Assembly: GCA_001784175.1 (NCBI GenBank)
Contig: MFPR01000040.1
Span: 44,955 to 108,954 of the forward strand
Source of the DNA: Candidatus Lindowbacteria bacterium RIFCSPLOWO2_12_FULL_62_27
GTDB taxonomy: Bacteria > Lindowbacteria > 2-12-FULL-62-27
Direction: 5' to 3'
Length of the DNA stretch: 64,000 bases
Below are positions 1 to 64,000 of this stretch, piece after piece. The notes below the pieces were generated by a model, which ran no database searches, was not told where the DNA came from, and worked only from the letters and a program-made list of their open reading frames with translations. Each line of letters opens with the position of its first letter. Positions within the stretch are counted from its first letter, which is position 1. Made by a program: the position numbers and the translations under genes.

Positions 1-252
1 AAGACCGTCGCCGTCACCGAACTGCCGACGCACTTCGGCCCGGTTTCATACAAAATTGAATCCCGTGAGCAGTCGATCGAAGTCCGCGTGGACGGCCAAC
101 TGACAGGGGCCGACACCATCGTGTTCGCGTCGCCGCCGGCCGGGAAAGACATCGCCGCCGTCCTCGTGGACGATCAACCCTACGCCGGCTGGCGCTCCGG
201 CGAGATCGTTCTACCGCAACTTCCGGCCAAGATCGTCTTTCAACTCAAGTAG
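1..252 (+). CDS. 3' end of an upstream gene (partial, last 83 codons); product unknown
   Basis: Frame 1 is open from the window edge to TAG at 250-252 (..TELPTHFGPVSYKIESREQSIEVRVDGQLTGADTIVFASPPAGKDIAAVLVDD..). It converges on the GH94 gene with a 13-nt tail-to-tail overlap. It is too short to assign a family. Confidence 0.4.
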   Translation, partial: KTVAVTELPTHFGPVSYKIESREQSIEVRVDGQLTGADTIVFASPPAGKDIAAVLVDDQPYAGWRSGEIVLPQLPAKIVFQLK

Positions 253-3200
253 ACGCGGACGGCGTGGGATCGCCGGTCGTTCGTCAGCGGCACCCGCCCG
301 TCGTTCACGGGCCGGCCGTCCAGAAGAATCTTTGCGGCTGCCCGACGGCCACGGATCGTATTGCTCACCTCGATCCGGTACACCGTATCGCGGTACCGGT
401 ACGTCATCGAGTACCCCGGCCAGTCGGCGGGAACGCAGGGATCGACGGTGAAGGACTTGCCTTGAAGCTTCAGCCCCAGCAGCCACTCGATACCGATGCG
501 GTACATCCAGCCGGCCGAGCCCGTGTACCACGTCCATCCGCCGCGGCCGGTGTACGGCTCGACGCCGTACACGTCGGCGGCCATGACGTAAGGCTCGACT
601 TTGTAGCGCTCGACGGCCGCCGGCGATCCGGCGTGCCGGACGGGATTGATGAGATTGAATAGGGATACGGCGCGGGCGCGGTCCTTGAGCATGGCGTATG
701 CGAGGATCACCCAGGTGGAGGCATGCGAATACTGGCCGCCGTTCTCGCGCACGCCCGCGACGTATCCTTTGATATAGCCGGGATCCAGTTTGGATCGATC
801 GAAGGGCGGAGTCAAAAGAAGGATGAGCCCGCTCTTGCGGCGAATCAGATGCCGGTCCAGCGCCTTCATCGCGCGCCGCGCGCGCGCGCGGTCGGCCGCG
901 CCGGAAATCACGGCCCAGGATTGCGCGAGGGAGTCGATCCGGCACTCGTCATTGCGCGCCGCGCCCAGCGGCGTGCCGTCGTCCATGTAGGCGCGCCGGT
1001 ACCAGCCGCCGTCCCAGGCGTGGCGTTCGATCGAGCCGGCGATATCCCCGGCGGTCCGGCGAAACTCTTGCGCGCGACGGCCGTCGCCAAGCGATTCGCA
1101 CACGCGCGAGAACCGGTTCAGCACGTCGATCAGAAACCAGCCCAGCCACACGCTCTCTCCCTTGCCCCGGTGGCCCACCCGGTTCATGCCGTCGTTCCAG
1201 TCGCAGGAACCGATGAGCGGCAGACCGTGCCGGCCGAGGCGGACGCCTTTCCGGATCGATTTCAGACAATGCTCGTAGAGCGTGCCCCGCCGGGCGGAGA
1301 TTCTCGGAATGAAACAGCATTCCTGCTCGTGCTTCGGTACCGGTTTGCCTTCAACATAGGGAATTTTTTCGTTCAGCACGGAGTGATCGCCCGTCGCGGC
1401 GATGTAGTCGGAGACGACGTACGGCAAAAACAACAGATCGTCGGAACACCGCGTGCGTGGCCCCATCCCAAACGGCGGATGCCACCAGTGCTGCACGTCC
1501 CCCTCGACGAATTGCCGCGCGGCGGACCGCAGGATGTGTTCGCGAACGAGATGGGGCGCTGAATAAACGAGCGCGCGGGCGTCCTGAAGCTGATCGCGAA
1601 ACCCGAACGCGCCGCCGGATTGATAGAACGCCGACCGCGACCAGATCCTGCACGACAGGGTCTGGTACAGGAGCCAGCGGTTGAGCATGAGGTCGAGCGC
1701 ACGGTCCGGCGTGCGGACCTGCACGGCGCCGAGGACGCGGTCCCAGTGTTCCCGGGCCGCCGCGAGCGCCCGGTCGGCCGCGCCGTGTTTCCTGTATTTC
1801 CGGGCGACGGCCCGCGCCTCCCGCGCATCGCGTCCTTGGCCGAGGAGAAACACGATTTCGCGGCTTTGATTCGGCGCGAGGTCGAACACGACTTGGAGGG
1901 CGGCGCAGGGATCCTGAGGAATCCCCCTCTCCTCCTGAGGATTTCCCCTCTCCCCCCTTGGGGGGAGAGGGTTGGGGTGAGGGGGCTGGAAGGCCGCCGG
2001 CGAGCGCAGGACGCCCTGCGGCCCCAGAAACTCGGCGCGGCTGCAGGTGCCGGCGCGGGGAAACGCGGCGGCGCAGTCGAGAAACGCGACGCGCCCGGGA
2101 AACGGGCCGGCCTTTCGATTCCGCGCCATCAATATGCCGGTCCGGCGGTCCTGCCAGGACTCGACGTGCGGATGGGTTTCGGGGCGCGTCACGCCCAGGA
2201 CCCACTCGGCGTAGAGCGTAGCGGACACTTTTCGATATCGACCCGAACGGTTTTTCAAAACAAGCCTGTATATTTTGACCGGATCATTCATCGGGCAATA
2301 CAGGGACAGCCGCTGGTCCATGCCGTGGCTCGAATGCTCGAACACGGAGTATCCCTGGCCGTGGCGGATCACGTACGGCGCGCCGTCCCGGATCGGCGAG
2401 CAGGTCGTTGTCCAAACCTCGCCGGTTTCCTCGTCGCGCAGATACAGAACTTCACCGGGTGGATCGCTGACCGGATCGTTCGACCACGGCGTCAGCTTGT
2501 TCTCCCGGCTGTTCTCCGACCACGTGTATCCGGCGCCGGACTCGGAAACCTGGAACCCGAACCGCGGATTGGACACCACGTTCACCCACGGCGCCGGCGT
2601 CGTGCGGCCTTTCTCCAGCACGATGATGTATTCGCGGCCGTCGGCGCTGAACCCGCCGAGACCGTTGTATTCGACCAGCGTTTTTTTGTCCCACCCTCTC
2701 CCCCGTGTGTTCCCCCCTCTCCCCCGTAAGGGGGAGAGGGTTGGGGTGAGGGGGCTTTGAACCGGTCCCGGACTGAAATTCTCGAACGGCGCGCGATTCT
2801 TAGGAATGCGGCCGAACACGCGCGCGACCGCATCCGGATTGTGATATCGAGAAATCATTTCTAGCGCGCGCCGTCGGTCGGGCGCGGCGCCGGTGATGAA
2901 GCTCACGCGCGCCTCCGCGCCGGCCGGGATCCGAAGGATCGTCCGGAGACTCAGAATCGGATCGAGCACAGCGCCGGTCGATCCGCTCATCCGAAAGCCT
3001 TTCTCCATCGCCGCCGGATGATCGACCGTCCGGCCGCGGCCGATGAAGCGCGCGCGGTCGGTTTCGTACTGGACCCGGCCGGGCGGTTTCCCGTTTGGCC
3101 CGACGAGCGTATGAAACATCCAGATGGTTTTTTCATTTGCCGACCGGGGCCGGCGAAACGCCAGAATCGCGCTTGCGCGTTTGTCAAATTGCGTCTGGAC

Positions 3201-3656
3201 AAACAGATTGCTGAACGCCGGATGGGACAGATCCGCCGAGGCCGGCGCCAGAACCGCCTCCAGGTAGCTGGTCAGCTCGATGTCGCGAGATTCATCGGAA
3301 AGATTGCTGATCGTGACCCGCCTGATTTCCGCGCGTTCATTCGGTGTAACGACGATTTCCGTCCGCAACTCCATGAACGGATACGAACTCACATACTCGG
3401 ATTTGTCCGAAGAGAACCTGTATCGAAAAATCCCGGAAGCGGCCCGGACCGGCAGAAACGCCGCCGACACGACGGCGTTCGTCATCCTATCCCGCGCGTA
3501 AATAAACGGCCCCCACCCGTCCGTCGTCGGGTCATCCCGCCAGCGCGTCAGGTCCAGAGTCTGGCCGTGGATCGAGCAGAAGCTTTTCCCGCCGCCACCG
3601 TTCGTCAGAAGAACGGAATAGAAGCCGTTAGAAAGAATGCAGCTTTCCTTCCGCAT
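240..3656 (-). CDS. GH94-family glycoside phosphorylase (cellobiose/cellodextrin/chitobiose/1,2-beta-oligoglucan phosphorylase family), long form with extra N-terminal domains
   Basis: 1138-aa ORF. It carries GH94-type motifs: GLGGFSADGREYIIVL at the start of the N-terminal domain, FGFRDQLQDARAL and GDVQHWWHPP in the catalytic (alpha/alpha)6 region. It carries two in-frame insertions of the GGGAGAGG hairpin element (..SPLRGRGGNTRGRG.. and ..PPRGERGNPQEERG..). Confidence 0.8.
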   Translation of the reverse strand: MRKESCILSNGFYSVLLTNGGGGKSFCSIHGQTLDLTRWRDDPTTDGWGPFIYARDRMTNAVVSAAFLPVRAASGIFRYRFSSDKSEYVSSYPFMELRTEIVVTPNERAEIRRVTISNLSDESRDIELTSYLEAVLAPASADLSHPAFSNLFVQTQFDKRASAILAFRRPRSANEKTIWMFHTLVGPNGKPPGRVQYETDRARFIGRGRTVDHPAAMEKGFRMSGSTGAVLDPILSLRTILRIPAGAEARVSFITGAAPDRRRALEMISRYHNPDAVARVFGRIPKNRAPFENFSPGPVQSPLTPTLSPLRGRGGNTRGRGWDKKTLVEYNGLGGFSADGREYIIVLEKGRTTPAPWVNVVSNPRFGFQVSESGAGYTWSENSRENKLTPWSNDPVSDPPGEVLYLRDEETGEVWTTTCSPIRDGAPYVIRHGQGYSVFEHSSHGMDQRLSLYCPMNDPVKIYRLVLKNRSGRYRKVSATLYAEWVLGVTRPETHPHVESWQDRRTGILMARNRKAGPFPGRVAFLDCAAAFPRAGTCSRAEFLGPQGVLRSPAAFQPPHPNPLPPRGERGNPQEERGIPQDPCAALQVVFDLAPNQSREIVFLLGQGRDAREARAVARKYRKHGAADRALAAAREHWDRVLGAVQVRTPDRALDLMLNRWLLYQTLSCRIWSRSAFYQSGGAFGFRDQLQDARALVYSAPHLVREHILRSAARQFVEGDVQHWWHPPFGMGPRTRCSDDLLFLPYVVSDYIAATGDHSVLNEKIPYVEGKPVPKHEQECCFIPRISARRGTLYEHCLKSIRKGVRLGRHGLPLIGSCDWNDGMNRVGHRGKGESVWLGWFLIDVLNRFSRVCESLGDGRRAQEFRRTAGDIAGSIERHAWDGGWYRRAYMDDGTPLGAARNDECRIDSLAQSWAVISGAADRARARRAMKALDRHLIRRKSGLILLLTPPFDRSKLDPGYIKGYVAGVRENGGQYSHASTWVILAYAMLKDRARAVSLFNLINPVRHAGSPAAVERYKVEPYVMAADVYGVEPYTGRGGWTWYTGSAGWMYRIGIEWLLGLKLQGKSFTVDPCVPADWPGYSMTYRYRDTVYRIEVSNTIRGRRAAAKILLDGRPVNDGRVPLTNDRRSHAVRVYLS
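1946..1987. repeat. GGGAGAGG-family palindromic element (12-bp stem CCCTCTCCCCCC/GGGGGGAGAGGG plus GTTGGGGTGAGGGGGCT tail), in frame inside the GH94 CDS
   Basis: A stem-loop is directly readable. The same composite element recurs at 2692-2756 and 14437-14543. A second mini-palindrome TCCTCCTGAGGA lies 5' to it. Confidence 0.85.
2692..2756. repeat. GGGAGAGG-family palindromic element (half copy plus a full hairpin CCCTCTCCCCC gtaa GGGGGAGAGGG plus GTTGGGGTGAGGGGGCT), in frame inside the GH94 CDS
   Basis: Same orientation and same tail as the copy at 1946-1987. Confidence 0.85.
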
Positions 3657-3746
3657 AGACTCTGGCCAATATCAGCATCAGCGGCAATTCGCAAGTGATT
3701 ACAAAAGTCTTGTTTTCCTTCCGCTGCGGACTTAGGATCGCCTGCG

Positions 3747-6506
3747 ATGAGACCGTACTGGGGAGGATTTGCCGCTGTGGTCTGGATCGCCGCTCTTTCG
3801 GCCGGCGGCTCGGCCGCCCGGTGGGATTTGCGGAAGGTCGGCGTGGAAATCCGCGCGTCGTCCGAGGAGAACAACGGCCAGCTCGCCGCCGCCAATGCCT
3901 TCGACGGGAACACCGGCAGCCGCTGGTCGTCCCATTTTTCCGATCCCCAGTGGATCCAGATCCGGTTCGAGAAACAGGTGCCCATCGACGAGGTGGAAGT
4001 CTGGTGGGAGGCGGCCTGCGCGTCCGATTATCGCATCGAGGTTTCGGACGACGGGAAAACCTGGACGAAGGTCCACGAAGTGTCGGGCGGCCGGGGCGGG
4101 AACGAACGCTTCGAATTCAAAGACGTGCGGGCGACGTACCTCAGACTGTACGGCGTGAAACGCGCGACCGAGTGGGGCTATTCGATCTTTGAGCTGATCG
4201 CGAGCGGCGATCTGCCCGATCCCGAGCCGGAATACGCGGGCCTCATCAAGGAACCTCCGCCGCCGCCGGTCGTCACGATTTACGACCAGCTCAAGGCCGA
4301 ACTCGATCCGATGTTTCGCGCGAAACTCGAGTCGGATCCGCCGACCGCTGAGAATCTGTCGGACGACGAGTTCCTTGACCTCATCCAGCGCCGCGCCTTT
4401 GACTATTACTGGTACGAAGTCGACCCCGAATCGCTCTTTCCGGTCGACAGCCTCACCTGGAAGACCGCGACCTCGACGGCGGCCGTCGGATTCGCGCTCG
4501 CCGCCTATGTCGTCGGCCACGAACGCGAATACCGGCCCCGGCAGGAAATCTACGCGCGTGTCGAGAAACTCGTCGATCACGTCTGGGACGACCCCGCCGA
4601 CCCCGGCGACCTCTGCATCGAGCACATGTCGGGTCACCCCTACCACTGGACGAACATCCGGACGGGCCGGTGGGAGGAAATCGAGGGCATCATCACGCAC
4701 GATTCGATGAAGCTGTTTTGCGGGATGATTCTGATCAAGCATTATTTCAAAGGCACGAAGGCCGGCGACATCGCCGAGAAATATCTCGACGCGATCGACT
4801 GGCCGTGGCTCGTGCACGGCGTGAAGAACCGGCAGTATCTGTCGAATTTCTTCACCCGCCACAGCGACCCGTCCGGACCCGGCGATGTCCTCATGTACGA
4901 TGGGATGAAGCTCGATTATCTGGTCCCGATGGGCGCAGCCAAAGGGGTGGCCGCGTATTTCTGGGACAACTGGGCCATGAGTTACCCGTGGGACGACTAC
5001 CGCGGGCATTTCTGGCGGATCCAGCGGCCCGCGATCTGGATCCACCAGTGGGACAACGTCTGGTTTGATTTTCGAAACCTGCGCGACGCGTACGCGGACT
5101 ATCACCAGAATTCCGTCGAAGCGACCCTGGCCAACCGCCAGTGGTGCATCGACAGCCGCACCTACAACGAGTCGCTCTGGGGCATCAACCCGTGCGCGGG
5201 TCCGGGACCGGCCGGCGGCGAGATCTACGGAAATTTCGGCGCGCCGCCGGACGAACTGCCGTTTCAGAACGGCAAGGGCAACGACGGTACCATCGCGCCC
5301 ACCGCCGCCCTCCCTTCCATTATTTTTACGCCGAAGGAATCCATCGCCGTCGCGCGATATCTGTACGACCGCTACCGCCGCAGCATATGGGGCCGCTACG
5401 GGTTCATGGACGCGATCAACCCCTCGAAAAACTGGGTGTCCAAAAACGTCATCGGCATCGATCAGGGGCCCATCCTCACAAACATCGAAAATTACAGGAC
5501 CGGGCTCATCTGGAAATACTTTGCGATGGAAGACATGGTCTGGCGGGGTCTCGACAAGGCCGGCTTCGTGGGCGTCATCGACAACTTCGACCCGTCCGAA
5601 CACTCTCCGCCGTACGCTGTCTGGGTCGCCGACAACCGGCGCGTCTCCATTCGAAAGCAGTCGGACGAAGTCAAAGAGGCCGAACACGCGCTGAAGGTGC
5701 AATACAAACTGGAGGAGGGCGCCTCGGCCAGTTTCGTGGCGCGGCCCGCCCGCCGGGATTTTTCGCGGTGGCGGTACCTCTCGTTCTGGCAGAAGGGCGG
5801 CCCGGACCTCGCCGTGACGCTGTCGTCCGAAACAGGCGCGGAAATCGCGCTGGATCGCGCGGCGGTGGTGGAGGCCGAAGGCGGATGGCGGAAAGTTTAT
5901 TTTTCGGTGCCGCCGGAGTTTGTCCGGGAGCCGGCGCTCGAAGTCTGGTTTTCGTTCACAGCGTCCGGCAAGGGCGAGTTTTATCTCGACGCCGTCTTCC
6001 TCACGAACGATCTCGACCGGACTCCGCAGCCGTTTTTACTCGATGATTTTGAGGCCGCCGCCCCGGCGGAGTGGGTCGTTTCGGACGGAATACGGGTTGC
6101 GAAGTCGGCGGAGAAAGCGCGAGGCGGCGCGGGCGCGCTCAAAGTCGAGGTGCGCAAGACCGGCGACGATGACAAATGGGCTCATCTGAAAATCAAGCCG
6201 CGCGTCCGCGACTGGCGCCGCTTTCATTCGGTCTCCCTCTGGGTCTACGGCCAGGCGGAGATCCTCCTGAAACTGGCCGACGCCTCCGGCCGGTCCAACG
6301 ACGCGTGGATCGCGCGTGCGCCGGCCGCCGGGCGGTGGAATCATGTCTTCTTCAACATCCAGAGAAACACCGATCCGAAGAAAGCCGTTTGGGATGGTGT
6401 CCTGTACGACAAAACCAACATCGCGGAACTCATGCTCTTCATCGAACCGGGCAAACCCCGGGCCAAAGCGGACCTCTACATCGACGATCTGGCGCTGACG
6501 GACTGA
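3747..6506 (+). CDS. secreted glycoside hydrolase: F5/8 type C (discoidin) domain, then a glycoamylase-like (alpha/alpha)6 catalytic domain (GH144-like/PF10091-like), then two C-terminal CBM-like beta-sandwich domains
   Basis: Signal peptide MRPYWGGFAAVVWIAALSAGGSAA. Discoidin motifs NAFDGNTGSRWSS..DPQWIQI..GYSIFELIA. Catalytic-domain motifs shared with four paralogs in this window (LSDDEFLDLIQRRAFDYYWYE; IENYRTGLIWKYFAME). Confidence 0.8.
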   Translation: MRPYWGGFAAVVWIAALSAGGSAARWDLRKVGVEIRASSEENNGQLAAANAFDGNTGSRWSSHFSDPQWIQIRFEKQVPIDEVEVWWEAACASDYRIEVSDDGKTWTKVHEVSGGRGGNERFEFKDVRATYLRLYGVKRATEWGYSIFELIASGDLPDPEPEYAGLIKEPPPPPVVTIYDQLKAELDPMFRAKLESDPPTAENLSDDEFLDLIQRRAFDYYWYEVDPESLFPVDSLTWKTATSTAAVGFALAAYVVGHEREYRPRQEIYARVEKLVDHVWDDPADPGDLCIEHMSGHPYHWTNIRTGRWEEIEGIITHDSMKLFCGMILIKHYFKGTKAGDIAEKYLDAIDWPWLVHGVKNRQYLSNFFTRHSDPSGPGDVLMYDGMKLDYLVPMGAAKGVAAYFWDNWAMSYPWDDYRGHFWRIQRPAIWIHQWDNVWFDFRNLRDAYADYHQNSVEATLANRQWCIDSRTYNESLWGINPCAGPGPAGGEIYGNFGAPPDELPFQNGKGNDGTIAPTAALPSIIFTPKESIAVARYLYDRYRRSIWGRYGFMDAINPSKNWVSKNVIGIDQGPILTNIENYRTGLIWKYFAMEDMVWRGLDKAGFVGVIDNFDPSEHSPPYAVWVADNRRVSIRKQSDEVKEAEHALKVQYKLEEGASASFVARPARRDFSRWRYLSFWQKGGPDLAVTLSSETGAEIALDRAAVVEAEGGWRKVYFSVPPEFVREPALEVWFSFTASGKGEFYLDAVFLTNDLDRTPQPFLLDDFEAAAPAEWVVSDGIRVAKSAEKARGGAGALKVEVRKTGDDDKWAHLKIKPRVRDWRRFHSVSLWVYGQAEILLKLADASGRSNDAWIARAPAAGRWNHVFFNIQRNTDPKKAVWDGVLYDKTNIAELMLFIEPGKPRAKADLYIDDLALTD

Positions 6507-6569
6507 CCCCCCTTCATCAACCTTCGCCTTCCGATTGACAAACTCGCGATCTGAAGTAAGTTGTCGTCT

Positions 6570-6591
6570 GGGACGAAAGCGCTTTCGTCCC
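6570..6591. promoter_or_regulatory. cre-like palindromic operator (GGGAC GAAAGCGCTTTC GTCCC), 36 nt upstream of ATG 6627 and downstream of a TTGACA -35-like box at 6535-6540
   Basis: Perfect 22-nt palindrome. The core GAAAGCGCTTTC matches the G(T/A)AAGC|GCTT(A/T)C half-site pattern seen at six other positions. Confidence 0.55.
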
Positions 6592-6626
6592 GGCGGTGCG
6601 ACGGGTGACAGGGGGGTTTCTCGGAC

Positions 6627-7637
6627 ATGCGCGGTCTTGCGGGACGGTTGGCGGGTTGTCTTCTTGCATCCATCGGGGTTCTCTCGTTCCCGCCCTCTCT
6701 GGCCCGCGCCGACACGCTGACCATCGCGCTCGTCAAGCTTGGCGACGTGTCCGGCTATCGCGGGGCCTGGCGGATCGACCGGCAGATCACGCGGCTTTTG
6801 TCCGAAGCGCTTCTCAGCCTGAACGGCGTGTCCCTCGCGCCGGCCTCGGACGTGTCGGAGGCGGCGCGGCAAACGATCGGCATGCCGGACGAGTCCCTTG
6901 ATCCGAAAAAACTTCTGATGATCGGCCGCGCGGTCGGCGCGGACCTGGCGGTGGGCGGGACGGTCGATAAACTGTCTCTCGAGGGCCAGGGCGTCGTCAG
7001 CTACCGGGCCGGCGGGTATGAGCGGTTCGTGGGCGAGGTGGACCTGACCCTGACGGTGATCGAGACGCGCGGCGGTTCAGCGCTTGTCAACAAGGAAAAG
7101 ATATCGATCTCCCTCGCCGACGACGATGTCGGCATCGCGATCCTGCAGGGACCCGGCAACCGGCCGACCGAGGAAACATTGTACAAAATCTGGAACGCGC
7201 CCGTCGAATCCGACCTCGTCCAGGGATCGATCATCGGCCGCGCAATGGCGCAGGCGGCGATGGAGGCGTCCTCCCGCGTCGCTCGCGCCATCTCCGGCGT
7301 GCCCGCCGGCCGGGAGGGCCGCGTGGTCCGCGTGCGCGGGCGGGACATCTATATCAGCCTGGGGTCGGAGGACGATGTGCGCGAGGGCGACGTCGTCATG
7401 ATCTGGGAGAACGTGGAGGCGGTCCGCGACCCGAAAACCTCCGTGATGCTGGGGTTCACCCGCGCGTCGGAGGGCGCCGAAGCCGAGGTCCGGGAAATCC
7501 GCGGCCGGAAACTCTCGATTTGCCGGACGGCGGAAGACCAGGAATTCCGCGAGGGCGACACGGTCCGCTTCCTCGGCGGGCGGCGCGCCGGCAAATGGGC
7601 GGGCGCGCGGCGCCGGCCTGTCCAGGAAACGGAATGA
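6627..7637 (+). CDS. hypothetical secreted/periplasmic protein (possible CsgG/LpoB-like fold; uncertain)
   Basis: ATG at 6627, with a G-rich Shine-Dalgarno-like stretch 9 nt upstream. Signal peptide ..LSFPPSLARA|DT. 336 aa, with no recognisable catalytic motif. Confidence 0.5.
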   Translation: MRGLAGRLAGCLLASIGVLSFPPSLARADTLTIALVKLGDVSGYRGAWRIDRQITRLLSEALLSLNGVSLAPASDVSEAARQTIGMPDESLDPKKLLMIGRAVGADLAVGGTVDKLSLEGQGVVSYRAGGYERFVGEVDLTLTVIETRGGSALVNKEKISISLADDDVGIAILQGPGNRPTEETLYKIWNAPVESDLVQGSIIGRAMAQAAMEASSRVARAISGVPAGREGRVVRVRGRDIYISLGSEDDVREGDVVMIWENVEAVRDPKTSVMLGFTRASEGAEAEVREIRGRKLSICRTAEDQEFREGDTVRFLGGRRAGKWAGARRRPVQETE

Positions 7638-10600
7638 TCCTCCTTGCCGCCGGAGCCGTGCTGCTGATGATGGAAACGGCGACTTCGGCAATCCAATTCG
7701 ACCGGCGCGCGCCCGAAGGGCTGGTCGGAAACGGCCGGTCGGTGGTGAAGGTCCGGCCGGGCGGTTATGAATTTTTTTCGGGCGGGAAAGCGTCGGGCCG
7801 CATCCGGGTTATGATCGGCGGGAAACGGCGTGAGATTGGCGCGGGGGATGTGCGGCGGTCGGAATTTTTCCCGGGCGGCGTCATCTATTCATTAAATATC
7901 GACGGCGTCGATCTCGACGTCCTGCACGGCGCGCTGAAGGAGGTCGCGTATGTCGCGGCGTTCCGCACGAGGGGTACGCCGCCGCCGGATGTTCAGATCG
8001 ATCTCGAGTCGACTGAAACGCCGGCGGTGTCTCCCTCCGGGCGATTGGACCTCTCGGGCAAGGGCGGGTTTCTTGCGGTTTCCACCGGGTCAGCGCCTCC
8101 GGCGCCCCAAGTGCCGGGGTCTCCGACGCCGGCCGATCCGTCCTATTCGACGAATTCCTGGGATGACCTGCGGGCTGCCGTTGAGGCGCCGTACCTGAAA
8201 GGATTTCAGGTCCGCACGCCGTCGCCGGCCGTCGACCGGGCAGCCCGGTTCTGCCAGTTTTTGCTGGACCTCGGATTTGACGGCCGGCTTCACGTCAGCG
8301 AACTTTTCCGCTGGCGCGACATCTGGTCGCGGGATCTCGGAACGGGTCTCGCGCCGGGCTCGCTGGTCGGCGGCCGGTTCGACGCCGCGCGCATCTCCAT
8401 CCAGTATGATCTCGCGCGATACAAAGCGGCCAACCCAAGAGGCCTGCGGATCACGGAGGACGCGTCCCAGGGCGGGTCGGCCGAAGGGACCGCGTGGCTG
8501 ACACGCGCCGTATGGCGCGATTACCTTTTGAGCGGCGACCGCGCGTTTCTCGCGGAAGCCGCCGGGACGTTGCGTCCGTGGGTGCGGGCGTGGATCGACC
8601 GGGACGCCGACGAAGACGGCCTCGTGATCGACGTCACCGAATGGATGGACCACTCGCGGTTCTTTCTCTTCCCGGACGGCGCCCTCGGGCTGTATTCGAA
8701 CGCGCTGTTCGCGGACCTCCTGGGAACGTTCTCGAAAATCGAAAAGGAACTAGGAGACGAAACCGCCGCCGCCGCCCGGCTCGATGCTTTGCGGCGGAAG
8801 ACCGCCCGCGCGATCAATGACGTTCTCTGGAACGAATCGGCCGGCGCGTACGATAATCTCTCGATCTTCGGGCGAAACGATCAGCGTCTCTCGTCGGCGG
8901 AAAACGCGCTCGCGGTGCTCGCGGGCGTCGCACCGCCCGACCGCGCCCGCCGCGCGCTCCAGACGGTGCGCGACCGGAACTGGCGCAAGGCCGGGTCCGT
9001 CACGATCGCGCCGGCGATGACGCATGTGGACGACAAGAACGACCAGAACGTCCGCGTCTGGCCGTGGTGGAACGCCGTCGAAGCCCGCGCGAGGTTCCGG
9101 ACGGGCGATACGGCGGGCGCCGTGCATCTGCTCGAAAAATGCGCGGCAACGCTGGAGGACGAACACTATCCCGGTCTCATCGAGGAACTGCTGACCCCGG
9201 AGGGCGTGACGGAAGGCGGCCACGCCTTTTTGAGCGCCGCCGGCACGTTCTTGGACGCGCTGTATGAAGGATTGCTCGGGATCGAGATTCTCGAAGCGGG
9301 TTGCGCGCGCATCCGCGTGTCGCCCCACACGCCCGACTGGAAAGCGTGGGAGGCCGCCGTGCCGCTGCCGGGCGGCGATCTCTCCGTGTCTTTCGCCGAC
9401 GGCGTTCTGCGCATCCGCGTGACCGACCCGCGGGTAAAAGTGGTGGAAGCGCCGGCGTCGGCAATTGTTGAGGGAGCGACGCGCGCTGATTTCTCTGTTT
9501 CTCCTGATCCGTCCGAATCTGTTTTCTCAGAATCCAAAATCCAAAATCCAAAATCCAAAATCTCCGACCCGAAGCCCCGCCGCGCCGCGCTCTTCTCCGA
9601 GCCCGGCATCCCGCGCTCGTCCGCCGCGGGCCTGCCCAAGCAGACCATCAACGCGGAGGCGCTCTTGACACTCGACCCCGCCCGGACGCCGGCCCTCGTG
9701 ATCGCCGGCAACGCTCTGCCGCGCCGGACGAAATCCGCCGGAGATGTGCAGAACGCGCTGGCGCGGTACCTGGACGGCGGCGGCGCGATCGTGTTTTTCG
9801 GCGCGACCATGCACGACCGCGGCACGATGGGTGAACACGGCGGCGTGATCGATTGGTACGAGCATCTCCCGCAACTGAAGTACGAGCCGCTGGCCGGCTG
9901 GCGGTTCTCGATCTCGCCGGATGGCCCGGCGGCGCCGCAGGACAAGGAGCACGGTCTGGCCAAAGGCTGGCACCGGCCGGACTTTGACGATCGCGAGTGG
10001 AAACCGATCCGCGTTCCCGGCTGGTGGGAGGACCATCTCGGCCGCGCGCAGGACGGATGGGGCTGGTATCGGACGGAGTTTCTTCTGCCCGAGTCCCGAA
10101 AAGGAAAAACGGTCATTCTGGATATTGGCCGGATCGATGATGACGACTGGATATTCGTAAACGGCGTTCCGGCCGGCTCGGACAAGGGCTGGCAGACGCG
10201 GCGGCTGTACCATCTGAAACCGGGCAGTCCGGCGCACGCGGCGCTGAACTTCGGCGGCCGAAACGTCGTGGCGGTCCAAGTCCTCGATTACGGTGGCGGA
10301 GGCGGCATGCATGCGGACCCGACAAAACTGGCGGTCGAAACGGACGAGTATTCGTGGCAGCCGATCAATCCCAAGACCGGCGTCGTCAGCGAGCAACCAG
10401 TGCGGCACGGCGTCGTGTCCTGGGGGCCGGGCGGAGACTTCTTCAATTCGTGGGAAACGTCCAGAGGCGCATTCGGATTCCGGATTGAAGGACGAAATGT
10501 CTCGTTCGATCCGGAAGGCCCTCTGAAGGGCCTCGCGCCGATCGCAATGACGGTCCATGAAGCCTTCACGGATTTCGCCGTCGCCCGGCCATGGCAATTC

Positions 10601-10780
10601 CAGCCGCTCGCCTTTACGGAAACACGCCGGCGGCTTCTTTACCCGGACAATGGCGAGCGCTACCCGTGCGCGGCCCGCGTGGTGAACACGAAAACCGGAG
10701 GTGAATTCATCCTCGTGCCTGCGTCGCTGGCGGCATCTCCGGCCGGACCTGAACTTCTGCAGAAACTCAGAATCCATTGA
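7634..10780 (+). CDS. six-hairpin (alpha/alpha)6 glycosidase-like protein (GDE_C/GH78/GH63-like region with a W-x-R-D motif) with a C-terminal GH2-N-like jelly-roll sugar-binding domain
   Basis: The ATG at 7634 overlaps the upstream stop (ATGA). N-terminal hydrophobic segment MILLAAGAVLLMM. Motif TAWLTRAVWRDYLLSGDRAF. C-terminal DFDDREWKPIRVPGWWEDHLG..GWGWYRTEF..ILDIGRIDDDDWIFVNG is the jelly-roll domain repeated across this window. It carries an in-frame PKSKIQN heptamer-repeat linker and an in-frame GSAPPAPQVPGSPTP element. Confidence 0.7.
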   Translation: MILLAAGAVLLMMETATSAIQFDRRAPEGLVGNGRSVVKVRPGGYEFFSGGKASGRIRVMIGGKRREIGAGDVRRSEFFPGGVIYSLNIDGVDLDVLHGALKEVAYVAAFRTRGTPPPDVQIDLESTETPAVSPSGRLDLSGKGGFLAVSTGSAPPAPQVPGSPTPADPSYSTNSWDDLRAAVEAPYLKGFQVRTPSPAVDRAARFCQFLLDLGFDGRLHVSELFRWRDIWSRDLGTGLAPGSLVGGRFDAARISIQYDLARYKAANPRGLRITEDASQGGSAEGTAWLTRAVWRDYLLSGDRAFLAEAAGTLRPWVRAWIDRDADEDGLVIDVTEWMDHSRFFLFPDGALGLYSNALFADLLGTFSKIEKELGDETAAAARLDALRRKTARAINDVLWNESAGAYDNLSIFGRNDQRLSSAENALAVLAGVAPPDRARRALQTVRDRNWRKAGSVTIAPAMTHVDDKNDQNVRVWPWWNAVEARARFRTGDTAGAVHLLEKCAATLEDEHYPGLIEELLTPEGVTEGGHAFLSAAGTFLDALYEGLLGIEILEAGCARIRVSPHTPDWKAWEAAVPLPGGDLSVSFADGVLRIRVTDPRVKVVEAPASAIVEGATRADFSVSPDPSESVFSESKIQNPKSKISDPKPRRAALFSEPGIPRSSAAGLPKQTINAEALLTLDPARTPALVIAGNALPRRTKSAGDVQNALARYLDGGGAIVFFGATMHDRGTMGEHGGVIDWYEHLPQLKYEPLAGWRFSISPDGPAAPQDKEHGLAKGWHRPDFDDREWKPIRVPGWWEDHLGRAQDGWGWYRTEFLLPESRKGKTVILDIGRIDDDDWIFVNGVPAGSDKGWQTRRLYHLKPGSPAHAALNFGGRNVVAVQVLDYGGGGGMHADPTKLAVETDEYSWQPINPKTGVVSEQPVRHGVVSWGPGGDFFNSWETSRGAFGFRIEGRNVSFDPEGPLKGLAPIAMTVHEAFTDFAVARPWQFQPLAFTETRRRLLYPDNGERYPCAARVVNTKTGGEFILVPASLAASPAGPELLQKLRIH
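8086..8134. repeat. second intragenic element family (CCGGGTCAGCGCCTCCGGCGCCCCAAGTGCCGGGGTCTCCGACGCCGGCC), in frame as ..GSAPPAPQVPGSPTPA..
   Basis: About 90% identical to 17636-17684. Partial copies at 14743-14764 and 27477-27504, all in the same translation frame. Confidence 0.8.
9530..9561. repeat. heptamer mini-element (CCAAAAT)x4, in frame as a ..SESKIQNPKSKIS.. linker
   Basis: aatccaaaatccaaaatccaaaatccaaaatc inside CDS 7634..10780. Confidence 0.9.
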
Positions 10781-10801
10781 AACGACAGGAGACGAATCCC
10801 T

Positions 10802-13800
10802 ATGAAAAATCTATGGCTGGTGCTTTTCATGACGTCGGTCGCTGCGGCCGTTGAGCCGGCTTCGGCAAAAACGGTTTCCGGAATCCCGGAGAGCCTCTCG
10901 GGGTACTGGTTCTACTGGTCCGACCCCGACGGGACCCTTCGGGCGACGGACATCCAGCAGAGGATGGCGCAGGGCGAGAAACGCAAGATGCTCATCCCAT
11001 CAAATTGGTCGAGGCACGATCGAGATTTACTGAATTACAACGGCGTCGTCTGGTTCGCCCGCGCGTTCAACGCCAAAAAACCACGGCTGACCGAGCGGCT
11101 CTTTCTGCAGTTTGACGGCGTCGATTACGAGGCGGACGTTTTCCTCAACGGCCGGCCGGTAGGACGGCACACCGGATATTTCGAGCCGTTTCGGATCAAC
11201 ATCACCGATACGGTCCAGGCGGGTGAGAACCTCCTGATCGTCCGCGTCAACAGCCCGAGGGACGAGGGATACGCCGACAAGAAAACTCTGATCAAGGGAA
11301 TCTTTGTTCATCACGACTGCCGCCCCGGGTCCAATTCCGGCCAGCAGAATCAGAACGAGCCCACCGGCGGCATCTGGGGAGATGTCCGGCTGGTCCGGAC
11401 GGGGCCGGTGGCGGTTGAGGGCGCGCGGATCATGACGGAACTCAAAGACGGCAAAGGCAGGATCACCGCGCGGTACCGGCTCCGCAACTACTCGGCCTCC
11501 ACGCAGTATCCGCGCCTGAATCTTTCCGTGGCCGGCAAAACCTTCGAGTCGACGCCGGTCAAGGGCCGCGCCAACGTCAAGATCAATCCCGGCGCGATGG
11601 AGGAAGCGGTCGTGACGCTGGACGTTCCCGACCCCCGCCTCTGGTGGACCTGGGACCACGGCCGGCCTGATCTCTATCGGGTCGTCGCCCAGCTCGTGTT
11701 CGAGGGCGTGGTGACGGAGACGCGCGAGGATGCGGTCGGGTTTCGGACCATCGAGTTCGACGAGAAGGCCCTCATCATGAAACTCAACGGCCGCCCCGTG
11801 TTTCACCGAGGTTCCAACTACATCGCGACGCAGTGGCTGGCCGGGTACGGCAGGGAACAGTTTCAAAAGGACATCGATCTCATGAAAGGCGCCAACCTTA
11901 ACTCGATTCGTGTCCACGCGCATGTTCTGCCCCACACGTTTTACGATCTCGCCGACGAGTCGGGCGTCCTCGTCTGGGCCGATTTCGCGCTCATCTGGGG
12001 ATACGACCCCTCCGAATCCTTCGCGCGCGATGCGCTCCGGCAGTACCGCGCGTTCATCGACGGCTGGTTTCACCATCCGTCCATCTGGCTCTGGTGCGCG
12101 CACAACGAAGGCAGCGCCAACGATCCGCTGAACATCCGGCTGGTCGAAATGGCCCGCAGTCTCGACCCCACGCGCGTGCACCTTAAAAACTCCGGCAAGT
12201 GGCCGCCCGGCCCGGGCGGCTGGGACGAACACGAGTATGCGGGGTGGTATGGGGGAAACTATTTGGAATTCGCGGACAAGCAGCATCAGTTCGTCACCGA
12301 ATACGGCGCCCAGGCTGCGCCGGCGGGCTTCGAAAAAATTCTCGCCTCGGGCCACCGCTGGCCGCCGGATCTGGACGACTGGCGTTACCATGATTTCCAG
12401 CTGACTGAAAATCTCCGGAACCTCGGCCCGCTGGAACTTTTCAACAGCGTCGCGGATTTTGTCGAAACCAGCCAGAAATACCAGTACGACCTGCTGAAAT
12501 TCTCGACAGAGGCGTATCGCCGGACAAAGTATCGCCCGCTCGGTGGCATCTACCACTTCATGTTCACCGAATGCTGGCCCGCCATGACCTGGGCGGTCGT
12601 CGATCACGAGCGCGCGCCCAAGCTCGGCTATCACGCGCTGCGCGACGCCATGGCGCCTGTGATTGTTTCTCTGGAAGTTCGCCGGCGCGAGGTTGCGCCG
12701 GGCGAAACGATTGATATCCCGGTCTGGGTCGTGTCCGACCTCGACGAACCCCTGAAGAACTGGCGCGTCCGGTTCGGCGTAGAGGGCGGCGAAGCGCAGA
12801 CATCGGAAGTCAGCTTGGGCGCGGACGCGGCCATGCAGGTCGCCGTTCTCAAAGTGACGGCGCCTGAAACGCCCGGCACGTCCGTTCGAATTTTCTCCGA
12901 ACTGTTTGACTCCGAATCCAAAATCCAAAATCCAAAATCCAAAATCTCAATGTCCGAGTGGGGTTTCGTCGTAAAGAGCGATCCCTTTCGGCTCGGCCAC
13001 TGGACCTTCCGCACCGGCGACGACATGGCTTGGGCGAAGGGCGACGCGGCGCCGGAGGGATTCAAGCCCATCAAGGTTCCCGGCAACTGGGAAAACGACG
13101 GGTATCCGGATTACGACGGATACGGCTGGTACCGCGCGACATTCGTCGTGCCGCCAGCGCACAAGGGAGAACTGCAACTCATGCTGGGGCCCGTCGACGA
13201 CGTGGACGAATTGTACGTCAACGGCGAGTTCGTGGGCCGGACGGGCCGGTTCCCGCCGAATTACGAGACGGCCTGGACCGCGGAACGCGCGTACATGATT
13301 CCGGAAAAATTGTTGCGGAAGGACCGCCCAAACGTGATCGCGATCCGCGTCTATGATTCTACCGGCGGCGGCGGGCCTTACAAGGGTCCCGTCAAACTGA
13401 TCGTTCCGGTCGGAGTCGATCTTGCGTCCGACCGGTGGCGGCTGAAACACGGGGACGATCCGGCGTGGAGCGATCCGGCCTTCAACGACAAGGATTGGAA
13501 ACGCGTCCGCGTGCCGCAGACGTGGGAGGGTACGCTGGGGGAAGTCGACGGATTTGGGTGGTATCGGTTGAAATTTGATGTCCCCCCCTCCGCGCTGCCG
13601 GCGGGCCCTCTGACGCTGACCATCGGCGCGGTCGATGACGTCGATGCGACGTATCTGAACGGCAAAAAAATCGGCCAGACCGGCGAGTTCCCGCCGTCGA
13701 CGGGCGGCGGCGCCACATGGACCACGATGCGGAGATACTTTTTGCCGAGAGACCTTTTGCGCGCGAAGGACAACGTCCTCGCGGTGCGCGTCTACGACGG

Positions 13801-13894
13801 CGGCGGTGGCGGCGGCATATGGCAGGGCCCGGTCCGCATCGACGCGATGGACGCGAGCCTCCGGTACCGGCCGGTGAGGGCCACGTACCCATGA
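10802..13894 (+). CDS. GH2-family glycoside hydrolase (beta-mannosidase/beta-galactosidase-like) with two C-terminal jelly-roll sugar-binding domains
   Basis: Signal peptide. GH2 N-terminal sugar-binding domain (VVWFARAF..LQFDGVDYEADVFLNGRPVG). TIM-barrel motifs WLWCAHNEGSANDP (acid/base NE) and FVTEYGAQA (nucleophile E). A PKSKIQN heptamer linker is followed by two GWYR jelly-roll repeats. Confidence 0.85.
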   Translation: MKNLWLVLFMTSVAAAVEPASAKTVSGIPESLSGYWFYWSDPDGTLRATDIQQRMAQGEKRKMLIPSNWSRHDRDLLNYNGVVWFARAFNAKKPRLTERLFLQFDGVDYEADVFLNGRPVGRHTGYFEPFRINITDTVQAGENLLIVRVNSPRDEGYADKKTLIKGIFVHHDCRPGSNSGQQNQNEPTGGIWGDVRLVRTGPVAVEGARIMTELKDGKGRITARYRLRNYSASTQYPRLNLSVAGKTFESTPVKGRANVKINPGAMEEAVVTLDVPDPRLWWTWDHGRPDLYRVVAQLVFEGVVTETREDAVGFRTIEFDEKALIMKLNGRPVFHRGSNYIATQWLAGYGREQFQKDIDLMKGANLNSIRVHAHVLPHTFYDLADESGVLVWADFALIWGYDPSESFARDALRQYRAFIDGWFHHPSIWLWCAHNEGSANDPLNIRLVEMARSLDPTRVHLKNSGKWPPGPGGWDEHEYAGWYGGNYLEFADKQHQFVTEYGAQAAPAGFEKILASGHRWPPDLDDWRYHDFQLTENLRNLGPLELFNSVADFVETSQKYQYDLLKFSTEAYRRTKYRPLGGIYHFMFTECWPAMTWAVVDHERAPKLGYHALRDAMAPVIVSLEVRRREVAPGETIDIPVWVVSDLDEPLKNWRVRFGVEGGEAQTSEVSLGADAAMQVAVLKVTAPETPGTSVRIFSELFDSESKIQNPKSKISMSEWGFVVKSDPFRLGHWTFRTGDDMAWAKGDAAPEGFKPIKVPGNWENDGYPDYDGYGWYRATFVVPPAHKGELQLMLGPVDDVDELYVNGEFVGRTGRFPPNYETAWTAERAYMIPEKLLRKDRPNVIAIRVYDSTGGGGPYKGPVKLIVPVGVDLASDRWRLKHGDDPAWSDPAFNDKDWKRVRVPQTWEGTLGEVDGFGWYRLKFDVPPSALPAGPLTLTIGAVDDVDATYLNGKKIGQTGEFPPSTGGGATWTTMRRYFLPRDLLRAKDNVLAVRVYDGGGGGGIWQGPVRIDAMDASLRYRPVRATYP
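12915..12946. repeat. heptamer mini-element (CCAAAAT)x4, in frame as a ..DSESKIQNPKSKIS.. linker
   Basis: Identical 32-nt array inside the GH2 CDS, between the catalytic part and the C-terminal jelly-roll domains. Confidence 0.9.
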
Positions 13895-14415
13895 AAAGCC
13901 GGAGATTTTGGATTTTGGATTTTGGATTTTGGATTTCAAACATTCCAAACATGATCTGGATCGTGCCGGCGCTCACGATCGGATGCGCCGCGCCGAAGGC
14001 CGATCTGCAGCGGCCCGACGTGACGATGCCCAAGCGCCTGGAAGTCGTCGGAGCGTCGGCGTCCGGCCAGGAGTCCGACGATGTGCGAGCGATGAATGCG
14101 TTCGACGGCGATGCGAAAACCCGCTGGTCGTCCCCGCATGCCGACCACCAGTGGCTGGTGGCGGATCTCGGGTCGGACCGCACCGTGATCGGTGTCAAGC
14201 TCGTGTGGGAGGCCGCGTTCGGAGAGGAGTATCGCGTGGAGGGATCCTTGAACAACGAGGATTGGTCCAAACTCGCAACGGTCCGGGGCGGGGACGGCGA
14301 GGAGGACCAGATCGAGTTTCGCCCGGCCAAGCTGCGGTACCTGCGGATCAACTGTGTCCGCCGCGGCACGGAGTATGGATTTTCCCTGTATGAGGTCCAA
14401 GTCTGGGGATTTTAA
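13891..14415 (+). CDS. small secreted/lipoprotein-like single F5/8 type C (discoidin) domain protein
   Basis: The ATG at 13891 overlaps the upstream stop (ATGA). N-terminus MKSRRFWILDFGFWISNIPNMIWIVPALTIGC (heptamer element plus signal/lipobox-like segment). Discoidin motifs NAFDGDAKTRWSS..HQWLVADLG..GFSLYEVQVWGF. Confidence 0.7.
   Translation: MKSRRFWILDFGFWISNIPNMIWIVPALTIGCAAPKADLQRPDVTMPKRLEVVGASASGQESDDVRAMNAFDGDAKTRWSSPHADHQWLVADLGSDRTVIGVKLVWEAAFGEEYRVEGSLNNEDWSKLATVRGGDGEEDQIEFRPAKLRYLRINCVRRGTEYGFSLYEVQVWGF
13904..13936. repeat. heptamer mini-element (GATTTTG)x4.7, opposite orientation, at codons 4-15 of CDS 13891..14415 (RFWILDFGFWI)
   Basis: gattttggattttggattttggattttggattt starts 10 nt after the start codon. 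Confidence 0.9.
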
Positions 14416-14431
14416 AAAACATGTGCGCCAT

Positions 14432-14543
14432 TCACCTCCTCTCCCCCCGCAGGGGGGAGAGGATTGAGGTGAGGGGGGTGGCCGGCGTCGATAAAATCCT
14501 GCCACCCTCACCCCAACCCTCTCCCGCCAGAGGCGGGAGAGGG
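14432..14543. repeat. two tandem GGGAGAGG-family hairpin elements in opposite orientations (CCTCTCCCCCC gca GGGGGGAGAGG, and CCCTCTCCCGCC aga GGCGGGAGAGGG preceded by CACCCTCACCCCAACC)
   Basis: They fill the 146-bp gap between CDS 13891..14415 and the ATG at 14562. They are also in frame with the ATG at 14421. Confidence 0.85.
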
Positions 14544-14561
14544 GGGACACAGTTGCGAAAC

Positions 14562-17500
14562 ATGATATTTTGGAGTCTGAGCTGTCTCCTCCTGTCATCG
14601 GCCACGGTCGCGGACGCGGTCGAGTCGCTCCGGAACGTGTCGCTGTCCGCCAAGCCAACCGCGTCTTCTCAGTTCGATGCCGCGTCGGGCCCGCGCAACG
14701 CCATCGATGCGTCGCGGCGATCCACCTGGATCCCCGCGACCGCCGGGTCAGCGCCTCCGGCCGGAGAGGAGTGGCTGCTCCTTGAATTCGACCGCGAGGA
14801 AAACCTGCGGCGCGCGGTCCTGAACTGGGAGTTTTCCCTCAAGGCGAACTGGCGCATCGAAATTTTGCGCGGCGGGATGTGGACCGAAGCGGCGCGCGGC
14901 GTCAAGGACGGAACCGCAACGCGGATCGTCGAACTTGGAGGAAAGCGCGCGGACAAGGTGAAGCTCGTCTGCTCGGGCGCCACGCCCATGGCCTGCTCGC
15001 TGGCGGACTTCCAAGTCTGGGCGGTCGAATCGGATGTGTTTGGCGGGACGTTGGAACCGGCGGCACCGGCGCCGCCAAAATCTGAACCGGCGAAACCCCA
15101 GCCGTCCGCACCAGTCCCTGTCTTCGTCCCCGTTCCGGCGCCACCCAAGCCTCCGAAACCCGCTCCTCCACCACCGGCCGTTCCGAAACGCGAACCGGCG
15201 CCGATCCTGTCCCGGGTTCAGGCTCCGTCCAAACTCCTCGCGCCCCCGCCGCCGGCCGCAAAGAAAGCGAGCGCGCCCAGCCCCAGCCCGATTTTGCCGA
15301 TCCCTTCTCCGGTTTCTCCCCCCTTTACAAGGGGGGATCAAGGGGGGTCCGGTCTCGGGTCACGGCCGCCGGCCGACGTTCGGCCGCATCTCACGACGCT
15401 TGTAGAATCGTTTGACAATATATTGGAAAGCGTGCCCTTGGGCGCCGCGCCGGTGGCGGAGGCGTCCGAAGGCTGCGTGATGCAGGGCGCCGTGACGGGT
15501 GGCGGCTGGGGCCGGGGCGGAAGGGGCGAGGCGTACCGGGCGCGGTTCGTGGTCGTGCCGGACGGCGTCGCGACGCTGAGCCAGAAATTGAAATCGTCGG
15601 CCCCGAGCGGATGGTCGGAACTCTCCTTCTGGGTCAGAGGGTCATGGGCGGCCGGCGCCCCGCTCGAAGTCGTTCTCGCGGACGACGCAAACCAACAGGC
15701 GGCCTTGGCGGCGCCCGGAACGGAAGGCGGCAGTGCGCTCTGGCGCCAGATTAAAATCCCAGCCGGCGCCGTCAAGAAAATCAATCGCGACCGCATCAAG
15801 TCCTATATCCTCCGGTTCACGCCGGCGCATCAGGCGGGAGAAGTCTACATCGACGACATTTATCTCCACGGCGGCGCCGCACCGGGGAAGCCCCGCTCCT
15901 CCGCGGCGGATCCAAAGAAGGCTTCCGCCTCCATCTCTCCAGAACCTCCGGCCTCTATCCCTGTTTCCGACCTCGATCCGCCAGAATCTAAAATCCAAAA
16001 TCCAAAATCCAAAATCTCAAATGTTTTACCGGAGGTTCGCCCCTTCACCTACGACCCCAAAGACCGGCAGGCGGTCCACGAGATGCTGTTGGCGGCCGCC
16101 ATGAACGACCCGAAAACATCGGAGGGCCTCTCGGACGACGAATTTCTTGATCTGGTCGAACGCCGCGCGTTTTTGTATTTCTGGTATGGCGCCAATCCCG
16201 AAAACGGGATCACGCTGGATGGCGCGAAAAACTGGAAACCGGACGATGACCTCGACTGGAATTCGATCGCGGCGGTCGGGTTCGGCCTCACCGCCATCTG
16301 CATCGGCGCCGAACGCGGGTGGATCTCCAAAGAGATGGCTTACGAGCGGTGCCGCGTGACGCTCGACGCCTACTTGAACAAAATACAGAACAACCACGGG
16401 TTTTATTATCATTTCACCAATCGCAAGGGCATGAACGACCGCAATACCGAGCTTTCGTCGATCGACTCCCTCCTCATGTTTTGCGGGATGCTCTTCGCCG
16501 CTGAGTATTTCAAGAGCACGGAGGTCGAGAAAATGGCCCGGCAGATTTTTGAGCGGGTCGACTGGCGGTGGATGCACGACAACCGTAAGTTCGCGTCAAT
16601 GGCGGTGGACCCCGGCGGTAAATTTAATCCCGCAAGCTGGGACCGGCACTGCGAAGGGCAGATCCTGTCCATCCTCGAACTCGGGCATCCCCAAAACATG
16701 CCGACAGACCTCTGGTTCGACATGCCGGAACAATACGGCACATATCGGGGGTACCGCAGCCTCAACCAGGGGCCGCTCTTTACGTTTCAGTTTCCGTCCA
16801 ACTGGATCGATTTCAGGGACCGCAACGACGGGGCCGTCAATTTCTGGGAGAACGGGATCGAAGCGACGCTGGCCAACCGCTTTTACGCCATTGAAAAAAT
16901 GCCTGAACGCAAGGGGTACGGCCCGAACTCGTGGGGATTCACCGCCGGCGATTTCCCCGGCGGATACCATGCGTTTGCCGCTCCGCCCTCTTATCCGGGC
17001 GAGGACGGCACCGTCACGATCAACGCGGCGGGCGGATCTGTCATATTCACGCCGCATCTGTCCACCCAGGCGCTCCGATGGATGTACGACAACCTGCACG
17101 ACAAAGTCTGGGGCAAGTACGGGTTTACGGACGGATACAACCTCGACAAGAACTGGTCCTGCGACCGCGTGATCGGGATTGGCACAGGACCCGTTCTCCT
17201 CTCCATTGAAAATCACCGCACCGGATTCGTCTGGAAATATTTCATGCAGAACGACTATGTCAAACGCGGCATGGAACGCGTTGGCTTTAAGGACGAGCCG
17301 CGCCGGACCGCCAAAGCCCGGCCGCTGGACCTTGCCGGATACTGGAAATGGAAACCCGGCGACAACAAAACGTGGAGCAAGCCCGAGGTCGACGACTCCG
17401 GCTGGCGCGACATGTACGCGCCCGACAAGTGGGAAGTACAGCTCACGCAGGACGGCGACCGCAAGATGGCCGAGTACGACGGGTTCGGCTGGTACCGCCG

Positions 17501-17867
17501 CCGCTTCACCGTGCCGCTGGATACGTGGGAATCCTGGAAAGGTCAGGACCTGTTTTTCCACGCCGGCGCGATCGACGACGCCGACGAGGTCTTCCTGAAC
17601 GGCGAGAAGATCGGTTCGACCGGATCGATGTCCGCCGGGTCAGCGTCTCCGACGCCCCAAGTGTCGGCGTCTCCGACGCCGACCGGCGGGGAGAGCGCTT
17701 GGGAAAAACCGCGCAAGTACGCAGTCCCGCGCAAGCTCGTCAAGGTCGGCGAAGACAACGTGATCGCCGTGCGTGTCTTCGACGCCGCCGGCGGCGGCGG
17801 CCTCTGGATGCGCCCGGTCGAGCTGGGCCCGTTCCTGCCGCTCGATTTCAAACCCTGGAAGCTATAA
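14562..17867 (+). CDS. secreted multidomain glycoside hydrolase: discoidin-like domain, Pro-rich linkers, CBM-like domain, GH144-like (alpha/alpha)6 catalytic domain and a C-terminal jelly-roll domain
   Basis: Signal peptide MIFWSLSCLLLSSATVADA at the ATG at 14562. An in-frame ATG at 14421 would add a 47-aa extension made entirely of two hairpin repeat elements, and this start remains possible. Catalytic motifs LSDDEFLDLVERRAFLYFWYG and IENHRTGFVWKYFMQ. An 80-residue P/A/K-rich linker. In-frame PKSKIQN linker, CCCCCCTT/AAGGGGGG hairpin and GSASPTPQVSASPTP element. Confidence 0.75.
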   Translation: MIFWSLSCLLLSSATVADAVESLRNVSLSAKPTASSQFDAASGPRNAIDASRRSTWIPATAGSAPPAGEEWLLLEFDREENLRRAVLNWEFSLKANWRIEILRGGMWTEAARGVKDGTATRIVELGGKRADKVKLVCSGATPMACSLADFQVWAVESDVFGGTLEPAAPAPPKSEPAKPQPSAPVPVFVPVPAPPKPPKPAPPPPAVPKREPAPILSRVQAPSKLLAPPPPAAKKASAPSPSPILPIPSPVSPPFTRGDQGGSGLGSRPPADVRPHLTTLVESFDNILESVPLGAAPVAEASEGCVMQGAVTGGGWGRGGRGEAYRARFVVVPDGVATLSQKLKSSAPSGWSELSFWVRGSWAAGAPLEVVLADDANQQAALAAPGTEGGSALWRQIKIPAGAVKKINRDRIKSYILRFTPAHQAGEVYIDDIYLHGGAAPGKPRSSAADPKKASASISPEPPASIPVSDLDPPESKIQNPKSKISNVLPEVRPFTYDPKDRQAVHEMLLAAAMNDPKTSEGLSDDEFLDLVERRAFLYFWYGANPENGITLDGAKNWKPDDDLDWNSIAAVGFGLTAICIGAERGWISKEMAYERCRVTLDAYLNKIQNNHGFYYHFTNRKGMNDRNTELSSIDSLLMFCGMLFAAEYFKSTEVEKMARQIFERVDWRWMHDNRKFASMAVDPGGKFNPASWDRHCEGQILSILELGHPQNMPTDLWFDMPEQYGTYRGYRSLNQGPLFTFQFPSNWIDFRDRNDGAVNFWENGIEATLANRFYAIEKMPERKGYGPNSWGFTAGDFPGGYHAFAAPPSYPGEDGTVTINAAGGSVIFTPHLSTQALRWMYDNLHDKVWGKYGFTDGYNLDKNWSCDRVIGIGTGPVLLSIENHRTGFVWKYFMQNDYVKRGMERVGFKDEPRRTAKARPLDLAGYWKWKPGDNKTWSKPEVDDSGWRDMYAPDKWEVQLTQDGDRKMAEYDGFGWYRRRFTVPLDTWESWKGQDLFFHAGAIDDADEVFLNGEKIGSTGSMSAGSASPTPQVSASPTPTGGESAWEKPRKYAVPRKLVKVGEDNVIAVRVFDAAGGGGLWMRPVELGPFLPLDFKPWKL
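14743..14764. repeat. partial copy (5' 22 nt) of the second element family, in frame as ..TAGSAPPAGE..
   Basis: ccgggtcagcgcctccggccgg. Confidence 0.6.
15316..15350. repeat. variant hairpin element CCCCCCTT tac AAGGGGGG plus ATCAAGGGGGGTCC, in frame (..SPPFTRGDQGGSG..)
   Basis: An 8-bp perfect stem inside the Pro-rich linker of CDS 14562..17867. Confidence 0.7.
15985..16016. repeat. heptamer mini-element (CCAAAAT)x4 (first unit CTAAAAT), in frame as a ..PPESKIQNPKSKIS.. linker
   Basis: Inside CDS 14562..17867, between the Pro-rich region and the catalytic domain. Confidence 0.9.
17636..17684. repeat. second intragenic element family, in frame as ..GSASPTPQVSASPTPT.., interrupting a jelly-roll domain relative to its paralogs
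   Basis: Paralogous domains have ..TGRFPPNYETAW.. or ..TGEFPPSTGGGATW.. where this copy has TGSMSAGSASPTPQVSASPTPTGGESAW. Confidence 0.8.
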
Positions 17868-17870
17868 ATC

Positions 17871-18407
17871 GTGGAACCGAAAACTTGGGGCGTGAGCGTG
17901 ATTGTTGCGCTCCTCATGAACATCCTGGGTCTTGGCGCCGGGCTTGAGCCGCCCCGGTATGAGATGTCACTCGAAGGGCAGTGGAAGCTGTCGGCGGGGG
18001 ACAACTACGAATGGAAATCGCCCGAGTTCAATGATGAGAGCTGGAAAAACGCGCAGGTGCCCGCCGCTTGGGAGTCCCAGGGGCTGACCGATTACAACGG
18101 ATACGGCTGGTACCGCTACACGTTCGTCGTTCCCAAAGAGTGGGAAAAAACGGCGCGTGGGTTCATCCTCGACGCGGGACAGATCGACGACGAGGACATC
18201 ACGTTCGTGAACGGCCATGACGTCGGCTCCTCCTCGGGCTGGGACGTGTCCCGGTCCTACGGCGTCCCCAAATCTCTCATCAAGTTCGGCGAAAAAAATG
18301 TGATCGCCATCCGCGTCTACGACCGCACCGGCGGCGGCGGGATCCACAAAGGCCCGGTGAAGCTACGCAGCGGCGTCGTCGGCCGGTTCGACGTCGAAGG
18401 CTATTGA
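17871..18407 (+). CDS. small secreted stand-alone jelly-roll (GH2-N-like sugar-binding) domain protein, paralog 1
   Basis: 178 aa. Signal peptide, then ..KSPEFNDESWKNAQVPAAWESQGLTDYNGYGWYRYTFVVP..ILDAGQIDDEDITFVNG..IAIRVYDRTGGGG. About 75% identical to the product of 19468..20001. Confidence 0.7.
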   Translation: MEPKTWGVSVIVALLMNILGLGAGLEPPRYEMSLEGQWKLSAGDNYEWKSPEFNDESWKNAQVPAAWESQGLTDYNGYGWYRYTFVVPKEWEKTARGFILDAGQIDDEDITFVNGHDVGSSSGWDVSRSYGVPKSLIKFGEKNVIAIRVYDRTGGGGIHKGPVKLRSGVVGRFDVEGY

Positions 18408-18507
18408 TGTTTGGATTTCCCGTCAGTCCTTGGGTGTGGAGATAGATCAATCGTTTCGATCGTTTCTGAACACAAGTTCAGAAAAATAAAGTAGGAGGTG
18501 ATTCCAG

Positions 18508-19341
18508 ATGAGAGTAGTTATTTGTTGTCTTATGCTTGTTGCAGTTTTATCCGTGACAGCGTTTGCGGTCGATGTATTCTACGACGATGTATTAATTTCA
18601 GGTTCAACAGGATTTAACGCACCTGGAGAAACTGCCACTTTGTACCTAGGAGATTTCAATAACAGAGTGAATGCTGTTTGGGGATCTGGTTTGCGTTTTT
18701 CCGCATACAATGCGGAAGACCTACTTGTGTTAAATGAAGTAACGGGCAATGTGGGTATCGGGACAGTCTCTCCACAACATAAAATTCATGTTTTCGATGA
18801 CACCAATCCCCGAATTGAGATCGAGGCCAAGTCGGGTATCGTCCCGCTCAGTTCCGAATTGAACCTTGTCACACAACAAGGGGACAGCCCCGCAAAATTT
18901 GTCAATCTCTTTGCAGACGAGCAAGGGAAATTCGGCATTTGGACCGGAGGGCCGGGTGGTGCAGGCTCCACAAAGCTGACTTTGACCTCACAGGGGGACC
19001 TAGATGTTACAGGAAAGATCAACAGCGGGAGTAAAGGCTTGGTCTACTCCACGACAACAGGTTTGAAGAAAATGGTGACTACATCCGTCAGCGTCAACAC
19101 AAGTATTTCAGGTGGCTCCTCGGGTGGCGCTCCTGCGACTGTGTCCTTTAATTTCTCTGAATCGTTTTCAGGAACACCTGTCGCTTGGGTTGGAGATATC
19201 ACTGCTGGATTACCAAGTTTTTTCATTTTCACTCTCAAAGATGTCACCAGTACCGGTGGAACGCTCTCTATATCGAATCCAACATCTAGCTCCGCAACGT
19301 GTAATGTGACCATAAGAATCGTGGCGTTGGGTTCAGAGTGA
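18508..19341 (+). CDS. secreted tail-fibre-like protein with a C-terminal H-type-lectin-like domain (low-GC gene)
   Basis: Shine-Dalgarno-like AGGAGG 8 nt upstream. Signal peptide MRVVICCLMLVAVLSVTAFA. Motif GNVGIGTVSPQHKIHV, typical of tail-fibre-like proteins. The C-terminus ..VSFNFSESFSGTPVAWVGDIT..IFTLKDVTSTGGTL..CNVTIRIVALG fits an H-type lectin pattern. GC content is clearly below the surrounding genes. Confidence 0.55.
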   Translation: MRVVICCLMLVAVLSVTAFAVDVFYDDVLISGSTGFNAPGETATLYLGDFNNRVNAVWGSGLRFSAYNAEDLLVLNEVTGNVGIGTVSPQHKIHVFDDTNPRIEIEAKSGIVPLSSELNLVTQQGDSPAKFVNLFADEQGKFGIWTGGPGGAGSTKLTLTSQGDLDVTGKINSGSKGLVYSTTTGLKKMVTTSVSVNTSISGGSSGGAPATVSFNFSESFSGTPVAWVGDITAGLPSFFIFTLKDVTSTGGTLSISNPTSSSATCNVTIRIVALGSE

Positions 19342-19393
19342 AGCATTCCACATATTATTGATAGCTGTTAGAGCGTTTGGTTTGCCTTAAATT

Positions 19394-19424
19394 ATCCCTC
19401 TCCCGTCCTATGCGGGAGAGGGAT
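19394..19424. repeat. GGGAGAGG-family hairpin (ATCCCTCTCCCG tcctatg CGGGAGAGGGAT), intergenic, terminator-like
   Basis: A 12-bp perfect stem between the lectin-like gene and paralog 2; followed by AAAAGGGG rather than a T-run. Confidence 0.7.
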
Positions 19425-19467
19425 AAAAGGGGAATGGATATGACAAGAAGGGAGGGACTTTATAGAT

Positions 19468-20001
19468 ATGGCGCCAAAAACTTGTGGTATTGGTGTAATT
19501 GTTTCGCTTCTGATCAGTATTCTCGGATTAGGAACCACCTTTGAGCAACCGAAATTCGAGATTGGCTTGGAAGGACAGTGGTTGTTGTCGGCAGGGGACA
19601 ATTACGAATGGAAGTTGCCCGAGTTTCATGCCGAGGGCTGGAAGACCACGCAGGTGCCTGCCGCGTGGGAGTCCCAAGGACTGACCGATTACAACGGGCA
19701 TGGCTGGTACCTGTACACCTTTGTCGTCCCCAAAGAGTGGGAGAAAACAGCCCGCGAGTTTATCCTCGACATGGGCCAGATTGACAACGAAGATGTCACG
19801 TATGTAAACGGCCAAGACGTCGGTTCTACCAGCGGCTGGAACGTACTCCGTTCCTACGGGATACCGAAACCCCTTGTGAAATTCGGAGAAAAAAACGTCA
19901 TCGTGGTCCGCATCTACGACCGCACAAGCGGCGGCATTCTTCGGGGTCCGATCAAACTCCGCAGCGGCGGCGTTGGCCGATTCGACGTCGAAGGCTATTA
20001 A
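19468..20001 (+). CDS. small secreted stand-alone jelly-roll domain protein, paralog 2 (lower GC than paralog 1)
   Basis: 177 aa, co-linear with the 17871..18407 product (..EWKLPEFHAEGWKTTQVPAAWESQGLTDYNGHGWYLYTFVVP..). Shine-Dalgarno-like AAGGGAGGG upstream. Confidence 0.7.
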   Translation: MAPKTCGIGVIVSLLISILGLGTTFEQPKFEIGLEGQWLLSAGDNYEWKLPEFHAEGWKTTQVPAAWESQGLTDYNGHGWYLYTFVVPKEWEKTAREFILDMGQIDNEDVTYVNGQDVGSTSGWNVLRSYGIPKPLVKFGEKNVIVVRIYDRTSGGILRGPIKLRSGGVGRFDVEGY

Positions 20002-20026
20002 AATCAAAGCCGACAATTCCAAAACG

Positions 20027-22426
20027 TTGCCTCCCTGCAACAAATTTCTGGTTGTGTCTCTCGCGCTGGTCCTTTCGGCCATCGGCGTTCTCCCGGACCC
20101 TGCCCGGGCAGACTACCGGGAAGTGTTTGACATCAGTGGCAACCACGTTTTCGCTGGTGAAGAACTCCTACGGATGGAGGGTACGTCTACGACCGGTCCA
20201 GGGTCTGGTGCGTTTGATTTTGTCAATGACCAGCGTCTGTACCGGGACTGGGGTGCAACGGTCAACGTCACGGAATGGGTCAACAATATGCAGTACAATC
20301 TCGATTTTGGCCGTGTCGGTACATGGTTCACGCCGCTGACCCTTCACAAGGAACGGTTCCGGCCCGGATACGCGAATAAGTTATACGACCGCTGGTGGGA
20401 CCAGCGCACCGTGCGGTTCCGGCTGTCCAAGGCCGACCGGGAAACCACCATGCTGTTCGCCAAGACCGCGAACGCCAACGACGACGATGAGTGGTGGGGA
20501 AACACCGCCGCGTACGACAACATCGACATCGACCGCTACTTTTTCGCGTTCCGCCACCGCTTCAACCTCGCCGGCCAGACGCTCGGGTTTTCCTTCGCCA
20601 ATGAGCATTTCTCATCCTTTAAAGGCGGCGGGATCGACCTCGAATCGCCTCTGCAGGGCGACATCCCGGACGATACACCGGTGGTCATCGCGGTGCTCGT
20701 CCGGGATGATTCGCCGCTGGACAAGGACGGCAATACCGACCAGGCCGGCGCCGCCGTGTACAACATCAGAACCTTCGTGGATGGCGCGGAGGACGCCTCC
20801 TTGGCGATCACCAACGGCGATCCCGCGGGCGCCAATACCGTGCGGTACGGCAATTTCATCGAGTCGGCCGACCGCGTTGAGATGATCGGTCCGACGTCCA
20901 CCGGTTTCTCGCACTTTGTGGTCTTCTATTTCCTGCCCCCCACCACCGCCAAATCCGTGAAATTCTTCATCGATGTGGCCGGCGATTACAACATCATCGC
21001 CGCGCCCATCTCTCTGGCCGATTTCAACGGCCGAAGCCTCACCCCGTTCAGCCTGCCGTTTCTCAAGACCACGCGCGCGAAAGGGAACATCCGCGATAAC
21101 TCGAACCGGCAGACCGTTGAGGTGTCGGTCAACAAATTGACTGGCCAGAGCGTCTTCGGCATCGATCTCCATGGGCTTGTCCCCTGGGTCAACGTCGCCT
21201 TTAACGCCGAAATCGCGCGTTCGTTTCGGTACGGCAAATATCCCGTCCAGAAGGGCATCCAGACCTCGGAACACGCCGATGCCCTCTATCTGGAGCTTTC
21301 AAGGGATTTCGGCAAGGTCCTCATGGTCACCAAGGCCTGGGATTTCGATCTCGACTACGACGCATCCTTCGCCGTGGAGGACAACGACGACCGCGACGAT
21401 CAGCCGGATGTCGTCGATTACTACACGTCGAATCTGCCGGGCATCGACCGCAACAACGAGAGCGGCCCGGATTACGAGGAGGACTGGCTGCTCTTTACGG
21501 TCGACCCGCCCGTGTTTCTGGAGGGCGTCGATTACAACAACAACGACGTGCTCGACAACCTCGAAAACGACGCCAAGCCGGACTACCCGAACGGCTGGAT
21601 CGTCGGCACGCGCGGGTTCCACAGCACCCTCGCATGGAAGCCGGTGGCGGGGCTTCGGCTGACGGGCGGGTACCGGGACGAGAAGCGGGCCGTCGATGAA
21701 ACCTCCAACCGCCTGCATCACGCCCGGGCCCGGTATTCGTTCGGCCTCCCCGGCGGCGACGCCGTCCTGCGTTACGATTTCAAACGCGCGAAAGACACGA
21801 TCAACAACGACCTCGTGACGATCCCGTACGATTACGCCCAGCGCACGGAAAACCAGACGGACACCTTGGTGTTTCGCGACGCCATTCGCCAGCAGGCCGA
21901 CGTCACCCTGAATTTCCGGCCGGTCGAAAAACTGCCGATCACCGCGCGATACGCGCACGTGTTCCAGCGGCGGAAATACAACACGAGCATCGTCAACCAG
22001 GGCATCGCGATTCTGCGCGGGCAGTACGAGAACTGGCATCCGTTCCGGAGCGTCGGGTTTCTCGCCGACTGGCAAATCCTGCCGCTGTTCAAATTCCAGC
22101 GTGAATTTTCGTTTTCGGAGGCGGCCCAGAAACGCACCCACCTCTCCGACTTCTTCACCCAGTCCTTCGGAATCGAGGCCATCCGGAAGCTTTCGGACAA
22201 GACCAAGTTTTTCATGGGACACCAGATCCAGAGCCAGTCGAATTTCCTGTCGCAGACCGACTATGACCGGGGCGTGACGGCCTTCCAGCTTGTTCACAAG
22301 AACCGGTTCCGGGACAAGGAGGTTGTCATCACCACCGGCGTGAACATCATCTCCAAACGAAGCGAAAACGCCGCCGACAACCTCGAAACGATCTTCTCGT
22401 ATTTCAGGTCGTACTTCCAATGGTAA
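20027..22426 (+). CDS. predicted outer-membrane beta-barrel protein (porin-like), D/N-rich
   Basis: The TTG start at 20027 is chosen to avoid an overlap with the upstream gene; the in-frame ATG at 19973 is the alternative. Signal peptide ..KFLVVSLALVLSAIGVLPDPARA. Alternating hydrophobic beta-strand pattern and a C-terminal aromatic end ..FSYFRSYFQW, typical of OM barrels. Confidence 0.5.
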   Translation: MPPCNKFLVVSLALVLSAIGVLPDPARADYREVFDISGNHVFAGEELLRMEGTSTTGPGSGAFDFVNDQRLYRDWGATVNVTEWVNNMQYNLDFGRVGTWFTPLTLHKERFRPGYANKLYDRWWDQRTVRFRLSKADRETTMLFAKTANANDDDEWWGNTAAYDNIDIDRYFFAFRHRFNLAGQTLGFSFANEHFSSFKGGGIDLESPLQGDIPDDTPVVIAVLVRDDSPLDKDGNTDQAGAAVYNIRTFVDGAEDASLAITNGDPAGANTVRYGNFIESADRVEMIGPTSTGFSHFVVFYFLPPTTAKSVKFFIDVAGDYNIIAAPISLADFNGRSLTPFSLPFLKTTRAKGNIRDNSNRQTVEVSVNKLTGQSVFGIDLHGLVPWVNVAFNAEIARSFRYGKYPVQKGIQTSEHADALYLELSRDFGKVLMVTKAWDFDLDYDASFAVEDNDDRDDQPDVVDYYTSNLPGIDRNNESGPDYEEDWLLFTVDPPVFLEGVDYNNNDVLDNLENDAKPDYPNGWIVGTRGFHSTLAWKPVAGLRLTGGYRDEKRAVDETSNRLHHARARYSFGLPGGDAVLRYDFKRAKDTINNDLVTIPYDYAQRTENQTDTLVFRDAIRQQADVTLNFRPVEKLPITARYAHVFQRRKYNTSIVNQGIAILRGQYENWHPFRSVGFLADWQILPLFKFQREFSFSEAAQKRTHLSDFFTQSFGIEAIRKLSDKTKFFMGHQIQSQSNFLSQTDYDRGVTAFQLVHKNRFRDKEVVITTGVNIISKRSENAADNLETIFSYFRSYFQW

Positions 22427-25014
22427 CTATCCACCTCCTCTCCCCCCGCAGGGGGATGCGATGTTGGCCGGCCGTCCTTGTCCTCGCCTTGATGTGCATG
22501 TCTCCATCGGCGGTCCATGCGGCCGGGCTCATTGACAGTTTTGAAAATGACAATGCTCTTTCTGACGGTTCTGGCGCAGACGGTAAATGGGTTGTCGGAT
22601 CCGGGACTTATACGCTGACTTACGAATCGAACCGAACGTTTTTTTCGAAAGGCGCGATGCGTGTCGATTATAACAAGGCAGGCACGGCTTATACTTGGAT
22701 TGAAATTAAGGGTGTCGATACAAACATTGGCGCCAATTTCTCCAACGACACATTCATGACGGCTCGAGTTTTTGGCGCCGTCTCCATCCTGGCTAAATTC
22801 CGCGATGACGACTGTGAAAGTGATGTGCAGGTCGCCACGACTACGAATGCGACGGGATGGTCGCTTGTCACTTGGAAATATAATCCCAATGCACAGGTAG
22901 TTGGCTTATGTACCATCAATCCGAATAATATAAAAGATATGCTGTTCTTTGTGGCTCCGGGGGATACTGCCCCATCCGGAACCTTTTACATGGACAACCT
23001 CTGGCTCGGGTACGGCTATCCGAACGCCCCCGACACCGTGACCAACCTCATCGCCGTGCCGGGACCCAAAAACGGGCAGGCGCGCCTGAGCTGGACCGCG
23101 ATCGGGGACACGAACGGGCAGGACCGCGTCAAGCAGTATCTGATCCGGCAGAGCACGAGCACCATCACAGAGTCCGGGTTCAATTCCCTGACGGACCTGA
23201 CCGGTATTCCGGCGCCGTCGGCCGCCGGAACGCTCGATTCGATGATCGTGTCCGGCCTCACGGCCGGCCAGACCTATTATTTCGCCATCAAGGCGGTGGA
23301 TACGAACAGCCAGACCGACAGCCTGTCCAACGTGGCCCAGTCGGCCGCGCTGTCCTCCTCGGCCGGCAGCCTCGTCTTTGACGATTTCTCCGATGGATAC
23401 ACCAAGCCAAACGGATTCGGCAAGGACGTCGGCCAGTGGTCCAGCGGCGGCGCGACCATTTTCATCTCGACGGCCGCTCCCGCCAATTCGCTCGGCAACA
23501 TCGGCGGCGCGCTGGATATCACCTACAACCGAGGCACCGGCGAGTGCGGGTACTATTCCGTCTTGGGCGAAACGGACCTCTCCGCCTACAAGGGCATTTC
23601 TTTCTGGGCGCGCGGCGCCCTCGGTGGGGAGGAATTTCTGATCGGGTTGAAATCGGTTGTGAACGGCAAGGAATCGAAACTGCGCGCCCACGTCTATCTC
23701 AAGCAGGCGCGGATCACGGCGGCGTGGCAGAAAATCGTGATCCCGTTCGCCGCCTTTAACAAACTCGATCCCAGCGAGGTCGCCACGAGCGGGACGCCGA
23801 CCAATCCGCTGACGAAAATGGAAAACGTGTCGTTCACGTTCGGCACCCAGACGGCCTCCGCCTCCGGACAGGTCTTCATCGACGACATCGCGTTCGTGAA
23901 ATCCGTGCCGGTCGTCTTCCTCGAAAATTTCGACACCACGGCCGATCCGTCCGAAGGCACCCACGCGGCGGGCGGAAACGAGGGCGACCTCAATACGAAC
24001 AACGACGATCCCTTCATAGTGGAAAACGGACACGCCAAACTCACGTCGACCATCGCCAACCAGGGGGTATTTCTGACCCTGCTCCAGTTCGGCGACAGCA
24101 CCGGACTCGGGGACAAGACGACGCCCTTCATCGAGGCGACGCATATTTCCTTGTACGCGCGCGGCAACGTCGGCGGAGAATCGCTCGAGATCAACCTTCA
24201 GGACAAGTACAATCAAAGCCGGGCTGTGAACGTGCGGGACGTTCTCGGCACGGCCCTTCCCGCCGTCTGGACAAAAGTGTCGGTTCCGCTGATCCTGTTT
24301 CCCGGGGTCGACATGACGTTCATGGACGCCGTCCATATCCGTCTGGCCGAGGCCGGCAAGATCGCGTTCATCGATTCGATCGTCTTCGACGACAGCGCCA
24401 CGCCCACCGCGCCGTCCAATCTCCTCCTGAACGGCGTCCTCGCCACCGCCAACGCGCCCCTCACGACCCGCAACACCCTCAGCGTCACGGCCGACGACGG
24501 CGCCACGGACGTCAGCATGCAGGAGGTCCGCTTCGAGTACTCGACCACCGGCGGGTCGGACTGGAGCCTGATCGGTGTCGACCGAGACGTCGCCGATAAC
24601 ACGTACCAGGTAATCTGGGTCACCCGCAACATCGCGGGCGCCCCTTTCTACGCGGCTGTTCCCGTCAACCTCTCCTACCGCGCCGTCGCCGTGGACGTCG
24701 CGGGCAACACCACCGCCACGGCCGCGCTGGCGGCGTCCACGATCAACACGAGCAACGTGGTCGTCTATCCCAATCCCTACTATCCGTTGCAGGGCGGAAA
24801 AATGAAAATCACCAACCTGTCGACCGGCGCGACGGTCAATATCTACACGCTCTCGGGCGAGCTGGTTGTGCAGCTCCTGGATTCCGACAACGACGGCCAG
24901 GTCGACTGGACGGGCGTCAACAAGGGCGGCGACCGCGTCGCCAGCGGCCTGTACCTCTACGAGGCGATCCTCTCGGCGGGTAGAGAGCGCGGAAAGCTGG
25001 TTGTAATTAAATGA
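22420..25014 (+). CDS. secreted multidomain carbohydrate-binding protein (CBM-like modules and FN3) with a T9SS C-terminal sorting domain
   Basis: Signal peptide (alternative start at ATG 22456). FN3-like ..KQYLIRQS..GLTAGQTYYFAIKAVD. CBM-like module LVFDDFSDGY..QVFIDDIAFV. The C-terminus VVVYPNPYYPLQGGKMKITNLSTGATVNIYTLSGELV..WTGVNKGGDRVASGLYLYEA..KLVVIK matches the T9SS type-A CTD pattern. Confidence 0.7.
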   Translation: MVTIHLLSPRRGMRCWPAVLVLALMCMSPSAVHAAGLIDSFENDNALSDGSGADGKWVVGSGTYTLTYESNRTFFSKGAMRVDYNKAGTAYTWIEIKGVDTNIGANFSNDTFMTARVFGAVSILAKFRDDDCESDVQVATTTNATGWSLVTWKYNPNAQVVGLCTINPNNIKDMLFFVAPGDTAPSGTFYMDNLWLGYGYPNAPDTVTNLIAVPGPKNGQARLSWTAIGDTNGQDRVKQYLIRQSTSTITESGFNSLTDLTGIPAPSAAGTLDSMIVSGLTAGQTYYFAIKAVDTNSQTDSLSNVAQSAALSSSAGSLVFDDFSDGYTKPNGFGKDVGQWSSGGATIFISTAAPANSLGNIGGALDITYNRGTGECGYYSVLGETDLSAYKGISFWARGALGGEEFLIGLKSVVNGKESKLRAHVYLKQARITAAWQKIVIPFAAFNKLDPSEVATSGTPTNPLTKMENVSFTFGTQTASASGQVFIDDIAFVKSVPVVFLENFDTTADPSEGTHAAGGNEGDLNTNNDDPFIVENGHAKLTSTIANQGVFLTLLQFGDSTGLGDKTTPFIEATHISLYARGNVGGESLEINLQDKYNQSRAVNVRDVLGTALPAVWTKVSVPLILFPGVDMTFMDAVHIRLAEAGKIAFIDSIVFDDSATPTAPSNLLLNGVLATANAPLTTRNTLSVTADDGATDVSMQEVRFEYSTTGGSDWSLIGVDRDVADNTYQVIWVTRNIAGAPFYAAVPVNLSYRAVAVDVAGNTTATAALAASTINTSNVVVYPNPYYPLQGGKMKITNLSTGATVNIYTLSGELVVQLLDSDNDGQVDWTGVNKGGDRVASGLYLYEAILSAGRERGKLVVIK
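22432..22456. repeat. truncated 5' half of the hairpin element (25 nt identical to 14432-14456), ending at the ATG at 22456
   Basis: cacctcctctccccccgcaggggg is identical to the start of the copy at 14432. Confidence 0.75.
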
Positions 25015-26456
25015 GAATACTTGTTTCGTCGCTCCTCGTGGTCTGTGCCTGTTTCAACGCGTTTGCCGGCGGCGTCGGCACCACCGGCGCGAATTTCCTG
25101 AAAATCCCCGCCGGCGCGCGCGGGATGGCGGTGGGCGGCGCGTTCGGTGCGGTGGCCGACGACGCGTTCGGCGCGTACTGGAACCCGGCCGGGATCGTGG
25201 AGACGGCGCGCGCCCAGACAGGATTCAGCCACGTCGAATGGTTGGAGGGGATCAGTTACGAACACGTCAGCGCGGTGGTCCCGCTCGGCCGCGGCCGCAT
25301 CACCTCCCTGCCGCTTCTGGTCGACGATTTCGACGACGGCGCCGATCCCAACGCCCTCGGCGGGCCCATCGGCGCATGGTCCGATCAGGACGCCGGCGGA
25401 TCGTCCATCCTCACCACCGGATATCGCGCCGAAAGACGCGGGCGGTCTTATCGCGTCACCTATCTGGTCCAACCCAGGCCGGACGGCAAGCCCGGTGCGG
25501 CCGGATGGTGGATCGGGATGGAGGGCCGGAACGTGAAGAGCTACCGGTTTCTGGCGTTTCGCATCCGCGGCGCCTACGGCGGGGAGACCGTGACCATCGG
25601 CCTGAAGGACAAAAAGCAGGTTGAAACGCGGGTGGCGCTCTCCGCCTACGGCGGCGTGACGGCGTCCTGGCGAGAGGTGCTGATCCCGCTGGCCGATTTC
25701 AAGAACGTCGATCTTACCCAGCTTGACAATATATCGCTGGCCTTCGCCGGGTCCGGCGCGGTGTATCTCGACGACCTCATGTTTTCCGGCAAGCGGTCCA
25801 GCGTCCACGGCCTCGGGGTTTCCGCCGGGTATCTCACGTCCGGCAAAATCCCGAGAACGGTCGAGATCGCCGCGTTTCCGTTTTATCAGGAGGTCGGCAG
25901 TTTCGATGTCGGCGCGTCGGTCCTCGGCGTCACGTACGGCCGGGGATTCCTGCTCGGCCCCGTCTATATGCCGGCCGGATTCACCCTGAAATACATCGGC
26001 GAGAATCTCGCCGAGGAACACGCCTCCGGATACGCCCTCGATGTCGGGCTTCTCCTCTCCCCCGCCGACAGCCGCCGGTTCCGGTTCGGCGTGTCCATCC
26101 AGAACATCGGATCGATGAAAGCCTTTGTCCAGGAAGCCGACCCGCTGCCGCTCAACGTCAAAACATCGTTTCTCCTCAAGTCCGATTCCGGCCGCACCCT
26201 CTTCTCGGCCGACATGGACCTTCCCGTCGACGAAGAACCCAGGTTCCGGCTGGGCATCGAGTCGTGGCTCTTCAGATTCTTCAGCCTGCGCGCCGGGTAT
26301 GCCTTCGGCGAAAAAGGCGAAGGACTGCGCGGCGCCGCCGCCGGCCTGGGCGTTCAACTCGGCGGCGTCGTGATCGATTATGCGTTTACCCCGTGGGGCG
26401 ATCTGGGCGACGCCCACCGGTTCTCGGCCACGCTGGTGTGGGGACAGGCCCGATGA
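25011..26456 (+). CDS. PorV/PorQ-family-like outer-membrane protein with an inserted CBM-like module
   Basis: The ATG overlaps the upstream stop (ATGA). The N-terminal region ..GANFLKIPAGARGMAVGGAFGAVADDAFGAYWNPAGI resembles the conserved start of PorV/PorQ-family proteins. A CBM-like insertion (DDFDDGADPNALGG..AVYLDDLMFS) is homologous to modules in the upstream cargo protein. The C-terminal ..WGDLGDAHRFSATLVWGQAR is barrel-like. Confidence 0.55.
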   Translation: MRILVSSLLVVCACFNAFAGGVGTTGANFLKIPAGARGMAVGGAFGAVADDAFGAYWNPAGIVETARAQTGFSHVEWLEGISYEHVSAVVPLGRGRITSLPLLVDDFDDGADPNALGGPIGAWSDQDAGGSSILTTGYRAERRGRSYRVTYLVQPRPDGKPGAAGWWIGMEGRNVKSYRFLAFRIRGAYGGETVTIGLKDKKQVETRVALSAYGGVTASWREVLIPLADFKNVDLTQLDNISLAFAGSGAVYLDDLMFSGKRSSVHGLGVSAGYLTSGKIPRTVEIAAFPFYQEVGSFDVGASVLGVTYGRGFLLGPVYMPAGFTLKYIGENLAEEHASGYALDVGLLLSPADSRRFRFGVSIQNIGSMKAFVQEADPLPLNVKTSFLLKSDSGRTLFSADMDLPVDEEPRFRLGIESWLFRFFSLRAGYAFGEKGEGLRGAAAGLGVQLGGVVIDYAFTPWGDLGDAHRFSATLVWGQAR

Positions 26457-27676
26457 GAAGGAGATTTTGGATTTTGGATTTTGGATTTTGGATTGTCGGG
26501 ATACTTCTGTGCTGGAGCCTCTCGGCCGTCGCCGCGCAGCCGCCCGCTGCGACGCTCCTGTTTGCGCCGCCTGGCGCCGGGAGCGTCGGTATGTCGGCCG
26601 CCGGCGCCGAGGACATCGGGTCGGCCCTCTGGCACAACCCGGCCGGACTTGTGCATCTGCGGTACCGCGAGATCGAGGCCGGGTTTGGCAGCAACTCGAA
26701 CGGATTCGACGCGCACGCCGGATATTTCGACCCGGGTAAACCCATTCTCGGTTTGCCGATGGCGTTCCGCTTCGACGCGCTGACCTCCAACGTCCTTCTC
26801 AGCGACACCAGCCCGGATCGGAAGTTCGGCGACGGCCATCTGATCGCCGTTTCCGCCGGCGCCGGTTTTTACGCCGCTTCGCGGTTGTCGCTCGGTGCGG
26901 CCACGCGGTTCTTCCATCTGAAAGCTCCGGCCGGAAACGGCGTTGGCGCCGTCGCGGATCTCGGCGCGATCTACCGCCCCGGCGAATTGATCCGATTCTC
27001 ATACGGCATCAAAAACCTTGGCTTCGTATCCAGCATTCCCGGTAGCCAGGGCGACATGCCCGTGACCCAGCTTTTGGGCGTTCACGTCAAATCCCCCGCG
27101 CGGGGCAACATCGCGATGGACGCCGTCCTGGGCTGGCCGGCCGACCTCAAGGGCTTCTGGAGTGTGGCCGGGACCTACCGGTTCACGGAGTCGTTGGGCA
27201 TGCGATTTCATCTGGCCGAGGCCAAAGACATCCCGGTCATCGACGGGCGCGGGATTGGATTCTTTCTAAACACATATTGGGGCAAGTTCGATCTGTCGTA
27301 TCAGTTGGCGGAGCTTGGAAATTTCCTCAGGTTCACCTGGATCCGCCGATCGAGCCGGCCCCCTGAAACCTACCCACCCCTCCTCCGGAGCCGGCCGCGT
27401 CCCCCCCCCGCCGCGGGCTCTATTATATATGGAGAGGCGGAAGGTGAACCTGCGAAGGAAAAGACCGGGTCGCCGGCCGGATCAGCGCCTCCGGCGCCGC
27501 CCGGGCGGATCAAGGATGCCGAAGGCACCCCGGCGGTGGCGACGCCGGTGGACGCGGAACCGCCGTCCACGGAGGAGTTTTTCCGTCCGGCCCCCAAGCG
27601 TCCTTCTGTGCCCGAAGGTCCGGCCGCCGACGCCGACGCCCCGGCGGCCGTCGCTGTCCCGGTGGACGAACGATGA
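26453..27676 (+). CDS. second PorV/PorQ-family-like outer-membrane protein with a Pro/Ala-rich low-complexity C-terminal tail
   Basis: ATGA overlap with the upstream gene. N-terminus MRRRFWILDFGFWIVGILLCWSLSAVAA (heptamer element plus signal peptide). ..GSVGMSAAGAEDIGSALWHNPAGL motif. The C-terminal 100 aa are P/A/E-rich and include an in-frame GSAPPAPP element. Confidence 0.5.
   Translation: MRRRFWILDFGFWIVGILLCWSLSAVAAQPPAATLLFAPPGAGSVGMSAAGAEDIGSALWHNPAGLVHLRYREIEAGFGSNSNGFDAHAGYFDPGKPILGLPMAFRFDALTSNVLLSDTSPDRKFGDGHLIAVSAGAGFYAASRLSLGAATRFFHLKAPAGNGVGAVADLGAIYRPGELIRFSYGIKNLGFVSSIPGSQGDMPVTQLLGVHVKSPARGNIAMDAVLGWPADLKGFWSVAGTYRFTESLGMRFHLAEAKDIPVIDGRGIGFFLNTYWGKFDLSYQLAELGNFLRFTWIRRSSRPPETYPPLLRSRPRPPPAAGSIIYGEAEGEPAKEKTGSPAGSAPPAPPGRIKDAEGTPAVATPVDAEPPSTEEFFRPAPKRPSVPEGPAADADAPAAVAVPVDER
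26463..26487. repeat. heptamer mini-element (GATTTTG)x3.5 at codons 4-12 of CDS 26453..27676 (RFWILDFGFWI)
   Basis: gattttggattttggattttggatt follows ATGAGAAGGA. Confidence 0.9.
27477..27504. repeat. partial copy of the second element family, in frame as ..GSAPPAPPG.. within the low-complexity tail of CDS 26453..27676
   Basis: ccggatcagcgcctccggcgccgcccgg. Confidence 0.6.
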
Positions 27677-27749
27677 AAAAGGATCCGTTGCCGTACTTCA
27701 CCGCAATGACAATATTGCGAACCCATGCTATAAAGGAGGTTCTACCGAT

Positions 27750-28799
27750 ATGATCAAGAAGAAACTGCTCCAGAACGGGGCGTCCCGCAAGTCCAACATC
27801 TATGACGTGGCCGAGGAGGCCGGCGTGTCCATCGCGACCATTTCCCGCGCCATGAACAATCCCGCGATCGTCTTTCCCGAAACTCTCAAGCAGATCGAGA
27901 CGGCCATGAAAAAGCTCCGGTACCGGCCCAGCCCCGAGGCGAAATGCCTCGCGCAGCAGAAGAGCGACCAGATCGCCGTGTTCCTGTCGCCTCACGATGA
28001 GGTCCACTATGCCCTCGTCGTCATGAACTTTCTCGTCGGCATCATCTGGGGCGCCGAAAAGAACCGGCTTCGCATGACGGCGCATATGCTGTTCAAGACC
28101 GAGGAGGAAAACGCCGCCGTGGACGTGACGACTTCCCTGGAAGGCGCGATCATGATGGCGGACATGAAGCGCAGCGGGGCCTTGAGGGAACTCGAGCAAA
28201 ACAAAGTCCCGGTCGTCTATTTGAACTGCACCGACCATCCCAAAAAACACCGGATCACGGTGGACGACGCCGCCGGCGCCGGACTGGCGCTGGAGCATCT
28301 CATCCAGCTCGGCCACGAGCGTATCGCGTTTCTGACCGGCGAGATGACCACGATCAGCGGCCTCGCCCGCGCCCGTGGCTGCCAGGAGACTTTGAAAAAG
28401 CATGGCCTGCTCGAAGCGACGGAAAAGAACAGGTTTTTCCGAAACGCGCGGTTCGACCAGAAGATCGCCTACGCCGAAACCCATGACCTCCTCCGGCAAA
28501 CCCCGCGGCCCACCGCCATCTTCGCCGCCAGCGACTGGATGGCCCTCGGGGCCATCACCGCGATCCGCGAAAAAGGCCTGGCCGTGCCCCGCGACGTCTC
28601 CGTGGTTGGATACGACAACTCCATCCTCGCCTCCCAGGTCACGCCGCCGCTCACCACGGTCCACCAGCCGTTCGTGGAAATGGGCAAGGAAGCGGTGGCG
28701 GCCATCCTGAAGATCCGCGAGGAATCCGGCCGCGTCTATCACAAGACGCTGGAGCCGAGTCTCGTGATCCGGGAAACCACGGCGCCGCCGGCCAAATGA
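27750..28799 (+). CDS. LacI-family transcriptional regulator
   Basis: Shine-Dalgarno-like AAAGGAGG 9 nt upstream of ATG 27750. N-terminal helix-turn-helix NIYDVAEEAGVSIATISRAMN. Periplasmic-binding-protein-like effector domain. Confidence 0.85.
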   Translation: MIKKKLLQNGASRKSNIYDVAEEAGVSIATISRAMNNPAIVFPETLKQIETAMKKLRYRPSPEAKCLAQQKSDQIAVFLSPHDEVHYALVVMNFLVGIIWGAEKNRLRMTAHMLFKTEEENAAVDVTTSLEGAIMMADMKRSGALRELEQNKVPVVYLNCTDHPKKHRITVDDAAGAGLALEHLIQLGHERIAFLTGEMTTISGLARARGCQETLKKHGLLEATEKNRFFRNARFDQKIAYAETHDLLRQTPRPTAIFAASDWMALGAITAIREKGLAVPRDVSVVGYDNSILASQVTPPLTTVHQPFVEMGKEAVAAILKIREESGRVYHKTLEPSLVIRETTAPPAK

Positions 28800-28823
28800 A
28801 CCGCCGGCCCGACGGGTTCTGAA

Positions 28824-30356
28824 ATGCGGCTCGTCAAGAAGGATCTCCTCGGGAAAATCCTCCTCACCACCAGGATCATTTCCAAAGATCAGCTCCGCGA
28901 GGCTTTGGAGCGCCAGCAGAAGTCGCCCCTCAAACTCGTCGGCGAAATCCTCATCGAACTCGGATACGCCACCCAGGCCGACGTGCTCACCGCCTACGCC
29001 CTTCAACACGGCATCCGGTATGTCAACCTCGACGACACCGACCTCCCTCATTCCTCCATCGCCGGCCGCTTGCCCGCCAAATTCGCCTGCAAGTACTGCA
29101 TCCTGCCGCTCAAGGAGGACGACGCGACATTCACCATCGCGTCCCACATGCCCAAATACGTCGACAAGACCATCGTCGACGATCTCGAATTGATCCTGGA
29201 CAAAAAAATCGAGCTGGTGATCTGCGGCAAAGACCAGCTCATCGCCAAAATATGCGAGTTCTACCGCATCGCACGCGAGGAATATGACCGGCTGCGGTCC
29301 ATCACCGACCGCGTGGCCATGGAGCTGCCGGACCTGGCGGAAGATCTGGCGCAGGAACCGTTCGACGGCGACCGCCTGGCGGTCGTCAAAAACAGCCCCA
29401 AGATGGCCGCGCTCTATGAAACGATTCTGAGAGTTGCCAAAAGCAACGCGGCCGTCCTGCTCCTCGGCGAAACCGGCACCGGCAAGGAGGTTTGCGCCAA
29501 GGTCATCCATCAGAACAGTCTGAGGAAGGACAAGCCGTTCATCAAAGTCAGTTGCGCCGCGCTGCCGGAGACGCTCCTCGAAAGCGAGATGTTCGGTTAC
29601 GAAAAAGGCGCGTTCACCGGCGCATACAGCCGCAAGCAGGGCCGGTTCGAGCTCGCCAGTGGCGGCACCCTCTTCCTCGACGAAATCGGCGAGATTACCA
29701 TGCCCGTCCAGATCAAGCTCCTGCGCGTCCTCCAGGACGGCGAGATCGAGAGGCTCGGCGGCGTCCACTCCATCAAAACCGACGTGCGGATCATCGCGGC
29801 GACGAACCGCAACCTCGAACAGGAAGTCAAGGCGGGCCGGTTCCGGCAGGACCTCTTTTACCGGCTGAACGTGGTCGCGTTCCAGATCCCGCCGCTGCGC
29901 GACCGCAAGGAGGACATCCCGTACCTGATCGAGCATTTCATCCAGAAGTTCAACCGGAAGAACGACCGGCACGTAAAGTACGTGTCGCCTAAGGTCACCG
30001 ACCTTTTGATGGAATACGACTGGCCGGGAAACATCCGGGAACTCGAAAATTGCATCGAACGCATGATCGTCACGTGCACCTCCGACAAAATCCTCGTCGA
30101 ACACATTCCGTTCCACTTGAAATCGCTCCAGATGCAGGTCGCCTACAGCGGGATTTCGGACGACACGGCCGCATCTCCAGCCGGGCCGGCGCCCGGCCAT
30201 GCTCCGTCTGCCGGTCCGGCAACATCGGCGGCGCTCTCCCGAGAACAGATCGAGGAAGCCCTGCGGAAAACCAGGTGGAACAAAGTCCGCGCGGCCAAAC
30301 TCCTGAACATCCACCGCAACACGCTGATGAAAAAAATCAAGGACCTCGGGTTGTAA
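28824..30356 (+). CDS. sigma-54-dependent transcriptional activator (enhancer-binding protein) with an N-terminal T2SSE_N/MshEN-like domain instead of a receiver domain
   Basis: N-terminal ..LTTRIISKDQLREALE..LVGEILIELGYATQADVLTAYALQHGIRYVNLDD.. is GspE-N/MshEN-like. AAA+ sigma-54 interaction domain (VLLLGETGTGKEV, GAFTGA, GGTLFLDEIGEI). C-terminal Fis-type helix-turn-helix LLNIHRNTLMKKIKDLG. Confidence 0.85.
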   Translation: MRLVKKDLLGKILLTTRIISKDQLREALERQQKSPLKLVGEILIELGYATQADVLTAYALQHGIRYVNLDDTDLPHSSIAGRLPAKFACKYCILPLKEDDATFTIASHMPKYVDKTIVDDLELILDKKIELVICGKDQLIAKICEFYRIAREEYDRLRSITDRVAMELPDLAEDLAQEPFDGDRLAVVKNSPKMAALYETILRVAKSNAAVLLLGETGTGKEVCAKVIHQNSLRKDKPFIKVSCAALPETLLESEMFGYEKGAFTGAYSRKQGRFELASGGTLFLDEIGEITMPVQIKLLRVLQDGEIERLGGVHSIKTDVRIIAATNRNLEQEVKAGRFRQDLFYRLNVVAFQIPPLRDRKEDIPYLIEHFIQKFNRKNDRHVKYVSPKVTDLLMEYDWPGNIRELENCIERMIVTCTSDKILVEHIPFHLKSLQMQVAYSGISDDTAASPAGPAPGHAPSAGPATSAALSREQIEEALRKTRWNKVRAAKLLNIHRNTLMKKIKDLGL

Positions 30357-30357
30357 T

Positions 30358-30400
30358 CGCCGGGCGGTGGAACCCTATTTCACATCCACCGTCATTTTTC
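30358..30400. terminator. possible bidirectional terminator between convergent genes (CGGTGGA-N13-TCCACCG followed by TCATTTTT)
   Basis: 7-bp stem. Overlaps the 3' end of the minus-strand gene. Confidence 0.35.
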
Positions 30401-30869
30401 GGAGGTCGAAGGTTGCGATCCGGCCCGTGATGATTTCCATGCCGACGAGTCCGACTTCGGCGTCGGTCAGACTCAGAAGCACAACGATCCGGCGGCCGGA
30501 AACTTGAAGTGTCCCTCGATATAAAATGTCCTGCACGACGCTGCCGTCCGCCAATTGATATTGGGTCCGGTTGAAAGGCTCCAACCGCGCGCGCCGGCCG
30601 ATCTTTCGCGGCAACACGAGACTGCCGTTGAATCCGGTGTCCAGGATCGCGTTGAATTGAATGCGCTCACCCCTCATTCCAAGAATGGACACGTCTTCGA
30701 GCATCGGTTCGAGATTGGCCGTGATCTGGCCTTTCAGGAATGTCACCTGAAGCGAAAGAACGGGGTATGGATCTTGAAGGCCGTCGGATACCCGACGCGG
30801 ATGAGGCGCACGTCGCTGCCGTTTTTCATCGGCGGGCAACTCCGGACAATGTCGGACCCGCAGAAACAC
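30375..30869 (-). CDS. retropepsin-like (clan AA) aspartic protease domain protein
   Basis: DTG-type motif ..NAILDTGFNGSLVLP.. and an overall size of about 120-160 aa. The true start is probably internal (Met56, about 30704). Convergent with the sigma-54 activator gene. Confidence 0.5.
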   Translation of the reverse strand: MFLRVRHCPELPADEKRQRRAPHPRRVSDGLQDPYPVLSLQVTFLKGQITANLEPMLEDVSILGMRGERIQFNAILDTGFNGSLVLPRKIGRRARLEPFNRTQYQLADGSVVQDILYRGTLQVSGRRIVVLLSLTDAEVGLVGMEIITGRIATFDLRKMTVDVK

Positions 30870-31077
30870 CGGCCGCTTTTTATATCCACCGCCACCAATA
30901 TCCCCTTGCGAAGCCTCCGGCCTTTGAAAAATTTCCGGGCGGCCAAAAGCGCATCCCTATTCCAAGCCGCCGGCGTTTTGGAACTCCGTACGGATCGTTT
31001 CATGACCTTATGCTATCCCCGGGTTGTCCGAAAGGCAAGCTCGCAAATGAGAAAACGGAAATGCATCGTCTCGCTCA

Positions 31078-31227
31078 GAACGTGTGAATAAATCCCTTAT
31101 CCACGAAGGAGCACGAAGGGGCACGAAGAAACATTTAGATAACATATTGAATATCTGGATTCCCTTCGTGTCAGCTTCGTGTCCCTTCGTGGATAAAAAG
31201 TGGTTTATTCAATTTTTTCACACGTTC
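31078..31227. repeat. 150-bp compound inverted repeat: outer arms GAACGTGTGAATAAA / TTTATTCA..TTCACACGTTC; inner arms each carry three direct CACGAAG(G) units (TCCACGAAGGAGCACGAAGGGGCACGAAG / CTTCGTGTCAGCTTCGTGTCCCTTCGTGGA)
   Basis: The arms are directly readable and about 85% complementary. It could be a six-half-site binding array, a MITE-like element or a structured RNA; the function is unknown. Confidence 0.8.
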
Positions 31228-31257
31228 TCACCGAACGGCGGAACTAAACAGCATAAT

Positions 31258-31275
31258 GCACATATAATTGTGCAT
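31258..31275. promoter_or_regulatory. NtrC-type enhancer-like dyad TGCACA-TATAAT-TGTGCA (perfect 6-bp arms)
   Basis: Resembles TGCACC-N5-GGTGCA upstream activating sequences of enhancer-binding proteins. It sits in the AT-rich intergenic region between the divergent genes 30375..30869 and 31495..34107. Confidence 0.4.
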
Positions 31276-31359
31276 ATAGCCTATATATCTGCCGTGAATA
31301 TGCAGTATGCACACATCATCAAGCGTGCTTTCACGATGGGCGCCCACTTTGGCGCATTC

Positions 31360-31375
31360 GAAACCTTAAGGTTTC
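31360..31375. promoter_or_regulatory. perfect 16-bp palindrome GAAACCTTAAGGTTTC
   Basis: Directly readable. Located between the NtrC-like dyad and the candidate sigma-54 promoter. Confidence 0.4.
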
Positions 31376-31424
31376 AAATGATTTGTGAAAATTCCACGTT
31401 TTAACAGTAAGCGCTTTCATCACC

Positions 31425-31440
31425 GGGCATACCCTTTGCA
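31425..31440 (+). promoter_or_regulatory. candidate sigma-54 (-24/-12) promoter GGGCAT-N5-TTGCA for CDS 31495..34107
   Basis: The GG..GC spacing equals the TGGCAC-N5-TTGCA consensus, with a perfect TTGCA -12 element. The predicted start of transcription falls at the cre-like operator. An NtrC-like dyad lies about 165 bp upstream. A sigma-54 activator gene is adjacent. Confidence 0.4.
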
Positions 31441-31448
31441 AGAGATGG

Positions 31449-31462
31449 AGTAAGCGCTTACA
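31449..31462. promoter_or_regulatory. cre-like operator AGTAAGCGCTTACA (perfect 12-bp palindrome core), about 33 nt upstream of ATG 31495
   Basis: Matches the LacI/CcpA-type consensus TGTAAGCGCTTACA at 13 of 14 positions. A half-site-like GTAAGCGCTTTCA at 31407-31420. Confidence 0.6.
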
Positions 31463-31494
31463 AGCGCCAAACAAAAATGGGGTGGAGGTCAGAC

Positions 31495-34107
31495 ATGAAA
31501 ACTGAGATTTTAGATTTTAGATTTTGGATTTTGGATTCCAATAAGGGCGGTTTGAGATGGGCTACCGCGATTCTCATCCTGCTGCTCTGCGCCGGCCTTC
31601 CTGAGGCTCAGGCCGCGCTCAGCAAATCATCGCCGACCGGCGAGGAGGTCTGGCGCATCAACTGCGGCGCCACCGCCGCCGATTACGCCGATCCGGCCGG
31701 GAACACATGGGTCAAGGACGAGGATTTCTACTCCATTTACCGCTGGGGCTACATCAACGGCAACACCGCCTCCACCACCTCCAACATCACCAACACCTCC
31801 ACGCCCGAAATTTACAAGTCCAGCCGCTGGGGCGGAACGAACCTGTCCTACAAGGTCGAAGTCCCCAACGGCACCTACCGCGTCCGGCTCATGTTTGCGG
31901 AGACGTACTGGAACCAGGCCGGCAAGCGCGTGTTCAACGTGGCCCTCGAAGGCAACACGCTGTGGTCCTTCGTCGACATCTGGGCCTGGGCCGGCAATGC
32001 GATGAACAAGGCGATGGACCTGACGGCCGACGTGACGGTGACGGACGGCGTCCTCGACGTGACGTTTCCCGTCGTTCAGATGGACAACGCCTGCATCAGC
32101 GGGATCGAGGTCAAGGTCCTCACGCTGGCCGACGACGCGTTCCTCGATTTCGTGCAGAAAAAGATGTTCTGGTTTTACTGGAACGAGGCCGACGTTCAGA
32201 CCGGCCTCGTCAAATGGGGCGAGAACAATTTCGCCCAGGGGTACGGCAACACCTCCAGCATCGCCACCGATGGGTTCGCCCTCTCCATCTATACGATCGC
32301 CGCCAGCCGCGGATGGATCACGCGCCAGCAGGCGTACGATCGCGTCATGAAAATGCTGAATACGTTTGAGACTGTCATCCAGAACGTGCATGGTTTCTGG
32401 TGGCATTTCGTCTACACCGCCACCGGCGCGCGCGAGGGCACAACCGAAATCTCGACCGTCGACTCCGCGCTCTTTATCATGGGCGCGCTCCAGGCCGGCG
32501 AGTTTTTCCGAAGCGACCATCCGGACGTCGCGTCCAAGGCGGACCTTCTGTACCGCCGCATGGAGTGGAGCTGGTTTCTGAACGTCAATGCCGGCGATCC
32601 GTATCTGAACCGGTTCGTCAACATGGGCTGGAAGCCCGAGTATCAGCCGGGATCGCCGCACGGCTACGTCATCGCGAGCGGCCGGCCCGAAGGCGGTTAT
32701 TTCGTGAACGACTGGTGGAACCGGTACAGCGAATCGGTCTTCGTGAACTTCCTCGCGCTCGGCTCGCCCACCTACTCGGCCGGTCCGGCGGCTTGGACGG
32801 ACATGGGCAAGCCGTGGGTCGACGATTTTGGCTATCACTACGTGAACGAGCCGCCGCTTTTCACGCACCAGTTTCATCATCTCTATTACGACATGCGAAA
32901 CCGGCACGACGGCAAGGTCGACTACGTCGACAACACCCGCAAGGCCACGCAGGTCAACCGCCTCACGTGCGAGAACGACAGCCGCTATGAGCCCAAACGC
33001 TGGGGGCTGTCGGGTTCCAACGGGCCGACGGGCTATCAGGCCTACGGCGCCGGCACGGGCGGGTTCCACGACGGCACGGTCGATCCGGCCGCGCCCGCCG
33101 CCACGATGAACATCACGCCCACGGAGTCGATCCAGGCCACGCGGTTCATGTTCTTCCAGTACAAGCATCACATCTGGGGCCAGTACGGGTTTTCGGACGC
33201 GTTCAACGTGAGCGCCGACTGGAAGGACTGGCTCTTCGACGGCCTCAGCGCCGGCGCGCTCGTCATTGGCATCGAAAATTACCGCACCGGCATGGTGAGA
33301 AACGAGTTCATGAAAAATCCATACCTTGCGACCGCCTACGCTCAGGCCGGCATCAAGACCTTCGGCCAGTCCGCGCTCTACAACGCATCGACCGGCAGTG
33401 ACGCGCCGAACGCGTTCGACAACAACATGACCACGCGCTGGGGCTCGGCCTTCGCCGACCCGCAGTGGCTCGAAGTCGACTACGGCGCCGGACGGACGTT
33501 CAACAAGGTCACGATCAACTGGGAGGCGGCCTACGGCAAGGACTACAAGATCCAGGCGTCGTGGGACGCGAACACGTGGTGGGACGTCGCGACCGTCGTG
33601 AACGGCAACGGCGCCACGGACATCCTGACCTTCCCGATGAACACCGCCCGATACTGGAGAATGTACGGCACGAAACGCGGCACGGCGTGGGGCTATTCGA
33701 TCTGGGAGATGAAATTCGAGAACACGGTGAATCTCGCTCTGAACAAGCCGGCCACGTCCTCATCCAACGAAAACTCGGGCGTCACGGCGCCGAAGGCCTT
33801 CGACGGCAGCTTCACGACGCGCTGGGCGTCACTGTGGAGCGACCCGCAGTGGGTCCGGGTCGACCTCGGCTCGAACCAGAACGTGAGCCGCGTGATCCTG
33901 CACTGGGAGTACGCGTACGGCAAGGACTACAAAATCCAGACCTCGACGGACAACATCAACTGGACGGACCGCTTCACGGCGGTCAACGGCGACGGCGGCG
34001 TCGATGAGTGCCCGTTCACGGCCGTGAGCGCCCGGTACATCCGCATGTACGGCACCGCGCGCGGCACCGGGTTCGGGTATTCGCTGTGGGAGATGCAGGT
34101 GCAGTGA
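31495..34107 (+). CDS. secreted glycoside hydrolase: malectin-like CBM, then a GH144-like (alpha/alpha)6 catalytic domain, then two C-terminal F5/8 type C domains
   Basis: GGAGG 7 nt upstream of ATG 31495. N-terminus MKTEILDFRFWILDSNKGG followed by a signal peptide. Malectin-like ..WRINCGATAADYADPAGNTW..YRVRLMFAETYWNQAGKRVFNVALEGN..ISGIEV. Catalytic motifs DDAFLDFVQKKMFWFYWNEADVQTGLVK and IENYRTGMV. Two discoidin repeats ending GYSLWEMQVQ. Confidence 0.8.
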   Translation: MKTEILDFRFWILDSNKGGLRWATAILILLLCAGLPEAQAALSKSSPTGEEVWRINCGATAADYADPAGNTWVKDEDFYSIYRWGYINGNTASTTSNITNTSTPEIYKSSRWGGTNLSYKVEVPNGTYRVRLMFAETYWNQAGKRVFNVALEGNTLWSFVDIWAWAGNAMNKAMDLTADVTVTDGVLDVTFPVVQMDNACISGIEVKVLTLADDAFLDFVQKKMFWFYWNEADVQTGLVKWGENNFAQGYGNTSSIATDGFALSIYTIAASRGWITRQQAYDRVMKMLNTFETVIQNVHGFWWHFVYTATGAREGTTEISTVDSALFIMGALQAGEFFRSDHPDVASKADLLYRRMEWSWFLNVNAGDPYLNRFVNMGWKPEYQPGSPHGYVIASGRPEGGYFVNDWWNRYSESVFVNFLALGSPTYSAGPAAWTDMGKPWVDDFGYHYVNEPPLFTHQFHHLYYDMRNRHDGKVDYVDNTRKATQVNRLTCENDSRYEPKRWGLSGSNGPTGYQAYGAGTGGFHDGTVDPAAPAATMNITPTESIQATRFMFFQYKHHIWGQYGFSDAFNVSADWKDWLFDGLSAGALVIGIENYRTGMVRNEFMKNPYLATAYAQAGIKTFGQSALYNASTGSDAPNAFDNNMTTRWGSAFADPQWLEVDYGAGRTFNKVTINWEAAYGKDYKIQASWDANTWWDVATVVNGNGATDILTFPMNTARYWRMYGTKRGTAWGYSIWEMKFENTVNLALNKPATSSSNENSGVTAPKAFDGSFTTRWASLWSDPQWVRVDLGSNQNVSRVILHWEYAYGKDYKIQTSTDNINWTDRFTAVNGDGGVDECPFTAVSARYIRMYGTARGTGFGYSLWEMQVQ
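31506..31537. repeat. heptamer mini-element (GATTTTR)x4.5 at codons 4-14 of CDS 31495..34107 (EILDFRFWILD)
   Basis: gattttagattttagattttggattttggatt follows ATGAAAACTGA. Confidence 0.9.
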
Positions 34108-35750
34108 AAAAACCTGAGATTTTAGATTTTAGATTTTCGATTTTTCTTCCATTCTGTCCAAAGTCGTCGAAGGAGTCGTTGGCCATAGTCTTACTGGCGT
34201 GCGCCGTTGTGATGTGCCCGGAGGCAACTTGGGCAACGCATCTGGGCACCTGCCATGACAGCAATCACGTGACATGTTTCTCGACGGCCCCCAGTCACAC
34301 TCAGGAATTCATCAGCATGGGCTGGCTTAGCTACCATGACATCGCGTTCGGATTGCTGATCAAACCGGGATGGAAACAGGGAATCCTGAGCGCATATAAT
34401 TGGAGTCCGCACGTTCCCAACCATATCACGGAGGTAACCAGTGTGGATCTGGTGCGATGGGATGTTTTCGGCGATTTTCCAGGCTATTATCGAGACGCGC
34501 TGGCTTCAGGAATCCCAGTTCCGATCGCATCGGGTGGGGGCACCGTAGGTTCCTTCTTGCCAACGCGCGGGGGAACATTTTATACGGGAACGAAGATAAA
34601 CATCTCCGCACGCTATGAGGGTTATTATCCATGGCTGGAGCCGCTGGGCGGATATAATTCAGACGGATCGGCCAACAAAGGTCCCATCGAGTTCACCAAT
34701 CCAGAGTGGGGCGTGGGACCCCAATTCGACGAATGGGGGTTTGAGGTGAGACCATGGTGCATCGCATTGCAGATGCGGCTTGAGAATTTGACCCCCGGGG
34801 ACCTGAATCCGCCGGAAGAGGTTCAGCCAAAGAACGCCGATCCGGGCGATCCCACGAATGAGAAATCGAAGGTCCGATCCAGGTTGTCCGGAACATCTGT
34901 GCCGTCCTTGCTGGCGGGGGGTGCATACGTGGGGTGGTATATCGAAGGAGAAGGCGGGGGACATGAGGAAGCGCATCACGCCACACCAAGACCGGTCGGC
35001 ACGTTTGAGAATGGCCAGTGGCTGCATTTCGAACACGTGCCGACGGGGCAGACCGTCGATCTCACTCGGACATATACCGCTGGCGAATTCGGGGGCGACG
35101 AGCGAATCAAGGTTGTGGTCAGCGACAAGCCGTTGACTGCTTCGAGCCTTCCGAGATCGACGCTTGCGGAACAGGCGTCGGCCCGGGAGGTATTGAAGCA
35201 GGAGGGTATCGCGGCGGCGGGAAACGACGAAGGCGTCCGCGGCGACGGCACCGGCTGCGCGTTTGGGACCGACGTCTACGTTTTCTGGCCGGGCCTTCAA
35301 GAAATCTCGGATGGGGCGGATTACGAAAAAACGGGACAAACCCCTTCACACCCTCGGAACCACCATGGAACCTCAGATTTGATTATGGCTATTGAGAAAG
35401 TAGCCTTTAAATATAGAGAAACCACGAAGAACAGCCCCGGTCTTGATGAAGCCATTATCCGTGTCAATGACATGAGTCTTGAGAATGGCGGAGCGTTTGA
35501 TATTTGCGCCACGTGGGATATACACGATAATAGTTGTTTGTCTGATCCCAAACCGCCGACGGCTCACAATCGTCACAGAACGGGAAAGAGTGTGGATATC
35601 AGTAAATTCCATAAAGTGATATCTACTGGGTCCGTGGTCCTCCTCGGGAATAATACCTTTCTGGTACAACAATTATTTACAAATGAAAATCTAAATATTT
35701 CTTCACAATTATTTGCGCAATTCGGAAGACTGCATTTTGAACTGCAATGA
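34104..35750 (+). CDS. secreted protein with a C-terminal LAS/M15-like zinc-peptidase-like domain (possible peptidoglycan hydrolase); the C-terminal domain is low-GC
   Basis: The GTG at 34104 overlaps the upstream stop (GTGA); a TTG at about 34179 is an alternative start. N-terminus KKPEILDFRFSIF.. (heptamer element) followed by a signal peptide. C-terminal motif ..AHNRHRTGKSVDIS.. (H-x-T-G-x-x-V-D as in VanY/M15). GC content drops sharply from about 35330. Confidence 0.55.
   Translation: MKKPEILDFRFSIFLPFCPKSSKESLAIVLLACAVVMCPEATWATHLGTCHDSNHVTCFSTAPSHTQEFISMGWLSYHDIAFGLLIKPGWKQGILSAYNWSPHVPNHITEVTSVDLVRWDVFGDFPGYYRDALASGIPVPIASGGGTVGSFLPTRGGTFYTGTKINISARYEGYYPWLEPLGGYNSDGSANKGPIEFTNPEWGVGPQFDEWGFEVRPWCIALQMRLENLTPGDLNPPEEVQPKNADPGDPTNEKSKVRSRLSGTSVPSLLAGGAYVGWYIEGEGGGHEEAHHATPRPVGTFENGQWLHFEHVPTGQTVDLTRTYTAGEFGGDERIKVVVSDKPLTASSLPRSTLAEQASAREVLKQEGIAAAGNDEGVRGDGTGCAFGTDVYVFWPGLQEISDGADYEKTGQTPSHPRNHHGTSDLIMAIEKVAFKYRETTKNSPGLDEAIIRVNDMSLENGGAFDICATWDIHDNSCLSDPKPPTAHNRHRTGKSVDISKFHKVISTGSVVLLGNNTFLVQQLFTNENLNISSQLFAQFGRLHFELQ
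34117..34144. repeat. degenerate heptamer mini-element at codons 5-14 of CDS 34104..35750 (EILDFRFSIF)
   Basis: gattttagattttagattttcgattttt follows GTGAAAAAACCTGA. Confidence 0.85.
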
Positions 35751-36835
35751 AAAAAACAAACGTGGTGTTATCTCTGATTCCATTTTCGGTGGTCATCGTT
35801 ACCAACTGTTGGGCATTTGAACCAAGAGAAAATTTGCCGGTTCTCAGACAGATACGATTATCGTCCACGATTGCTAAGATTGCCGGGTCGATAGATTATT
35901 ATGAATATGACTACTCATTATACAATTCCAACACGAACAGTGGAAGTGTCATGTCAATTGTTATCGATCTGACGGAGCGGGCGAAGAGAATACAACAATT
36001 CAATAGTTCTGTCGGATTTGTGGACAATCGTATGGCGGGGTTTGGAAAGGAGCATGGATATCCCCCAATTGTGGCGGTGAGCGATCTAAAAATTCCAGAC
36101 CGCTGGTTTGGCTTTTTAGGATCGGTTGCCGTCAACTGGGTTGTGCATGGAAGTCAGGATGATCATCCATGGTTGGTAGTCCCCGGAAAATCATTGCAAG
36201 GTCTTGGATTTAAGTCACCGGCGGTGCCGGGTATTACAACATTCGTGGTAACACCTGTCTTGGATCTTTCCAAGTTCTATCCGGACATTCATGATGTTAC
36301 CGGTGGATTGGAAGAAGAAAACGCTTTAATGCGACAGATAAATCAAGATCGTGATGCCATTAAATTTACCGGCAGGACATTGGGACCTGTGGCTCCACCG
36401 GTTGATTTATCAGAACTATGCGATACATTTATCCTCGACCTGATCGGCCAAGTGCGAGAGGCGGAGGTATTGGGCTGGATCAAGCACGACCTGCGGAAAG
36501 ACCGGGACGACGATGACGACCACGGCAAGCGGACGGTCGACGAGAAAGGCAAGAAGAAAGGCCGCGACAAAGACGATGACGAAGACGACGACAACGGCGA
36601 TGACGACGATTCCGACCTCGACGAGAAGAACAGGGGCCTGCCGGGTGTGGCGAAGTCGATCATCAAGAAGCTGACGAAGGTGCGTCAGGAGTGTCTGCGT
36701 GAGAAGTTCGGGATCGCCCGTGAGAAACTGCGGGCGCTGATCAAGCAGGTGAGCGCGCAGCGAGGGAAGCACTTGACCGATGAGGCCTATTATCTGATCC
36801 GATTCAACGCGGAATTTCTGCTTGAAAAAATATAA
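35747..36835 (+). CDS. hypothetical periplasmic protein with an extreme K/R/D/E-rich low-complexity C-terminal region; low-GC; coupled to the upstream gene (ATGA)
   Basis: Signal peptide MKKTNVVLSLIPFSVVIVTNCWA. ..RDDDDDHGKRTVDEKGKKKGRDKDDDEDDDNGDDDDSDLDEKNRG.. tract. No catalytic motifs. Confidence 0.55.
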   Translation: MKKTNVVLSLIPFSVVIVTNCWAFEPRENLPVLRQIRLSSTIAKIAGSIDYYEYDYSLYNSNTNSGSVMSIVIDLTERAKRIQQFNSSVGFVDNRMAGFGKEHGYPPIVAVSDLKIPDRWFGFLGSVAVNWVVHGSQDDHPWLVVPGKSLQGLGFKSPAVPGITTFVVTPVLDLSKFYPDIHDVTGGLEEENALMRQINQDRDAIKFTGRTLGPVAPPVDLSELCDTFILDLIGQVREAEVLGWIKHDLRKDRDDDDDHGKRTVDEKGKKKGRDKDDDEDDDNGDDDDSDLDEKNRGLPGVAKSIIKKLTKVRQECLREKFGIAREKLRALIKQVSAQRGKHLTDEAYYLIRFNAEFLLEKI

Positions 36836-36940
36836 GACGGTCGCCCCAATATGCTTGGTGGCCGTCCCTTTTCCATTTGGATGACAAACTTGGCCCACTT
36901 GCGGCTCTGGAGTTGCCAAAACAATAATGGAGGATGAGTC

Positions 36941-39316
36941 ATGAGAAACGACCTGCCAACATTTTTTTTTGGCATCACGAAGAAAGCGCTTACAATACTC
37001 ATACTGTCTGTGGTCGTCCTGTCACGCGCATGGGCGGCCTCCGACTATCTCCACACCATCGGCAACCGCGTGTACGACGAGAACAACACGGAGGTGTTCA
37101 TCACCGGCGTCAACTGGTTTGGATTCGAGACCACCGATTACGTGTTTCATGGTCTGTGGGCCAGAAACATGAACGACATGCTCAATCAGATGGCGGGACT
37201 GAAATTCAACGTCCTGCGCGTGCCGCTGTCGAGTGAGTTCATCAAGAAGGTCCGCACCGGGCAGACGGTGAAGCCCGGCAAGAGCAAGATCAACCGGAAC
37301 GTGAATCCTGATCTGGTGGGGAAAACGTCGATCGAAATCCTCGACATGGCCATCGCCTACTGCCGGACGATCGGCCTCAAGGTCATCCTCGACATGCACC
37401 GAACGCCCGCGTCCGGCATGATCGACCTCTGGTACAACTCGTCGATCACCGAAGAGGACTGGATGCTCAACTGGGAGTGGCTGGCTGGCCGCTACGGAGG
37501 CAACGACGCCGTCATCGGCGCCGACATTTTCAACGAGCCGCACGGCGTCGCGCGCTGGGACGGATCGAACTCGGCCGTGGACTGGCGGCGCGCGGCGCAA
37601 TTGTGCGGCAACCGGGTCATAGCCATCGAACCGAACTGGCTGATTTTCGTCGAAGGCGTCGAGACGCCGGACGGCGCCACCTACGGCTGGTGGGGCGGGA
37701 ACCTCCGCGGCGCCGCCTCGTATCCCGTCACGCTGAGCCGGCCCGACAAGCTCGTCTATTCTCCGCACGAATACGGGCCGGCGGTCTACAATCAGTGGTG
37801 GTTCCATAACGGCAGTTTTTCCTATGACTCACTGATGAGCGAGCACTGGAAACCGAGCTGGCTCTTCATCAACGATCAGGCCGACGTGCATCCCCTCCTG
37901 ATCGGCGAATGGGGCGGCCGCGAATACGACCTCGCGAGCGACAGCGGCCGATGGTTCAACTATCTTGTTCAGCTCATCGCCAACAAGAAACTCAATCACA
38001 CCTTCTGGTGCTGGAACCCCAACAGCGGTGACACCGGCGGCGTCCTGAACGACGACTGGACGACGGTGAACTGGGGAAAATACAACGTCATTCTGGCGAC
38101 CCTGTTCGGCAATGGACTCGGCCATACCGTCGGACTGGGCGGCGGCGCGCCCTGGCCAGGGTTCACTCAAAGCTGGCCCCGGGCCGTCGCATCGACCTAC
38201 GACGGAAACGGGGTGGAGCCGGCGAACGCCATCGACGGCAATTACAGCTCGCGCTGGAGTTCGACCTTCAACGACAATCAGTGGATCTCCATCGACTTTC
38301 AATCGAACCGTTCCTTCGACGGCGTGACGCTGACCTGGGAGGCGGCCTATGGCCGCGCGTATGAAATCCAGGTGTCGGCGGACGGCGCCAACTGGATGAC
38401 CGTGGCGGCCGTGACCGACGGCGACGGCGGACAGGATGTGGTCTCATTTTCGCCGCAGACGGCGCGGTACGTGAAAAAGAAGGGCGTGACGCGGGCGACA
38501 TCGTGGGGATACTCGCTCTATGAGTTTCAGATCAACGAGGTAATCCCCTCCATTTTCCCGATCGTCACCGAATCCTCCTACGAGTCCGCCGACCGGGACG
38601 GCCGCAAGGCCTTCGACGGCAGCATGGGCACGCGGTGGGCCTCAGAGTGGAGCGACCCGCAGTGGATCAAGGCCGATTACGGGACGGAGACGACCTTCAA
38701 CAAAATCACGATCGACTGGGAGTCCGCCTACGGGAAATCCTACGCGGTGGAGATGTCGCACAACAATTTCAACTGGACGCCCGTCTATTCGACCGCGACG
38801 GGTGACGGCGGGCAGGACCTCCTCACGTTCGAGCCGGTCTCTGCGCGGTACGTGCGGCTGTACGGCACCGAACGGGGAACAACGTATGGATATTCGATCT
38901 GGGAAATAAAAATCGAAAACACGATGGCCGCCATCTCCAATCTGGCGCTCGGTCGCACGGCCTACGCCTCCTCCATCGAGGATTCGGGCATGGAACCCAT
39001 CAGCGCCTTCGACGGCAACATCTCCACGCGCTGGGCCTCGCAGTGGTCCGACCCGCAGTGGCTGGCGGTCGACCTCGGGTCGGCGAAGACCGTCAGCCAG
39101 GTGACGCTCGACTGGGAATACGCGTCGGCACGGTCGTACAAAATCCAGGTGTCGCAGGACATGTCGAGCTGGACGGACGTCTACTCGACGACCACAGGCG
39201 ATGGCGGATACGACGATATCACTTTCCCGGCAGTCAGCGTGCGGTACGTGCGGATGTACGGCGCCCAGCGCGCCACGACGTTCGGGTACTCGCTGTGGGA
39301 GATGCAAGTACGGTGA
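36941..39316 (+). CDS. GH5-family endoglucanase (cellulase family A) with three C-terminal F5/8 type C domains
   Basis: GGAGG upstream. Signal peptide. GH5 motifs: VFITGVNWFGFET, IFNEPHG (acid/base E) and LIGEWGG (nucleophile E). Three discoidin repeats (..RWSSTFNDNQWISIDF.., ..RWASEWSDPQWIKADY.., ..RWASQWSDPQWLAVDLG..). Confidence 0.85.
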   Translation: MRNDLPTFFFGITKKALTILILSVVVLSRAWAASDYLHTIGNRVYDENNTEVFITGVNWFGFETTDYVFHGLWARNMNDMLNQMAGLKFNVLRVPLSSEFIKKVRTGQTVKPGKSKINRNVNPDLVGKTSIEILDMAIAYCRTIGLKVILDMHRTPASGMIDLWYNSSITEEDWMLNWEWLAGRYGGNDAVIGADIFNEPHGVARWDGSNSAVDWRRAAQLCGNRVIAIEPNWLIFVEGVETPDGATYGWWGGNLRGAASYPVTLSRPDKLVYSPHEYGPAVYNQWWFHNGSFSYDSLMSEHWKPSWLFINDQADVHPLLIGEWGGREYDLASDSGRWFNYLVQLIANKKLNHTFWCWNPNSGDTGGVLNDDWTTVNWGKYNVILATLFGNGLGHTVGLGGGAPWPGFTQSWPRAVASTYDGNGVEPANAIDGNYSSRWSSTFNDNQWISIDFQSNRSFDGVTLTWEAAYGRAYEIQVSADGANWMTVAAVTDGDGGQDVVSFSPQTARYVKKKGVTRATSWGYSLYEFQINEVIPSIFPIVTESSYESADRDGRKAFDGSMGTRWASEWSDPQWIKADYGTETTFNKITIDWESAYGKSYAVEMSHNNFNWTPVYSTATGDGGQDLLTFEPVSARYVRLYGTERGTTYGYSIWEIKIENTMAAISNLALGRTAYASSIEDSGMEPISAFDGNISTRWASQWSDPQWLAVDLGSAKTVSQVTLDWEYASARSYKIQVSQDMSSWTDVYSTTTGDGGYDDITFPAVSVRYVRMYGAQRATTFGYSLWEMQVR
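36981..36996. promoter_or_regulatory. cre-like motif AGAAAGCGCTTACAAT inside the first 20 codons of the GH5 gene
   Basis: 10-11 of 12 matches to the palindrome. Its position at +40 to +55 from the ATG makes a regulatory role less certain. Confidence 0.35.
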
Positions 39317-41937
39317 AAAAAGACGCGGGCGGCAGGGTTCGCGATTCCGGAGAGTGGATAATCGGTGTCGGGCTGATCCTGGTTGCGGCCGGATTTCTCG
39401 CTCTGTTCCTCTTATTTGTCGGCGCCCGGCAGGCCCACGCGGCCCTCAGCAAATCCTCGCCGGCCGGCGAGGAGGTCTGGCGGCTGAATTGCGGCGGAGC
39501 GAATTACGATTATACGGATCCCGCCGGCAACTGGTGGACGAGGGATGAGGCCTTTGCGTCCCTCTACCGCTGGGGCTATGCCAACGGATCAAATCGCTCG
39601 ACGGGGAACGCGATCTCCGGGACGACTCAGGGGCCCGTCTATCAGGACTGCCGCGAGGGCGGGACGACGTTGTCGTACAAAATCGAAGTACCGAACGGCA
39701 CGTACCGGGTGAGGCTCATGCTGGCGGAACTGCGCTGGACGGCCGCCGGAAAGAGGAAATTCAACATCGCGCTCGAGGGAACGACCCTGTGGACCAACGT
39801 CGATCCGTACGCACTGGCGGGCGGCCGGCACAAGGCGGTGGACTTGACGGCCGACGTGACGGTTAGCGACGGAGTGCTGGACGTGACGTTTCCGGCCGTG
39901 TACGCAGACAAGGCGTGCCTGAACGGGATCGAGATCAGGCCGCTCGGCGTGCCCGACGGCGCGTTTCTGGATTTCATTCAGAAAAAGATGTTCTGGTATT
40001 TCTGGAACGAAGCCGACGTCCAGACCGGGCTGGTCAAATCGACGGAGAACAACTGGAAAACCGGATACGGCACCGTGTCGAGCATCGCCGTCGACGGGTT
40101 TGCCCTCTCGGTCTACACGGTCGCCGCCGAACGCGGCTGGATCACGCGGCAGACGGCGTACGACCGTGTCATGAAAATGCTGACCTCGTTCGAAACGCGC
40201 CTCCAGAACGTCCACGGATTCTGGTATCACTTCGTCAACATCGGCACCGGCGCGCGCGAGATGAACAGCGAAGTCTCCACCGTCGATTCGGCGCTCTTCA
40301 TTCTCGGCGCGATTCAGGCCGGCCGGTATTTCTTGAGCGACCATCCGGATGTCTGGGCGAAAGCGGACCTCCTGTACCGCCGGATGGACTGGACGTGGTT
40401 TATGAACATCGGCAGTGACTGGCAGAAGCGGTTCGTGAACATGGGATGGAAACCGGAAAACGACGGGTATTCCTATATCATCTCCAGCGGTCGGCCCGAA
40501 GGCGGGTTTTTCTGCAACGACTGGTGGAACCGGTACAGCGAATCGATTTTCGTCACGCTTCTTGCGCTCGGATCTCCGACGCACTCGATCGGCCCGGCGG
40601 CTTGGACCGACATGGGTCGATGGTGGGCCGAGGCGTTCGGATACCGGTTCATCCAAGAACCGCCGCTCTTCACGCACCAGTACCACCATCTCTACATCGA
40701 TCTGCGAAACATCCACGACGGCGGCGCCGACTATTTCGAAAACAGCGTCCGGGCGGCGCAGACCAACCGCTTGACGTGCGTGACGGACGCGCAGGCGCGA
40801 TACGAGCCGGACCGCTGGGGCCTGACGGCCTGCGTCGGGCCGGACGGCGCCTATCACGCGTATGGCGGGTCGCCGGGCGGATCCCATGACGGCACGGTGG
40901 CGCCGACGGCTGCCGTGACCTCGGTGATGCTGACCCCGGCCGAATCGATCCGCGCGGCGCGGTACATGTTTTTCCAGTACAAGCATCACATCTGGGGCCG
41001 GTACGGGTTCACGGACGCGTTCAACGTCGGTCAAACCTGGAGAAGCCAGTTCGTGGACGGCCTCAATCAAGCGCCGATGATTCTGGCGATCGAAAACTAC
41101 AACGCCGGCCTCGTGCGAAACACGTTCATGAGCAATCCCTACATTCAGTCCGCCCTGGCGTTGGCGGGCTTCAAACCGTTTTCGGAAGAGCCGTTGGTGT
41201 CGTCGTCGACCTTCGAAGCGCCCGAACGAAACGGCGCGAAGGCGTTCGACGGGGATCCGAACACGCGGTGGGCCTCGCAGTGGTCCGACCCGCAGTGGCT
41301 CGAGATCGATTACGGGGGCGGGCGCACCTTCAATCAGGCAACGATCGACTGGGAATACGCGCATGGCCGGTCCTACAAGATCCAGTCCTCCTCGGACGGC
41401 GCGACCTGGGTCGATGCGTTCTCGACGTCGTCCGGAGACGGCGGTCAGGATGCGGCGGCGTTCGGCGAGATGACCGGCAGATTCTGGCGTCTCTATGGAA
41501 CGGAGCGCGGGACGCCGTACGGCTACTCGATCTGGGAAATGAAATACGAACACTCAGTCAATCTGGCGCTCAACAAAGTGGTGGCGGCATCCTCGATCGA
41601 AGACTCCGGCATGGAGCCGGCCCGCGCGGTGGATGGAGACTTGGGCACGCGGTGGGCTTCGCAGTGGAGCGACGCGCAATGGATATGGGTGGATCTCGGC
41701 TCGCCGCAGGCCATCCGCCGGGTGACCCTGCACTGGGAATACGCCTATGGGAAGGACTACACCCTCCAGACGTCGGACGACAGCTTCAACTGGACGACCC
41801 GCGCGACGATCGTGGGGGGTGACGGCGGCGTGGATGAGGTGCCGCTGGCGGGTGTGACCGCGCGATACGTGCGGATGGATGGCACGCGCCGCGGCACGCC
41901 GTACGGTTACTCACTGTGGGAATTTCAGGTTCAATAA
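39313..41937 (+). CDS. paralog of 31495..34107: malectin-like CBM, GH144-like catalytic domain and two F5/8 type C domains
   Basis: The GTG at 39313 overlaps the upstream stop (GTGA, same junction as at 34104). TM/signal segment. Malectin-like ..WRLNCGGANYDYTDPAGNWW... Catalytic motifs DGAFLDFIQKKMFWYFWNEADVQTGLVK and IENYNAGLV. Two discoidin repeats. Confidence 0.8.
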   Translation: MKKDAGGRVRDSGEWIIGVGLILVAAGFLALFLLFVGARQAHAALSKSSPAGEEVWRLNCGGANYDYTDPAGNWWTRDEAFASLYRWGYANGSNRSTGNAISGTTQGPVYQDCREGGTTLSYKIEVPNGTYRVRLMLAELRWTAAGKRKFNIALEGTTLWTNVDPYALAGGRHKAVDLTADVTVSDGVLDVTFPAVYADKACLNGIEIRPLGVPDGAFLDFIQKKMFWYFWNEADVQTGLVKSTENNWKTGYGTVSSIAVDGFALSVYTVAAERGWITRQTAYDRVMKMLTSFETRLQNVHGFWYHFVNIGTGAREMNSEVSTVDSALFILGAIQAGRYFLSDHPDVWAKADLLYRRMDWTWFMNIGSDWQKRFVNMGWKPENDGYSYIISSGRPEGGFFCNDWWNRYSESIFVTLLALGSPTHSIGPAAWTDMGRWWAEAFGYRFIQEPPLFTHQYHHLYIDLRNIHDGGADYFENSVRAAQTNRLTCVTDAQARYEPDRWGLTACVGPDGAYHAYGGSPGGSHDGTVAPTAAVTSVMLTPAESIRAARYMFFQYKHHIWGRYGFTDAFNVGQTWRSQFVDGLNQAPMILAIENYNAGLVRNTFMSNPYIQSALALAGFKPFSEEPLVSSSTFEAPERNGAKAFDGDPNTRWASQWSDPQWLEIDYGGGRTFNQATIDWEYAHGRSYKIQSSSDGATWVDAFSTSSGDGGQDAAAFGEMTGRFWRLYGTERGTPYGYSIWEMKYEHSVNLALNKVVAASSIEDSGMEPARAVDGDLGTRWASQWSDAQWIWVDLGSPQAIRRVTLHWEYAYGKDYTLQTSDDSFNWTTRATIVGGDGGVDEVPLAGVTARYVRMDGTRRGTPYGYSLWEFQVQ

Positions 41938-41973
41938 GACGATCGGCAACCCCTTGATTTCTCTCCTCGGAGT

Positions 41974-44433
41974 GTGTTTGATGCACGGGTGACCAAATAT
42001 CCGATGACCCTACGAACCATTCTCCGTCTGACGATCTGGATGGCCGCATTCGGTCTCTGCCTCTTTTATCCGACCGGCGCATCGGCAGATCGAGGCAAGA
42101 GAATCGTTGTGACAATGGAGGCGGTTTCTCAAGGGGCGGTCGAATTCTTCAGCACCCTGTCGACGGTGGATTTTCGGATGTCACCCGTACGGCCGCCGAA
42201 ACTCCGTGAAGAGCCGCCGACCGGGGGACGCATGAAACAGTTTGGCGCGCTCCGGCTTGGAACGGAACAGGCGGAATTTGCGGTCATGGAAGACGTGATC
42301 GCCGAACCCTTGCTGATCGATCTTGTCCCGTCGCCCGAGTCGCAGGCGATGCGCGTGACGGGGCTTGGAAGGCGGTTTCTGCCTAGTTTGAAGGATTTTC
42401 GGTCTTATCGGGCGTTTCCAACCCGCCTCCTCAATTCGGACTGGGAAGTCGAAGCGACCTTTGCGGGGAACGCTTCGGGGGCCGCCGATCCCGTCGTGGT
42501 CCGCAACAAAAATGACGGTGGACGGGTGGCCGTCCTTTACCAAACCGACAACGACAGTCTTCCGCGCGCCGCGGTTCTTCGCGAGTTTTTTACCCGCTGG
42601 GCGCCGACCGTTGCGCCGCTCGCCAAAATGGACATCGCGCTGTACATCGATCAAACGTGGTGGATTTCAAAGCCTGCGGCCGTGCGCGTCGCAAAGAACC
42701 TGATCCGGTCTCTGCAAAAAATAGTGAGGAGCATCGCAATCGTTTCGGAAGAAGATATGCCGGCGTGGGCGCAGCGAAACACGGGCGACGGCGACTTCGA
42801 TGTCCTCGCGCTCTTTGGAGATTTCCCTCAATCGATCTATCCGTCCAACAACACCCAGCCGGACGGTTCGCCGGCGGAGCGCTTTCTCGAGGATGGCAAC
42901 ATGATTCTCAACACGGCGGACTACATTTTTTGGGGTCAGGGACGAAACGCCGCCGAGGGACTCATCCACATGATGGACAACCCGGGCAAGACCGACCTGT
43001 ATGTGGACCGGGACGCGGACGGCGTCCTGACGGCGGCCGACCGGGTGGAATGGTCGCCGTGGACAAAAAGTGACAGAGTCCTGGCGGGGTCTGCGGTATT
43101 GAGTGTGCCATACAGGATCGGCAAGAACGCGTCGAATTTGCCGTGCGGAATCCAGTTCATCCGGCGTCCAGGCGACGGGACTCTGCGGCCGCTTATCATT
43201 CCAGACTATTACCGCCGGGGCGCCGTCAAATTGGGAACTCAAACGTATACGGTCGCGCTCAGAAACGCTGCGGGCGATGGGCTTTTCAACCGGATGGAGG
43301 GGAATGCCAATCGCGTGTCGATCGATCTCAACAGGAACGGGAAAATTGAAGCGGACGTGGAGGAACGGGATCTCTCCCAGTATTTTGTGATCGGGGACCG
43401 GACATATCAGGTGGCGGACATCACGCCGGATGGACTGAAACTGACGTTTGTCGAACGGCGGTTCGGGGATTCCGAACGCAAAACTTCCCGACGCCCGTCC
43501 AAACCGGCCTATCCGGTTACGTTTCGGTTTACATTTGCCGGCGCCAAACAGGTCTACCTGCTTGGATCCTTTAACGACTGGGACCCCTCCAGAGCTTCGG
43601 CCATGCGATTTCGCAAAGGGGAGTGGACCGCGACGCTGAATCTTGACACAGGCATTTATGCCTACAAATTCAAAGTCACTTCCGACTCGCCGCTTCCGGA
43701 CGACGGATGGATGCGCGATCCGGGAAATCCCCTGGTCGCCGAAAACCAGTTTGGGACATTGAATTCACTGGTGGCGGTTCCGCCCGGTTTCAAACCGGAC
43801 ACCGGGGCGCTCCTCGCCGCTTTCCGCGAGGCCCTCAAGGACGAGGTTGAGGCGCTCGGAAATATCGTAGGCTATCATCTGGCGCAAAACGACGTTCCTG
43901 CGGCAGAGCGGACATACAACCGGATCCGGCAGTCGATGGATGAGGACTTGAGCGAACACGCCGGCCGCATGGTCTGGACGGCCAAACAGCGGGAGAAAAA
44001 GCGGAAATACACAGCCCGGGAGGCGCCGGACATTCGCGGCACGACGCTGGCCGGCCGCCCTCTGGCGCTCTCCGATTTTCGAGGGAAAATCGTGCTGATT
44101 GATTTCTGGGCAACCTGGTGCGGGCCGTGCATGTACGAACTTCCGAACGTGAAAAGAATCTACGAGACCTACAAAGACAGCGGACTGGCGGTCATCGGCA
44201 TCGGCCTCGACCATGACACGGATCAACTCAATAAAACGATCAAGGACAAATCGATTCCCTGGCCGCAGATGTTTGACGGCAAGGCCTGGGAAGGCCCGCT
44301 GGTCAAAGCCTACGGAGTCGACGGCATTCCCGCGACCTATCTGCTCAATTCGAGCGGCCAAATCGTCGCGATGGATTTAAGAGGCGGGGAGCTGGAAAAG
44401 AAAATTGGAGAGATGCTCGAGGGTATTAAATAG
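41974..44433 (+). CDS. secreted multidomain protein: unknown N-terminal region, CBM48/E-set-like domain and a C-terminal TlpA-like thioredoxin (thiol-disulfide oxidoreductase) domain
   Basis: The probable start is Met11 (42004, MTLRTILRLTIWMAAFGLCLF..). E-set/CBM48-like ..FRFTFAGAKQVYLLGSFNDWDPS..GIYAYKFKV. C-terminal ..GKIVLIDFWATWCGPCMYELP.. is a TlpA/AhpC-like fold. Confidence 0.7.
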   Translation: MFDARVTKYPMTLRTILRLTIWMAAFGLCLFYPTGASADRGKRIVVTMEAVSQGAVEFFSTLSTVDFRMSPVRPPKLREEPPTGGRMKQFGALRLGTEQAEFAVMEDVIAEPLLIDLVPSPESQAMRVTGLGRRFLPSLKDFRSYRAFPTRLLNSDWEVEATFAGNASGAADPVVVRNKNDGGRVAVLYQTDNDSLPRAAVLREFFTRWAPTVAPLAKMDIALYIDQTWWISKPAAVRVAKNLIRSLQKIVRSIAIVSEEDMPAWAQRNTGDGDFDVLALFGDFPQSIYPSNNTQPDGSPAERFLEDGNMILNTADYIFWGQGRNAAEGLIHMMDNPGKTDLYVDRDADGVLTAADRVEWSPWTKSDRVLAGSAVLSVPYRIGKNASNLPCGIQFIRRPGDGTLRPLIIPDYYRRGAVKLGTQTYTVALRNAAGDGLFNRMEGNANRVSIDLNRNGKIEADVEERDLSQYFVIGDRTYQVADITPDGLKLTFVERRFGDSERKTSRRPSKPAYPVTFRFTFAGAKQVYLLGSFNDWDPSRASAMRFRKGEWTATLNLDTGIYAYKFKVTSDSPLPDDGWMRDPGNPLVAENQFGTLNSLVAVPPGFKPDTGALLAAFREALKDEVEALGNIVGYHLAQNDVPAAERTYNRIRQSMDEDLSEHAGRMVWTAKQREKKRKYTAREAPDIRGTTLAGRPLALSDFRGKIVLIDFWATWCGPCMYELPNVKRIYETYKDSGLAVIGIGLDHDTDQLNKTIKDKSIPWPQMFDGKAWEGPLVKAYGVDGIPATYLLNSSGQIVAMDLRGGELEKKIGEMLEGIK

Positions 44434-44534
44434 GGAGATCATCACCCGCGAAAATTCTGCATGTGGTAACAATCGCAATAACAGGTAGTTAAAGGCTTTT
44501 CGTTTTGGCGGCCTTGACTTTGTGTGCTACATGG

Positions 44535-44548
44535 TGTAAACGCTTACA
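44535..44548. promoter_or_regulatory. cre-like operator TGTAAACGCTTACA overlapping a putative -10 region, 119 nt upstream of ATG 44667; TTGACT -35-like box at 44511-44516
   Basis: 13 of 14 matches to TGTAAGCGCTTACA. Confidence 0.55.
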
Positions 44549-44666
44549 TGAGGGTCGGGAACGTGTCGGTCAAAATCGAGAGGTCGGGTCTGACAACTTT
44601 TGAAATTGAATAGATCGGGTTGGGACGCTGTCTTTTAGAAACGACAAAAAGAGATTAAAGGAGATT

Positions 44667-47600
44667 ATGATGAAAGCGCTTTCAACAACGAGGTATCCGG
44701 AAATCCGATGGGCGACGATTGGGCTGGTCAGTGCACTCATACTTTCCTGCTGGTTTTGTATCGCCTATGCTTCTCCGAATCTGGCGTTGAACAAGTCCGT
44801 CACCGTGTCGAGCGCGGAAGGCGGGAACGTCGGATCGAACGCGGTCGATGGGAATTCCGGAACCCGCTGGAGCAGCGATTTCAGGGATCCGCAATGGATA
44901 CGGGTGGACCTCGGGTCGACGGCGGCGGTCAACCGCGTTGTTCTGAACTGGGAGGCGGCCTACGGGCGGGAGTATCGGATTCAGGCTTCTTCCAACGGCG
45001 TCGATTTTACGGACATCCTCTATATTAATAATGGCGATGGCGGATTTGACGACCTCGGGTTTGCTCCGGTTCAAACGCGATATGTCCGGTTGTACGGGAT
45101 CGCGCGCGGCACGCCCTGGGGATACTCGCTGTGGGAGCTCGAAGTCTACGTCGATGACGAGTCGCCGGCCGCGCCCGTCGTGAACGCGACGTCGGCGTGG
45201 TCGAACATCGAGATGGAGGCGCGGACGATCAGCGGGACGGTGGAGCCGAACGCGACGGTGATCCCGTACGTAGAGGTGTTCGGGTCGTCGTACGAGCAGA
45301 CGAACGTGCAGGCGGGCGGCGACGGCAACTGGAGCGCGCCGGTGAACATCTGGGGACCGGACGGGACGGAGTTCAAAGTCTACGCGGCCGCGCGGGACGC
45401 GGCCGGCAACTGGAGTGGGCGGTCGAACGAGCAGATCATCCGAAAAGATTTGTCGGCGCCGGCGGCGCCCGTCGTGAACGTGACCTCGGCGTGGTCGAAC
45501 GTGGAGCAGGAGGCGCGGACGATCAGCGGGACGGCGGAGGCGAACGCGACCGTGATCCCGTACGTCGAGGTGTTCGGATCGTCGTATGAGCAGACGAACG
45601 CGCAGGCGGGACCCGACGGGACCTGGAGCGCGACGGTGAACATCTGGGGTCCGCACGGGACGGAGTTCAAAGTATATGCGGCGGCGAGGGACGCGGCCGG
45701 CCACTGGAGCGGGCGGTCGAGCGATCAGACGATTCGAAAAGACCTCCTCGCGCCGGCGACGCCTCTTCTTTATCCGATGTCGCCCTGGTCCACCACTGAA
45801 AACGAGGTCCGGATTATCTCGGGCCGCGCTGAGCCTTACACGACGATCGTTCCGTATGTTTCGGTTCTCGGCAACGGCACCTTCGAGCAGACGAGCGTGC
45901 GGGCCGACACGAGCGGTTCGTGGCTGGCCACGGTCAATCTGTTCGGGCCTGACGCATCTGAATTTGATATTTATGTTCAGGCCTTGGACGACGCGGGCAA
46001 CGCCAGCCCCCGCTCGAACTTGGATCACGTCCGCAAGGATGTCTCGGCCCCGGCCGCGCCGGAGGTGTTCGCGACATCGGAGTGGTCGAACATCGAGAAC
46101 GAGGCGCGGACCATCAGCGGCGTCACGGAACCTTACGCGACGGTCGCGCCGTTTGTAGAAGTGGTCGGCATCGGCACGTGGGAACAGGCGAACGTTGCGG
46201 CCGACGCGTTCGGCGCCTGGAGCGCCTCCGTCAATATCTGGGGGCCCGACGCCACCGAGTTTCATATCTACGGCGTCGCCAAAGACGCGGCCGGCAATGT
46301 CGGGCCGCGGTCGAACGCGCTGACCGTCCGCAAGGACCTCGTCGCGCCGGTCATCACGATCGATGCGGTCGAAAGCCCGACCGATCAGGACGTGACGCTG
46401 CGGTATACGGTGGTGGACGCCAACCCGACGGCCGTCACGGGAGACAACAGTCCCTACACGGCCGAGGGCGAGCACACCGCGACGCTGACCGCGACCGACG
46501 CGGCCGGAAACAGTTCGAGCGCGTCCATCACGTTCGTCATCCATCGCGCGCCTCCGCCGCCGGTCGACGGCGCCGCGCCGGTGACGACGCTTTCCATCGA
46601 TCTCATCAACGAATCCACCAAGACCGCGATCTCGCAGAGCCTGGTGACGCTGAGCGCAGAGGACGCCGCGGGCGAGGGCGCCTCGGGCGTGGCGGCGATC
46701 GAGTTCCGGTTTGACGACGGCGCATTTCTGAACTACGCCGGCGCATTCACTCTGGAGGGGTTGGCCTTGGGCGCGCACACGCTGGAGTACCGGAGCCGCG
46801 ACGTGGCCGGCAATGTCGAGACGGCGCACCGGCTGGAGTTCAGCGTGGCCGACGCGCTGGCGATTTCGCGACAGACCAACGAGGGCATCGCGCCGAACCT
46901 CCTCGTGTGGCTGAACTACCGGGAGGGCAAGGGATCGAACAGCGGCAAGCTCTTTGCGGATGGTGAGGATGAGGTCGACGTGGCGCTCCTCGATCAGGTT
47001 CTGGCGGACGCCGGCGCGCTGTCGGTCACGAAGGTCGTGTCGCGCCAGGATTACGTCAAGGCGCTGCGCAGCGGCGATTACAACGCGTATCTCATTTTGG
47101 GCAACCGGTCGAACTCAAAGAACGCCGGCACGTACGACGAGGAGCTTCGCGAGCGCGTGCGCCGCGGAGAAGCGGTGGTGGCATCATTCTGGCGGAGCGG
47201 CCGGCTGGCCGACGCGCGGGTGGAGGGCCGCAGTGTGTGGGGCGCGCTGGTGCGCGACGGCAAGACCGGGAAGCGCGATCTGACCGCGACGTTTTTCGGC
47301 GGCAACCTCGTGGCGGACACGCTGTCGATCCAAGCCGACGGCAAGACGCGGCGGGTGAGTCTGAGCGCCAAGGATCAGAGTCCGGACGTGTCCGTGATCG
47401 GCGTCGTCGACTGCGGCGCCGGCGCTCCGGACGACGAGTGCGAGGACCCGGACGGCGGCGATGACGACGAGTGCGGCGACGACGACGGCTGCGGGGACGA
47501 CGGCCCTGAAATCCAAAATCCAAAATCCAAAATCCAAAATCTCAATCAGAGCGTGGCCGTGAGCAACTCGTATCATCAGGGGCGCGCCGTTTACGTGCCG

Positions 47601-48329
47601 TTTGACTTGGGCGCGGCGCTGACGGCGGGCAACGCGGGTCAGATCAAGGACGTGCTCCGGTCGGCTCTGACGTTCTCGCGACCGGAAGTGACGACCGTGG
47701 TGGAAGGCCAGAGCGTGATGGTGTCGATTCAAGTGTCCTCGCCCGTCGTGGATCTTCTGACGAAGACTGAAGTGTCCCTGCCGGCGCAGGTCGCCGTGGT
47801 GAACACTTCGGCCGGCGCGGACTTGGGCGAGGCCGGCAAGATCAAGTGGCTGGTGACGGTGGCGGCGGGCGGGGGCGCGAATCTTATGTTCACCGTGAAA
47901 TTCCCGGACGGCGACCGCTCGGCAGCGGCCTTCACGACCACCGTTTCCTACTTCGTGCGCGGCCGGTTCTATCCGGTCTCGAATTCGTTTATCGTTGTCG
48001 TCGACGGCGGCGACGTGGACGCGCTCGTTCAGGCCGCCTCGGCGGACATTTCGGCGTTGGCGGTGAGCGGCAAGAAGGACCGCCATTACCAGGAAAAGGC
48101 CGTTCGGGAGCTGGCCCGGATCAAGGACCGCCATCTGGACGGGGCCGGAAAAGTCCGCGACGCGCTCAGGAACTGGAAGGACGCCGTGTACGGCAACCTC
48201 CTGCGGATCGAGACGGCGGACCCCGCCGCTTTGAGCGCGATCCGCGACCGGCTGACGACCCTGATGCTGGTGCTGGAGCGGAAGTTCGTGACAGCCGCCG
48301 CCACCCATGGAGACCTGGCGAGCAACTGA
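44667..48329 (+). CDS. giant surface protein: N-terminal F5/8 type C domain, six tandem bacterial Ig-like repeats, HYR-like region, an acidic Cys-rich cluster and a large C-terminal region of unknown function
   Basis: GGAG upstream. TM/signal segment. Discoidin ..GTRWSSDFRDPQWIRVDLG..GYSLWELEVYVD. Repeats of about 96 aa (..APVVNATSAWSNIEMEARTISGT..). DCGAGAPDDECEDPDGGDDDECGDDDGCGDD followed by an in-frame PEIQNPKSKIQN linker. Confidence 0.75.
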   Translation: MMKALSTTRYPEIRWATIGLVSALILSCWFCIAYASPNLALNKSVTVSSAEGGNVGSNAVDGNSGTRWSSDFRDPQWIRVDLGSTAAVNRVVLNWEAAYGREYRIQASSNGVDFTDILYINNGDGGFDDLGFAPVQTRYVRLYGIARGTPWGYSLWELEVYVDDESPAAPVVNATSAWSNIEMEARTISGTVEPNATVIPYVEVFGSSYEQTNVQAGGDGNWSAPVNIWGPDGTEFKVYAAARDAAGNWSGRSNEQIIRKDLSAPAAPVVNVTSAWSNVEQEARTISGTAEANATVIPYVEVFGSSYEQTNAQAGPDGTWSATVNIWGPHGTEFKVYAAARDAAGHWSGRSSDQTIRKDLLAPATPLLYPMSPWSTTENEVRIISGRAEPYTTIVPYVSVLGNGTFEQTSVRADTSGSWLATVNLFGPDASEFDIYVQALDDAGNASPRSNLDHVRKDVSAPAAPEVFATSEWSNIENEARTISGVTEPYATVAPFVEVVGIGTWEQANVAADAFGAWSASVNIWGPDATEFHIYGVAKDAAGNVGPRSNALTVRKDLVAPVITIDAVESPTDQDVTLRYTVVDANPTAVTGDNSPYTAEGEHTATLTATDAAGNSSSASITFVIHRAPPPPVDGAAPVTTLSIDLINESTKTAISQSLVTLSAEDAAGEGASGVAAIEFRFDDGAFLNYAGAFTLEGLALGAHTLEYRSRDVAGNVETAHRLEFSVADALAISRQTNEGIAPNLLVWLNYREGKGSNSGKLFADGEDEVDVALLDQVLADAGALSVTKVVSRQDYVKALRSGDYNAYLILGNRSNSKNAGTYDEELRERVRRGEAVVASFWRSGRLADARVEGRSVWGALVRDGKTGKRDLTATFFGGNLVADTLSIQADGKTRRVSLSAKDQSPDVSVIGVVDCGAGAPDDECEDPDGGDDDECGDDDGCGDDGPEIQNPKSKIQNLNQSVAVSNSYHQGRAVYVPFDLGAALTAGNAGQIKDVLRSALTFSRPEVTTVVEGQSVMVSIQVSSPVVDLLTKTEVSLPAQVAVVNTSAGADLGEAGKIKWLVTVAAGGGANLMFTVKFPDGDRSAAAFTTTVSYFVRGRFYPVSNSFIVVVDGGDVDALVQAASADISALAVSGKKDRHYQEKAVRELARIKDRHLDGAGKVRDALRNWKDAVYGNLLRIETADPAALSAIRDRLTTLMLVLERKFVTAAATHGDLASN
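45161..45742. repeat. tandem duplication, 2 x 291 bp near-identical units (bacterial Ig-like repeat), followed by about four more diverged units
   Basis: gtcgccggccgcgcccgtcgtgaacgcgac..aaagatttg recurs at 45452 with about 90% identity. Protein repeat APVVN(A/V)TSAWSN(I/V)E.EARTISGT.E.NATVIPYVEVFGSSYEQTN.QAG.DG.WSA.VNIWGP.GTEFKVYAAARDAAG.WSGRS. Confidence 0.8.
47509..47541. repeat. heptamer mini-element (CCAAAAT)x4.5, in frame as ..PEIQNPKSKIQNL.., directly after an acidic Cys cluster
   Basis: aaatccaaaatccaaaatccaaaatccaaaatc inside CDS 44667..48329. Confidence 0.9.
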
Positions 48330-48368
48330 CATGGCATGATTCGGAACACTTATTTGTCCACGACCCAA

Positions 48369-48410
48369 CCTCTGTCCCTAGCCCTCCAAGGGACAGGGGT
48401 TGAATTTTTT
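48369..48410 (+). terminator. intrinsic terminator after CDS 44667..48329
   Basis: Hairpin CTGTCCCT..AGGGACAGGGG followed by TTGAATTTTTT. Confidence 0.6.
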
Positions 48411-48462
48411 ATCCGCGGATGCGTCACTGCCGGCGTGGAGAGACGAAAAAGACGAAAAGGGG

Positions 48463-48523
48463 CCGGGTATTGACTAAAGTGACTTATTTCAGGCTGGAAC
48501 AAGTCAATAAAGTCAATACCCGG
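48463..48523. promoter_or_regulatory. 13-bp perfect inverted repeat CCGGGTATTGACT-N35-AGTCAATACCCGG upstream of CDS 48569..49981; direct repeats GACGAAAA x2 (48441-48458) and CCGTATGCGGCC-like x3 (48520-48566) flank it
   Basis: Directly readable. Function unknown (operator, attenuator or terminator). Confidence 0.5.
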
Positions 48524-48568
48524 CCCCATATGCGGCCCCCGTATGCGGCCCCGTATGCCCCGGCCCGT

Positions 48569-49981
48569 ATGCGTGTGAAACGCCTATTATATTTCTGGTT
48601 TCTGTTCACCGTCATTGTCTGGTCTGCGTCCCAGGAAGCACTGGGACTTTCGGTCGGATTCACCGCACCGGAATTTTCCGCCGATGATCTTTATGGCCGG
48701 CCCCTGAAACTCTCGGATCACCGGGGCAAGTGGATATTTCTGGATTTCTGGGCAACCTGGTGCGGTCCCTGCCGATCGGAGACGCCGCATCTGATGGATG
48801 CGTATCGCCAGTATCATGGGCATCCGATTGAATTTGTTTCGGTGAGCCTTGACAACGACAAGGAGGAGTTGATCCGGTACACACAGGAACTTGGTTTGCC
48901 CTTCCGGCAGATTTTTTCCGGCAAGGGTTGGAATGATCCCATCTCCAGACTCTACGGCGTGCGGGCCATCCCCGAAAATTTTCTGATCGATCCAACCGGC
49001 CGAATTCTGGCGATGAGTCTGAGGGGTGGAGCTCTTCAGGAAAAGCTCAGAGACATTTTTTCATCCGCCAAGCCCGTCAAACGATCCCAGCCGGAACTTG
49101 AGATTCCGCCGAGCGGCGCGCTTGAGGTTCTCGACCGGGAAAGGGCCCTTTTAAAGGGAGACCTCCAAGTCAGCGCGTCCCGCGAAGTGGACGAGCGCGG
49201 GATGCTGACGGTGGAAGACCGGCAGATACAGTTGCCCGGCGGAGCATTCATTTCGAATCCCGGGCCGGAACTGCCCGAATCCGAGCAGGAATTTCTGGCA
49301 AGATCGCAATTGACAGAAATGCCGCCGAGTCCATTTGGAGGGATATGGGTGTACATTAAAACACCCCATCAACCGACGTTTACCCTGCATGCCTTCGATG
49401 CCGAAGGCGCGCTGAGATTCAGTTATCATGTCTCGCCGATTTCGAAGCCGGTCTGGTATGACCGGGTCGAAGGCGATTTGGTTCTGGGCTCGGCCCGTGA
49501 CAATCTCCTTTGGACGCCGCCGTGGGAGCAACCGGGTCTGGGCGTTGTGATCGCCCGCGCGCTGCGAAAACAAACCAACTCGGATGTGGGCCTCTATCCG
49601 GCACTGGCCATCCGGGGAAACATTCCCAAAGGAGATGTCCGGCGCTCTCATCTCGAGGATGCAATCGTCGGATCAGATTCCGTGGTTGTATTATTCATGA
49701 AGGGTACCATTCTAACGAACCTTTTGAGCCAAGCGCACTCGAATGAGAACTGGGTTCATGTATCGGGCGCATCGGTTGAATCTCGAGAGATGGGACCGGG
49801 GATGCCTTTGATGACCACCCGTCTCGAAGATGGAACGATGGCAGGTCTTTCGAAATCCTATACCGTCGCGGCCCCGGCTTGCATGGCGGCAACAATAAAG
49901 GCGGCCACCGTAAAATGGGTCGGATCAAACGTAGTGGAAACCGTGTCCAATTACGTCTCTTCGGTCAGGCAAATCCCGTGA
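48569..49981 (+). CDS. secreted TlpA-like thioredoxin domain protein with a C-terminal 5'-nucleotidase-C-like/unknown domain
   Basis: Signal peptide MRVKRLLYFWFLFTVIVWSA. ..GKWIFLDFWATWCGPCRSETPHL... The C-terminal ..ALAIRGNIPKGDVRRSHLEDAIVGSDSVVVLFMKGTIL.. resembles 5'-nucleotidase C-terminal domains, but only weakly. Confidence 0.65.
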   Translation: MRVKRLLYFWFLFTVIVWSASQEALGLSVGFTAPEFSADDLYGRPLKLSDHRGKWIFLDFWATWCGPCRSETPHLMDAYRQYHGHPIEFVSVSLDNDKEELIRYTQELGLPFRQIFSGKGWNDPISRLYGVRAIPENFLIDPTGRILAMSLRGGALQEKLRDIFSSAKPVKRSQPELEIPPSGALEVLDRERALLKGDLQVSASREVDERGMLTVEDRQIQLPGGAFISNPGPELPESEQEFLARSQLTEMPPSPFGGIWVYIKTPHQPTFTLHAFDAEGALRFSYHVSPISKPVWYDRVEGDLVLGSARDNLLWTPPWEQPGLGVVIARALRKQTNSDVGLYPALAIRGNIPKGDVRRSHLEDAIVGSDSVVVLFMKGTILTNLLSQAHSNENWVHVSGASVESREMGPGMPLMTTRLEDGTMAGLSKSYTVAAPACMAATIKAATVKWVGSNVVETVSNYVSSVRQIP

Positions 49982-52900
49982 TCGCCTTTTTGAGAAGCGC
50001 GTGTATTGGCATCCTGATCTGGTGGTCCTGCGTTTCGGAGTGTGTGCACGCGCAGGTGACCGCGACGGCGTCGAGCGAGGACAACGCCGAACTCGCGGCG
50101 GACCGTGCTGTCGACGGGAACGTGCAGACCCGGTGGTCGAGCAAGTTCGAGGACAAGCAGTGGCTGGAGATCGATCTCGGAGAGGCCCGGGACATTTCCG
50201 GACTGTACATTTTCTGGGAAGCCGCGTACGCGAAGGAATATGATGTTCAGGTTTCGACTGACCGGGCGGACTGGAGTACCGTCCATTCGACGCGGGACGG
50301 CCGGGGCGGGACCGACAAGCTTTTTTTCTCAGGCCGGCCGGTCCGTTACGTCAAGATCGACTGCCTGAAGCGTGGCACGGACTGGGGGAACTCGATCTAT
50401 GAAGTCCAGTTCAGGTCCGCCGAGCCTGCCGCCGCGGGTGGCGCGGGGGGGATGCGTCTTCTCGAGGATTTCGAATCGACCGACGGCTGGGCCGAGATCA
50501 AATCCCAGGGCGCGGAGTTTCGCCTGTCGACCGAGCGCGGGCCCGAGGATAAAGCGCTTGGACTGAACTTCGAGTTTCCTTCACCGCTCGGCTACGTCGT
50601 GGCGGGCAAGGACGTGGACCTGTCCCTTCCGGAGGATTACAAGCTGTCGTTTCTCGTCAAGGGCGAAGGCCCGCCGAACACGATCGAGTTCAAGCTGATG
50701 GACGAGGCCGGCAACACCTACTGGAAGAAATTCGAGGAATTTGAATTTCCGCCGGACTGGAAAGAAATATCGGTCCGGAAAAAACAGGTTGTCTTTGCGT
50801 GGGGTCCGTCCGGCGGCGGGTCCATCCGGGACGTCCGGCGGATTGAATTCGGCGTTTCGTGCGGCCAAGGCGGTAAGGGCCGGCTCCTGATCGACAAGCT
50901 GTCGATCACGGATGTCTCCGCGTCGAAAACGCGCTTTTCCCCGAGCGTGACCGCATCGACGTCCGAGAAAGACGAATTTAGCGCGGCGCGCGCGGTCGAC
51001 GGCGACCGAGGCACGCGGTGGTCGAGTTTGTTCGAGGACGGCCAGTGGCTGGAGCTGGACTTGGGCGAGGTGCGGGAATTCGTCGGGCTGACCATTCACT
51101 GGGAAGCGGCGCACGCGAAGGAGTACGATGTATCGATATCGACCGACCGCGAGAGCTGGACGCGCGTGTATACGACGGACGCAAGCGAGGGTGGCGTGGC
51201 GGACCTGTATTTCAAAAAGCGGACGGCGCGGTACATCCGGATCGACTGTCGCAAGCGCGCGACAGGGTGGGGGAACTCGATCTGGGAGGTAGAGCTGAAG
51301 GGGCCGGAGGAGGAAGTGCGGCTGAGCGCGTCGTCGTCGGATGATCTGGCCGAAAACGCGCTGGACGGCGACCTGACCACGGCGTGGAGCAGCGGGCCGT
51401 CCGACAGCGCCTGGATTATGTGCGATCTGGGCCGGCCGCGCGACATCGGGGCCGTCTTTATCTCGTGGTCCGAGGATTTTGCGCGTTCCTATGACGTGTA
51501 TTTTTCCCGGGACCTTGCGCAATGGGACCGCCGGTTTTCGAGCCGGCGTGGCAACGGCGGCCGCGACCGGCTGGTGTTCAAAGATCTGGAGGCGAGGTAC
51601 GTCATGATCCACGGGCAGGAAGGCGCGGGCGGGCGGGGAATCGGGGTCCGCGAGATCGAGGTGAAGGGATCGGAGTATTCCGGCGACCGCAACACCTTTT
51701 ACGAGATCGCGGCCGAAGAGGCGCCGCGCGGATTTTATCCGAAGTATTTTTCCAAACAGCAATCCTACTGGACGGTCGTCGGCGTGAGCGAGGACAAGGA
51801 GGAGGCGCTGATCAACGAAGAGGGCGCGTTCGAAGTCGGGCGGGAGCAGTTTTCGGTGGAGCCGTTTGTGTACGTGAACGATCGGCTGATCACTTGGGCG
51901 GACGTCACGGCGTCGCAGTCGCTTGAAAAAGACTATCTGCCGATCCCGTCTGTTCAGTGGACGCATCCGGAGGTCGGGTTGACCGTCCAACTGTTCGCGC
52001 ATGGCCCGCCCGGCGGGTCTTCGATGTATGCCGGCTATCGGGTGAGCAATCCGACCGAAGAGAGGCTTCAGGGGAAACTCTTTCTGGCCATTCGGCCGTT
52101 TCAGGTCAACCCTCCGTGGCAGACGCTGAACCAGAAGGGAGGCGTGGCGATAATATCCAGTATCGAGTATGGCGGCGGCGCCGTGTCCGTCAACGGCGGA
52201 AAAAAAGTGATTCCGCTGGTTCGACCGGCAGGGTTCGGCGCGGTCTCGTCCGCGTCCGGTGATGTTACGGATTATCTGCAGAACGGCCGGGTGCCACCGG
52301 AAGGGTCGGTCACCGATGGGGATGCTCTGGCATCGGGCGCGTTGGAATTTCCGTTCGATCTCGGCGCCGGCGAATCGGCGTGGGTTTATCTGGCCGTTCC
52401 GTTTCATGACCGCATGCCGGCCGGCATCGGAGACGCTGGCCCGGCCGCAAGTCCAAACATGGAGGTGGACCGCGCGAGAGAATTGTATGAGAAGCGCCTG
52501 GCGGAAACGGCGGGCTGGTGGGACGACCGGCTGAGCCGGGTGACGTTCAAGGTTCCGGAGAAAGCGCAAAAATTCGTGAACGCGCTGAAATCCAATCTCG
52601 CCTACATTTTCATCAACCGGGACGGCTACCGGATCCAGCCGGGGTCGAGGTCCTACCTGCGGTCGTGGATCCGGGACGGGGCGATGACGTCGTCGGCGAT
52701 TTTGCGGATGGGAAACATCCAGGAGGTGCGGGAGTATCTCTCGTGGTATGCGCCCAACCTGTTCGAAGACGGCCGTGTCCCCTGCGTGGTGGACGACCGG
52801 GGCGCGGACGGCACGCCGGAGAACGACTCGAACGGCGAGTTCATCTACGGATTTTTGCAGTACTATTATTTCACGCAGGACAAGGCGTTCCTGAGGGAGC

Positions 52901-54009
52901 ATTTCCCGAGCCTCCGGAAAGCCGCGGATTTCATCATTCAGATGCGGAATCAGCGAAAGACCGACGAATACAAAAACGGCGGGCCCGAAAAGCGGATGCT
53001 GTACGGGCTGGTGCCGGAATCGATCAGCCACGAAGGTTATTCGGCCAAGCCGGCCCATTCGCACTGGGACAATTTCTTTTCGCTGAAGGGCCTGAAGGAC
53101 GCCGCGACGATCTGCGAGATTCTCGGGGAATCCGACATGGCCGCGAGCTACCGGCGGGAGGTCGACGATTACCGGGCGTGCCTGTACGACTCGATCCGCC
53201 GATCGATGGAATTTTTCAAGACCGATTTCATTCCGGGCGCGGCCGATCTCGGAGACTTTGACGCGACGTCGACGTCGATCGGTGTTTTCCCCTGCGGCGA
53301 GCTTGGCCACATTCCGCAGGAGGCGTTGATACGCACATTCGACAAATACTACGCCGATCTCGAAAAGCGCCTGATCCCGGGAAACAACTGGGGCGAGGCC
53401 TACACGCCGTATGAAATCCGAAGCTGCCGGACGTTCATGATCATGGGGCAGAAGGATCGCGCGGCCGTCATGTTCGACTTTTTCTTCAACGACTGCCGCC
53501 CGCGCGCGTGGAACCACTGGGCCGAGGTCGTCTGGCGCCTTCCGGAGACGCCGCGGTTCATCGGCGACATGCCGCACACGTGGATCGGGTCGGACTACAT
53601 GAACACGGTCCGGAGCATGTTCGTGTATGAGCAGGAGGAGGACCGCTCATTGATTTTGGGCGCCGGGATTTTCGAGGATTGGCTGGACGGCGGGGAGGAA
53701 GTCGGCATCGAACGGGCGCCGACGTACTGGGGATCGGTGAACTTCTCCATGAAGCGCGCCGGCGATCAGACGCTCCTCGTGCGGGTCTGGGGGGACGCTG
53801 CGCCGCCAGGGAAGATCTACGTCCGCCCGCCGCTCAAGGCGCCGATCCGGTCGGTGAAGATCGACCAAACGCCGGCTGGTGAGGTGGCGTATGAGCCGCC
53901 GCGTACGGATTCAAAGGATTGTGCGTCGTGTCCGAAGGGAAGCGGGACGTGGGCGTCAGCCGGGATCCGGGTGGATCAACTGCCGGCGGATATCCAGATC
54001 AATTATTAA
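49978..54009 (+). CDS. secreted protein with three N-terminal F5/8 type C domains and a C-terminal six-hairpin (alpha/alpha)6 glycosidase-like domain (GH15-like W-x-R-D motif)
   Basis: The GTG at 49978 overlaps the upstream stop (GTGA). Three discoidin repeats (..RWSSKFEDKQWLEIDLG.., ..RWSSLFEDGQWLELDLG.., ..AWSSGPSDSAWIMCDLG..). ..SYLRSWIRDGAMTSSAIL.. motif in the C-terminal barrel. Confidence 0.7.
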   Translation: MIAFLRSACIGILIWWSCVSECVHAQVTATASSEDNAELAADRAVDGNVQTRWSSKFEDKQWLEIDLGEARDISGLYIFWEAAYAKEYDVQVSTDRADWSTVHSTRDGRGGTDKLFFSGRPVRYVKIDCLKRGTDWGNSIYEVQFRSAEPAAAGGAGGMRLLEDFESTDGWAEIKSQGAEFRLSTERGPEDKALGLNFEFPSPLGYVVAGKDVDLSLPEDYKLSFLVKGEGPPNTIEFKLMDEAGNTYWKKFEEFEFPPDWKEISVRKKQVVFAWGPSGGGSIRDVRRIEFGVSCGQGGKGRLLIDKLSITDVSASKTRFSPSVTASTSEKDEFSAARAVDGDRGTRWSSLFEDGQWLELDLGEVREFVGLTIHWEAAHAKEYDVSISTDRESWTRVYTTDASEGGVADLYFKKRTARYIRIDCRKRATGWGNSIWEVELKGPEEEVRLSASSSDDLAENALDGDLTTAWSSGPSDSAWIMCDLGRPRDIGAVFISWSEDFARSYDVYFSRDLAQWDRRFSSRRGNGGRDRLVFKDLEARYVMIHGQEGAGGRGIGVREIEVKGSEYSGDRNTFYEIAAEEAPRGFYPKYFSKQQSYWTVVGVSEDKEEALINEEGAFEVGREQFSVEPFVYVNDRLITWADVTASQSLEKDYLPIPSVQWTHPEVGLTVQLFAHGPPGGSSMYAGYRVSNPTEERLQGKLFLAIRPFQVNPPWQTLNQKGGVAIISSIEYGGGAVSVNGGKKVIPLVRPAGFGAVSSASGDVTDYLQNGRVPPEGSVTDGDALASGALEFPFDLGAGESAWVYLAVPFHDRMPAGIGDAGPAASPNMEVDRARELYEKRLAETAGWWDDRLSRVTFKVPEKAQKFVNALKSNLAYIFINRDGYRIQPGSRSYLRSWIRDGAMTSSAILRMGNIQEVREYLSWYAPNLFEDGRVPCVVDDRGADGTPENDSNGEFIYGFLQYYYFTQDKAFLREHFPSLRKAADFIIQMRNQRKTDEYKNGGPEKRMLYGLVPESISHEGYSAKPAHSHWDNFFSLKGLKDAATICEILGESDMAASYRREVDDYRACLYDSIRRSMEFFKTDFIPGAADLGDFDATSTSIGVFPCGELGHIPQEALIRTFDKYYADLEKRLIPGNNWGEAYTPYEIRSCRTFMIMGQKDRAAVMFDFFFNDCRPRAWNHWAEVVWRLPETPRFIGDMPHTWIGSDYMNTVRSMFVYEQEEDRSLILGAGIFEDWLDGGEEVGIERAPTYWGSVNFSMKRAGDQTLLVRVWGDAAPPGKIYVRPPLKAPIRSVKIDQTPAGEVAYEPPRTDSKDCASCPKGSGTWASAGIRVDQLPADIQINY

Positions 54010-56552
54010 TGTTCCGGCGATTCTTCCCGATCGGTATGGTCCTGTTTTCGATCGTTTTTCCGCGCACCGACCTCCCGGCGGCACCGGCCGGTGTTACCCC
54101 CAGCGTGGCGGCCTCCAGTTACCGCAATCCGAAAGTCGACGTCGAATCCCGCGTCTCCGATCTTCTGGCGCGCATGACACTCGAGGAAAAAGTCAGCCTG
54201 CTTGCCGGAAGCGGGCGCGAGAACGGATTCAACACGCGAGCCATCGAACGGCTCGGCATCCCGGAACTCAAGATGACGGACGGACCGCAGGGAGTTCGAT
54301 GGGAGAGCGCGGTGGCCTTCCCGTCCGGAATCGCCATGGCTTCCACGTGGGACCCAGGTCTCGTCCGGCGTCTCGGAGTTGCGCTCGCGGAGGAGACGAA
54401 AGGCCGCGGTCGGCATGTCCTTCTCGGGCCGTGCGTCAACATTCACAGGCTTCCCCTCGGCGGGCGGAACTTCGAGAGTTTCGGAGAGGACCCGTATCTT
54501 GCGGCGCGGATTGCCGTGGGATACATCGGTGGCGTGCAGAGCAAGGGCGTCGTTGCCACCGTCAAGCACTTTGCGTGCAACAATCAGGAACATTCCCGCG
54601 GGGAGGTCGACGTCACCCTCTCCGAACGCGCGCTTCACGAAATTTATTTTCCCGCGTTCCGGGCGTCGATTGAGGAAGCCGGATGCTGGGCCGTCATGTC
54701 CGCATACAACAAGGTCAACACATTCTGGTGCGCGGAGAATGAATATCTCCTGCATCAGACGCTCAAGATGCGCTGGAAGTTCCGCGGCCTCGTCATGTCC
54801 GACTGGGGCGGCGTGCACAGCACCGCCCCGACGCTGAACGCCGGACTCGACATCGAAATGCCGGCCGGCCGAAACCTCGACCACAAGGTCATCGACGAAA
54901 TACGTAATGGCGTCATCGCCGCGTCGGCTGTCGACGACGCCGTTCGGCGGACGCTCCGCGTGATCTTTTCAATCGGCCTCTTCGATCAGCCCATCGAATC
55001 GGACAATTCGCAGGTCAACAGCAAGGCGCACCGTGAAATTGCCCGGCGCGTGGCGGAGGACGGGCTCGTGCTTCTCAAGAACGACGGCGCGGCGCTGCCG
55101 CTGGAGGCCGGCGCGGTGGAACGTATCGCAGTCATCGGCCCGAACGCCGCGCAACTTCGGTTTCACGGCGGCGGAAGCGGCCATGCCGAGCCTGTGCAGA
55201 CGGTTTCACCCCTGGACGGCATCCGGGCGCTGGCCGGGCGCAAGACGGAGGTCATCTATGCTCCAGGGACGATGATGGAAAACGAAATCGATCCGATCGA
55301 ACCGGAACATCTGTCACCGCCGGCCGGCGGCGGCGCGCGCGGGATTCGAGCGGAGTACTTCGCCAACCAGACTATGGAGGGGAAACCCGCGCTCGTCCGC
55401 ATCGATCCGCAAATCAACTTCAACTGGGGCGGCGGATCGCCTGCGCCGGAGATTCCCGTCGATCATTTTTCCGCGCGCTGGGCCGGAAATCTGACGCCGA
55501 CCGAGAGCGGCGAGTATGAGATTGTCGCGAGCAGTGACGACGGGATTCGCGTGTTTCTCGACGGGAAAAAAATTCTCGACATCTGGCGCGACCACGCGGA
55601 AGAGGCCGCGCGCGCCCGTGTTTCCCTCACGGCCGGCCGGCGATATGCGGTACGGGTGGAATACTACGAGAACGGGGGCGGCGCGATTGCGCGTCTGGGA
55701 TGGAACCGGATCGAGGATGTCACGAACCGTCTTGAAGCGGCGGTGCAGGCCGCAAAGGATGCGGACGTTGCGATTGTCTTCGCGGGTCTCACCGAACGCC
55801 ACGAGACGGAGGGCAGGGACCGCGACACGCTCGCTCTACCCGCGGGCCAGGACGAACTCATTGTTGCGGTTTCACGGGCGAATCCAAAGACGATCGTTGT
55901 CCTGAACAACGGCGGGCCGCTTCTGATGGACCGCTGGCTCGACAAGGCCGCCGCCGTGGTTGAGGCGTGGTATCCGGGGCAGGAGGGCGGCGCGGCCGTC
56001 GCCCATGTTCTTTTCGGCCGTGTCAATCCGTCAGGGAAACTCCCGATGACGATGCCGAGAAGCTGGGAATCGTCGCCGGCCTATGGAAATTATCCCGGAG
56101 AAAACCTGCGCGTGGAATACGCCGAAGGCATCTACGTCGGCTACCGATACTTCGACGCAAAACATCTCGAACCTCTTTTCCCCTTCGGCCATGGCCTCTC
56201 CTACACGTCCTTCGAGTACAGCAATCTGACAGTCGCGCCCGGCAAGACGGTGAAGGTTTCCTTCGATATTAAGAACACGGGGAAGCGTGAAGGCGCGGAG
56301 GTGGCGCAGGTCTATGTTGCCGAGGATTCGCCGCGCATCGACCGGCCGCCGAAGGAACTCAAGGCATTTCGAAAAATCGCTCTCGCGCCCGGGAAGAAGA
56401 CGCGCGTAGAAATCGATCTGGGGCGTGACGCGTTTTCCTATTTCGATCCCGTCCAGAGGGACTGGGACGCCGCAGCGGGAATGTTCACGATTCTCGTAGG
56501 CAGTTCGTCCAAAGACATCCGGCTTCAACAGAAAGTCGAGTACATGCCCTGA
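54009..56552 (+). CDS. GH3-family beta-glucosidase with an inserted PA14 domain
   Basis: TAATG junction with the upstream gene. Signal peptide. GH3 motifs KHFACNNQEHSR and VMSDWGG (nucleophile D). PA14 segment ..GIRAEYFANQTMEGKPALVRIDPQINFNWGG..YEIVASSDDGIRVFLDGKKILD.. C-terminal FN3-like domain. Confidence 0.9.
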   Translation: MFRRFFPIGMVLFSIVFPRTDLPAAPAGVTPSVAASSYRNPKVDVESRVSDLLARMTLEEKVSLLAGSGRENGFNTRAIERLGIPELKMTDGPQGVRWESAVAFPSGIAMASTWDPGLVRRLGVALAEETKGRGRHVLLGPCVNIHRLPLGGRNFESFGEDPYLAARIAVGYIGGVQSKGVVATVKHFACNNQEHSRGEVDVTLSERALHEIYFPAFRASIEEAGCWAVMSAYNKVNTFWCAENEYLLHQTLKMRWKFRGLVMSDWGGVHSTAPTLNAGLDIEMPAGRNLDHKVIDEIRNGVIAASAVDDAVRRTLRVIFSIGLFDQPIESDNSQVNSKAHREIARRVAEDGLVLLKNDGAALPLEAGAVERIAVIGPNAAQLRFHGGGSGHAEPVQTVSPLDGIRALAGRKTEVIYAPGTMMENEIDPIEPEHLSPPAGGGARGIRAEYFANQTMEGKPALVRIDPQINFNWGGGSPAPEIPVDHFSARWAGNLTPTESGEYEIVASSDDGIRVFLDGKKILDIWRDHAEEAARARVSLTAGRRYAVRVEYYENGGGAIARLGWNRIEDVTNRLEAAVQAAKDADVAIVFAGLTERHETEGRDRDTLALPAGQDELIVAVSRANPKTIVVLNNGGPLLMDRWLDKAAAVVEAWYPGQEGGAAVAHVLFGRVNPSGKLPMTMPRSWESSPAYGNYPGENLRVEYAEGIYVGYRYFDAKHLEPLFPFGHGLSYTSFEYSNLTVAPGKTVKVSFDIKNTGKREGAEVAQVYVAEDSPRIDRPPKELKAFRKIALAPGKKTRVEIDLGRDAFSYFDPVQRDWDAAAGMFTILVGSSSKDIRLQQKVEYMP

Positions 56553-56560
56553 TCCGGGGA

Positions 56561-58396
56561 ATGGAAGGGTGGAAAGGAGCCGGGATATGGCTTCCCGCAG
56601 CCTTTGGCGTGCTCCTCGGAAGTCTGCCGGCGCTCGCGCTGGACATTCATGACGGCTGGGGATTTCAGACCGGAGACAGGAATGAATGGGCGTCGCCGGC
56701 GTTTGACGATTCGGCATGGCGGAAAATCCGGGGCGGCCGGTCGTGGGAGGATCAGGGACATGCCGGATATGACGGCGTGGCCTGGTATCGGAAATGGATC
56801 AGCATTCCGAAGGAATGGTCCGGCCAGGACTTGATTCTGGAACTGGGTCCGATCGATGACGCCGACGTCACGTACGTCAACGGGCGAATCGTCGGCTCCT
56901 TCGGAGGATTCCCTCCTGCCTTCCGAAGCGCCTGGACAGCGGCGCGTGTCTATCGGATTCGGGCCGACCATGTACGGCCCGGCCGGCGGAACCTCATCGC
57001 CATCCGAGTGTACGACGGCGGGGGCGGCGGCGGTCTGCATGGATGGCCATATCTCATCAGTCCCGATTCCGAATATCAGCAGAAACGAAAGTTGGCGGAC
57101 CGGCCTCACCCGTCGCTGATAATTCCTTCGAATGTTCAATCCATACTGGAACAATCCGAACCTGAACTGAAAGGCGCCGATCTGGACGATGATCGTTCGT
57201 TTGTCATCCGCCGCGCGGTCGCCGCCATTCGCGCGGCGACGGTCCGGGAAGGCGCCGCGGCCGGACAGATTCGCGCCAGCCTGCCGCCCGGCGAATACCG
57301 GGACACGGCATGGGCGCGCGACATGGGCTACGCCCTGTTGGGCCTTTTGGATGCGGCGAGTTTGGGCGCGCAGGGCGTGCTTGACGACGTCCGGCGAGGA
57401 CTGGATTTCTTCATGCGGGCCGAAGCCGGCACGTACAAACAGTACGTCTGGAACGGTCTGGACCGGGGGGTCGGCAAGCCGTATCGCATTTCGGTCTGTC
57501 GCTATTCCGCCGGTGGTCGCGAGTATTCGGACATGGATGCGTCTCGTGGCCCGAACATCGAGCTGGACGGATTCGGTCTGGCGCTCAGCGTGTTTGAACG
57601 ATACGTCGAACAATCGGGGGATCGGACGTTTTTGCGCAAGCACTGGCCTGTGATTTCCAAGGAAATCGCTGACGTGTTGATCCATACGACGGATCAGGCA
57701 ACGGGATTGATCCGGCCCGAATCCGGAATCTGGGAGGTTCATCTGCCCGGCATGCGTTTTCTGCACACAAATGTGCTGGCTGCCGCCGGGCTTTTTTCCG
57801 CCGCGCGGATGGCGGCCGCGCTGAATGACGGGGCCTCCCGGGAGAAATACCAGCGCGCGGCCGAGTTGTTGGCGGAATCCATTCGCTCGCGGCTGGTTGA
57901 ACCCAACACGGGCGTCCTCGCGGGAAATCTGGAACATTTGAATGAAGGCCGGGCGCTGGAGGAATACGCGGGCTCGGCCGGCCCGGGCGTGGCGGACGCA
58001 ATCCAGTTTGAAGTTTTCGATACCGGCGACGCTGTGGTTCAGGCGTCGCTGGATCGCATCGCCGCCGAACTTCGGTGGGCCGGCGCCTACGCGCGTCTGG
58101 ACGGCGGCGGGACGGTAGAGGAATTTTCGTTTACGTCGTTGCGCCTGGCTGCGGCGTTCCTTCGGGCCGGCAGAAAAAAGGAGGGCGAGGCTCTCTTGAA
58201 CTGGGCGGAGCAGAACGCCCGCCAAAACCAGGGCTTGTTCGCTGAAGTCTACACGCGCGATGCGGGCGATTACGCCGGATCGTCGCCCTTGGTCGGGATG
58301 GGCGCCGGCGCCTATTTGACGGCCGTCGCGCAGCTTGTTCCGGGCGTGTCCTTCGGGCCAACCTCTGACCACGAAATTGAATTGATTGTGAAGTAA
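56561..58396 (+). CDS. secreted protein: N-terminal jelly-roll sugar-binding domain and a six-hairpin (alpha/alpha)6 glycosidase-like domain (GH15-like)
   Basis: Signal peptide. ..WRKIRGGRSWEDQGHAGYDGVAWYRKWISIP..ILELGPIDDADVTYVNG..IAIRVYDGGGGGG. ..YRDTAWARDMGYALLGL.. motif. Confidence 0.7.
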   Translation: MEGWKGAGIWLPAAFGVLLGSLPALALDIHDGWGFQTGDRNEWASPAFDDSAWRKIRGGRSWEDQGHAGYDGVAWYRKWISIPKEWSGQDLILELGPIDDADVTYVNGRIVGSFGGFPPAFRSAWTAARVYRIRADHVRPGRRNLIAIRVYDGGGGGGLHGWPYLISPDSEYQQKRKLADRPHPSLIIPSNVQSILEQSEPELKGADLDDDRSFVIRRAVAAIRAATVREGAAAGQIRASLPPGEYRDTAWARDMGYALLGLLDAASLGAQGVLDDVRRGLDFFMRAEAGTYKQYVWNGLDRGVGKPYRISVCRYSAGGREYSDMDASRGPNIELDGFGLALSVFERYVEQSGDRTFLRKHWPVISKEIADVLIHTTDQATGLIRPESGIWEVHLPGMRFLHTNVLAAAGLFSAARMAAALNDGASREKYQRAAELLAESIRSRLVEPNTGVLAGNLEHLNEGRALEEYAGSAGPGVADAIQFEVFDTGDAVVQASLDRIAAELRWAGAYARLDGGGTVEEFSFTSLRLAAAFLRAGRKKEGEALLNWAEQNARQNQGLFAEVYTRDAGDYAGSSPLVGMGAGAYLTAVAQLVPGVSFGPTSDHEIELIVK

Positions 58397-58438
58397 ATGT
58401 CAAAAAGTGTGGGCCTGTCTTGTCTATCAACCAACTTT

Positions 58439-58849
58439 TTATGCCGGATCGAAGGGGTTTACGACAGGACGCAGGAGAAAATGGAAATGGCCGATGTTGC
58501 GAGTTGAAAGGATGAGATCATGAGCGACGGCCGTGGCCGCGATCAGACCGTCCGCAGTAGAAAGCTGAGACTGGCGCGAAGAGAGGCGTCCCCATTCTTT
58601 GGCGACGGCTTTGTCAATCGAGAGAAATCGATTGCTGAACCGCTCCTGAATTTGTCCGAACCAGAGCATCAGATCATTTCGGCGGCGGCCGGTTTCCATG
58701 CCCTCCATGCCCTTCTCTATTTCGCCCAGGGTGATGACGCTTATAAAAATGTCATCATCGGCGATCGATTCAAACCACCGCTTGACCCGGGATTCCGGCC
58801 GGAGCTTTGACATTTCTGAAATAATATTCGTGTCGACCAGATATTTCAT
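58439..58849 (-). CDS. vapC: type II toxin, PIN-domain VapC-like ribonuclease
   Basis: 136 aa. MKYLVDTNIISE.., ..DIFISVITLGEIEKG.., ..LIAATAVAHDLILSTRN.. It overlaps the upstream antitoxin gene by 4 nt (ATGA on the minus strand). Confidence 0.8.
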   Translation of the reverse strand: MKYLVDTNIISEMSKLRPESRVKRWFESIADDDIFISVITLGEIEKGMEGMETGRRRNDLMLWFGQIQERFSNRFLSIDKAVAKEWGRLSSRQSQLSTADGLIAATAVAHDLILSTRNIGHFHFLLRPVVNPFDPA

Positions 58850-59097
58850 TTGAGCTTGATGCCGCGATGCGGCCGATTGTCGCGTTCCAACTTGATCCCG
58901 CTGCCGACCATGGGTGACTGACGAATCAAGTCCCAAAATTTTCTGCCGGTCAGGCGGTTTTCGCCGTAATCCTCGACGGCCGTGACGACGGCAACGGGTT
59001 TGCCATGGACGGTGATCTCCTGGGGGCCGTCTTTTCGCGCGGCCGCGACAAGCGCGCTCAACTTCGCCTTGGCGGTCTGCATCTGCCATTGTTCCAT
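58846..59097 (-). CDS. type II antitoxin (Phd/YefM- or VapB-like)
   Basis: 83-aa ORF immediately upstream of, and overlapping, the PIN toxin gene. ..AKAKLSALVAAARKDGPQEITVHGKPVAVVTAVEDY.. is Phd/YefM-like. Confidence 0.65.
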   Translation of the reverse strand: MEQWQMQTAKAKLSALVAAARKDGPQEITVHGKPVAVVTAVEDYGENRLTGRKFWDLIRQSPMVGSGIKLERDNRPHRGIKLK

Positions 59098-59541
59098 GGG
59101 TATCCTCCTTATAGTCAGATTGGTCAGATTGTCCTCGAGGACCAGGCATTTGTCAAGCGCAACCCCGGGTCCCTTTCGGGGCCCAGGCAGGGGGTTGGGG
59201 GGGCCTTTCCATTACCCACAATTTATCACCACGGAGGCACAGAGACACTGAGAATATAATTTTCGCATCTGCTCAGGCTGATTATGTGGGAATTTACCAC
59301 GAATAAGAGATGTTCGAAGTTTGAACCATAAAAAAATTCGTGTCCATTCGTGCTCAGCATTCGTGGAAATTGTTAATGTCCCCTCTATCGACCCGGTTAC
59401 ATAATGTAAGCGATTTCACTTGACAACCGGGTACCGACGTGGGACACTGTCGTGGTGGGTGGTCAGCGGGAATGCCTGCCAAAGAGACTTCTGCACAATT
59501 GAATCGCCGGATGGAAGGAAGGCTATTTTTTTACAGTGCGC

Positions 59542-59555
59542 AGGAAGCGCTTACA
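59542..59555. promoter_or_regulatory. cre-like operator AGGAAGCGCTTACA in the first (orphan) copy of a duplicated promoter/leader module
   Basis: Part of the module 59385-59600, which is paralogous to 59646-59815. Confidence 0.5.
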
Positions 59556-59785
59556 TCATTTTGGGGAGCAGGCTGTAGGTGTCATCTGGATCGGCAAAAC
59601 TCTTCACATGAAGGGTGCAATAACATGGATATATATCTGTATATAATTACAAAAGTATTTCCTTGACAAACCATATACCGACTAGGACAATCATGGGGTT
59701 AGGATAGTGGGACCGTGAGGGTCCGGCGTAATTTGGGGCGCTTGGAGAGAGGCAGGGGGTTGGTTGTTATTTTTACAGGCGTTGT

Positions 59786-59799
59786 TGGAAGCGCTTACA
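59786..59799. promoter_or_regulatory. cre-like operator TGGAAGCGCTTACA, 20 nt upstream of ATG 59819
   Basis: 13 of 14 matches to TGTAAGCGCTTACA. TTGACA -35-like box at 59663-59668. Confidence 0.55.
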
Positions 59800-59818
59800 A
59801 CACAACCGGGGGGCCGTA

Positions 59819-62800
59819 ATGCCGAACGCGGGGTTGAACGGGAGGACCCGAACTGATTTGAGGATACTGGCAACGATGACGGTGGGGGTCTGCCCGTTTG
59901 TTCTGATGCTGCTGTGGGCGGTGGATGGCTGGGCGACGCCATTTCAGTATATGGGGTTCAACAATGGGACCGTGTATCGGGTGAATGTGGGGTCGACGTC
60001 GAATTACACCGACACCGGCGGGAACATCTGGTACGCGGACCGGGCGTACGACACGAACAGCACGGACGGGTTCGGGTATTCGGCGGGGAAGGGCGGGACG
60101 GCGGACACCGTGAGCGCGGACATCACGAGCACGACGCTGGATCCGCTGTATGCGTCGCACCGGTGGGGGGCCGAGATCGAGTACCGGTTTGACGTGCCGT
60201 CGGCGGGCTGGGACACGGGCGGGATTTACGAGGTGATGATCCGGATCATCGAGCCGTTTTATCAGGCCGGGGGCCAGCGGGTGTTCAACATCTATTTCAA
60301 CGACCTCAGCATCTCGGCGCGCGGGTATCTGATGTTTCAGAGCGTGGATCCGTATTCGTGGTCCGGCGCGCGGTACAAGGCGATGGACATCACGGTGCCG
60401 TATTTTCCGTGCAACGAAGGGACGCTTCGGATCACGTTCGTGCCGAACGGCGGGGACAACACGGCGCTGGTGTCGGCGATCCAGGTGCGGAAAGTGCCGT
60501 ACATCGTGGACAACCTGAATATGACGAACGAGCAGTTTCTGGACAGTTACGAGCGGAAGATATTCAACTGGTTTTACACGGAGGTGATCGACAATCAGTA
60601 TTATCTACCCCCGTCGGAAGGGGGCTATGACGTGCCATGGAACGAAGCCTTTACGAGCATTGCCTCGATCTCTCCTGCGATTGCCGCGTACGTGATCGGC
60701 CATTACCGGCAGTATCCGAAGCCGGGTACGACCCAGGCGTTCAGCTACAATGACGCGTACACGCGGGTGCTGGGCATTCTCAAAGGCGTGGGACAATTCG
60801 TCAAAGGCCCGAACGATCAGGACACGCCGGAGTGCACGGGCGGTCCACGGGCGTGTGATACGGTCTATTCGACGACCAGCATCTATTCGGATCCAAGTCT
60901 CTATAAGAATCATTACACACAGACCTATCATCACCACTATCACCGCGAGCCATGGTGGAAATTCGGCCATCCGTTTCCGGGCTTTGACAAGTGGCGGTCG
61001 ATCGACGACAACGGTGATCTGATGATCGGCATGATGCTTGCCGCCGAATATTTCAAAAACACTGAAATCGAGCTTAGAGCCCGCCAGCTTCTGGAGAGCA
61101 TCAACTGGGGGAATTACTGGTTTGATCCGTGCTACTGCGAGCGGATGATGGCGTTTCTCGAATCGGCCGGTCAGCCCAGAGACGACCGCCGAACTGCGAA
61201 TGACATCAACGCTTGGAACAATGCGTACTGGCAAGGCAATTACGGCGCCGCGATCTACTGGCACCAGTGGCAAAATCTCTGGTACGACGGCCGCAACACG
61301 CAGACCACGCAGGGCACTCAGGTAGGCCGAAATGATTTCAACGCGGATCAACAGCTCACTTTGGAGTTGCGCAAGCGTCAACAGGATATGTGGAAATACT
61401 TGCCCGATTGGTATAACACTTACGACTGGGATGCATGGGGCATAACGGCCGCTTCGCAGACGAACAGTTGTTACGGCGTAAACGGCTGGATACTTCCCAC
61501 AAACAACTCAACTGACGCGGCGGCGATGAATGGCCAGGCCGGGTTTTGCGGAACGAACGAGTCAAGGAGCTACGGAGGCAACCTCAATCCCTTCGCCACC
61601 GTCGCGTCTCTGCCGTTTGCTCCGACAGAGGTTCTCAACGCAATGCGTCACATGTTCTGGCGTTTTGGTCCAACGTCTGAAGGAGGCTTGGGATATCCGC
61701 AATACATGGGAGGCCCCATCACCAGCACATACGGTTTCGCTCAGACGTACAACATTGGCGATCAGCCAGATGGTTCCCTTTGGTACAGGGCCACCGGCAA
61801 CGCCGGATTCGACAATGGCCCGCAGATCATGGCAATCGAAAATTACCGCACCGGCCTGATTTGGAATTACATGATGCAAAGCGACTACATGAAGCGCGCG
61901 ATGTGGCGGTTCAAGATGCAGGGCTTCAGCGATTCGCCGGCGCTGCCGATGAACACTGTCACCGGCATCCCCGGCGCCGTCCACGCGTCGAATTCGACCG
62001 CGTCGCCCACCGACTGGGACGGGTACGGGCCGCCGCAGTCGTCGGGCAAGGCGATGTACGCGTTCGATCTTGACAAGATGAAGCGGTGGCACGCGATGAA
62101 GGCGGACGCGGACACCGGAAACGTGACGCTGTCGGTGACGTTTCCGAACGGGAGCGAGCAGACGGTGGGGAGCGTGATTTTATGGTGGCATGACGAGTAC
62201 GCGACGGCCTACGACATTCGCGTCAAATCGACATCCGACACGTGGCACACCTATTATACGACGACGAGCGGCGACGGCACGGTCGACCGTCTCACCTTTT
62301 CGCCACCGATCGCCAACGCGCGCGCGGTCGAAATCGTGATGAAGACGCGCGTGAACGCAACGCTCGGTTATTCGATCTGGGAGGTCGAAATCTACCCGGA
62401 CGTGCTGGTGGCGACGGGCGCGCTGGTGGACGATTTTGAGGTGACGAGCGGCAAGAACCGTCTGGGCGGATCGATGGATCACTGGCCGTCCGGCACGACC
62501 TACGCGAACCACGCGTACGCGAGCGACAATTACTACGCCGGCAGCAAGGGCATGTGGATCTGGTATGACGTTCGCGCAGGGAATCCCTCCGGGGAGGCAG
62601 GATACTGGACGCAGGTCGCCAATTACGACGCGCGCAACTACAAATATCTGTCGCTTTGGGCGAAGGGATCGACCGGGACGGAAAATTTCCGTGTGCGCCT
62701 CAAGACGGAGCTGACGCCCGGCAATTTTGTCGAGGACGCCGGCGACACCACGTTCACCGCGTCGACGACGTGGACGCAGGTCATCATTCCGCTGGTCGTG

Positions 62801-64000
62801 TACGACGCGTCGAATTTGGCGGACTTGGACAACATCAACGTGTATTTTCACAACAGTTATGGCGGAAATCAAAACAGCCAGATCTGGATCGACGACGTGC
62901 GGTTCGTGCAGGAGGAGGACCTTCCGCCGCCGGCGCCGACGGGCGCGGCGTCGGCCGCGTCGGGCGGGGACAATCTGATCACGTGGACGGCGATCCCCTC
63001 GCAGTATCAGGCGAATCTGGCCGGCTACAACGTGTACCGGAAGAAATGGACCACGACCGACACGGCGACGAAACTCACGGCCGTGCCGTTTGCCGGCACG
63101 ACGTACAGCGACGCGTCGCTGCCTGCGGCCGACAGCACCGTGTGGGAGTATTACGTGACGGCGGTCAGTTCGAAGGGCCCGGAATCGGCGAAGAGCGGCA
63201 CCGTGACGGCCATCCAGGGCAACGTGGATTTGAATTACAGCGACAGCCGGACGACGAACGCCTTCGGGCAGAACGACCTTGGCGCCTGGGGCGGCGCGAT
63301 CAACACGTGGATCGACACGACGCAGAAAGACGGGTCGACCGGCAAATCGCGATACGTCAGCGCCGCGAACGGCGCCGGCGTATTTTCGTCCCTGCTGGAC
63401 GTGGGCGTGACGGCGGACGGCGTGGTGGCACTGACGTTCGACGCGAAGGGAGCATCGGGCGGCGAGACGTTTCTAGTGGGGTTCAAGGACGGCGACGGCG
63501 TGTCCCCGCTGGAGGTGCAGGTGTCCATCGCCACATACGGCGGCGCGCTGACGACGTCGTGGAAGAGATACTCGATCCCGCTGGACGATTTCACCGGGAT
63601 CAATTTTACGAAGCTCGACAACATTTCGTTCAGCCTCGCCGTCCCGTCGGCGAATTTTATGATCGACAACGCCGCGTTCAGCCCGTCGGACACGTCGACG
63701 GTGGTGATGGACCATTTCGACGACGGCATCACCGATTTCAATCCGGCGATCTCCGGCGGCGGCGAGTTCAGCTGGGGCGGCGCGGGCCGGAGCAAATCGC
63801 AGGGCGGCGCCCAGTTCTGGCGCTCGCCGCCGTACGGGCTGAATGTGAGCATCGTGTCCGGCGCGGGGCAGGGATTCGGCCAGTCGGTTCCGAGCTACAA
63901 CGTATCGACGACCAAGTACCTCAGCCTCTGGGTCCGGGGGAGCGACCACTTTCAGAACGAGGACGTGCTGATCGGACTCAAGAGCTACACGGGCCCGACG
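59819..64000 (+). CDS. large secreted glycoside hydrolase (5' part; runs off the window): malectin-like CBM, GH144-like (alpha/alpha)6 catalytic domain, discoidin-like domain, FN3 and several CBM-like modules
   Basis: Hand translation from ATG 59819 is open to the window end (1394 codons). Signal segment MTVGVCPFVLMLLWAVDGWA. Malectin-like ..VYRVNVGSTSNYTDTGGNIWYADRAYD... Catalytic motifs MTNEQFLDSYERKIFNWFYTE and IENYRTGLIWNYMMQ. ..GYSIWEVEIY.. FN3 (NLAGYNVYRKK..EYYVTAV). CBM-like modules (VVMDHFDDGITDF..). Confidence 0.75.
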   Translation, partial: MPNAGLNGRTRTDLRILATMTVGVCPFVLMLLWAVDGWATPFQYMGFNNGTVYRVNVGSTSNYTDTGGNIWYADRAYDTNSTDGFGYSAGKGGTADTVSADITSTTLDPLYASHRWGAEIEYRFDVPSAGWDTGGIYEVMIRIIEPFYQAGGQRVFNIYFNDLSISARGYLMFQSVDPYSWSGARYKAMDITVPYFPCNEGTLRITFVPNGGDNTALVSAIQVRKVPYIVDNLNMTNEQFLDSYERKIFNWFYTEVIDNQYYLPPSEGGYDVPWNEAFTSIASISPAIAAYVIGHYRQYPKPGTTQAFSYNDAYTRVLGILKGVGQFVKGPNDQDTPECTGGPRACDTVYSTTSIYSDPSLYKNHYTQTYHHHYHREPWWKFGHPFPGFDKWRSIDDNGDLMIGMMLAAEYFKNTEIELRARQLLESINWGNYWFDPCYCERMMAFLESAGQPRDDRRTANDINAWNNAYWQGNYGAAIYWHQWQNLWYDGRNTQTTQGTQVGRNDFNADQQLTLELRKRQQDMWKYLPDWYNTYDWDAWGITAASQTNSCYGVNGWILPTNNSTDAAAMNGQAGFCGTNESRSYGGNLNPFATVASLPFAPTEVLNAMRHMFWRFGPTSEGGLGYPQYMGGPITSTYGFAQTYNIGDQPDGSLWYRATGNAGFDNGPQIMAIENYRTGLIWNYMMQSDYMKRAMWRFKMQGFSDSPALPMNTVTGIPGAVHASNSTASPTDWDGYGPPQSSGKAMYAFDLDKMKRWHAMKADADTGNVTLSVTFPNGSEQTVGSVILWWHDEYATAYDIRVKSTSDTWHTYYTTTSGDGTVDRLTFSPPIANARAVEIVMKTRVNATLGYSIWEVEIYPDVLVATGALVDDFEVTSGKNRLGGSMDHWPSGTTYANHAYASDNYYAGSKGMWIWYDVRAGNPSGEAGYWTQVANYDARNYKYLSLWAKGSTGTENFRVRLKTELTPGNFVEDAGDTTFTASTTWTQVIIPLVVYDASNLADLDNINVYFHNSYGGNQNSQIWIDDVRFVQEEDLPPPAPTGAASAASGGDNLITWTAIPSQYQANLAGYNVYRKKWTTTDTATKLTAVPFAGTTYSDASLPAADSTVWEYYVTAVSSKGPESAKSGTVTAIQGNVDLNYSDSRTTNAFGQNDLGAWGGAINTWIDTTQKDGSTGKSRYVSAANGAGVFSSLLDVGVTADGVVALTFDAKGASGGETFLVGFKDGDGVSPLEVQVSIATYGGALTTSWKRYSIPLDDFTGINFTKLDNISFSLAVPSANFMIDNAAFSPSDTSTVVMDHFDDGITDFNPAISGGGEFSWGGAGRSKSQGGAQFWRSPPYGLNVSIVSGAGQGFGQSVPSYNVSTTKYLSLWVRGSDHFQNEDVLIGLKSYTGPT

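What the first reader, a model, noticed from the sequence alone, without database searches (positions are those of the whole stretch)
30870..31494. AT-rich 600-bp regulatory hub: 150-bp compound inverted repeat, NtrC-like dyad, candidate sigma-54 promoter and cre-like operator next to an MshEN-domain sigma-54 activator
This is the only long non-coding, AT-rich stretch in the window, and it is densely palindromic.
- A 150-bp inverted repeat whose arms each carry three CACGAAG direct repeats (31078-31227).
- TGCACA-TATAAT-TGTGCA (31258-31275), which resembles enhancer-binding-protein upstream activating sequences.
- GAAACCTTAAGGTTTC (31360-31375).
- GGGCAT-N5-TTGCA with the exact sigma-54 -24/-12 spacing (31425-31440).
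- A cre-like operator exactly at the predicted transcription start (31449-31462).
- The adjacent gene 28824..30356 encodes a sigma-54 activator whose sensor is a T2SSE_N/MshEN-like domain. MshEN domains are known c-di-GMP binders.
Proposed circuit: the glycoside hydrolase gene at 31495 is activated through sigma-54 by an unusual MshEN-type enhancer-binding protein, and repressed at the transcription start by a LacI-type protein.
Basis: partly seen in the sequence, partly recalled or inferred. Interest (0 to 1): 0.7.

Follow-up and report, generated by a model that had tools for sequence, protein, structure and literature searches.

The report
Transposon relic beside a sigma-54 sugar switch
The 150-bp "compound inverted repeat" is a small mobile element, one of a hairpin repeat family found in many bacterial phyla, that landed just upstream of a probable sigma-54 promoter controlled by an unusual activator and a LacI-type repressor.

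Summary
The region is two separate things.

1. **A mobile element (31078-31227).** This is a 150-bp miniature inverted-repeat transposable element (MITE).
   - It has perfect 11-bp terminal repeats, GAACGTGTGAA, and a 3-bp target duplication, TCA/TCA.
   - A second copy, 97% identical, sits elsewhere in reverse orientation with unrelated flanks and its own duplication, TCC/TCC.
   - Its arms each carry 3 x CACGAAG spaced about 10 nt apart (10-11 nt in the right arm). The same arm type occurs in at least 119 loci from about ten phyla, usually 7-30 nt after a stop codon.
   - The orthologous locus L129 lacks it.

2. **The regulatory module (31257-31462).**
   - The -24/-12 element (GGGCAT-N5-TTGCA) and the upstream ATGCACA-N6-TGTGCAT dyad align with TGGAAC-N5-TTGCA and ATGCACAAATAATTGCACA in L129.
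   - Two paralogous MshEN-type activators also sit next to the best sigma-54-like site in their loci.
   - There are two LacI-type operators, not one. They bracket the promoter and recur near other glycosidase genes.

The activator's N-terminus is a full MshEN domain. It keeps the hydrophobic, Gly and Gln ligand positions but lacks both Arg residues, so c-di-GMP binding is open.

Verdict: the circuit is largely supported. The inverted repeat is not part of it.

The parts
27750..28799 (+). LacI-family regulator gene, directly upstream of the activator gene
   Evidence: Pfam LacI, Peripla_BP_1, Peripla_BP_3 and Peripla_BP_4. Called as a 349-aa gene in all assemblies. The LacI-activator gene pair is conserved in L128 and L133.
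28824..30356 (+). Sigma-54 enhancer-binding protein with an N-terminal MshEN domain, a GAFTGA loop and a C-terminal HTH_8
   Evidence: Sigma54_activat E=2e-71; MshEN 45.7 bits against a cut-off of 23.1. GAFTGA is visible in the translation. The N-terminus matches PilB, PilF and MshE structures.
30375..30746 (-). Small ORF, weakly retropepsin-like, convergent with the activator gene
   Evidence: GC by codon position is 0.60/0.38/0.70, which is coding-like. Asp_protease_2 E=6e-4. Called in all assemblies. Absent from L129.
31075..31077 (.). Left copy of the 3-bp target-site duplication (TCA)
   Evidence: Alignment with the second copy in L159 marks where homology ends. Window flanks are TCA/TCA; L159 flanks are TCC/TCC.
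31078..31227 (.). 150-bp MITE: 11-bp perfect terminal inverted repeats (GAACGTGTGAA / TTCACACGTTC), AT-rich subterminal segments, and two arms of three CACGAAG units around a 35-nt loop
   Evidence: A second copy is 97.4% identical over 156 nt, in reverse orientation with unrelated flanks.
31102..31128 (+). Left arm: CACGAAG x3 at a 10-nt period
31164..31191 (-). Right arm: CTTCGTG x3 (period 11 then 10 nt), the complement of the left arm
31228..31230 (.). Right copy of the target-site duplication (TCA)
31257..31276 (.). Dyad ATGCACA-TATAAT-TGTGCAT, the candidate upstream activating sequence, centred about 185 nt before the predicted transcription start
   Evidence: It aligns with ATGCACAAATAATTGCACA in L129. 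TGCA-rich dyads also lie upstream of the sigma-54-like site in L130.
31298..31313 (.). Second TGCA-rich element (ATATGCAGTATGCACA), a partial inverted partner of 31269-31284
   Evidence: I5, D2. Not aligned in L129.
31360..31375 (.). Perfect 16-bp palindrome GAAACCTTAAGGTTTC, function unknown
   Evidence: No counterpart in L129.
31406..31419 (.). LacI-type operator O1 (AGTAAGCGCTTTCA), immediately upstream of the -24 element
   Evidence: (D5, I12).
31425..31440 (+). Candidate sigma-54 promoter GGGCATACCCTTTGCA (GG at 31426-27, GC at 31438-39)
   Evidence: 9 of 12 consensus positions with exact spacing. It aligns column for column with TGGAACGCCATTTGCA (11 of 12) in L129.
31449..31462 (.). LacI-type operator O2 (AGTAAGCGCTTACA), overlapping the predicted transcription start, 43 bp from O1
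31505..31537 (+). Array of the heptamer GATTTTR (4.7 copies), a second dispersed repeat. It lies in the 5' leader, or in the extended N-terminus, of the glycosidase gene
   Evidence: Absent from the L129 ortholog.
31495..34107 (+). Secreted glycoside hydrolase with malectin, PF10091 'glucoamylase' (which I recall as the GH144 endo-beta-1,2-glucanase family; not tested here) and 2 x F5/8 type C domains. An alternative start is TTG 31549
   Evidence: The ortholog in L129 lies directly downstream of the orthologous activator gene.

Best explanation
The region is a composite of two unrelated things.

**(a) 31078-31227: a non-autonomous transposable element (MITE).**
- It inserted at a TCA site about 30 bp upstream of the regulatory DNA of the glycosidase gene.
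- Its arms belong to a hairpin-repeat family found in many phyla. Each arm has three CACGAAG heptamers spaced one helical turn apart, and the two arms always face each other in the order CACGAAG...CTTCGTG.
- Inferred: the heptamers are the binding array of the mobilising protein, which is unknown. The element has no demonstrated role in regulating the glycosidase gene. At most it acts as a hairpin insulator or terminator.

**(b) 31257-31462: the real control region.**
- It contains a sigma-54 (-24/-12) promoter. The transcription start is inferred at about 31451.
- Inferred: the adjacent MshEN-domain enhancer-binding protein activates it from the ATGCACA-N6-TGTGCAT dyad about 185 bp upstream.
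- Inferred: the adjacent LacI-family protein represses it through two 14-bp operators at about -39 and +4. These bracket the promoter, 43 bp (about four helical turns) apart.
- Speculative: the MshEN domain is the signal input, possibly c-di-GMP.

**What is shown:** sequence anatomy, copy number, target duplications, conservation in relatives and domain content.
**What is inferred:** which protein binds which site, the transcription start and the ligand.
For: **MITE**
- Perfect 11-bp terminal repeats and a long hairpin.
- The second copy in L159 is 97.4% identical over 156 nt, inverted, with unrelated flanks. Homology ends exactly at 3-bp direct repeats: TCA/TCA here and TCC/TCC there.
- A third locus carries the left end only.
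- The L159 copy lies about 2 nt after the stop codon of a real gene (GC3 0.81).

**Family**
- The triple-CACGAAG pattern has at least 119 hits in one-genome-per-species contigs. My own estimate of the chance expectation is about 1.
- Orientation is 82 to 9 in favour of CACGAAG...CTTCGTG. The modal arm has 3 units. The period is 10 nt in 420 of 561 intervals.
- Context: 35 tandem, 19 convergent and 4 divergent gene pairs, usually 7-30 nt after a stop codon.
- Two copies in one Calditrichota contig share the loop sequence.
- Presence or absence differs between relatives at one orthologous site.

**Module**
- The L129 ortholog has only 265 nt between the activator gene and the glycosidase gene and carries no MITE. 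It has the aligned dyad and the aligned -24/-12 element.
- In L129 (11 of 12) and L130 (10 of 12) the top-scoring sigma-54-like site in the locus lies beside the activator gene. L131 has only a weaker 9-of-12 site there.
- GAFTGA is intact.
- The operator palindrome occurs 9 times against 0.9 expected. By my reading 7 of these lie outside ORFs, near glycosidase genes. A LacI gene is adjacent.
Against: - No autonomous parent element or transposase was found. No protein family recurs next to the elements.
- The ISAzo13 copy in L046 has its own, different ends.
- The window copy sits in a divergent intergenic region, which is the rare context for the family.
- As a sequence, the window's -24/-12 match (9 of 12) is not enriched over chance. 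Only one true ortholog was available for comparison.
- Distant GH homologs use TTGACA-type promoters, as do the other operator-bearing promoters in this window.
- L129 has no LacI gene next to the activator gene, and its operator-like site is not at the aligned position.
- rpoN was not located.
- Both RLG motifs of the MshEN domain read LLG and LVG.
Confidence: 0.7

Rival explanations
1. The 150-bp inverted repeat is a locus-specific regulatory site: an array of six phased binding sites for the activator or another regulator of the glycosidase gene.
For: Six heptamers phased at about one helical turn look like a protein-binding array. The repeat lies only 30 bp from the candidate activating dyad.
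Against: The same block occurs at an unrelated locus with its own target duplication. The same arm type lies next to unrelated housekeeping genes in many phyla. The orthologous control region works without it.
Confidence: 0.07
2. The glycosidase gene has an ordinary sigma-70-type promoter repressed by LacI. The GG-N10-GC match is a coincidence, and the neighbouring activator controls something else.
For: Matches of this quality are common. The other operator sites in the window accompany TTGACA-type promoters, and distant homologs have TTGACA/TATAAT promoters. A weak TTGTGA (31385) lies upstream of O1.
Against: The consensus scan finds no sigma-70-like promoter on the + strand in 30300-31700. 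The -24/-12 element and the dyad are the conserved blocks in the alignment with L129, where the match is 11 of 12. The activator-then-glycosidase gene order is conserved.
Confidence: 0.2
3. The element has been co-opted. The hairpin works as a two-way transcription terminator or insulator, isolating the sigma-54 promoter from transcription of the divergent small ORF or from read-through of the regulator operon. This does not exclude a MITE origin.
For: The family sits 7-30 nt after stop codons and is rare between divergent genes. Outer flanks are A-rich upstream, and therefore T-rich downstream. The window copy has a T6 run in its right subterminal segment. The hairpin is very stable. In one orthologous trio the heptamers are more conserved than the spacers and loop.
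Against: There is no consistent U-tract directly after the stem. Unit variants are mostly one-sided, with no compensatory maintenance (83 against 8). Arms decay in other orthologous pairs. The stop-codon niche could equally reflect where the element prefers to insert.
Confidence: 0.3
4. The CACGAAG arrays are not transposase sites. They are binding arrays for a conserved host protein such as a nucleoid or replication factor; the outer unit TTATCCACG resembles a DnaA box. The window MITE merely carries one such array.
For: The same heptamer occurs in about ten phyla although loops and spacers differ. The outer-unit consensus is T-T/C-A-T-C-CACG. For most members the palindrome ends only about 6 nt outside the first unit.
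Against: The DnaA-box resemblance rests on my memory of the consensus and on one unit only. Copies decay by CpG-type mutation (CACAAAG is the commonest variant) without compensation. Presence or absence differs between relatives. Tandem satellite forms exist.
Confidence: 0.15

Closest known systems
Bacterial MITEs such as Correia/NEMIS elements of Neisseria, RUP and ERIC (from my own knowledge of these families)
   Same: About 150 bp, non-coding, with terminal inverted repeats, a short target-site duplication, multiple dispersed intergenic copies and a long hairpin transcript. They can sit next to promoters without belonging to the original regulon.
   Different: Each arm carries three helically phased heptamers (CACGAAG). 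That arm type is shared across about ten phyla while loops differ. No parent insertion sequence is known. Insertion lies strikingly close to stop codons.
REP/BIME (REPIN) elements mobilised by RAYT transposases
   Same: Inverted doublets that form hairpins, concentrated at the 3' ends of genes between tandem or convergent genes, with many copies per genome.
   Different: No GTAG-type head and no associated RAYT gene was seen. The units are phased heptamer arrays rather than one imperfect palindrome. The window copy has classical terminal repeats plus a target duplication, which REPs lack.
NtrC-type sigma-54 promoters with upstream activating dyads (glnAp2 paradigm)
   Same: GG-N10-GC promoter. 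A TGCAC-type dyad lies 100-200 bp upstream. The activator has an AAA+ domain with GAFTGA and a Fis-type HTH, and is encoded next door.
   Different: The -24 element is weak (GGGCAT). The dyad spacing is TGCACA-N6-TGTGCA. The sensor is an MshEN domain rather than a receiver, GAF or PAS domain. The target is a secreted glycosidase.
c-di-GMP-responsive enhancer-binding proteins FleQ and VpsR, and MshEN receptors (MshE, PilB, PilF; PMC5013675)
   Same: It combines a sigma-54 AAA+ activator with a domain family known to bind c-di-GMP at high affinity.
   Different: FleQ binds c-di-GMP in its AAA+ domain, not through MshEN (PMC5013675). No paper in the searched library links MshEN with an enhancer-binding protein as one polypeptide. 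The Arg of both RLG motifs is missing here.
LacI/GalR-family operators (including CcpA cre sites)
   Same: A 14-bp palindrome with a central CG (TGTAAGCGCTTACT). It matches the cre consensus as I recall it, and it sits at or next to the promoter of a sugar-utilisation gene.
   Different: The likely binder is the locally encoded LacI paralog, not CcpA/HPr. Two operators bracket a sigma-54 promoter instead of overlapping a sigma-70 promoter.

Membership tests
MITE (miniature inverted-repeat transposable element) | Short and non-coding | tested here: met
   150 bp. No ORF of its own, and the overlapping + strand ORF is not coding-like.
MITE (miniature inverted-repeat transposable element) | Terminal inverted repeats | tested here: met
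   GAACGTGTGAA / TTCACACGTTC match 11 of 11, and the arms pair further inward.
MITE (miniature inverted-repeat transposable element) | Target-site duplication that differs between copies | tested here: met
   TCA/TCA in the window and TCC/TCC in L159.
MITE (miniature inverted-repeat transposable element) | Several copies at unrelated loci | tested here: met
   A full copy in L159 (97.4%) and a partial copy in L157, L158 and L160. Only three loci were found, under a strict search pattern.
MITE (miniature inverted-repeat transposable element) | A cognate autonomous element with the same ends | tested here: inconclusive
   None was found among 160 loci. The ISAzo13 copy in L046 has different ends.
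REP/BIME (REPIN) | 20-40 nt imperfect palindrome with a conserved GTAG-type head, linked to a RAYT gene | tested here: not met
   The arms are heptamer arrays. No GTAG head is apparent in the arm sequences printed, and this was not searched for formally. No recurring neighbour gene was found. A genome-wide RAYT search was not possible.
Sigma-54 (-24/-12) promoter | GG and GC separated by exactly 10 nt, in a TGGCACG-N4-TTGCW context | tested here: met
   GGGCATACCCTTTGCA matches 9 of 12 positions with exact spacing. As a sequence alone it is not above chance.
Sigma-54 (-24/-12) promoter | Conserved at the same position in orthologous loci | tested here: met
   L129 has TGGAACGCCATTTGCA (11 of 12), aligned and about 55 nt before the ATG. 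Only one ortholog was available.
Sigma-54 (-24/-12) promoter | A cognate enhancer-binding protein with an intact GAFTGA loop | tested here: met
   (the GAFTGA-type loop is kept across the family; two members read GSYTGA/GSFTGA).
Sigma-54 (-24/-12) promoter | rpoN present in the genome, and the transcription start about 12 nt after the GC | not testable with these tools
   Only 64 kb plus flanks of the genome are held, and there are no transcript data.
MshEN c-di-GMP receptor domain | Homology to the whole MshEN domain (N and C subdomains) | tested here: met
   Pfam PF05157 at 45.7 bits. PilB 5tsg E=6e-13 over residues 7-149; MshE 5htl E=3e-4.
MshEN c-di-GMP receptor domain | Two tandem 24-residue motifs RLGxx(L/V/I)(L/V/I)xxG(L/V/I)(L/V/I)xxxxLxxxLxxQ (PMC5013675) | tested here: inconclusive
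   The motifs are LLGKILLTTRIISKDQLREALERQ and LVGEILIELGYATQADVLTAYALQ. Gly, the hydrophobic positions and Gln are kept, and they are invariant or nearly so in 14 family members. Position 1 is Leu in both, which fails even the relaxed [RKPN] rule. Position 10 of motif 1 is Arg. The spacer is 6 residues, not 5. The paper reports a change of fivefold or less for Arg9 substitutions.
MshEN c-di-GMP receptor domain | Measured c-di-GMP binding | not testable with these tools
   Needs ITC or DRaCALA on residues 1-160.
LacI-family operator | A 14-bp palindrome with a central CG, repeated in front of genes of one pathway, with a LacI gene nearby | tested here: met
   G[TA]AAGCGCTT[AT]C occurs 9 times against 0.9 expected. 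By my reading 7 sites lie outside ORFs, in a beta-glucan CAZyme island. The LacI gene is at 27750-28799. Two of the nine may instead reflect K-A-L codons at N-termini.
CcpA cre site | Bound by CcpA-HPr(Ser-P) in a catabolite-repression regulon | not tested
   There is only a sequence resemblance. The organism appears to be a Candidatus Lindowbacteria MAG, and no CcpA or HPr was examined.

The most novel reading that the evidence does not exclude
The CACGAAG-array hairpins form an undescribed superfamily of non-autonomous elements spanning about ten phyla. Their six helically phased heptamers would be the docking array of a still-unknown conserved protein, and the elements would home to the first nucleotides after stop codons. 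Separately, the MshEN-type activator would be a second-messenger-gated sigma-54 activator that couples c-di-GMP, or a related ligand, to beta-glucan degradation.
Probability: 0.3. Interest if true: 0.8.

Novelty: new variant of a known kind. Interest (0 to 1): 0.6.

Why it matters
**For annotation.** It shows how a mobile hairpin can pass for a regulatory hub. It also separates that hairpin from a real dual-control switch: a sigma-54 activator plus a LacI repressor bracketing the promoter.

**For biology.** Two leads are worth following.
- A hairpin-repeat family has the same phased heptamers in Acidobacteriota, Chloroflexota, Planctomycetota, Verrucomicrobiota/Kiritimatiellota, Bacteroidota relatives, Desulfobacterota and others. 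It has no Rfam family and no recognisable transposase. This implies either an unknown mobilising protein with very conserved DNA specificity, or a conserved host factor.
- A small family of about 13 protein clusters (besides the query) fuses an MshEN domain to a sigma-54 AAA+ activator. If it binds c-di-GMP, this would be a new way to couple that messenger to sigma-54 transcription, here of a secreted glycanase in a candidate phylum.

Tried and rejected
- **Known RNA family.** Rfam gave no gathering-level hit in the window or in 18 element-bearing loci. Only generic miRNA-hairpin noise appeared at the E-value threshold.
- **Structured RNA maintained by compensation.** Unit variants are mostly one-sided, 83 against 8. 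Rejected.
- **Locus-linked gene.** Clustering 2332 ORFs from 119 loci gave only housekeeping families.
- **ISAzo13 as parent.** The L046 transposase lies between two arrays but has its own ends and a TAAG duplication. Rejected.
- **PIN-toxin locus between the arrays in L045.** No transposase there.
- **DnaA-box and parS resemblances.** Only partial and from memory. Not pursued.
- **Sequencing-adapter or assembly artefact.** Rejected. The window locus is identical or nearly so (one mismatch in L002) in 8 independent assemblies, and the elements occur in chromosome-level MAG assemblies and at orthologous sites.
- **Metagenome search with the GH protein.** Found nothing.
- **More distant GH homologs (L135-L137).** They have sigma-70-type promoters, so they did not help the sigma-54 test.
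- **Literature searches by sequence string.** Only primer noise.
- **Sigma-54-like site downstream of the L128 activator.** The spacing is wrong.
- **Polymorphism or an empty site among same-species assemblies.** None; all carry the element.
Full report
**Setting**

The window has about 62% GC and is a carbohydrate-enzyme island.
- It holds GH94, four PF10091 genes (which I take to be GH144-like; the GH numbering is from memory), GH2, GH5 and a GH15-like gene.
- The same contig occurs in several groundwater-type metagenome assemblies.
- A paralog in the window is named by NCBI as a Candidatus Lindowbacteria protein.
- Gene order around the finding:
  - LacI-family regulator (27750-28799, +)
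  - MshEN-domain sigma-54 activator (28824-30356, +)
  - small coding-like ORF (30375-30746, -)
  - about 750 nt without a called gene
  - secreted malectin/PF10091/discoidin glycosidase (31495-34107, +)

**Observation**

- The inverted repeat is far beyond chance. CACGAAG-N3-4-CACGAAG matches 4 times against 0.01 expected. The RNA fold is -78 kcal/mol, z = -9.6.
- A second LacI-type site was missed: AGTAAGCGCTTTCA at 31406-31419, 43 bp from the one at 31449-31462.
- The statement that this is the only AT-rich non-coding stretch is wrong.
- The sigma-54-like hexadecamer is not unusual as a sequence.

**The inverted repeat is a mobile element**

A metagenome scan for its terminal and subterminal sequence found a second full copy in L159.
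- It is 97.4% identical over 156 nt, lies in the opposite orientation and has unrelated flanks.
- In the alignment, homology starts at GAACGTGTGAA and ends at TTCACACGTTC.
- The three bases outside are a direct repeat in each case: TCA/TCA in the window (31075-77 and 31228-30) and TCC/TCC in L159.
- So 31078-31227 has perfect 11-bp terminal inverted repeats, a target-site duplication that differs between copies, no coding capacity and at least two or three dispersed copies. A left-end fragment lies in L157, L158 and L160. That is the definition of a MITE.
- The L159 copy sits about 2 nt beyond the stop codon of a real gene.
- The orthologous locus L129 has an activator 68% identical and a glycosidase 67% identical. 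Only 265 nt separate the two genes there, with no inverted repeat and no small ORF.
- All eight assemblies of the window's own species carry the element, identical or nearly so (one mismatch in L002).

**The arms belong to a much wider family**

My own estimate of the chance expectation is about one.
- By record title, the hits come from these groups:
  - Acidobacteriota
  - Chloroflexota
  - Planctomycetota
  - Verrucomicrobiota/Kiritimatiellota
  - Bacteroidales, Ignavibacteria and Calditrichota
  - Desulfobacterota and Myxococcota
  - some Proteobacteria
  - Auribacterota
- MAGs labelled Heliomicrobium share orthologous loci with Acidobacteria contigs, so that label is doubtful.
- Nineteen viral contigs also match.
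- In these loci there are 297 arrays. The modal arm has 3 units, and the period is 10 nt in 420 of 561 intervals.
- The order CACGAAG-array then CTTCGTG-array outnumbers the reverse order 82 to 9. Loops are 6-150 nt.
- The arm consensus is A-rich, then T-T/C-A-T-C-CACGAAG-gCA-CACGAAG-rrn-CACGAAG.
- Spacers of the two arms of one element are 54% alike against 34% in shuffles.
- Of 58 elements with ORFs on both sides, 35 lie between tandem genes, 19 between convergent genes and 4 between divergent genes. They usually start 7-30 nt after a stop codon.
- Two copies in one Calditrichota contig share the loop, in opposite orientations.
- At one orthologous site, L009 has the element where L072 has a different hairpin.
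- Orthologous copies show gain or loss of single units and arm decay. In one trio the heptamers are better kept than the spacers and loop.
- Variant units are mostly one-sided (83 against 8), and the commonest is the CpG-decay form CACAAAG.
- Tandem satellite forms exist.
- No Rfam family matches. No neighbouring protein recurs. An ISAzo13 copy lying between two arrays has its own ends.
- I therefore read the family as MITE- or REP-like hairpin repeats whose mobilising protein is unknown. Their niche at the 3' ends of genes may reflect insertion preference, terminator-like function, or both.

**The real control region**

Aligning 31231-31500 with the L129 intergenic region gives two conserved blocks.
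- ATGCACATATAATTGTGCA aligns with ATGCACAAATAATTGCACA.
- GGGCATACCCTTTGCA aligns column for column with TGGAACGCCATTTGCA. The latter matches 11 of 12 consensus positions and is the only site of that quality in 17 kb of L129.
- In both loci the element ends about 55 nt before the ATG.

Paralogous MshEN activators give further support.
- In L130 the only site scoring 10 of 12 lies in the divergent intergenic region next to the activator gene, downstream of TGCA-rich dyads.
- L131 has a weaker 9-of-12 site in the same position.
- The activator has an intact GAFTGA loop and a Fis-type HTH.

Together this makes a sigma-54 promoter the best reading. The start is inferred near 31451, with the dyad near -185 as the activating site. 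rpoN and the transcript 5' end remain untested.

**LacI control**

- G[TA]AAGCGCTT[AT]C occurs 9 times in the window against 0.9 expected.
- Seven sites are non-coding and lie at or beside promoters of glycosidase genes. Elsewhere these are TTGACA-type promoters.
- Two sites fall on K-A-L codons at N-termini and may be coincidental.
- At this locus O1 (about -39) and O2 (about +4) bracket the -24/-12 element, 43 bp apart. That suits cooperative repression.
- The LacI gene precedes the activator gene here. In L128 and L133 the two genes overlap.
- A distant homolog locus, L137, also pairs a LacI gene with an operator-like palindrome.

**The MshEN question**

- Residues 7-150 align with the whole MshEN domain of PilB, PilF and MshE.
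- Against the published 24-residue motifs (PMC5013675), the Gly, hydrophobic and Gln positions are present. They are invariant or nearly so across 14 family members.
- The leading Arg is Leu in both motifs, Gly10 of motif 1 is Arg, and the spacer is one residue longer.
- The paper reports changes of fivefold or less for Arg9 substitutions, so binding is neither shown nor excluded.
- No paper in the searched library describes an MshEN-sigma-54 fusion. Thirteen protein clusters with this architecture, besides the query's own, were found.

**Verdict**

The 150-bp inverted repeat is a transposon relic, not a regulatory component. GAAACCTTAAGGTTTC remains unexplained.

Approximate confidence:

| Claim | Confidence |
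|---|---|
| 31078-31227 is a MITE | 0.9 |
| LacI-type operators | 0.8 |
| Sigma-54 promoter | 0.7 |
| The dyad is the activator's binding site | 0.55 |
| c-di-GMP is the ligand | 0.3 |

Noticed in passing
window 9531-9562, 12915-12946, 13904-13936, 15981-16021, 26463-26494, 31505-31537, 34117-34144, 47509-47541: A second dispersed repeat: a ~33-nt array of the heptamer GATTTTG (GAGATTTTGGATTTTGG...). Three + strand copies begin 4-10 nt after stop codons. Four - strand copies lie in frame inside long ORFs and read ESKIQNPKSKIS or EIQNPKSKIQN. One lies in the leader or N-terminus of the glycosidase gene and is absent from its ortholog.
   Followed up: partly
L026 1761-2001, L049 7315-7414, L131/L132 2985-3012: Similar ATTTTG-type heptamer arrays occur in Planctomycetota MAGs, as inverted pairs next to or around CACGAAG hairpins. 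They also occur on another contig from the window's metagenome.
   Followed up: no
window 59294-59372: A degenerate relative of the CACGAAG element: three ATTCGTG units with a decayed left arm (CCACGAAT...). It lies just upstream of a TTGACA promoter and a LacI-type operator.
   Followed up: partly
window 6535-6596, 44512-44550, 59406-59450, 59543-59560, 59660-59800: Other LacI-type operators accompany TTGACA-type promoters. The one at about 6570-6591 is a 22-bp perfect palindrome, GGGACGAAAGCGCTTTCGTCCC. This suggests one LacI regulon over the CAZyme island.
   Followed up: partly
L130 7770-8000 and L131 7800-8000: Paralogous MshEN activators are divergently paired with PLD-domain genes. The intergenic regions carry sigma-54-like sites (TGGAACACTAGTTGCA; CGGTACTCTAATTGCA), and L130 also has TGCA-rich dyads.
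   Followed up: partly
L128 2045-11601: The closest LacI-activator pair in an NCBI MAG (GCA_023249255.1) is followed by an HTH-PTS_EIIA_2 gene and a Mrp/complex-I-like operon instead of a glycosidase. No correctly spaced -24/-12 site lies directly downstream.
   Followed up: partly
L009 1374-1460 versus L072 190-290: The same intergenic site between orthologous genes holds a CACGAAG hairpin in one genome and a different hairpin, built of GACAAGCTG/CAGCTTGTC units, in the other. Post-stop-codon sites appear to be hot spots for several hairpin families.
   Followed up: no
L059 2650-3550; L018 1-95; L110 3415-3590: Satellite-like tandem arrays of whole arms, including CGCGGAG and CACGGAG unit variants, or of the 10-mer CACGAAGGAG alone.
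   Followed up: no
L011, L099, L103, L106, L125 (element loops): Inside the CACGAAG arms of several Acidobacteria-type copies lies a second nested pair of inverted arrays built of ACAGGAT-type heptamers.
   Followed up: no
window 1912-1989, 2706-2752, 14505-14551: Another repeated palindromic motif, CCCTCTCCC...GGGAGAGGGTTGGGGTGAGGG, occurs at three places.
   Followed up: no
window 18501-19500 and 35501-36500: Two further low-GC stretches (0.45-0.47 and 0.40-0.48). The second is lower than the region of the finding and overlaps ORFs without Pfam hits (34008-35750, 35747-36835).
   Followed up: no
window 48459-48527: An inverted repeat with 34-nt arms, 1 nt apart (GGGGCCGGGTATTGACTAAAGTGACTTATTTCAG / ...), downstream of the 44667-48329 gene. 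Not examined.
   Followed up: no
L160 1313-4915: The partial copy of the window's element lies in a region with PIN-domain toxin genes and a fragment that looks like a group II intron reverse transcriptase (YADD motif; read from the ORF translations, no domain search run), so a mobile-element-rich neighbourhood.
   Followed up: no
L057, L061, L067 and other loci titled Heliomicrobium or Heliobacteriaceae: MAGs carrying these Firmicutes names share orthologous loci at 80-85% nucleotide identity with contigs labelled Acidobacteria or Blastocatellia. The taxonomic labels are doubtful.
   Followed up: partly

What the first reader, a model, noticed from the sequence alone, without database searches (positions are those of the whole stretch)
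34104..36835. GC shift inside a gene: low-GC C-terminal LAS-peptidase-like domain plus coupled periplasmic partner (polymorphic toxin/immunity-like cassette)
Gene 34104..35750 is high-GC for its first two-thirds and abruptly AT-rich from about 35330. That point is exactly where a C-terminal domain with an H-x-T-G-x-x-V-D motif (VanY/M15 LAS-type zinc peptidase, possibly cell-wall active) begins. The AT-rich stretch continues through the first two-thirds of the ATGA-coupled downstream gene, which encodes a signal-peptide-bearing (periplasmic) protein with an extreme KR/DE tail. A variable-GC C-terminal enzymatic domain plus a tightly coupled downstream gene, with the partner located where a peptidoglycan hydrolase would act, is the signature of polymorphic toxin/immunity or bacteriocin/immunity modules.
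Basis: inference. Interest (0 to 1): 0.65.

Follow-up and report, generated by a model that had tools for sequence, protein, structure and literature searches.

The report
Swappable cell-wall peptidase and partner cassette
A 1.1-kb AT-rich block spanning two overlapping genes encodes a MepA-like zinc cell-wall peptidase domain plus the matching half of an exported partner protein. The block has moved as one unit between gene copies, as expected of a toxin/antidote or enzyme/inhibitor pair, but the function is untested.

Summary
The lowest-GC 1,100-bp stretch of the whole 64-kb window starts at 35320 (GC 0.435 against 0.606, about 4 SD). The drop lies mainly at third codon positions.

The low-GC block (35319-36418) is a discrete recombination cassette:
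- It is about 92% identical in DNA to a locus with unrelated flanks and a diverged gene-1 body.
- Its left edge is the GC break.
- Its right edge (36419, motif CDTFILDL) is where an almost invariant C-terminal module of the partner begins.

The C-terminal domain of gene 1 is a LAS zinc peptidase, closest to E. coli MepA/M74 (hhalign 93.7%; H488, H491-x6-D498 and H544 conserved). It belongs to a family that no Pfam model detected in this protein.

Across 12 gene pairs, LAS divergence tracks divergence of the partner's N-terminal beta-sandwich (Mantel r 0.84, p 0.0002). It does not track the constant module.

Partner homologues also follow distant LAS proteins in four other loci, one annotated Elusimicrobiales, so the pair is an old two-gene module.

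The toxin/immunity reading is partly supported. Cognate co-inheritance and cassette swapping fit it. Against it: no delivery domain, no change of toxin type, no strain-level polymorphism, and an endogenous enzyme/regulator pair remains possible.

The parts
34104..35750 (+). Gene 1: exported multi-domain protein (548 aa from GTG 34104). The true start may be about 34173, and the 477-aa call from ATG 34317 is probably too short. Order of parts: signal peptide, N-domain of unknown fold, Ig-like middle domain, LAS peptidase domain.
   Evidence: ORF. No Pfam or NCBIfam hit. The full-length homologue P0012 aligns from residue 26, through the signal peptide.
34923..35139 (+). Middle domain (about residues 274-345) with the invariant motifs GGGHE..HH and Y.A.EFGG. 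Probably Ig-like (Big_1-like in distant relatives).
   Evidence: Invariant columns in A2. Weak Big_1 hits just upstream of the LAS domain in P0018, P0021 and P0025.
35280..35747 (+). LAS (MepA/M74-like) zinc peptidase domain, residues about 393-548.
   Evidence: 301 homologues at E<=1e-3, nearly all matching residues about 390-505. hhalign against E. coli MepA gives 93.7%. The PDB profile hits are all LAS enzymes, but weak.
35565..35597 (+). Catalytic and zinc motif H488-x2-H491-x6-D498 (AHNRHRTGKSVD). It aligns with MepA H110, H113 and D120.
35733..35735 (+). H544 (LHFEL), the invariant third histidine of the LAS triad. This protein belongs to the H-x-E subclass; many relatives have H-x-H.
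   Evidence: Invariant column H169 in A3. It aligns with the HIH of Sonic hedgehog N-domain.
35319..36418 (+). Variable low-GC cassette (1,100 bp) that straddles the gene boundary. It encodes the LAS catalytic core plus the signal peptide and beta-sandwich domain of the partner.
   Evidence: It is the lowest-GC 1.1-kb stretch of the window. DNA homology to L007/L008 begins at 35319. Identity is about 92% up to about 36400. dS is 0.25-0.30 inside the cassette, against 2.0 to its left and 1.0 to its right.
35747..36835 (+). Gene 2: exported partner protein (362 aa). Its start overlaps the gene-1 stop (ATGA).
   Evidence: The family has 11 members in 5.8 billion proteins. Remote homologues lie downstream of distant LAS genes.
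35852..36256 (+). Partner N-terminal beta-sandwich (residues about 36-170), the fast-diverging 'specificity' domain.
   Evidence: AF2 model from a 10-sequence alignment, pLDDT 55-76 over the strands. Foldseek finds only generic Ig/macroglobulin-like sandwiches, none at E<=1e-3. Identity between most pairs is 14-40%.
36419..36835 (+). Constant module of the partner (from C225, CDTFILDLIGQVREA..GWIKHD). It is shared at DNA level by all Lindowbacteria-type paralogues.
   Evidence: blastn homology to 12 other loci starts at 36416-36419 (in L030 only from 36443) with 69-91% identity. Protein identity is about 70-85% between pairs.
36488..36637 (+). Hyper-charged, predicted disordered linker (residues 248-297; 21 D, 3 E, 8 K, 5 R).
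   Evidence: It is absent from the partner homologues of other lineages.
36644..36832 (+). C-terminal three-helix bundle (residues 300-362), FIMAH-like.
   Evidence: AF2 pLDDT 83-90. Pfam FIMAH (PF22888) matches 9 of 10 family members, best E 2.1e-6; the window protein scores E 0.041, below the cut-off.

Best explanation
Gene 1 is an exported protein whose C-terminal domain is an active MepA-like (LAS) zinc peptidase. It most probably cleaves peptide stems or cross-links of peptidoglycan. Gene 2 is its translationally coupled, exported cognate partner. The partner's variable N-terminal beta-sandwich binds the LAS domain, most likely blocking it in the producer's periplasm as an inhibitor or immunity protein. 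Its near-invariant helical C-terminal module performs a common task such as docking or anchoring. In some related loci that task may involve an adjacent secreted retropepsin-like protease.

The peptidase core and the beta-sandwich must match each other. They therefore form a single 1.1-kb cassette (35319-36418) that is exchanged by recombination between diverged gene copies. The right-hand crossover anchor is the conserved constant module. The left-hand anchor is the conserved DY.K.G.T..HP.NH motif. The AT-rich third codon positions mark this cassette.

Shown here: the domain identity at sequence level, the cassette boundaries, the mosaic history, the co-divergence, and conservation of the pair in other lineages.
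Inferred: peptidoglycan as the substrate, direct binding, inhibition, and an antagonistic (toxin/immunity) role.
For: LAS identity:
- The exhaustive search gave 301 homologues of residues about 390-505.
- H416, H491, D498 and H544 are invariant, and N419/H420, N455/D456 and H488 nearly invariant, in 39 sequences.
- hhalign against E. coli MepA gives 93.7%, E 2e-7, with HxxH-x6-D in register.
- The best PDB profile hits are MepA, hedgehog N-domain and VanY-like enzymes only.
- Two homologues give weak Pfam M74 hits.
- dN/dS is 0.12 in the LAS segment, so it is under purifying selection.

Cassette:
- Homology to L007/L008 starts at 35319, exactly at the GC break, and ends at the partner's stop codon.
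- Identity is about 92% up to about 36400 and then 55-85%.
- dS is 0.30 and 0.25 inside the cassette, against 2.0 upstream and 1.0 in the constant module.
- Nearly all paralogues share DNA homology with the window from 36416-36419 onward.
- The middle region of gene 1 groups the window with L021 (47%) and L008 with L023 (53%). The LAS domain instead groups the window with L008 (85%).

Cognate pairing:
- LAS identity against partner-N identity gives Mantel r 0.84, p 0.0002. Without the two closest pairs it gives r 0.66, p 0.002.
- LAS identity against partner-C identity gives r 0.05, not significant.

Pair conservation:
- A partner homologue (hhalign 98-99%) lies 10-45 nt downstream of distant LAS genes in L037, L038, L039 and L040.
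- MAGs carry two or more pairs, and L014 has two in tandem.

Foreign character:
- The pair has the lowest GC3 among the long ORFs I listed in the window.
- It sits in unrelated contexts in other loci, for example between Rieske and cytochrome b genes in L011.

Precedent: a MepA-related gene has been noted next to a putative T6SS immunity homologue (PMC7400221).
Against: - No toxin-delivery or trafficking domain was found, and no secretion-system genes were seen nearby. A Sec signal alone places the enzyme in the producer's own periplasm.
- The catalytic domain is always the same fold, so only sequence varies, not the toxin type.
- The partner is large and has a strongly conserved C-terminal module, which is unusual for immunity proteins.
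- dN/dS in the beta-sandwich is 0.21 (0.36-0.41 at most), so this comparison shows no positive selection.
- All contigs carrying the identical GH5 neighbour have the same pair, so no presence/absence or allele polymorphism was seen.
- No structure model of the LAS domain was obtained. The single-sequence AF2 model had pLDDT 32. The window protein itself gives no Pfam hit even at E<=1.
- The partner's fold gave no informative match.
- The low GC3 is shared by all paralogous cassettes, including very diverged ones. A single recent foreign acquisition does not explain that.
Confidence: 0.5

Rival explanations
1. Endogenous cell-wall remodelling. Gene 1 is a periplasmic MepA-type endopeptidase used on the cell's own sacculus. 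Gene 2 is its dedicated regulator, adaptor or localisation factor, either activating or restraining. The constant helical module docks all paralogous enzymes to one common envelope component.
For: E. coli MepA is itself a periplasmic housekeeping endopeptidase (annotation; established knowledge). Both proteins have only Sec signals. The pair, and the partner's two-domain architecture, are conserved in other lineages. The constant module is under strong purifying selection (dN/dS 0.16). No delivery domain was found. No strain polymorphism was seen.
Against: Housekeeping hydrolases do not normally show strongly atypical codon usage (GC3 0.40 against 0.85). Nor do they normally show mosaic cassette exchange, tandem paralogous pairs, or insertion into unrelated operons such as Rieske/cytochrome b or a glycan-degradation cluster. 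Rapid co-divergence of the enzyme and the partner domain is more typical of conflict systems.
Confidence: 0.3
2. Nutrient scavenging. The peptidase is a secreted degradative enzyme that helps digest microbial necromass (peptidoglycan peptides) alongside the glycoside hydrolases of this cluster. The partner is a helper such as a chaperone or binding module.
For: The pair lies inside a large cluster of exported glycoside hydrolases: GH94, GH144-like 'Glycoamylase', GH5 and GH2, with malectin and F5/8 type C modules. It may share a 5' repeat element with the upstream hydrolase gene. The partner's C-terminus is FIMAH-like, a helical Pfam domain.
Against: In the other loci the pair has quite different neighbours: sigma-70/primase, Rieske/cytochrome b, and haem biosynthesis genes. 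The glycan context is therefore not conserved. The codon usage differs sharply from the hydrolase genes. This reading does not explain one-to-one co-divergence with a partner.
Confidence: 0.1
3. Phage- or plasmid-derived lysis cassette (endolysin plus accessory gene) left in the chromosome.
For: LAS peptidases (M15, M23) are common phage endolysin domains (established knowledge). The composition is atypical.
Against: Neither protein has a PHROG hit. tblastn of the LAS domain finds nothing in 50,697 phage records or 72,556 plasmids. No phage, integrase or transposase genes and no flanking repeats are present. Both proteins carry Sec signals, and gene 1 has a long N-terminal region.
Confidence: 0.03
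4. The GC shift is an artefact: chance, an assembly chimera, or a consequence of amino-acid composition only.
For: GC2 is also somewhat lower in the cassette (0.38-0.40 against 0.46-0.49).
Against: The drop is about 4 SD and is the extreme of the window. It lies mainly at third codon positions. The identical gene was read on 13 contigs from several samples. The same break is present in L007/L008 and, more weakly, in every paralogous pair.
Confidence: 0.01

Closest known systems
E. coli MepA, penicillin-insensitive murein endopeptidase (MEROPS/Pfam Peptidase_M74; LAS metallopeptidase)
   Same: The core motifs are in the same order: (Y/H)xG, xDMxxxxGGxF, then H-x2-H-x-T-G-x-x-V-D. Window H488, H491 and D498 align with MepA H110, H113 and D120, and a C-terminal His motif follows. 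Both are exported by a Sec signal.
   Different: The window protein gives no Pfam M74 hit even at E<=1, and its homologues score below the curated cut-off (19.5 and 21.2 bits against 25). Here the domain is the C-terminal part of a 548-aa multi-domain protein. It carries a Cys-containing insert (DICATW..C) and ends in H-x-E rather than H-x-H. It is always followed by a dedicated partner gene; in E. coli K-12 no such gene flanks mepA.
Polymorphic toxin loci that diversify by C-terminal displacement (Rhs, CdiA-CT/CdiI)
   Same: The C-terminal enzymatic domain and the adjacent downstream gene are replaced together. The change in composition falls exactly at the junction. A conserved sequence at the cassette edge can serve as a crossover point. 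The Rhs model of C-terminal displacement with a hyperconserved junction is described in PMC2935791. The AT-rich Rhs tips are recalled from memory.
   Different: There are no YD/RHS repeats, no TPS/FHA, PAAR or LXG delivery region, and no known junction motif. The swapped domain is always a LAS peptidase. The strongest conserved anchor lies 3' of the cassette, inside the partner gene, so the cassette replaces only the first 62% of the 'immunity' gene. No orphan tips were found.
Periplasm-acting peptidoglycan-hydrolase toxins with periplasmic immunity proteins (T6SS Tse1/Tsi1 and Tae/Tai pairs; colicin M/Cmi; pesticin/Pim)
   Same: A cell-wall enzyme is encoded next to an exported protein located where the enzyme acts. 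Enzyme and partner co-diverge one to one. Several of the known immunity proteins are all-beta folds (from memory).
   Different: No T6SS, Tol/Ton translocation or receptor-binding domains were recognised. The partner is two to three times larger than those immunity proteins and has an invariant helical module. Inhibition has not been shown.
Other LAS enzymes: Sonic hedgehog N-domain, VanY/VanX (M15) and similar
   Same: The H-x6-D ... H zinc triad is shared. The profile aligns to Shh-N across both motifs, and to VanY-like carboxypeptidases.
   Different: These matches are only marginal (E 0.12-0.4).

Membership tests
LAS metallopeptidase superfamily | Zinc triad H-x6-D followed by a C-terminal His (H-x-H or equivalent) | tested here: met
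   H491-x6-D498 and H544 are invariant in 39 aligned sequences. They are in register with MepA H113/D120 and with the Shh-N H...D...H triad.
LAS metallopeptidase superfamily | The LAS fold (central antiparallel sheet carrying the zinc ligands) | tested here: inconclusive
   The single-sequence AF2 model was unusable (pLDDT 32). Support is indirect only, from profile-profile similarity (93.7%).
Pfam Peptidase_M74 (MepA family) | Score above the curated gathering threshold (25 bits) | tested here: not met
   The window protein gives no hit at E<=1. Homologues P0013 and P0064 score 19.5 and 21.2 bits. It is a related but separate family.
Pfam Peptidase_M74 (MepA family) | DD- or LD-endopeptidase activity on peptidoglycan | not testable with these tools
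   This needs a biochemical assay.
Polymorphic toxin system | Conserved N-terminal secretion or trafficking region of a known class (RHS, TPS/FHA, PAAR, LXG, MAFB and others) | tested here: not met
   Gene 1 has no Pfam or NCBIfam hit. Only a Sec-type signal peptide is apparent.
Polymorphic toxin system | The C-terminal domain is replaced between otherwise related N-terminal bodies (mosaicism at a defined junction) | tested here: met
   The junction is at 35319. dS is 2.0 on the left and 0.30 on the right of it. Middle-region and LAS relationships are incongruent.
Polymorphic toxin system | Different toxin activities (unrelated folds) at the C-terminus across alleles | tested here: not met
   All 12 pairs, and the distant ones, carry the same LAS domain.
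Polymorphic toxin system | An immediately downstream gene that co-varies with the C-terminal domain | tested here: met
   The genes overlap at ATGA. Mantel r is 0.84, p 0.0002, for LAS against the partner N-domain.
Polymorphic toxin system | Toxicity of the C-terminal domain and specific neutralisation by the cognate downstream protein | not testable with these tools
   This needs expression and competition experiments.
Polymorphic toxin system | Allelic or presence/absence variation among close strains | tested here: not met
   All 11 contigs with the identical GH5 neighbour, and all 13 with identical gene 1, show the same arrangement. The look-up is by exact sequence, so only very close strains were sampled.
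Pfam FIMAH domain (PF22888), partner C-terminus | Score above the curated threshold (24.8 bits) | tested here: inconclusive
   The window protein scores 14.9 bits, E 0.041. Nine of 10 family members match, with a best E of 2.1e-6. The AF2 model shows a three-helix bundle there.

The most novel reading that the evidence does not exclude
This would be a previously unrecognised two-gene system found in several bacterial lineages. It consists of a new LAS/MepA-like peptidase family plus a new family of exported two-domain partners. In Lindowbacteria-type genomes it behaves as a new class of polymorphic toxin/immunity locus. The immunity protein is modular, with a variable specificity beta-sandwich and an invariant helical module. 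The swappable cassette crosses the gene boundary, and its recombination anchor lies inside the immunity gene. In some loci a secreted retropepsin-like protease next to the constant module may act as a release or activation switch.
Probability: 0.3. Interest if true: 0.7.

Novelty: new variant of a known kind. Interest (0 to 1): 0.55.

Why it matters
If the pair is an enzyme/inhibitor or toxin/immunity system, three things follow.
- It adds a MepA-like peptidase family, which no Pfam model detected here, to the set of cell-wall-targeting weapons or tightly controlled autolysins.
- It defines a partner family seen in at least two lineages, Lindowbacteria-type MAGs and an Elusimicrobiales MAG.
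- It shows an unusual way of diversifying, in which the unit of exchange is half of one gene plus two-thirds of the next, bounded by a constant module inside the partner gene.

It also gives a practical rule. In these genomes a sharp GC3 drop inside a gene marks a recombination cassette, and its limits predict which protein surfaces must match.

The organisms are uncultured groundwater bacteria, so any defined envelope-active system is new information about their biology.

Tried and rejected
- Pfam and NCBIfam scans of gene 1 found nothing.
- The word-index homologue search with gene 1 found only the protein itself.
- Single-sequence AF2 of gene 1 gave pLDDT 32 and was unusable.
The last structure job was then spent on the partner.
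- The PDB profile search with the partner gave nothing meaningful.
- A literature search for 'FIMAH' found nothing relevant.
- PHROG and PADLOC scans gave no hits for either protein.
- tblastn of the LAS domain against phages and plasmids gave no match.
- A viral-contig scan with A3 was not possible because the alignment has no sufficiently conserved stretch.
- The promoter/terminator scan and the repeat search around the pair found nothing above chance and no flanking direct or inverted repeats. A transposon- or integron-like cassette was therefore rejected.
- Rfam found no RNA family in the window.
- The retropepsin-like ORF at 30375-30869 (-) was considered as a third component. It was rejected because it belongs to a different subfamily from the secreted retropepsin linked to partners elsewhere.

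Full report
1. THE OBSERVATION

The two ORFs are as described. Gene 1 runs 34104-35750 inside the stop-to-stop ORF 34008-35750. Gene 2 runs 35747-36835. Its ATG overlaps the gene-1 TGA as ATGA.

GC in 200-bp windows is 0.58-0.65 up to 35300. It falls to 0.36-0.47 at 35300-35900, stays at 0.41-0.49 to about 36400, and recovers to 0.56-0.60. Among all 1,100-bp windows of the 64 kb, the lowest-GC one begins at 35320. Its GC is 0.435, against a mean of 0.606 and SD of 0.043.

The effect is mainly synonymous:
- Flanking hydrolase genes: GC3 0.87 and 0.84
- Gene-1 N-part: 0.64
- Peptidase segment: 0.40
- Partner N-half: 0.44
- Partner C-part: 0.74

Identical copies of gene 1 were read on 13 contigs from several samples, so the break is not an assembly artefact.

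2. WHAT THE C-TERMINAL DOMAIN IS

Pfam and NCBIfam find nothing in gene 1. The word-index search finds only the protein itself. An exhaustive phmmer search of 1.84 billion representatives gave 301 hits at E<=1e-3. Almost all match residues about 390-505, in proteins of many architectures.

An alignment of 39 of these (A3) shows these motifs in order:
- H-P-x-N-H-x-G-T
- N-D-M-S-L-x-x-G-G-x-F-D
- H-x-x-H-R-x-G-x-x-V-D
- a terminal H-x-H or H-x-E

Window residues H416, H491, D498 and H544 are invariant.

Comparisons with known families:
- Profile-profile comparison with E. coli MepA (sequence taken) gives 93.7% probability, E 2e-7. Window H488, H491 and D498 lie on MepA H110, H113 and D120. From memory of Marcyjaniak et al. 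2004, H113, D120 and H211 are the zinc ligands.
- A profile search of the PDB returns, at marginal E-values (0.04-0.4), MepA, hedgehog N-domains and VanY-like carboxypeptidases as its best hits. All of these are LAS enzymes.
- Two homologues give sub-threshold Pfam M74 hits.

M74 (MepA) is the closest family rather than M15/VanY, and this is a separate family that no Pfam model detected in the window protein.

I could not confirm the fold by a model.

3. WHAT THE PARTNER IS

The partner family has 11 members among 5.8 billion proteins. The genome scan places it in Candidatus Lindowbacteria-type MAGs. The window matches a contig of GCA_001782795.1, and its 61% GC fits the Rifle '62' Lindowbacteria bins. 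I therefore think the window is from that lineage.

The alignment shows a variable N-half and an almost invariant C-half that begins at CDTFILDLIGQVREA..GWIKHD. An AF2 model from the 10-sequence alignment has mean pLDDT 58 and shows:
- a beta-sandwich at residues 36-169 (pLDDT 55-76)
- a helix at 221-241
- a disordered, hyper-charged linker at 252-289
- a three-helix bundle at 300-361 (pLDDT 83-90)

The bundle region matches Pfam FIMAH in 9 of 10 members. Foldseek gave only generic Ig- or macroglobulin-like matches. The 'KR/DE tail' is therefore an internal linker (74% charged), not a tail.

4. THE LOW-GC TRACT IS A RECOMBINATION CASSETTE

A partner that is 81% identical (P0003) lies on contigs L007-L009 with different downstream genes. 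blastn between the window and these contigs finds homology only from 35319 to 36840. That span starts at the GC break and ends at the partner's stop codon.

Identity along the span:
- about 40% before 35319
- about 92% from 35320 to about 36400
- 55-85% beyond that

Synonymous divergence:
- 2.0 (saturated) upstream of the break
- 0.30 in the LAS segment
- 0.25 in the partner N-part
- 1.0 in the constant module

In nearly all other paralogous loci, DNA homology to the window begins at 36416-36419, the first codon of CDTFILDL. In this segment the window is closer to L010 (91%) than to L008.

The unit that was recently shared is therefore 35319-36418. It consists of the peptidase core plus the partner's signal peptide and beta-sandwich. 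On its right lies a constant module that every paralogue shares. On its left lies the conserved DY.K.G.T..HP.NH motif.

The body of gene 1 has a different history. Its middle region is closest to L021 (47%), and the L008 middle region is closest to L023 (53%). The LAS domains instead pair the window with L008 (85%).

5. CO-DIVERGENCE

In 12 non-redundant pairs, LAS identity correlates with identity of the partner's N-domain. The Mantel r is 0.84, p 0.0002. Without the two closest pairs it is 0.66, p 0.002. Neither correlates with the constant module (r about 0.05).

Divergence rates differ between the parts for most pairs of loci:
- Partner N-domain: 14-40% identity, the fastest
- LAS domain: 26-55%
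- Constant module: about 70-85%

dN/dS is 0.12 for the LAS segment and 0.21 for the partner N-part. Both are under purifying selection, and this single comparison shows no positive selection.

The GC dip over the same two segments is present in all eight pairs examined, not only in the window. I cannot explain why it persists in very diverged paralogues.

6. THE PAIR IS OLDER AND WIDER THAN THE LINDOWBACTERIA FAMILY

For five distant LAS homologues I fetched the context. In four of them the next gene, 10-45 nt downstream, is a remote partner homologue with the same beta-sandwich plus helical architecture and no charged linker. These are L037 (annotated Elusimicrobiales), L038, L039 and L040, with hhalign probabilities of 98.1-99.2%. 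The fifth lies at a contig end.

Within Lindowbacteria-type MAGs there are two or more pairs per genome, and L014 has two in tandem. The contexts are unrelated:
- between Rieske and cytochrome b genes (L011)
- next to sigma-70 and primase genes (L010)
- inside a glycan-degradation cluster (the window)

A secreted retropepsin-like gene (DTGA motif) directly follows the partner in L007-9, L010 and L014b. It also follows stand-alone copies of the constant module in L019/L029. The window has no such gene; its retropepsin-like ORF at 30375-30869 belongs to another subfamily.

7. MECHANISM

Shown:
- an intact, selected LAS/MepA-like catalytic motif
- export signals on both proteins (by inspection)
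- translational coupling
- a cassette that keeps the peptidase core and the partner's beta-sandwich together while the neighbouring parts have separate histories

Inferred:
- The beta-sandwich binds its own LAS domain. The simplest reason for such matching is inhibition of a dangerous cell-wall enzyme in the compartment where it first arrives.
- The constant module does something common to all paralogues, such as docking. It may be linked to the retropepsin.

I put 0.5 on this enzyme/cognate-inhibitor (toxin/immunity-like) model. I put 0.3 on an endogenous enzyme with a dedicated regulator and 0.1 on a scavenging role. Phage origin and artefact are close to zero. No PHROG, PADLOC, phage or plasmid match was found. 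No flanking repeats or mobile-element genes were found.

8. COMPARISON WITH KNOWN SYSTEMS

It works like a polymorphic toxin locus that diversifies by C-terminal displacement (Rhs model, PMC2935791). It also resembles periplasm-acting cell-wall toxins with periplasmic immunity proteins. A MepA-related gene next to a putative T6SS immunity homologue has been reported (PMC7400221).

It fails several membership tests for polymorphic toxins:
- no known delivery region
- no change of toxin fold
- no strain-level polymorphism among the contigs available

It also differs in that the cassette replaces only the first 62% of the partner gene, and in that the partner has an invariant module.

I rate it a new variant of a known kind, with interest 0.55.

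Noticed in passing
window 34116-34144, 31504-31532, 13902-13923, 26461-26482 (+); 9543-9564, 12927-12948, 15997-16018, 47522-47543 (-): A tandem 7-nt repeat (GAGATTTTRGATTTTRGATTTT) occurs at 8 places (10 overlapping matches at up to 3 mismatches, none expected by chance). On the + strand it sits at the annotated 5' ends of genes, including gene 1 and the upstream hydrolase. This creates the shared 'EILDFRF' N-terminus. It is found only in this organism's contigs, not in related loci. It may be a leader or regulatory element, and it makes the 34104 start of gene 1 doubtful.
   Followed up: partly
window 18442-19542: This is the second-lowest-GC island of the window (GC 0.455). It holds a 277-aa signal-peptide ORF (18508-19341) lying between two duplicated 177/178-aa genes (17871-18407 and 19468-20001). 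It looks like another insertion.
   Followed up: no
L007 2838-3275; L010 9206-9568; L014 5403-6059; L019 8321-8755; L029 1727-2185: A secreted retropepsin-like aspartic protease gene (DTGA motif) lies directly downstream of the partner gene in several related loci. In L019 its start overlaps the stop of a stand-alone constant module. It may be a third component of the system. The window has no such gene.
   Followed up: partly
L016 7896-8468 (= L026); L019 7935-8324 (= L029); L025 525-1088: These are stand-alone ORFs that encode only the constant C-terminal module of the partner, from CDTFILDL. L016 and L019 have no beta-sandwich and no LAS gene upstream, and each was recovered from two collections. 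L025 is cut by the contig end.
   Followed up: partly
window 30375-30869 (-): A small retropepsin-like ORF (DTGF motif; weak Pfam Asp_protease_2 hit, E 0.0012) without an obvious signal peptide. It belongs to a different subfamily from the partner-linked protease.
   Followed up: partly
L011 5857-10162; L037 1-1062; L040 2122-4533; window 41938-44433 and 48404-49978: Respiratory or thiol-redox genes lie next to several LAS/partner pairs. In L011 the pair is wedged between Rieske and cytochrome b genes with overlapping stops and starts. L037 has thioredoxin and AhpC-like genes upstream. L040 has cytochrome c assembly and haem biosynthesis genes downstream. The window has AhpC-TSA fusion proteins nearby. 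This could be coincidence.
   Followed up: no
window 240-25000 and 31477-48329: The window is a large cluster of exported glycan-active enzymes: GH94 phosphorylase-type, three or more 'Glycoamylase' (GH144-like) proteins with malectin and F5/8 type C modules, GH5, GH2, CBM30 proteins, a LacI regulator and a sigma-54 activator. It is probably a beta-glucan utilisation locus. The LAS/partner pair is compositionally foreign within it.
   Followed up: partly
window 34071-34112 and 39280-39321: The 3' ends of two hydrolase genes and the GTGA stop/start junctions after them are 90% identical over 42 nt. The pair may therefore have been inserted at a junction that originally linked two hydrolase genes.
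   Followed up: no
L032 (GCA_001782795.1 MFPQ01000037.1) 3329-5895: In the public MAG record, gene 1 is called as 493 aa and the partner only as a 121-aa fragment. Other assemblies and 362 aa. Annotations of this pair in public records are inconsistent.
   Followed up: no
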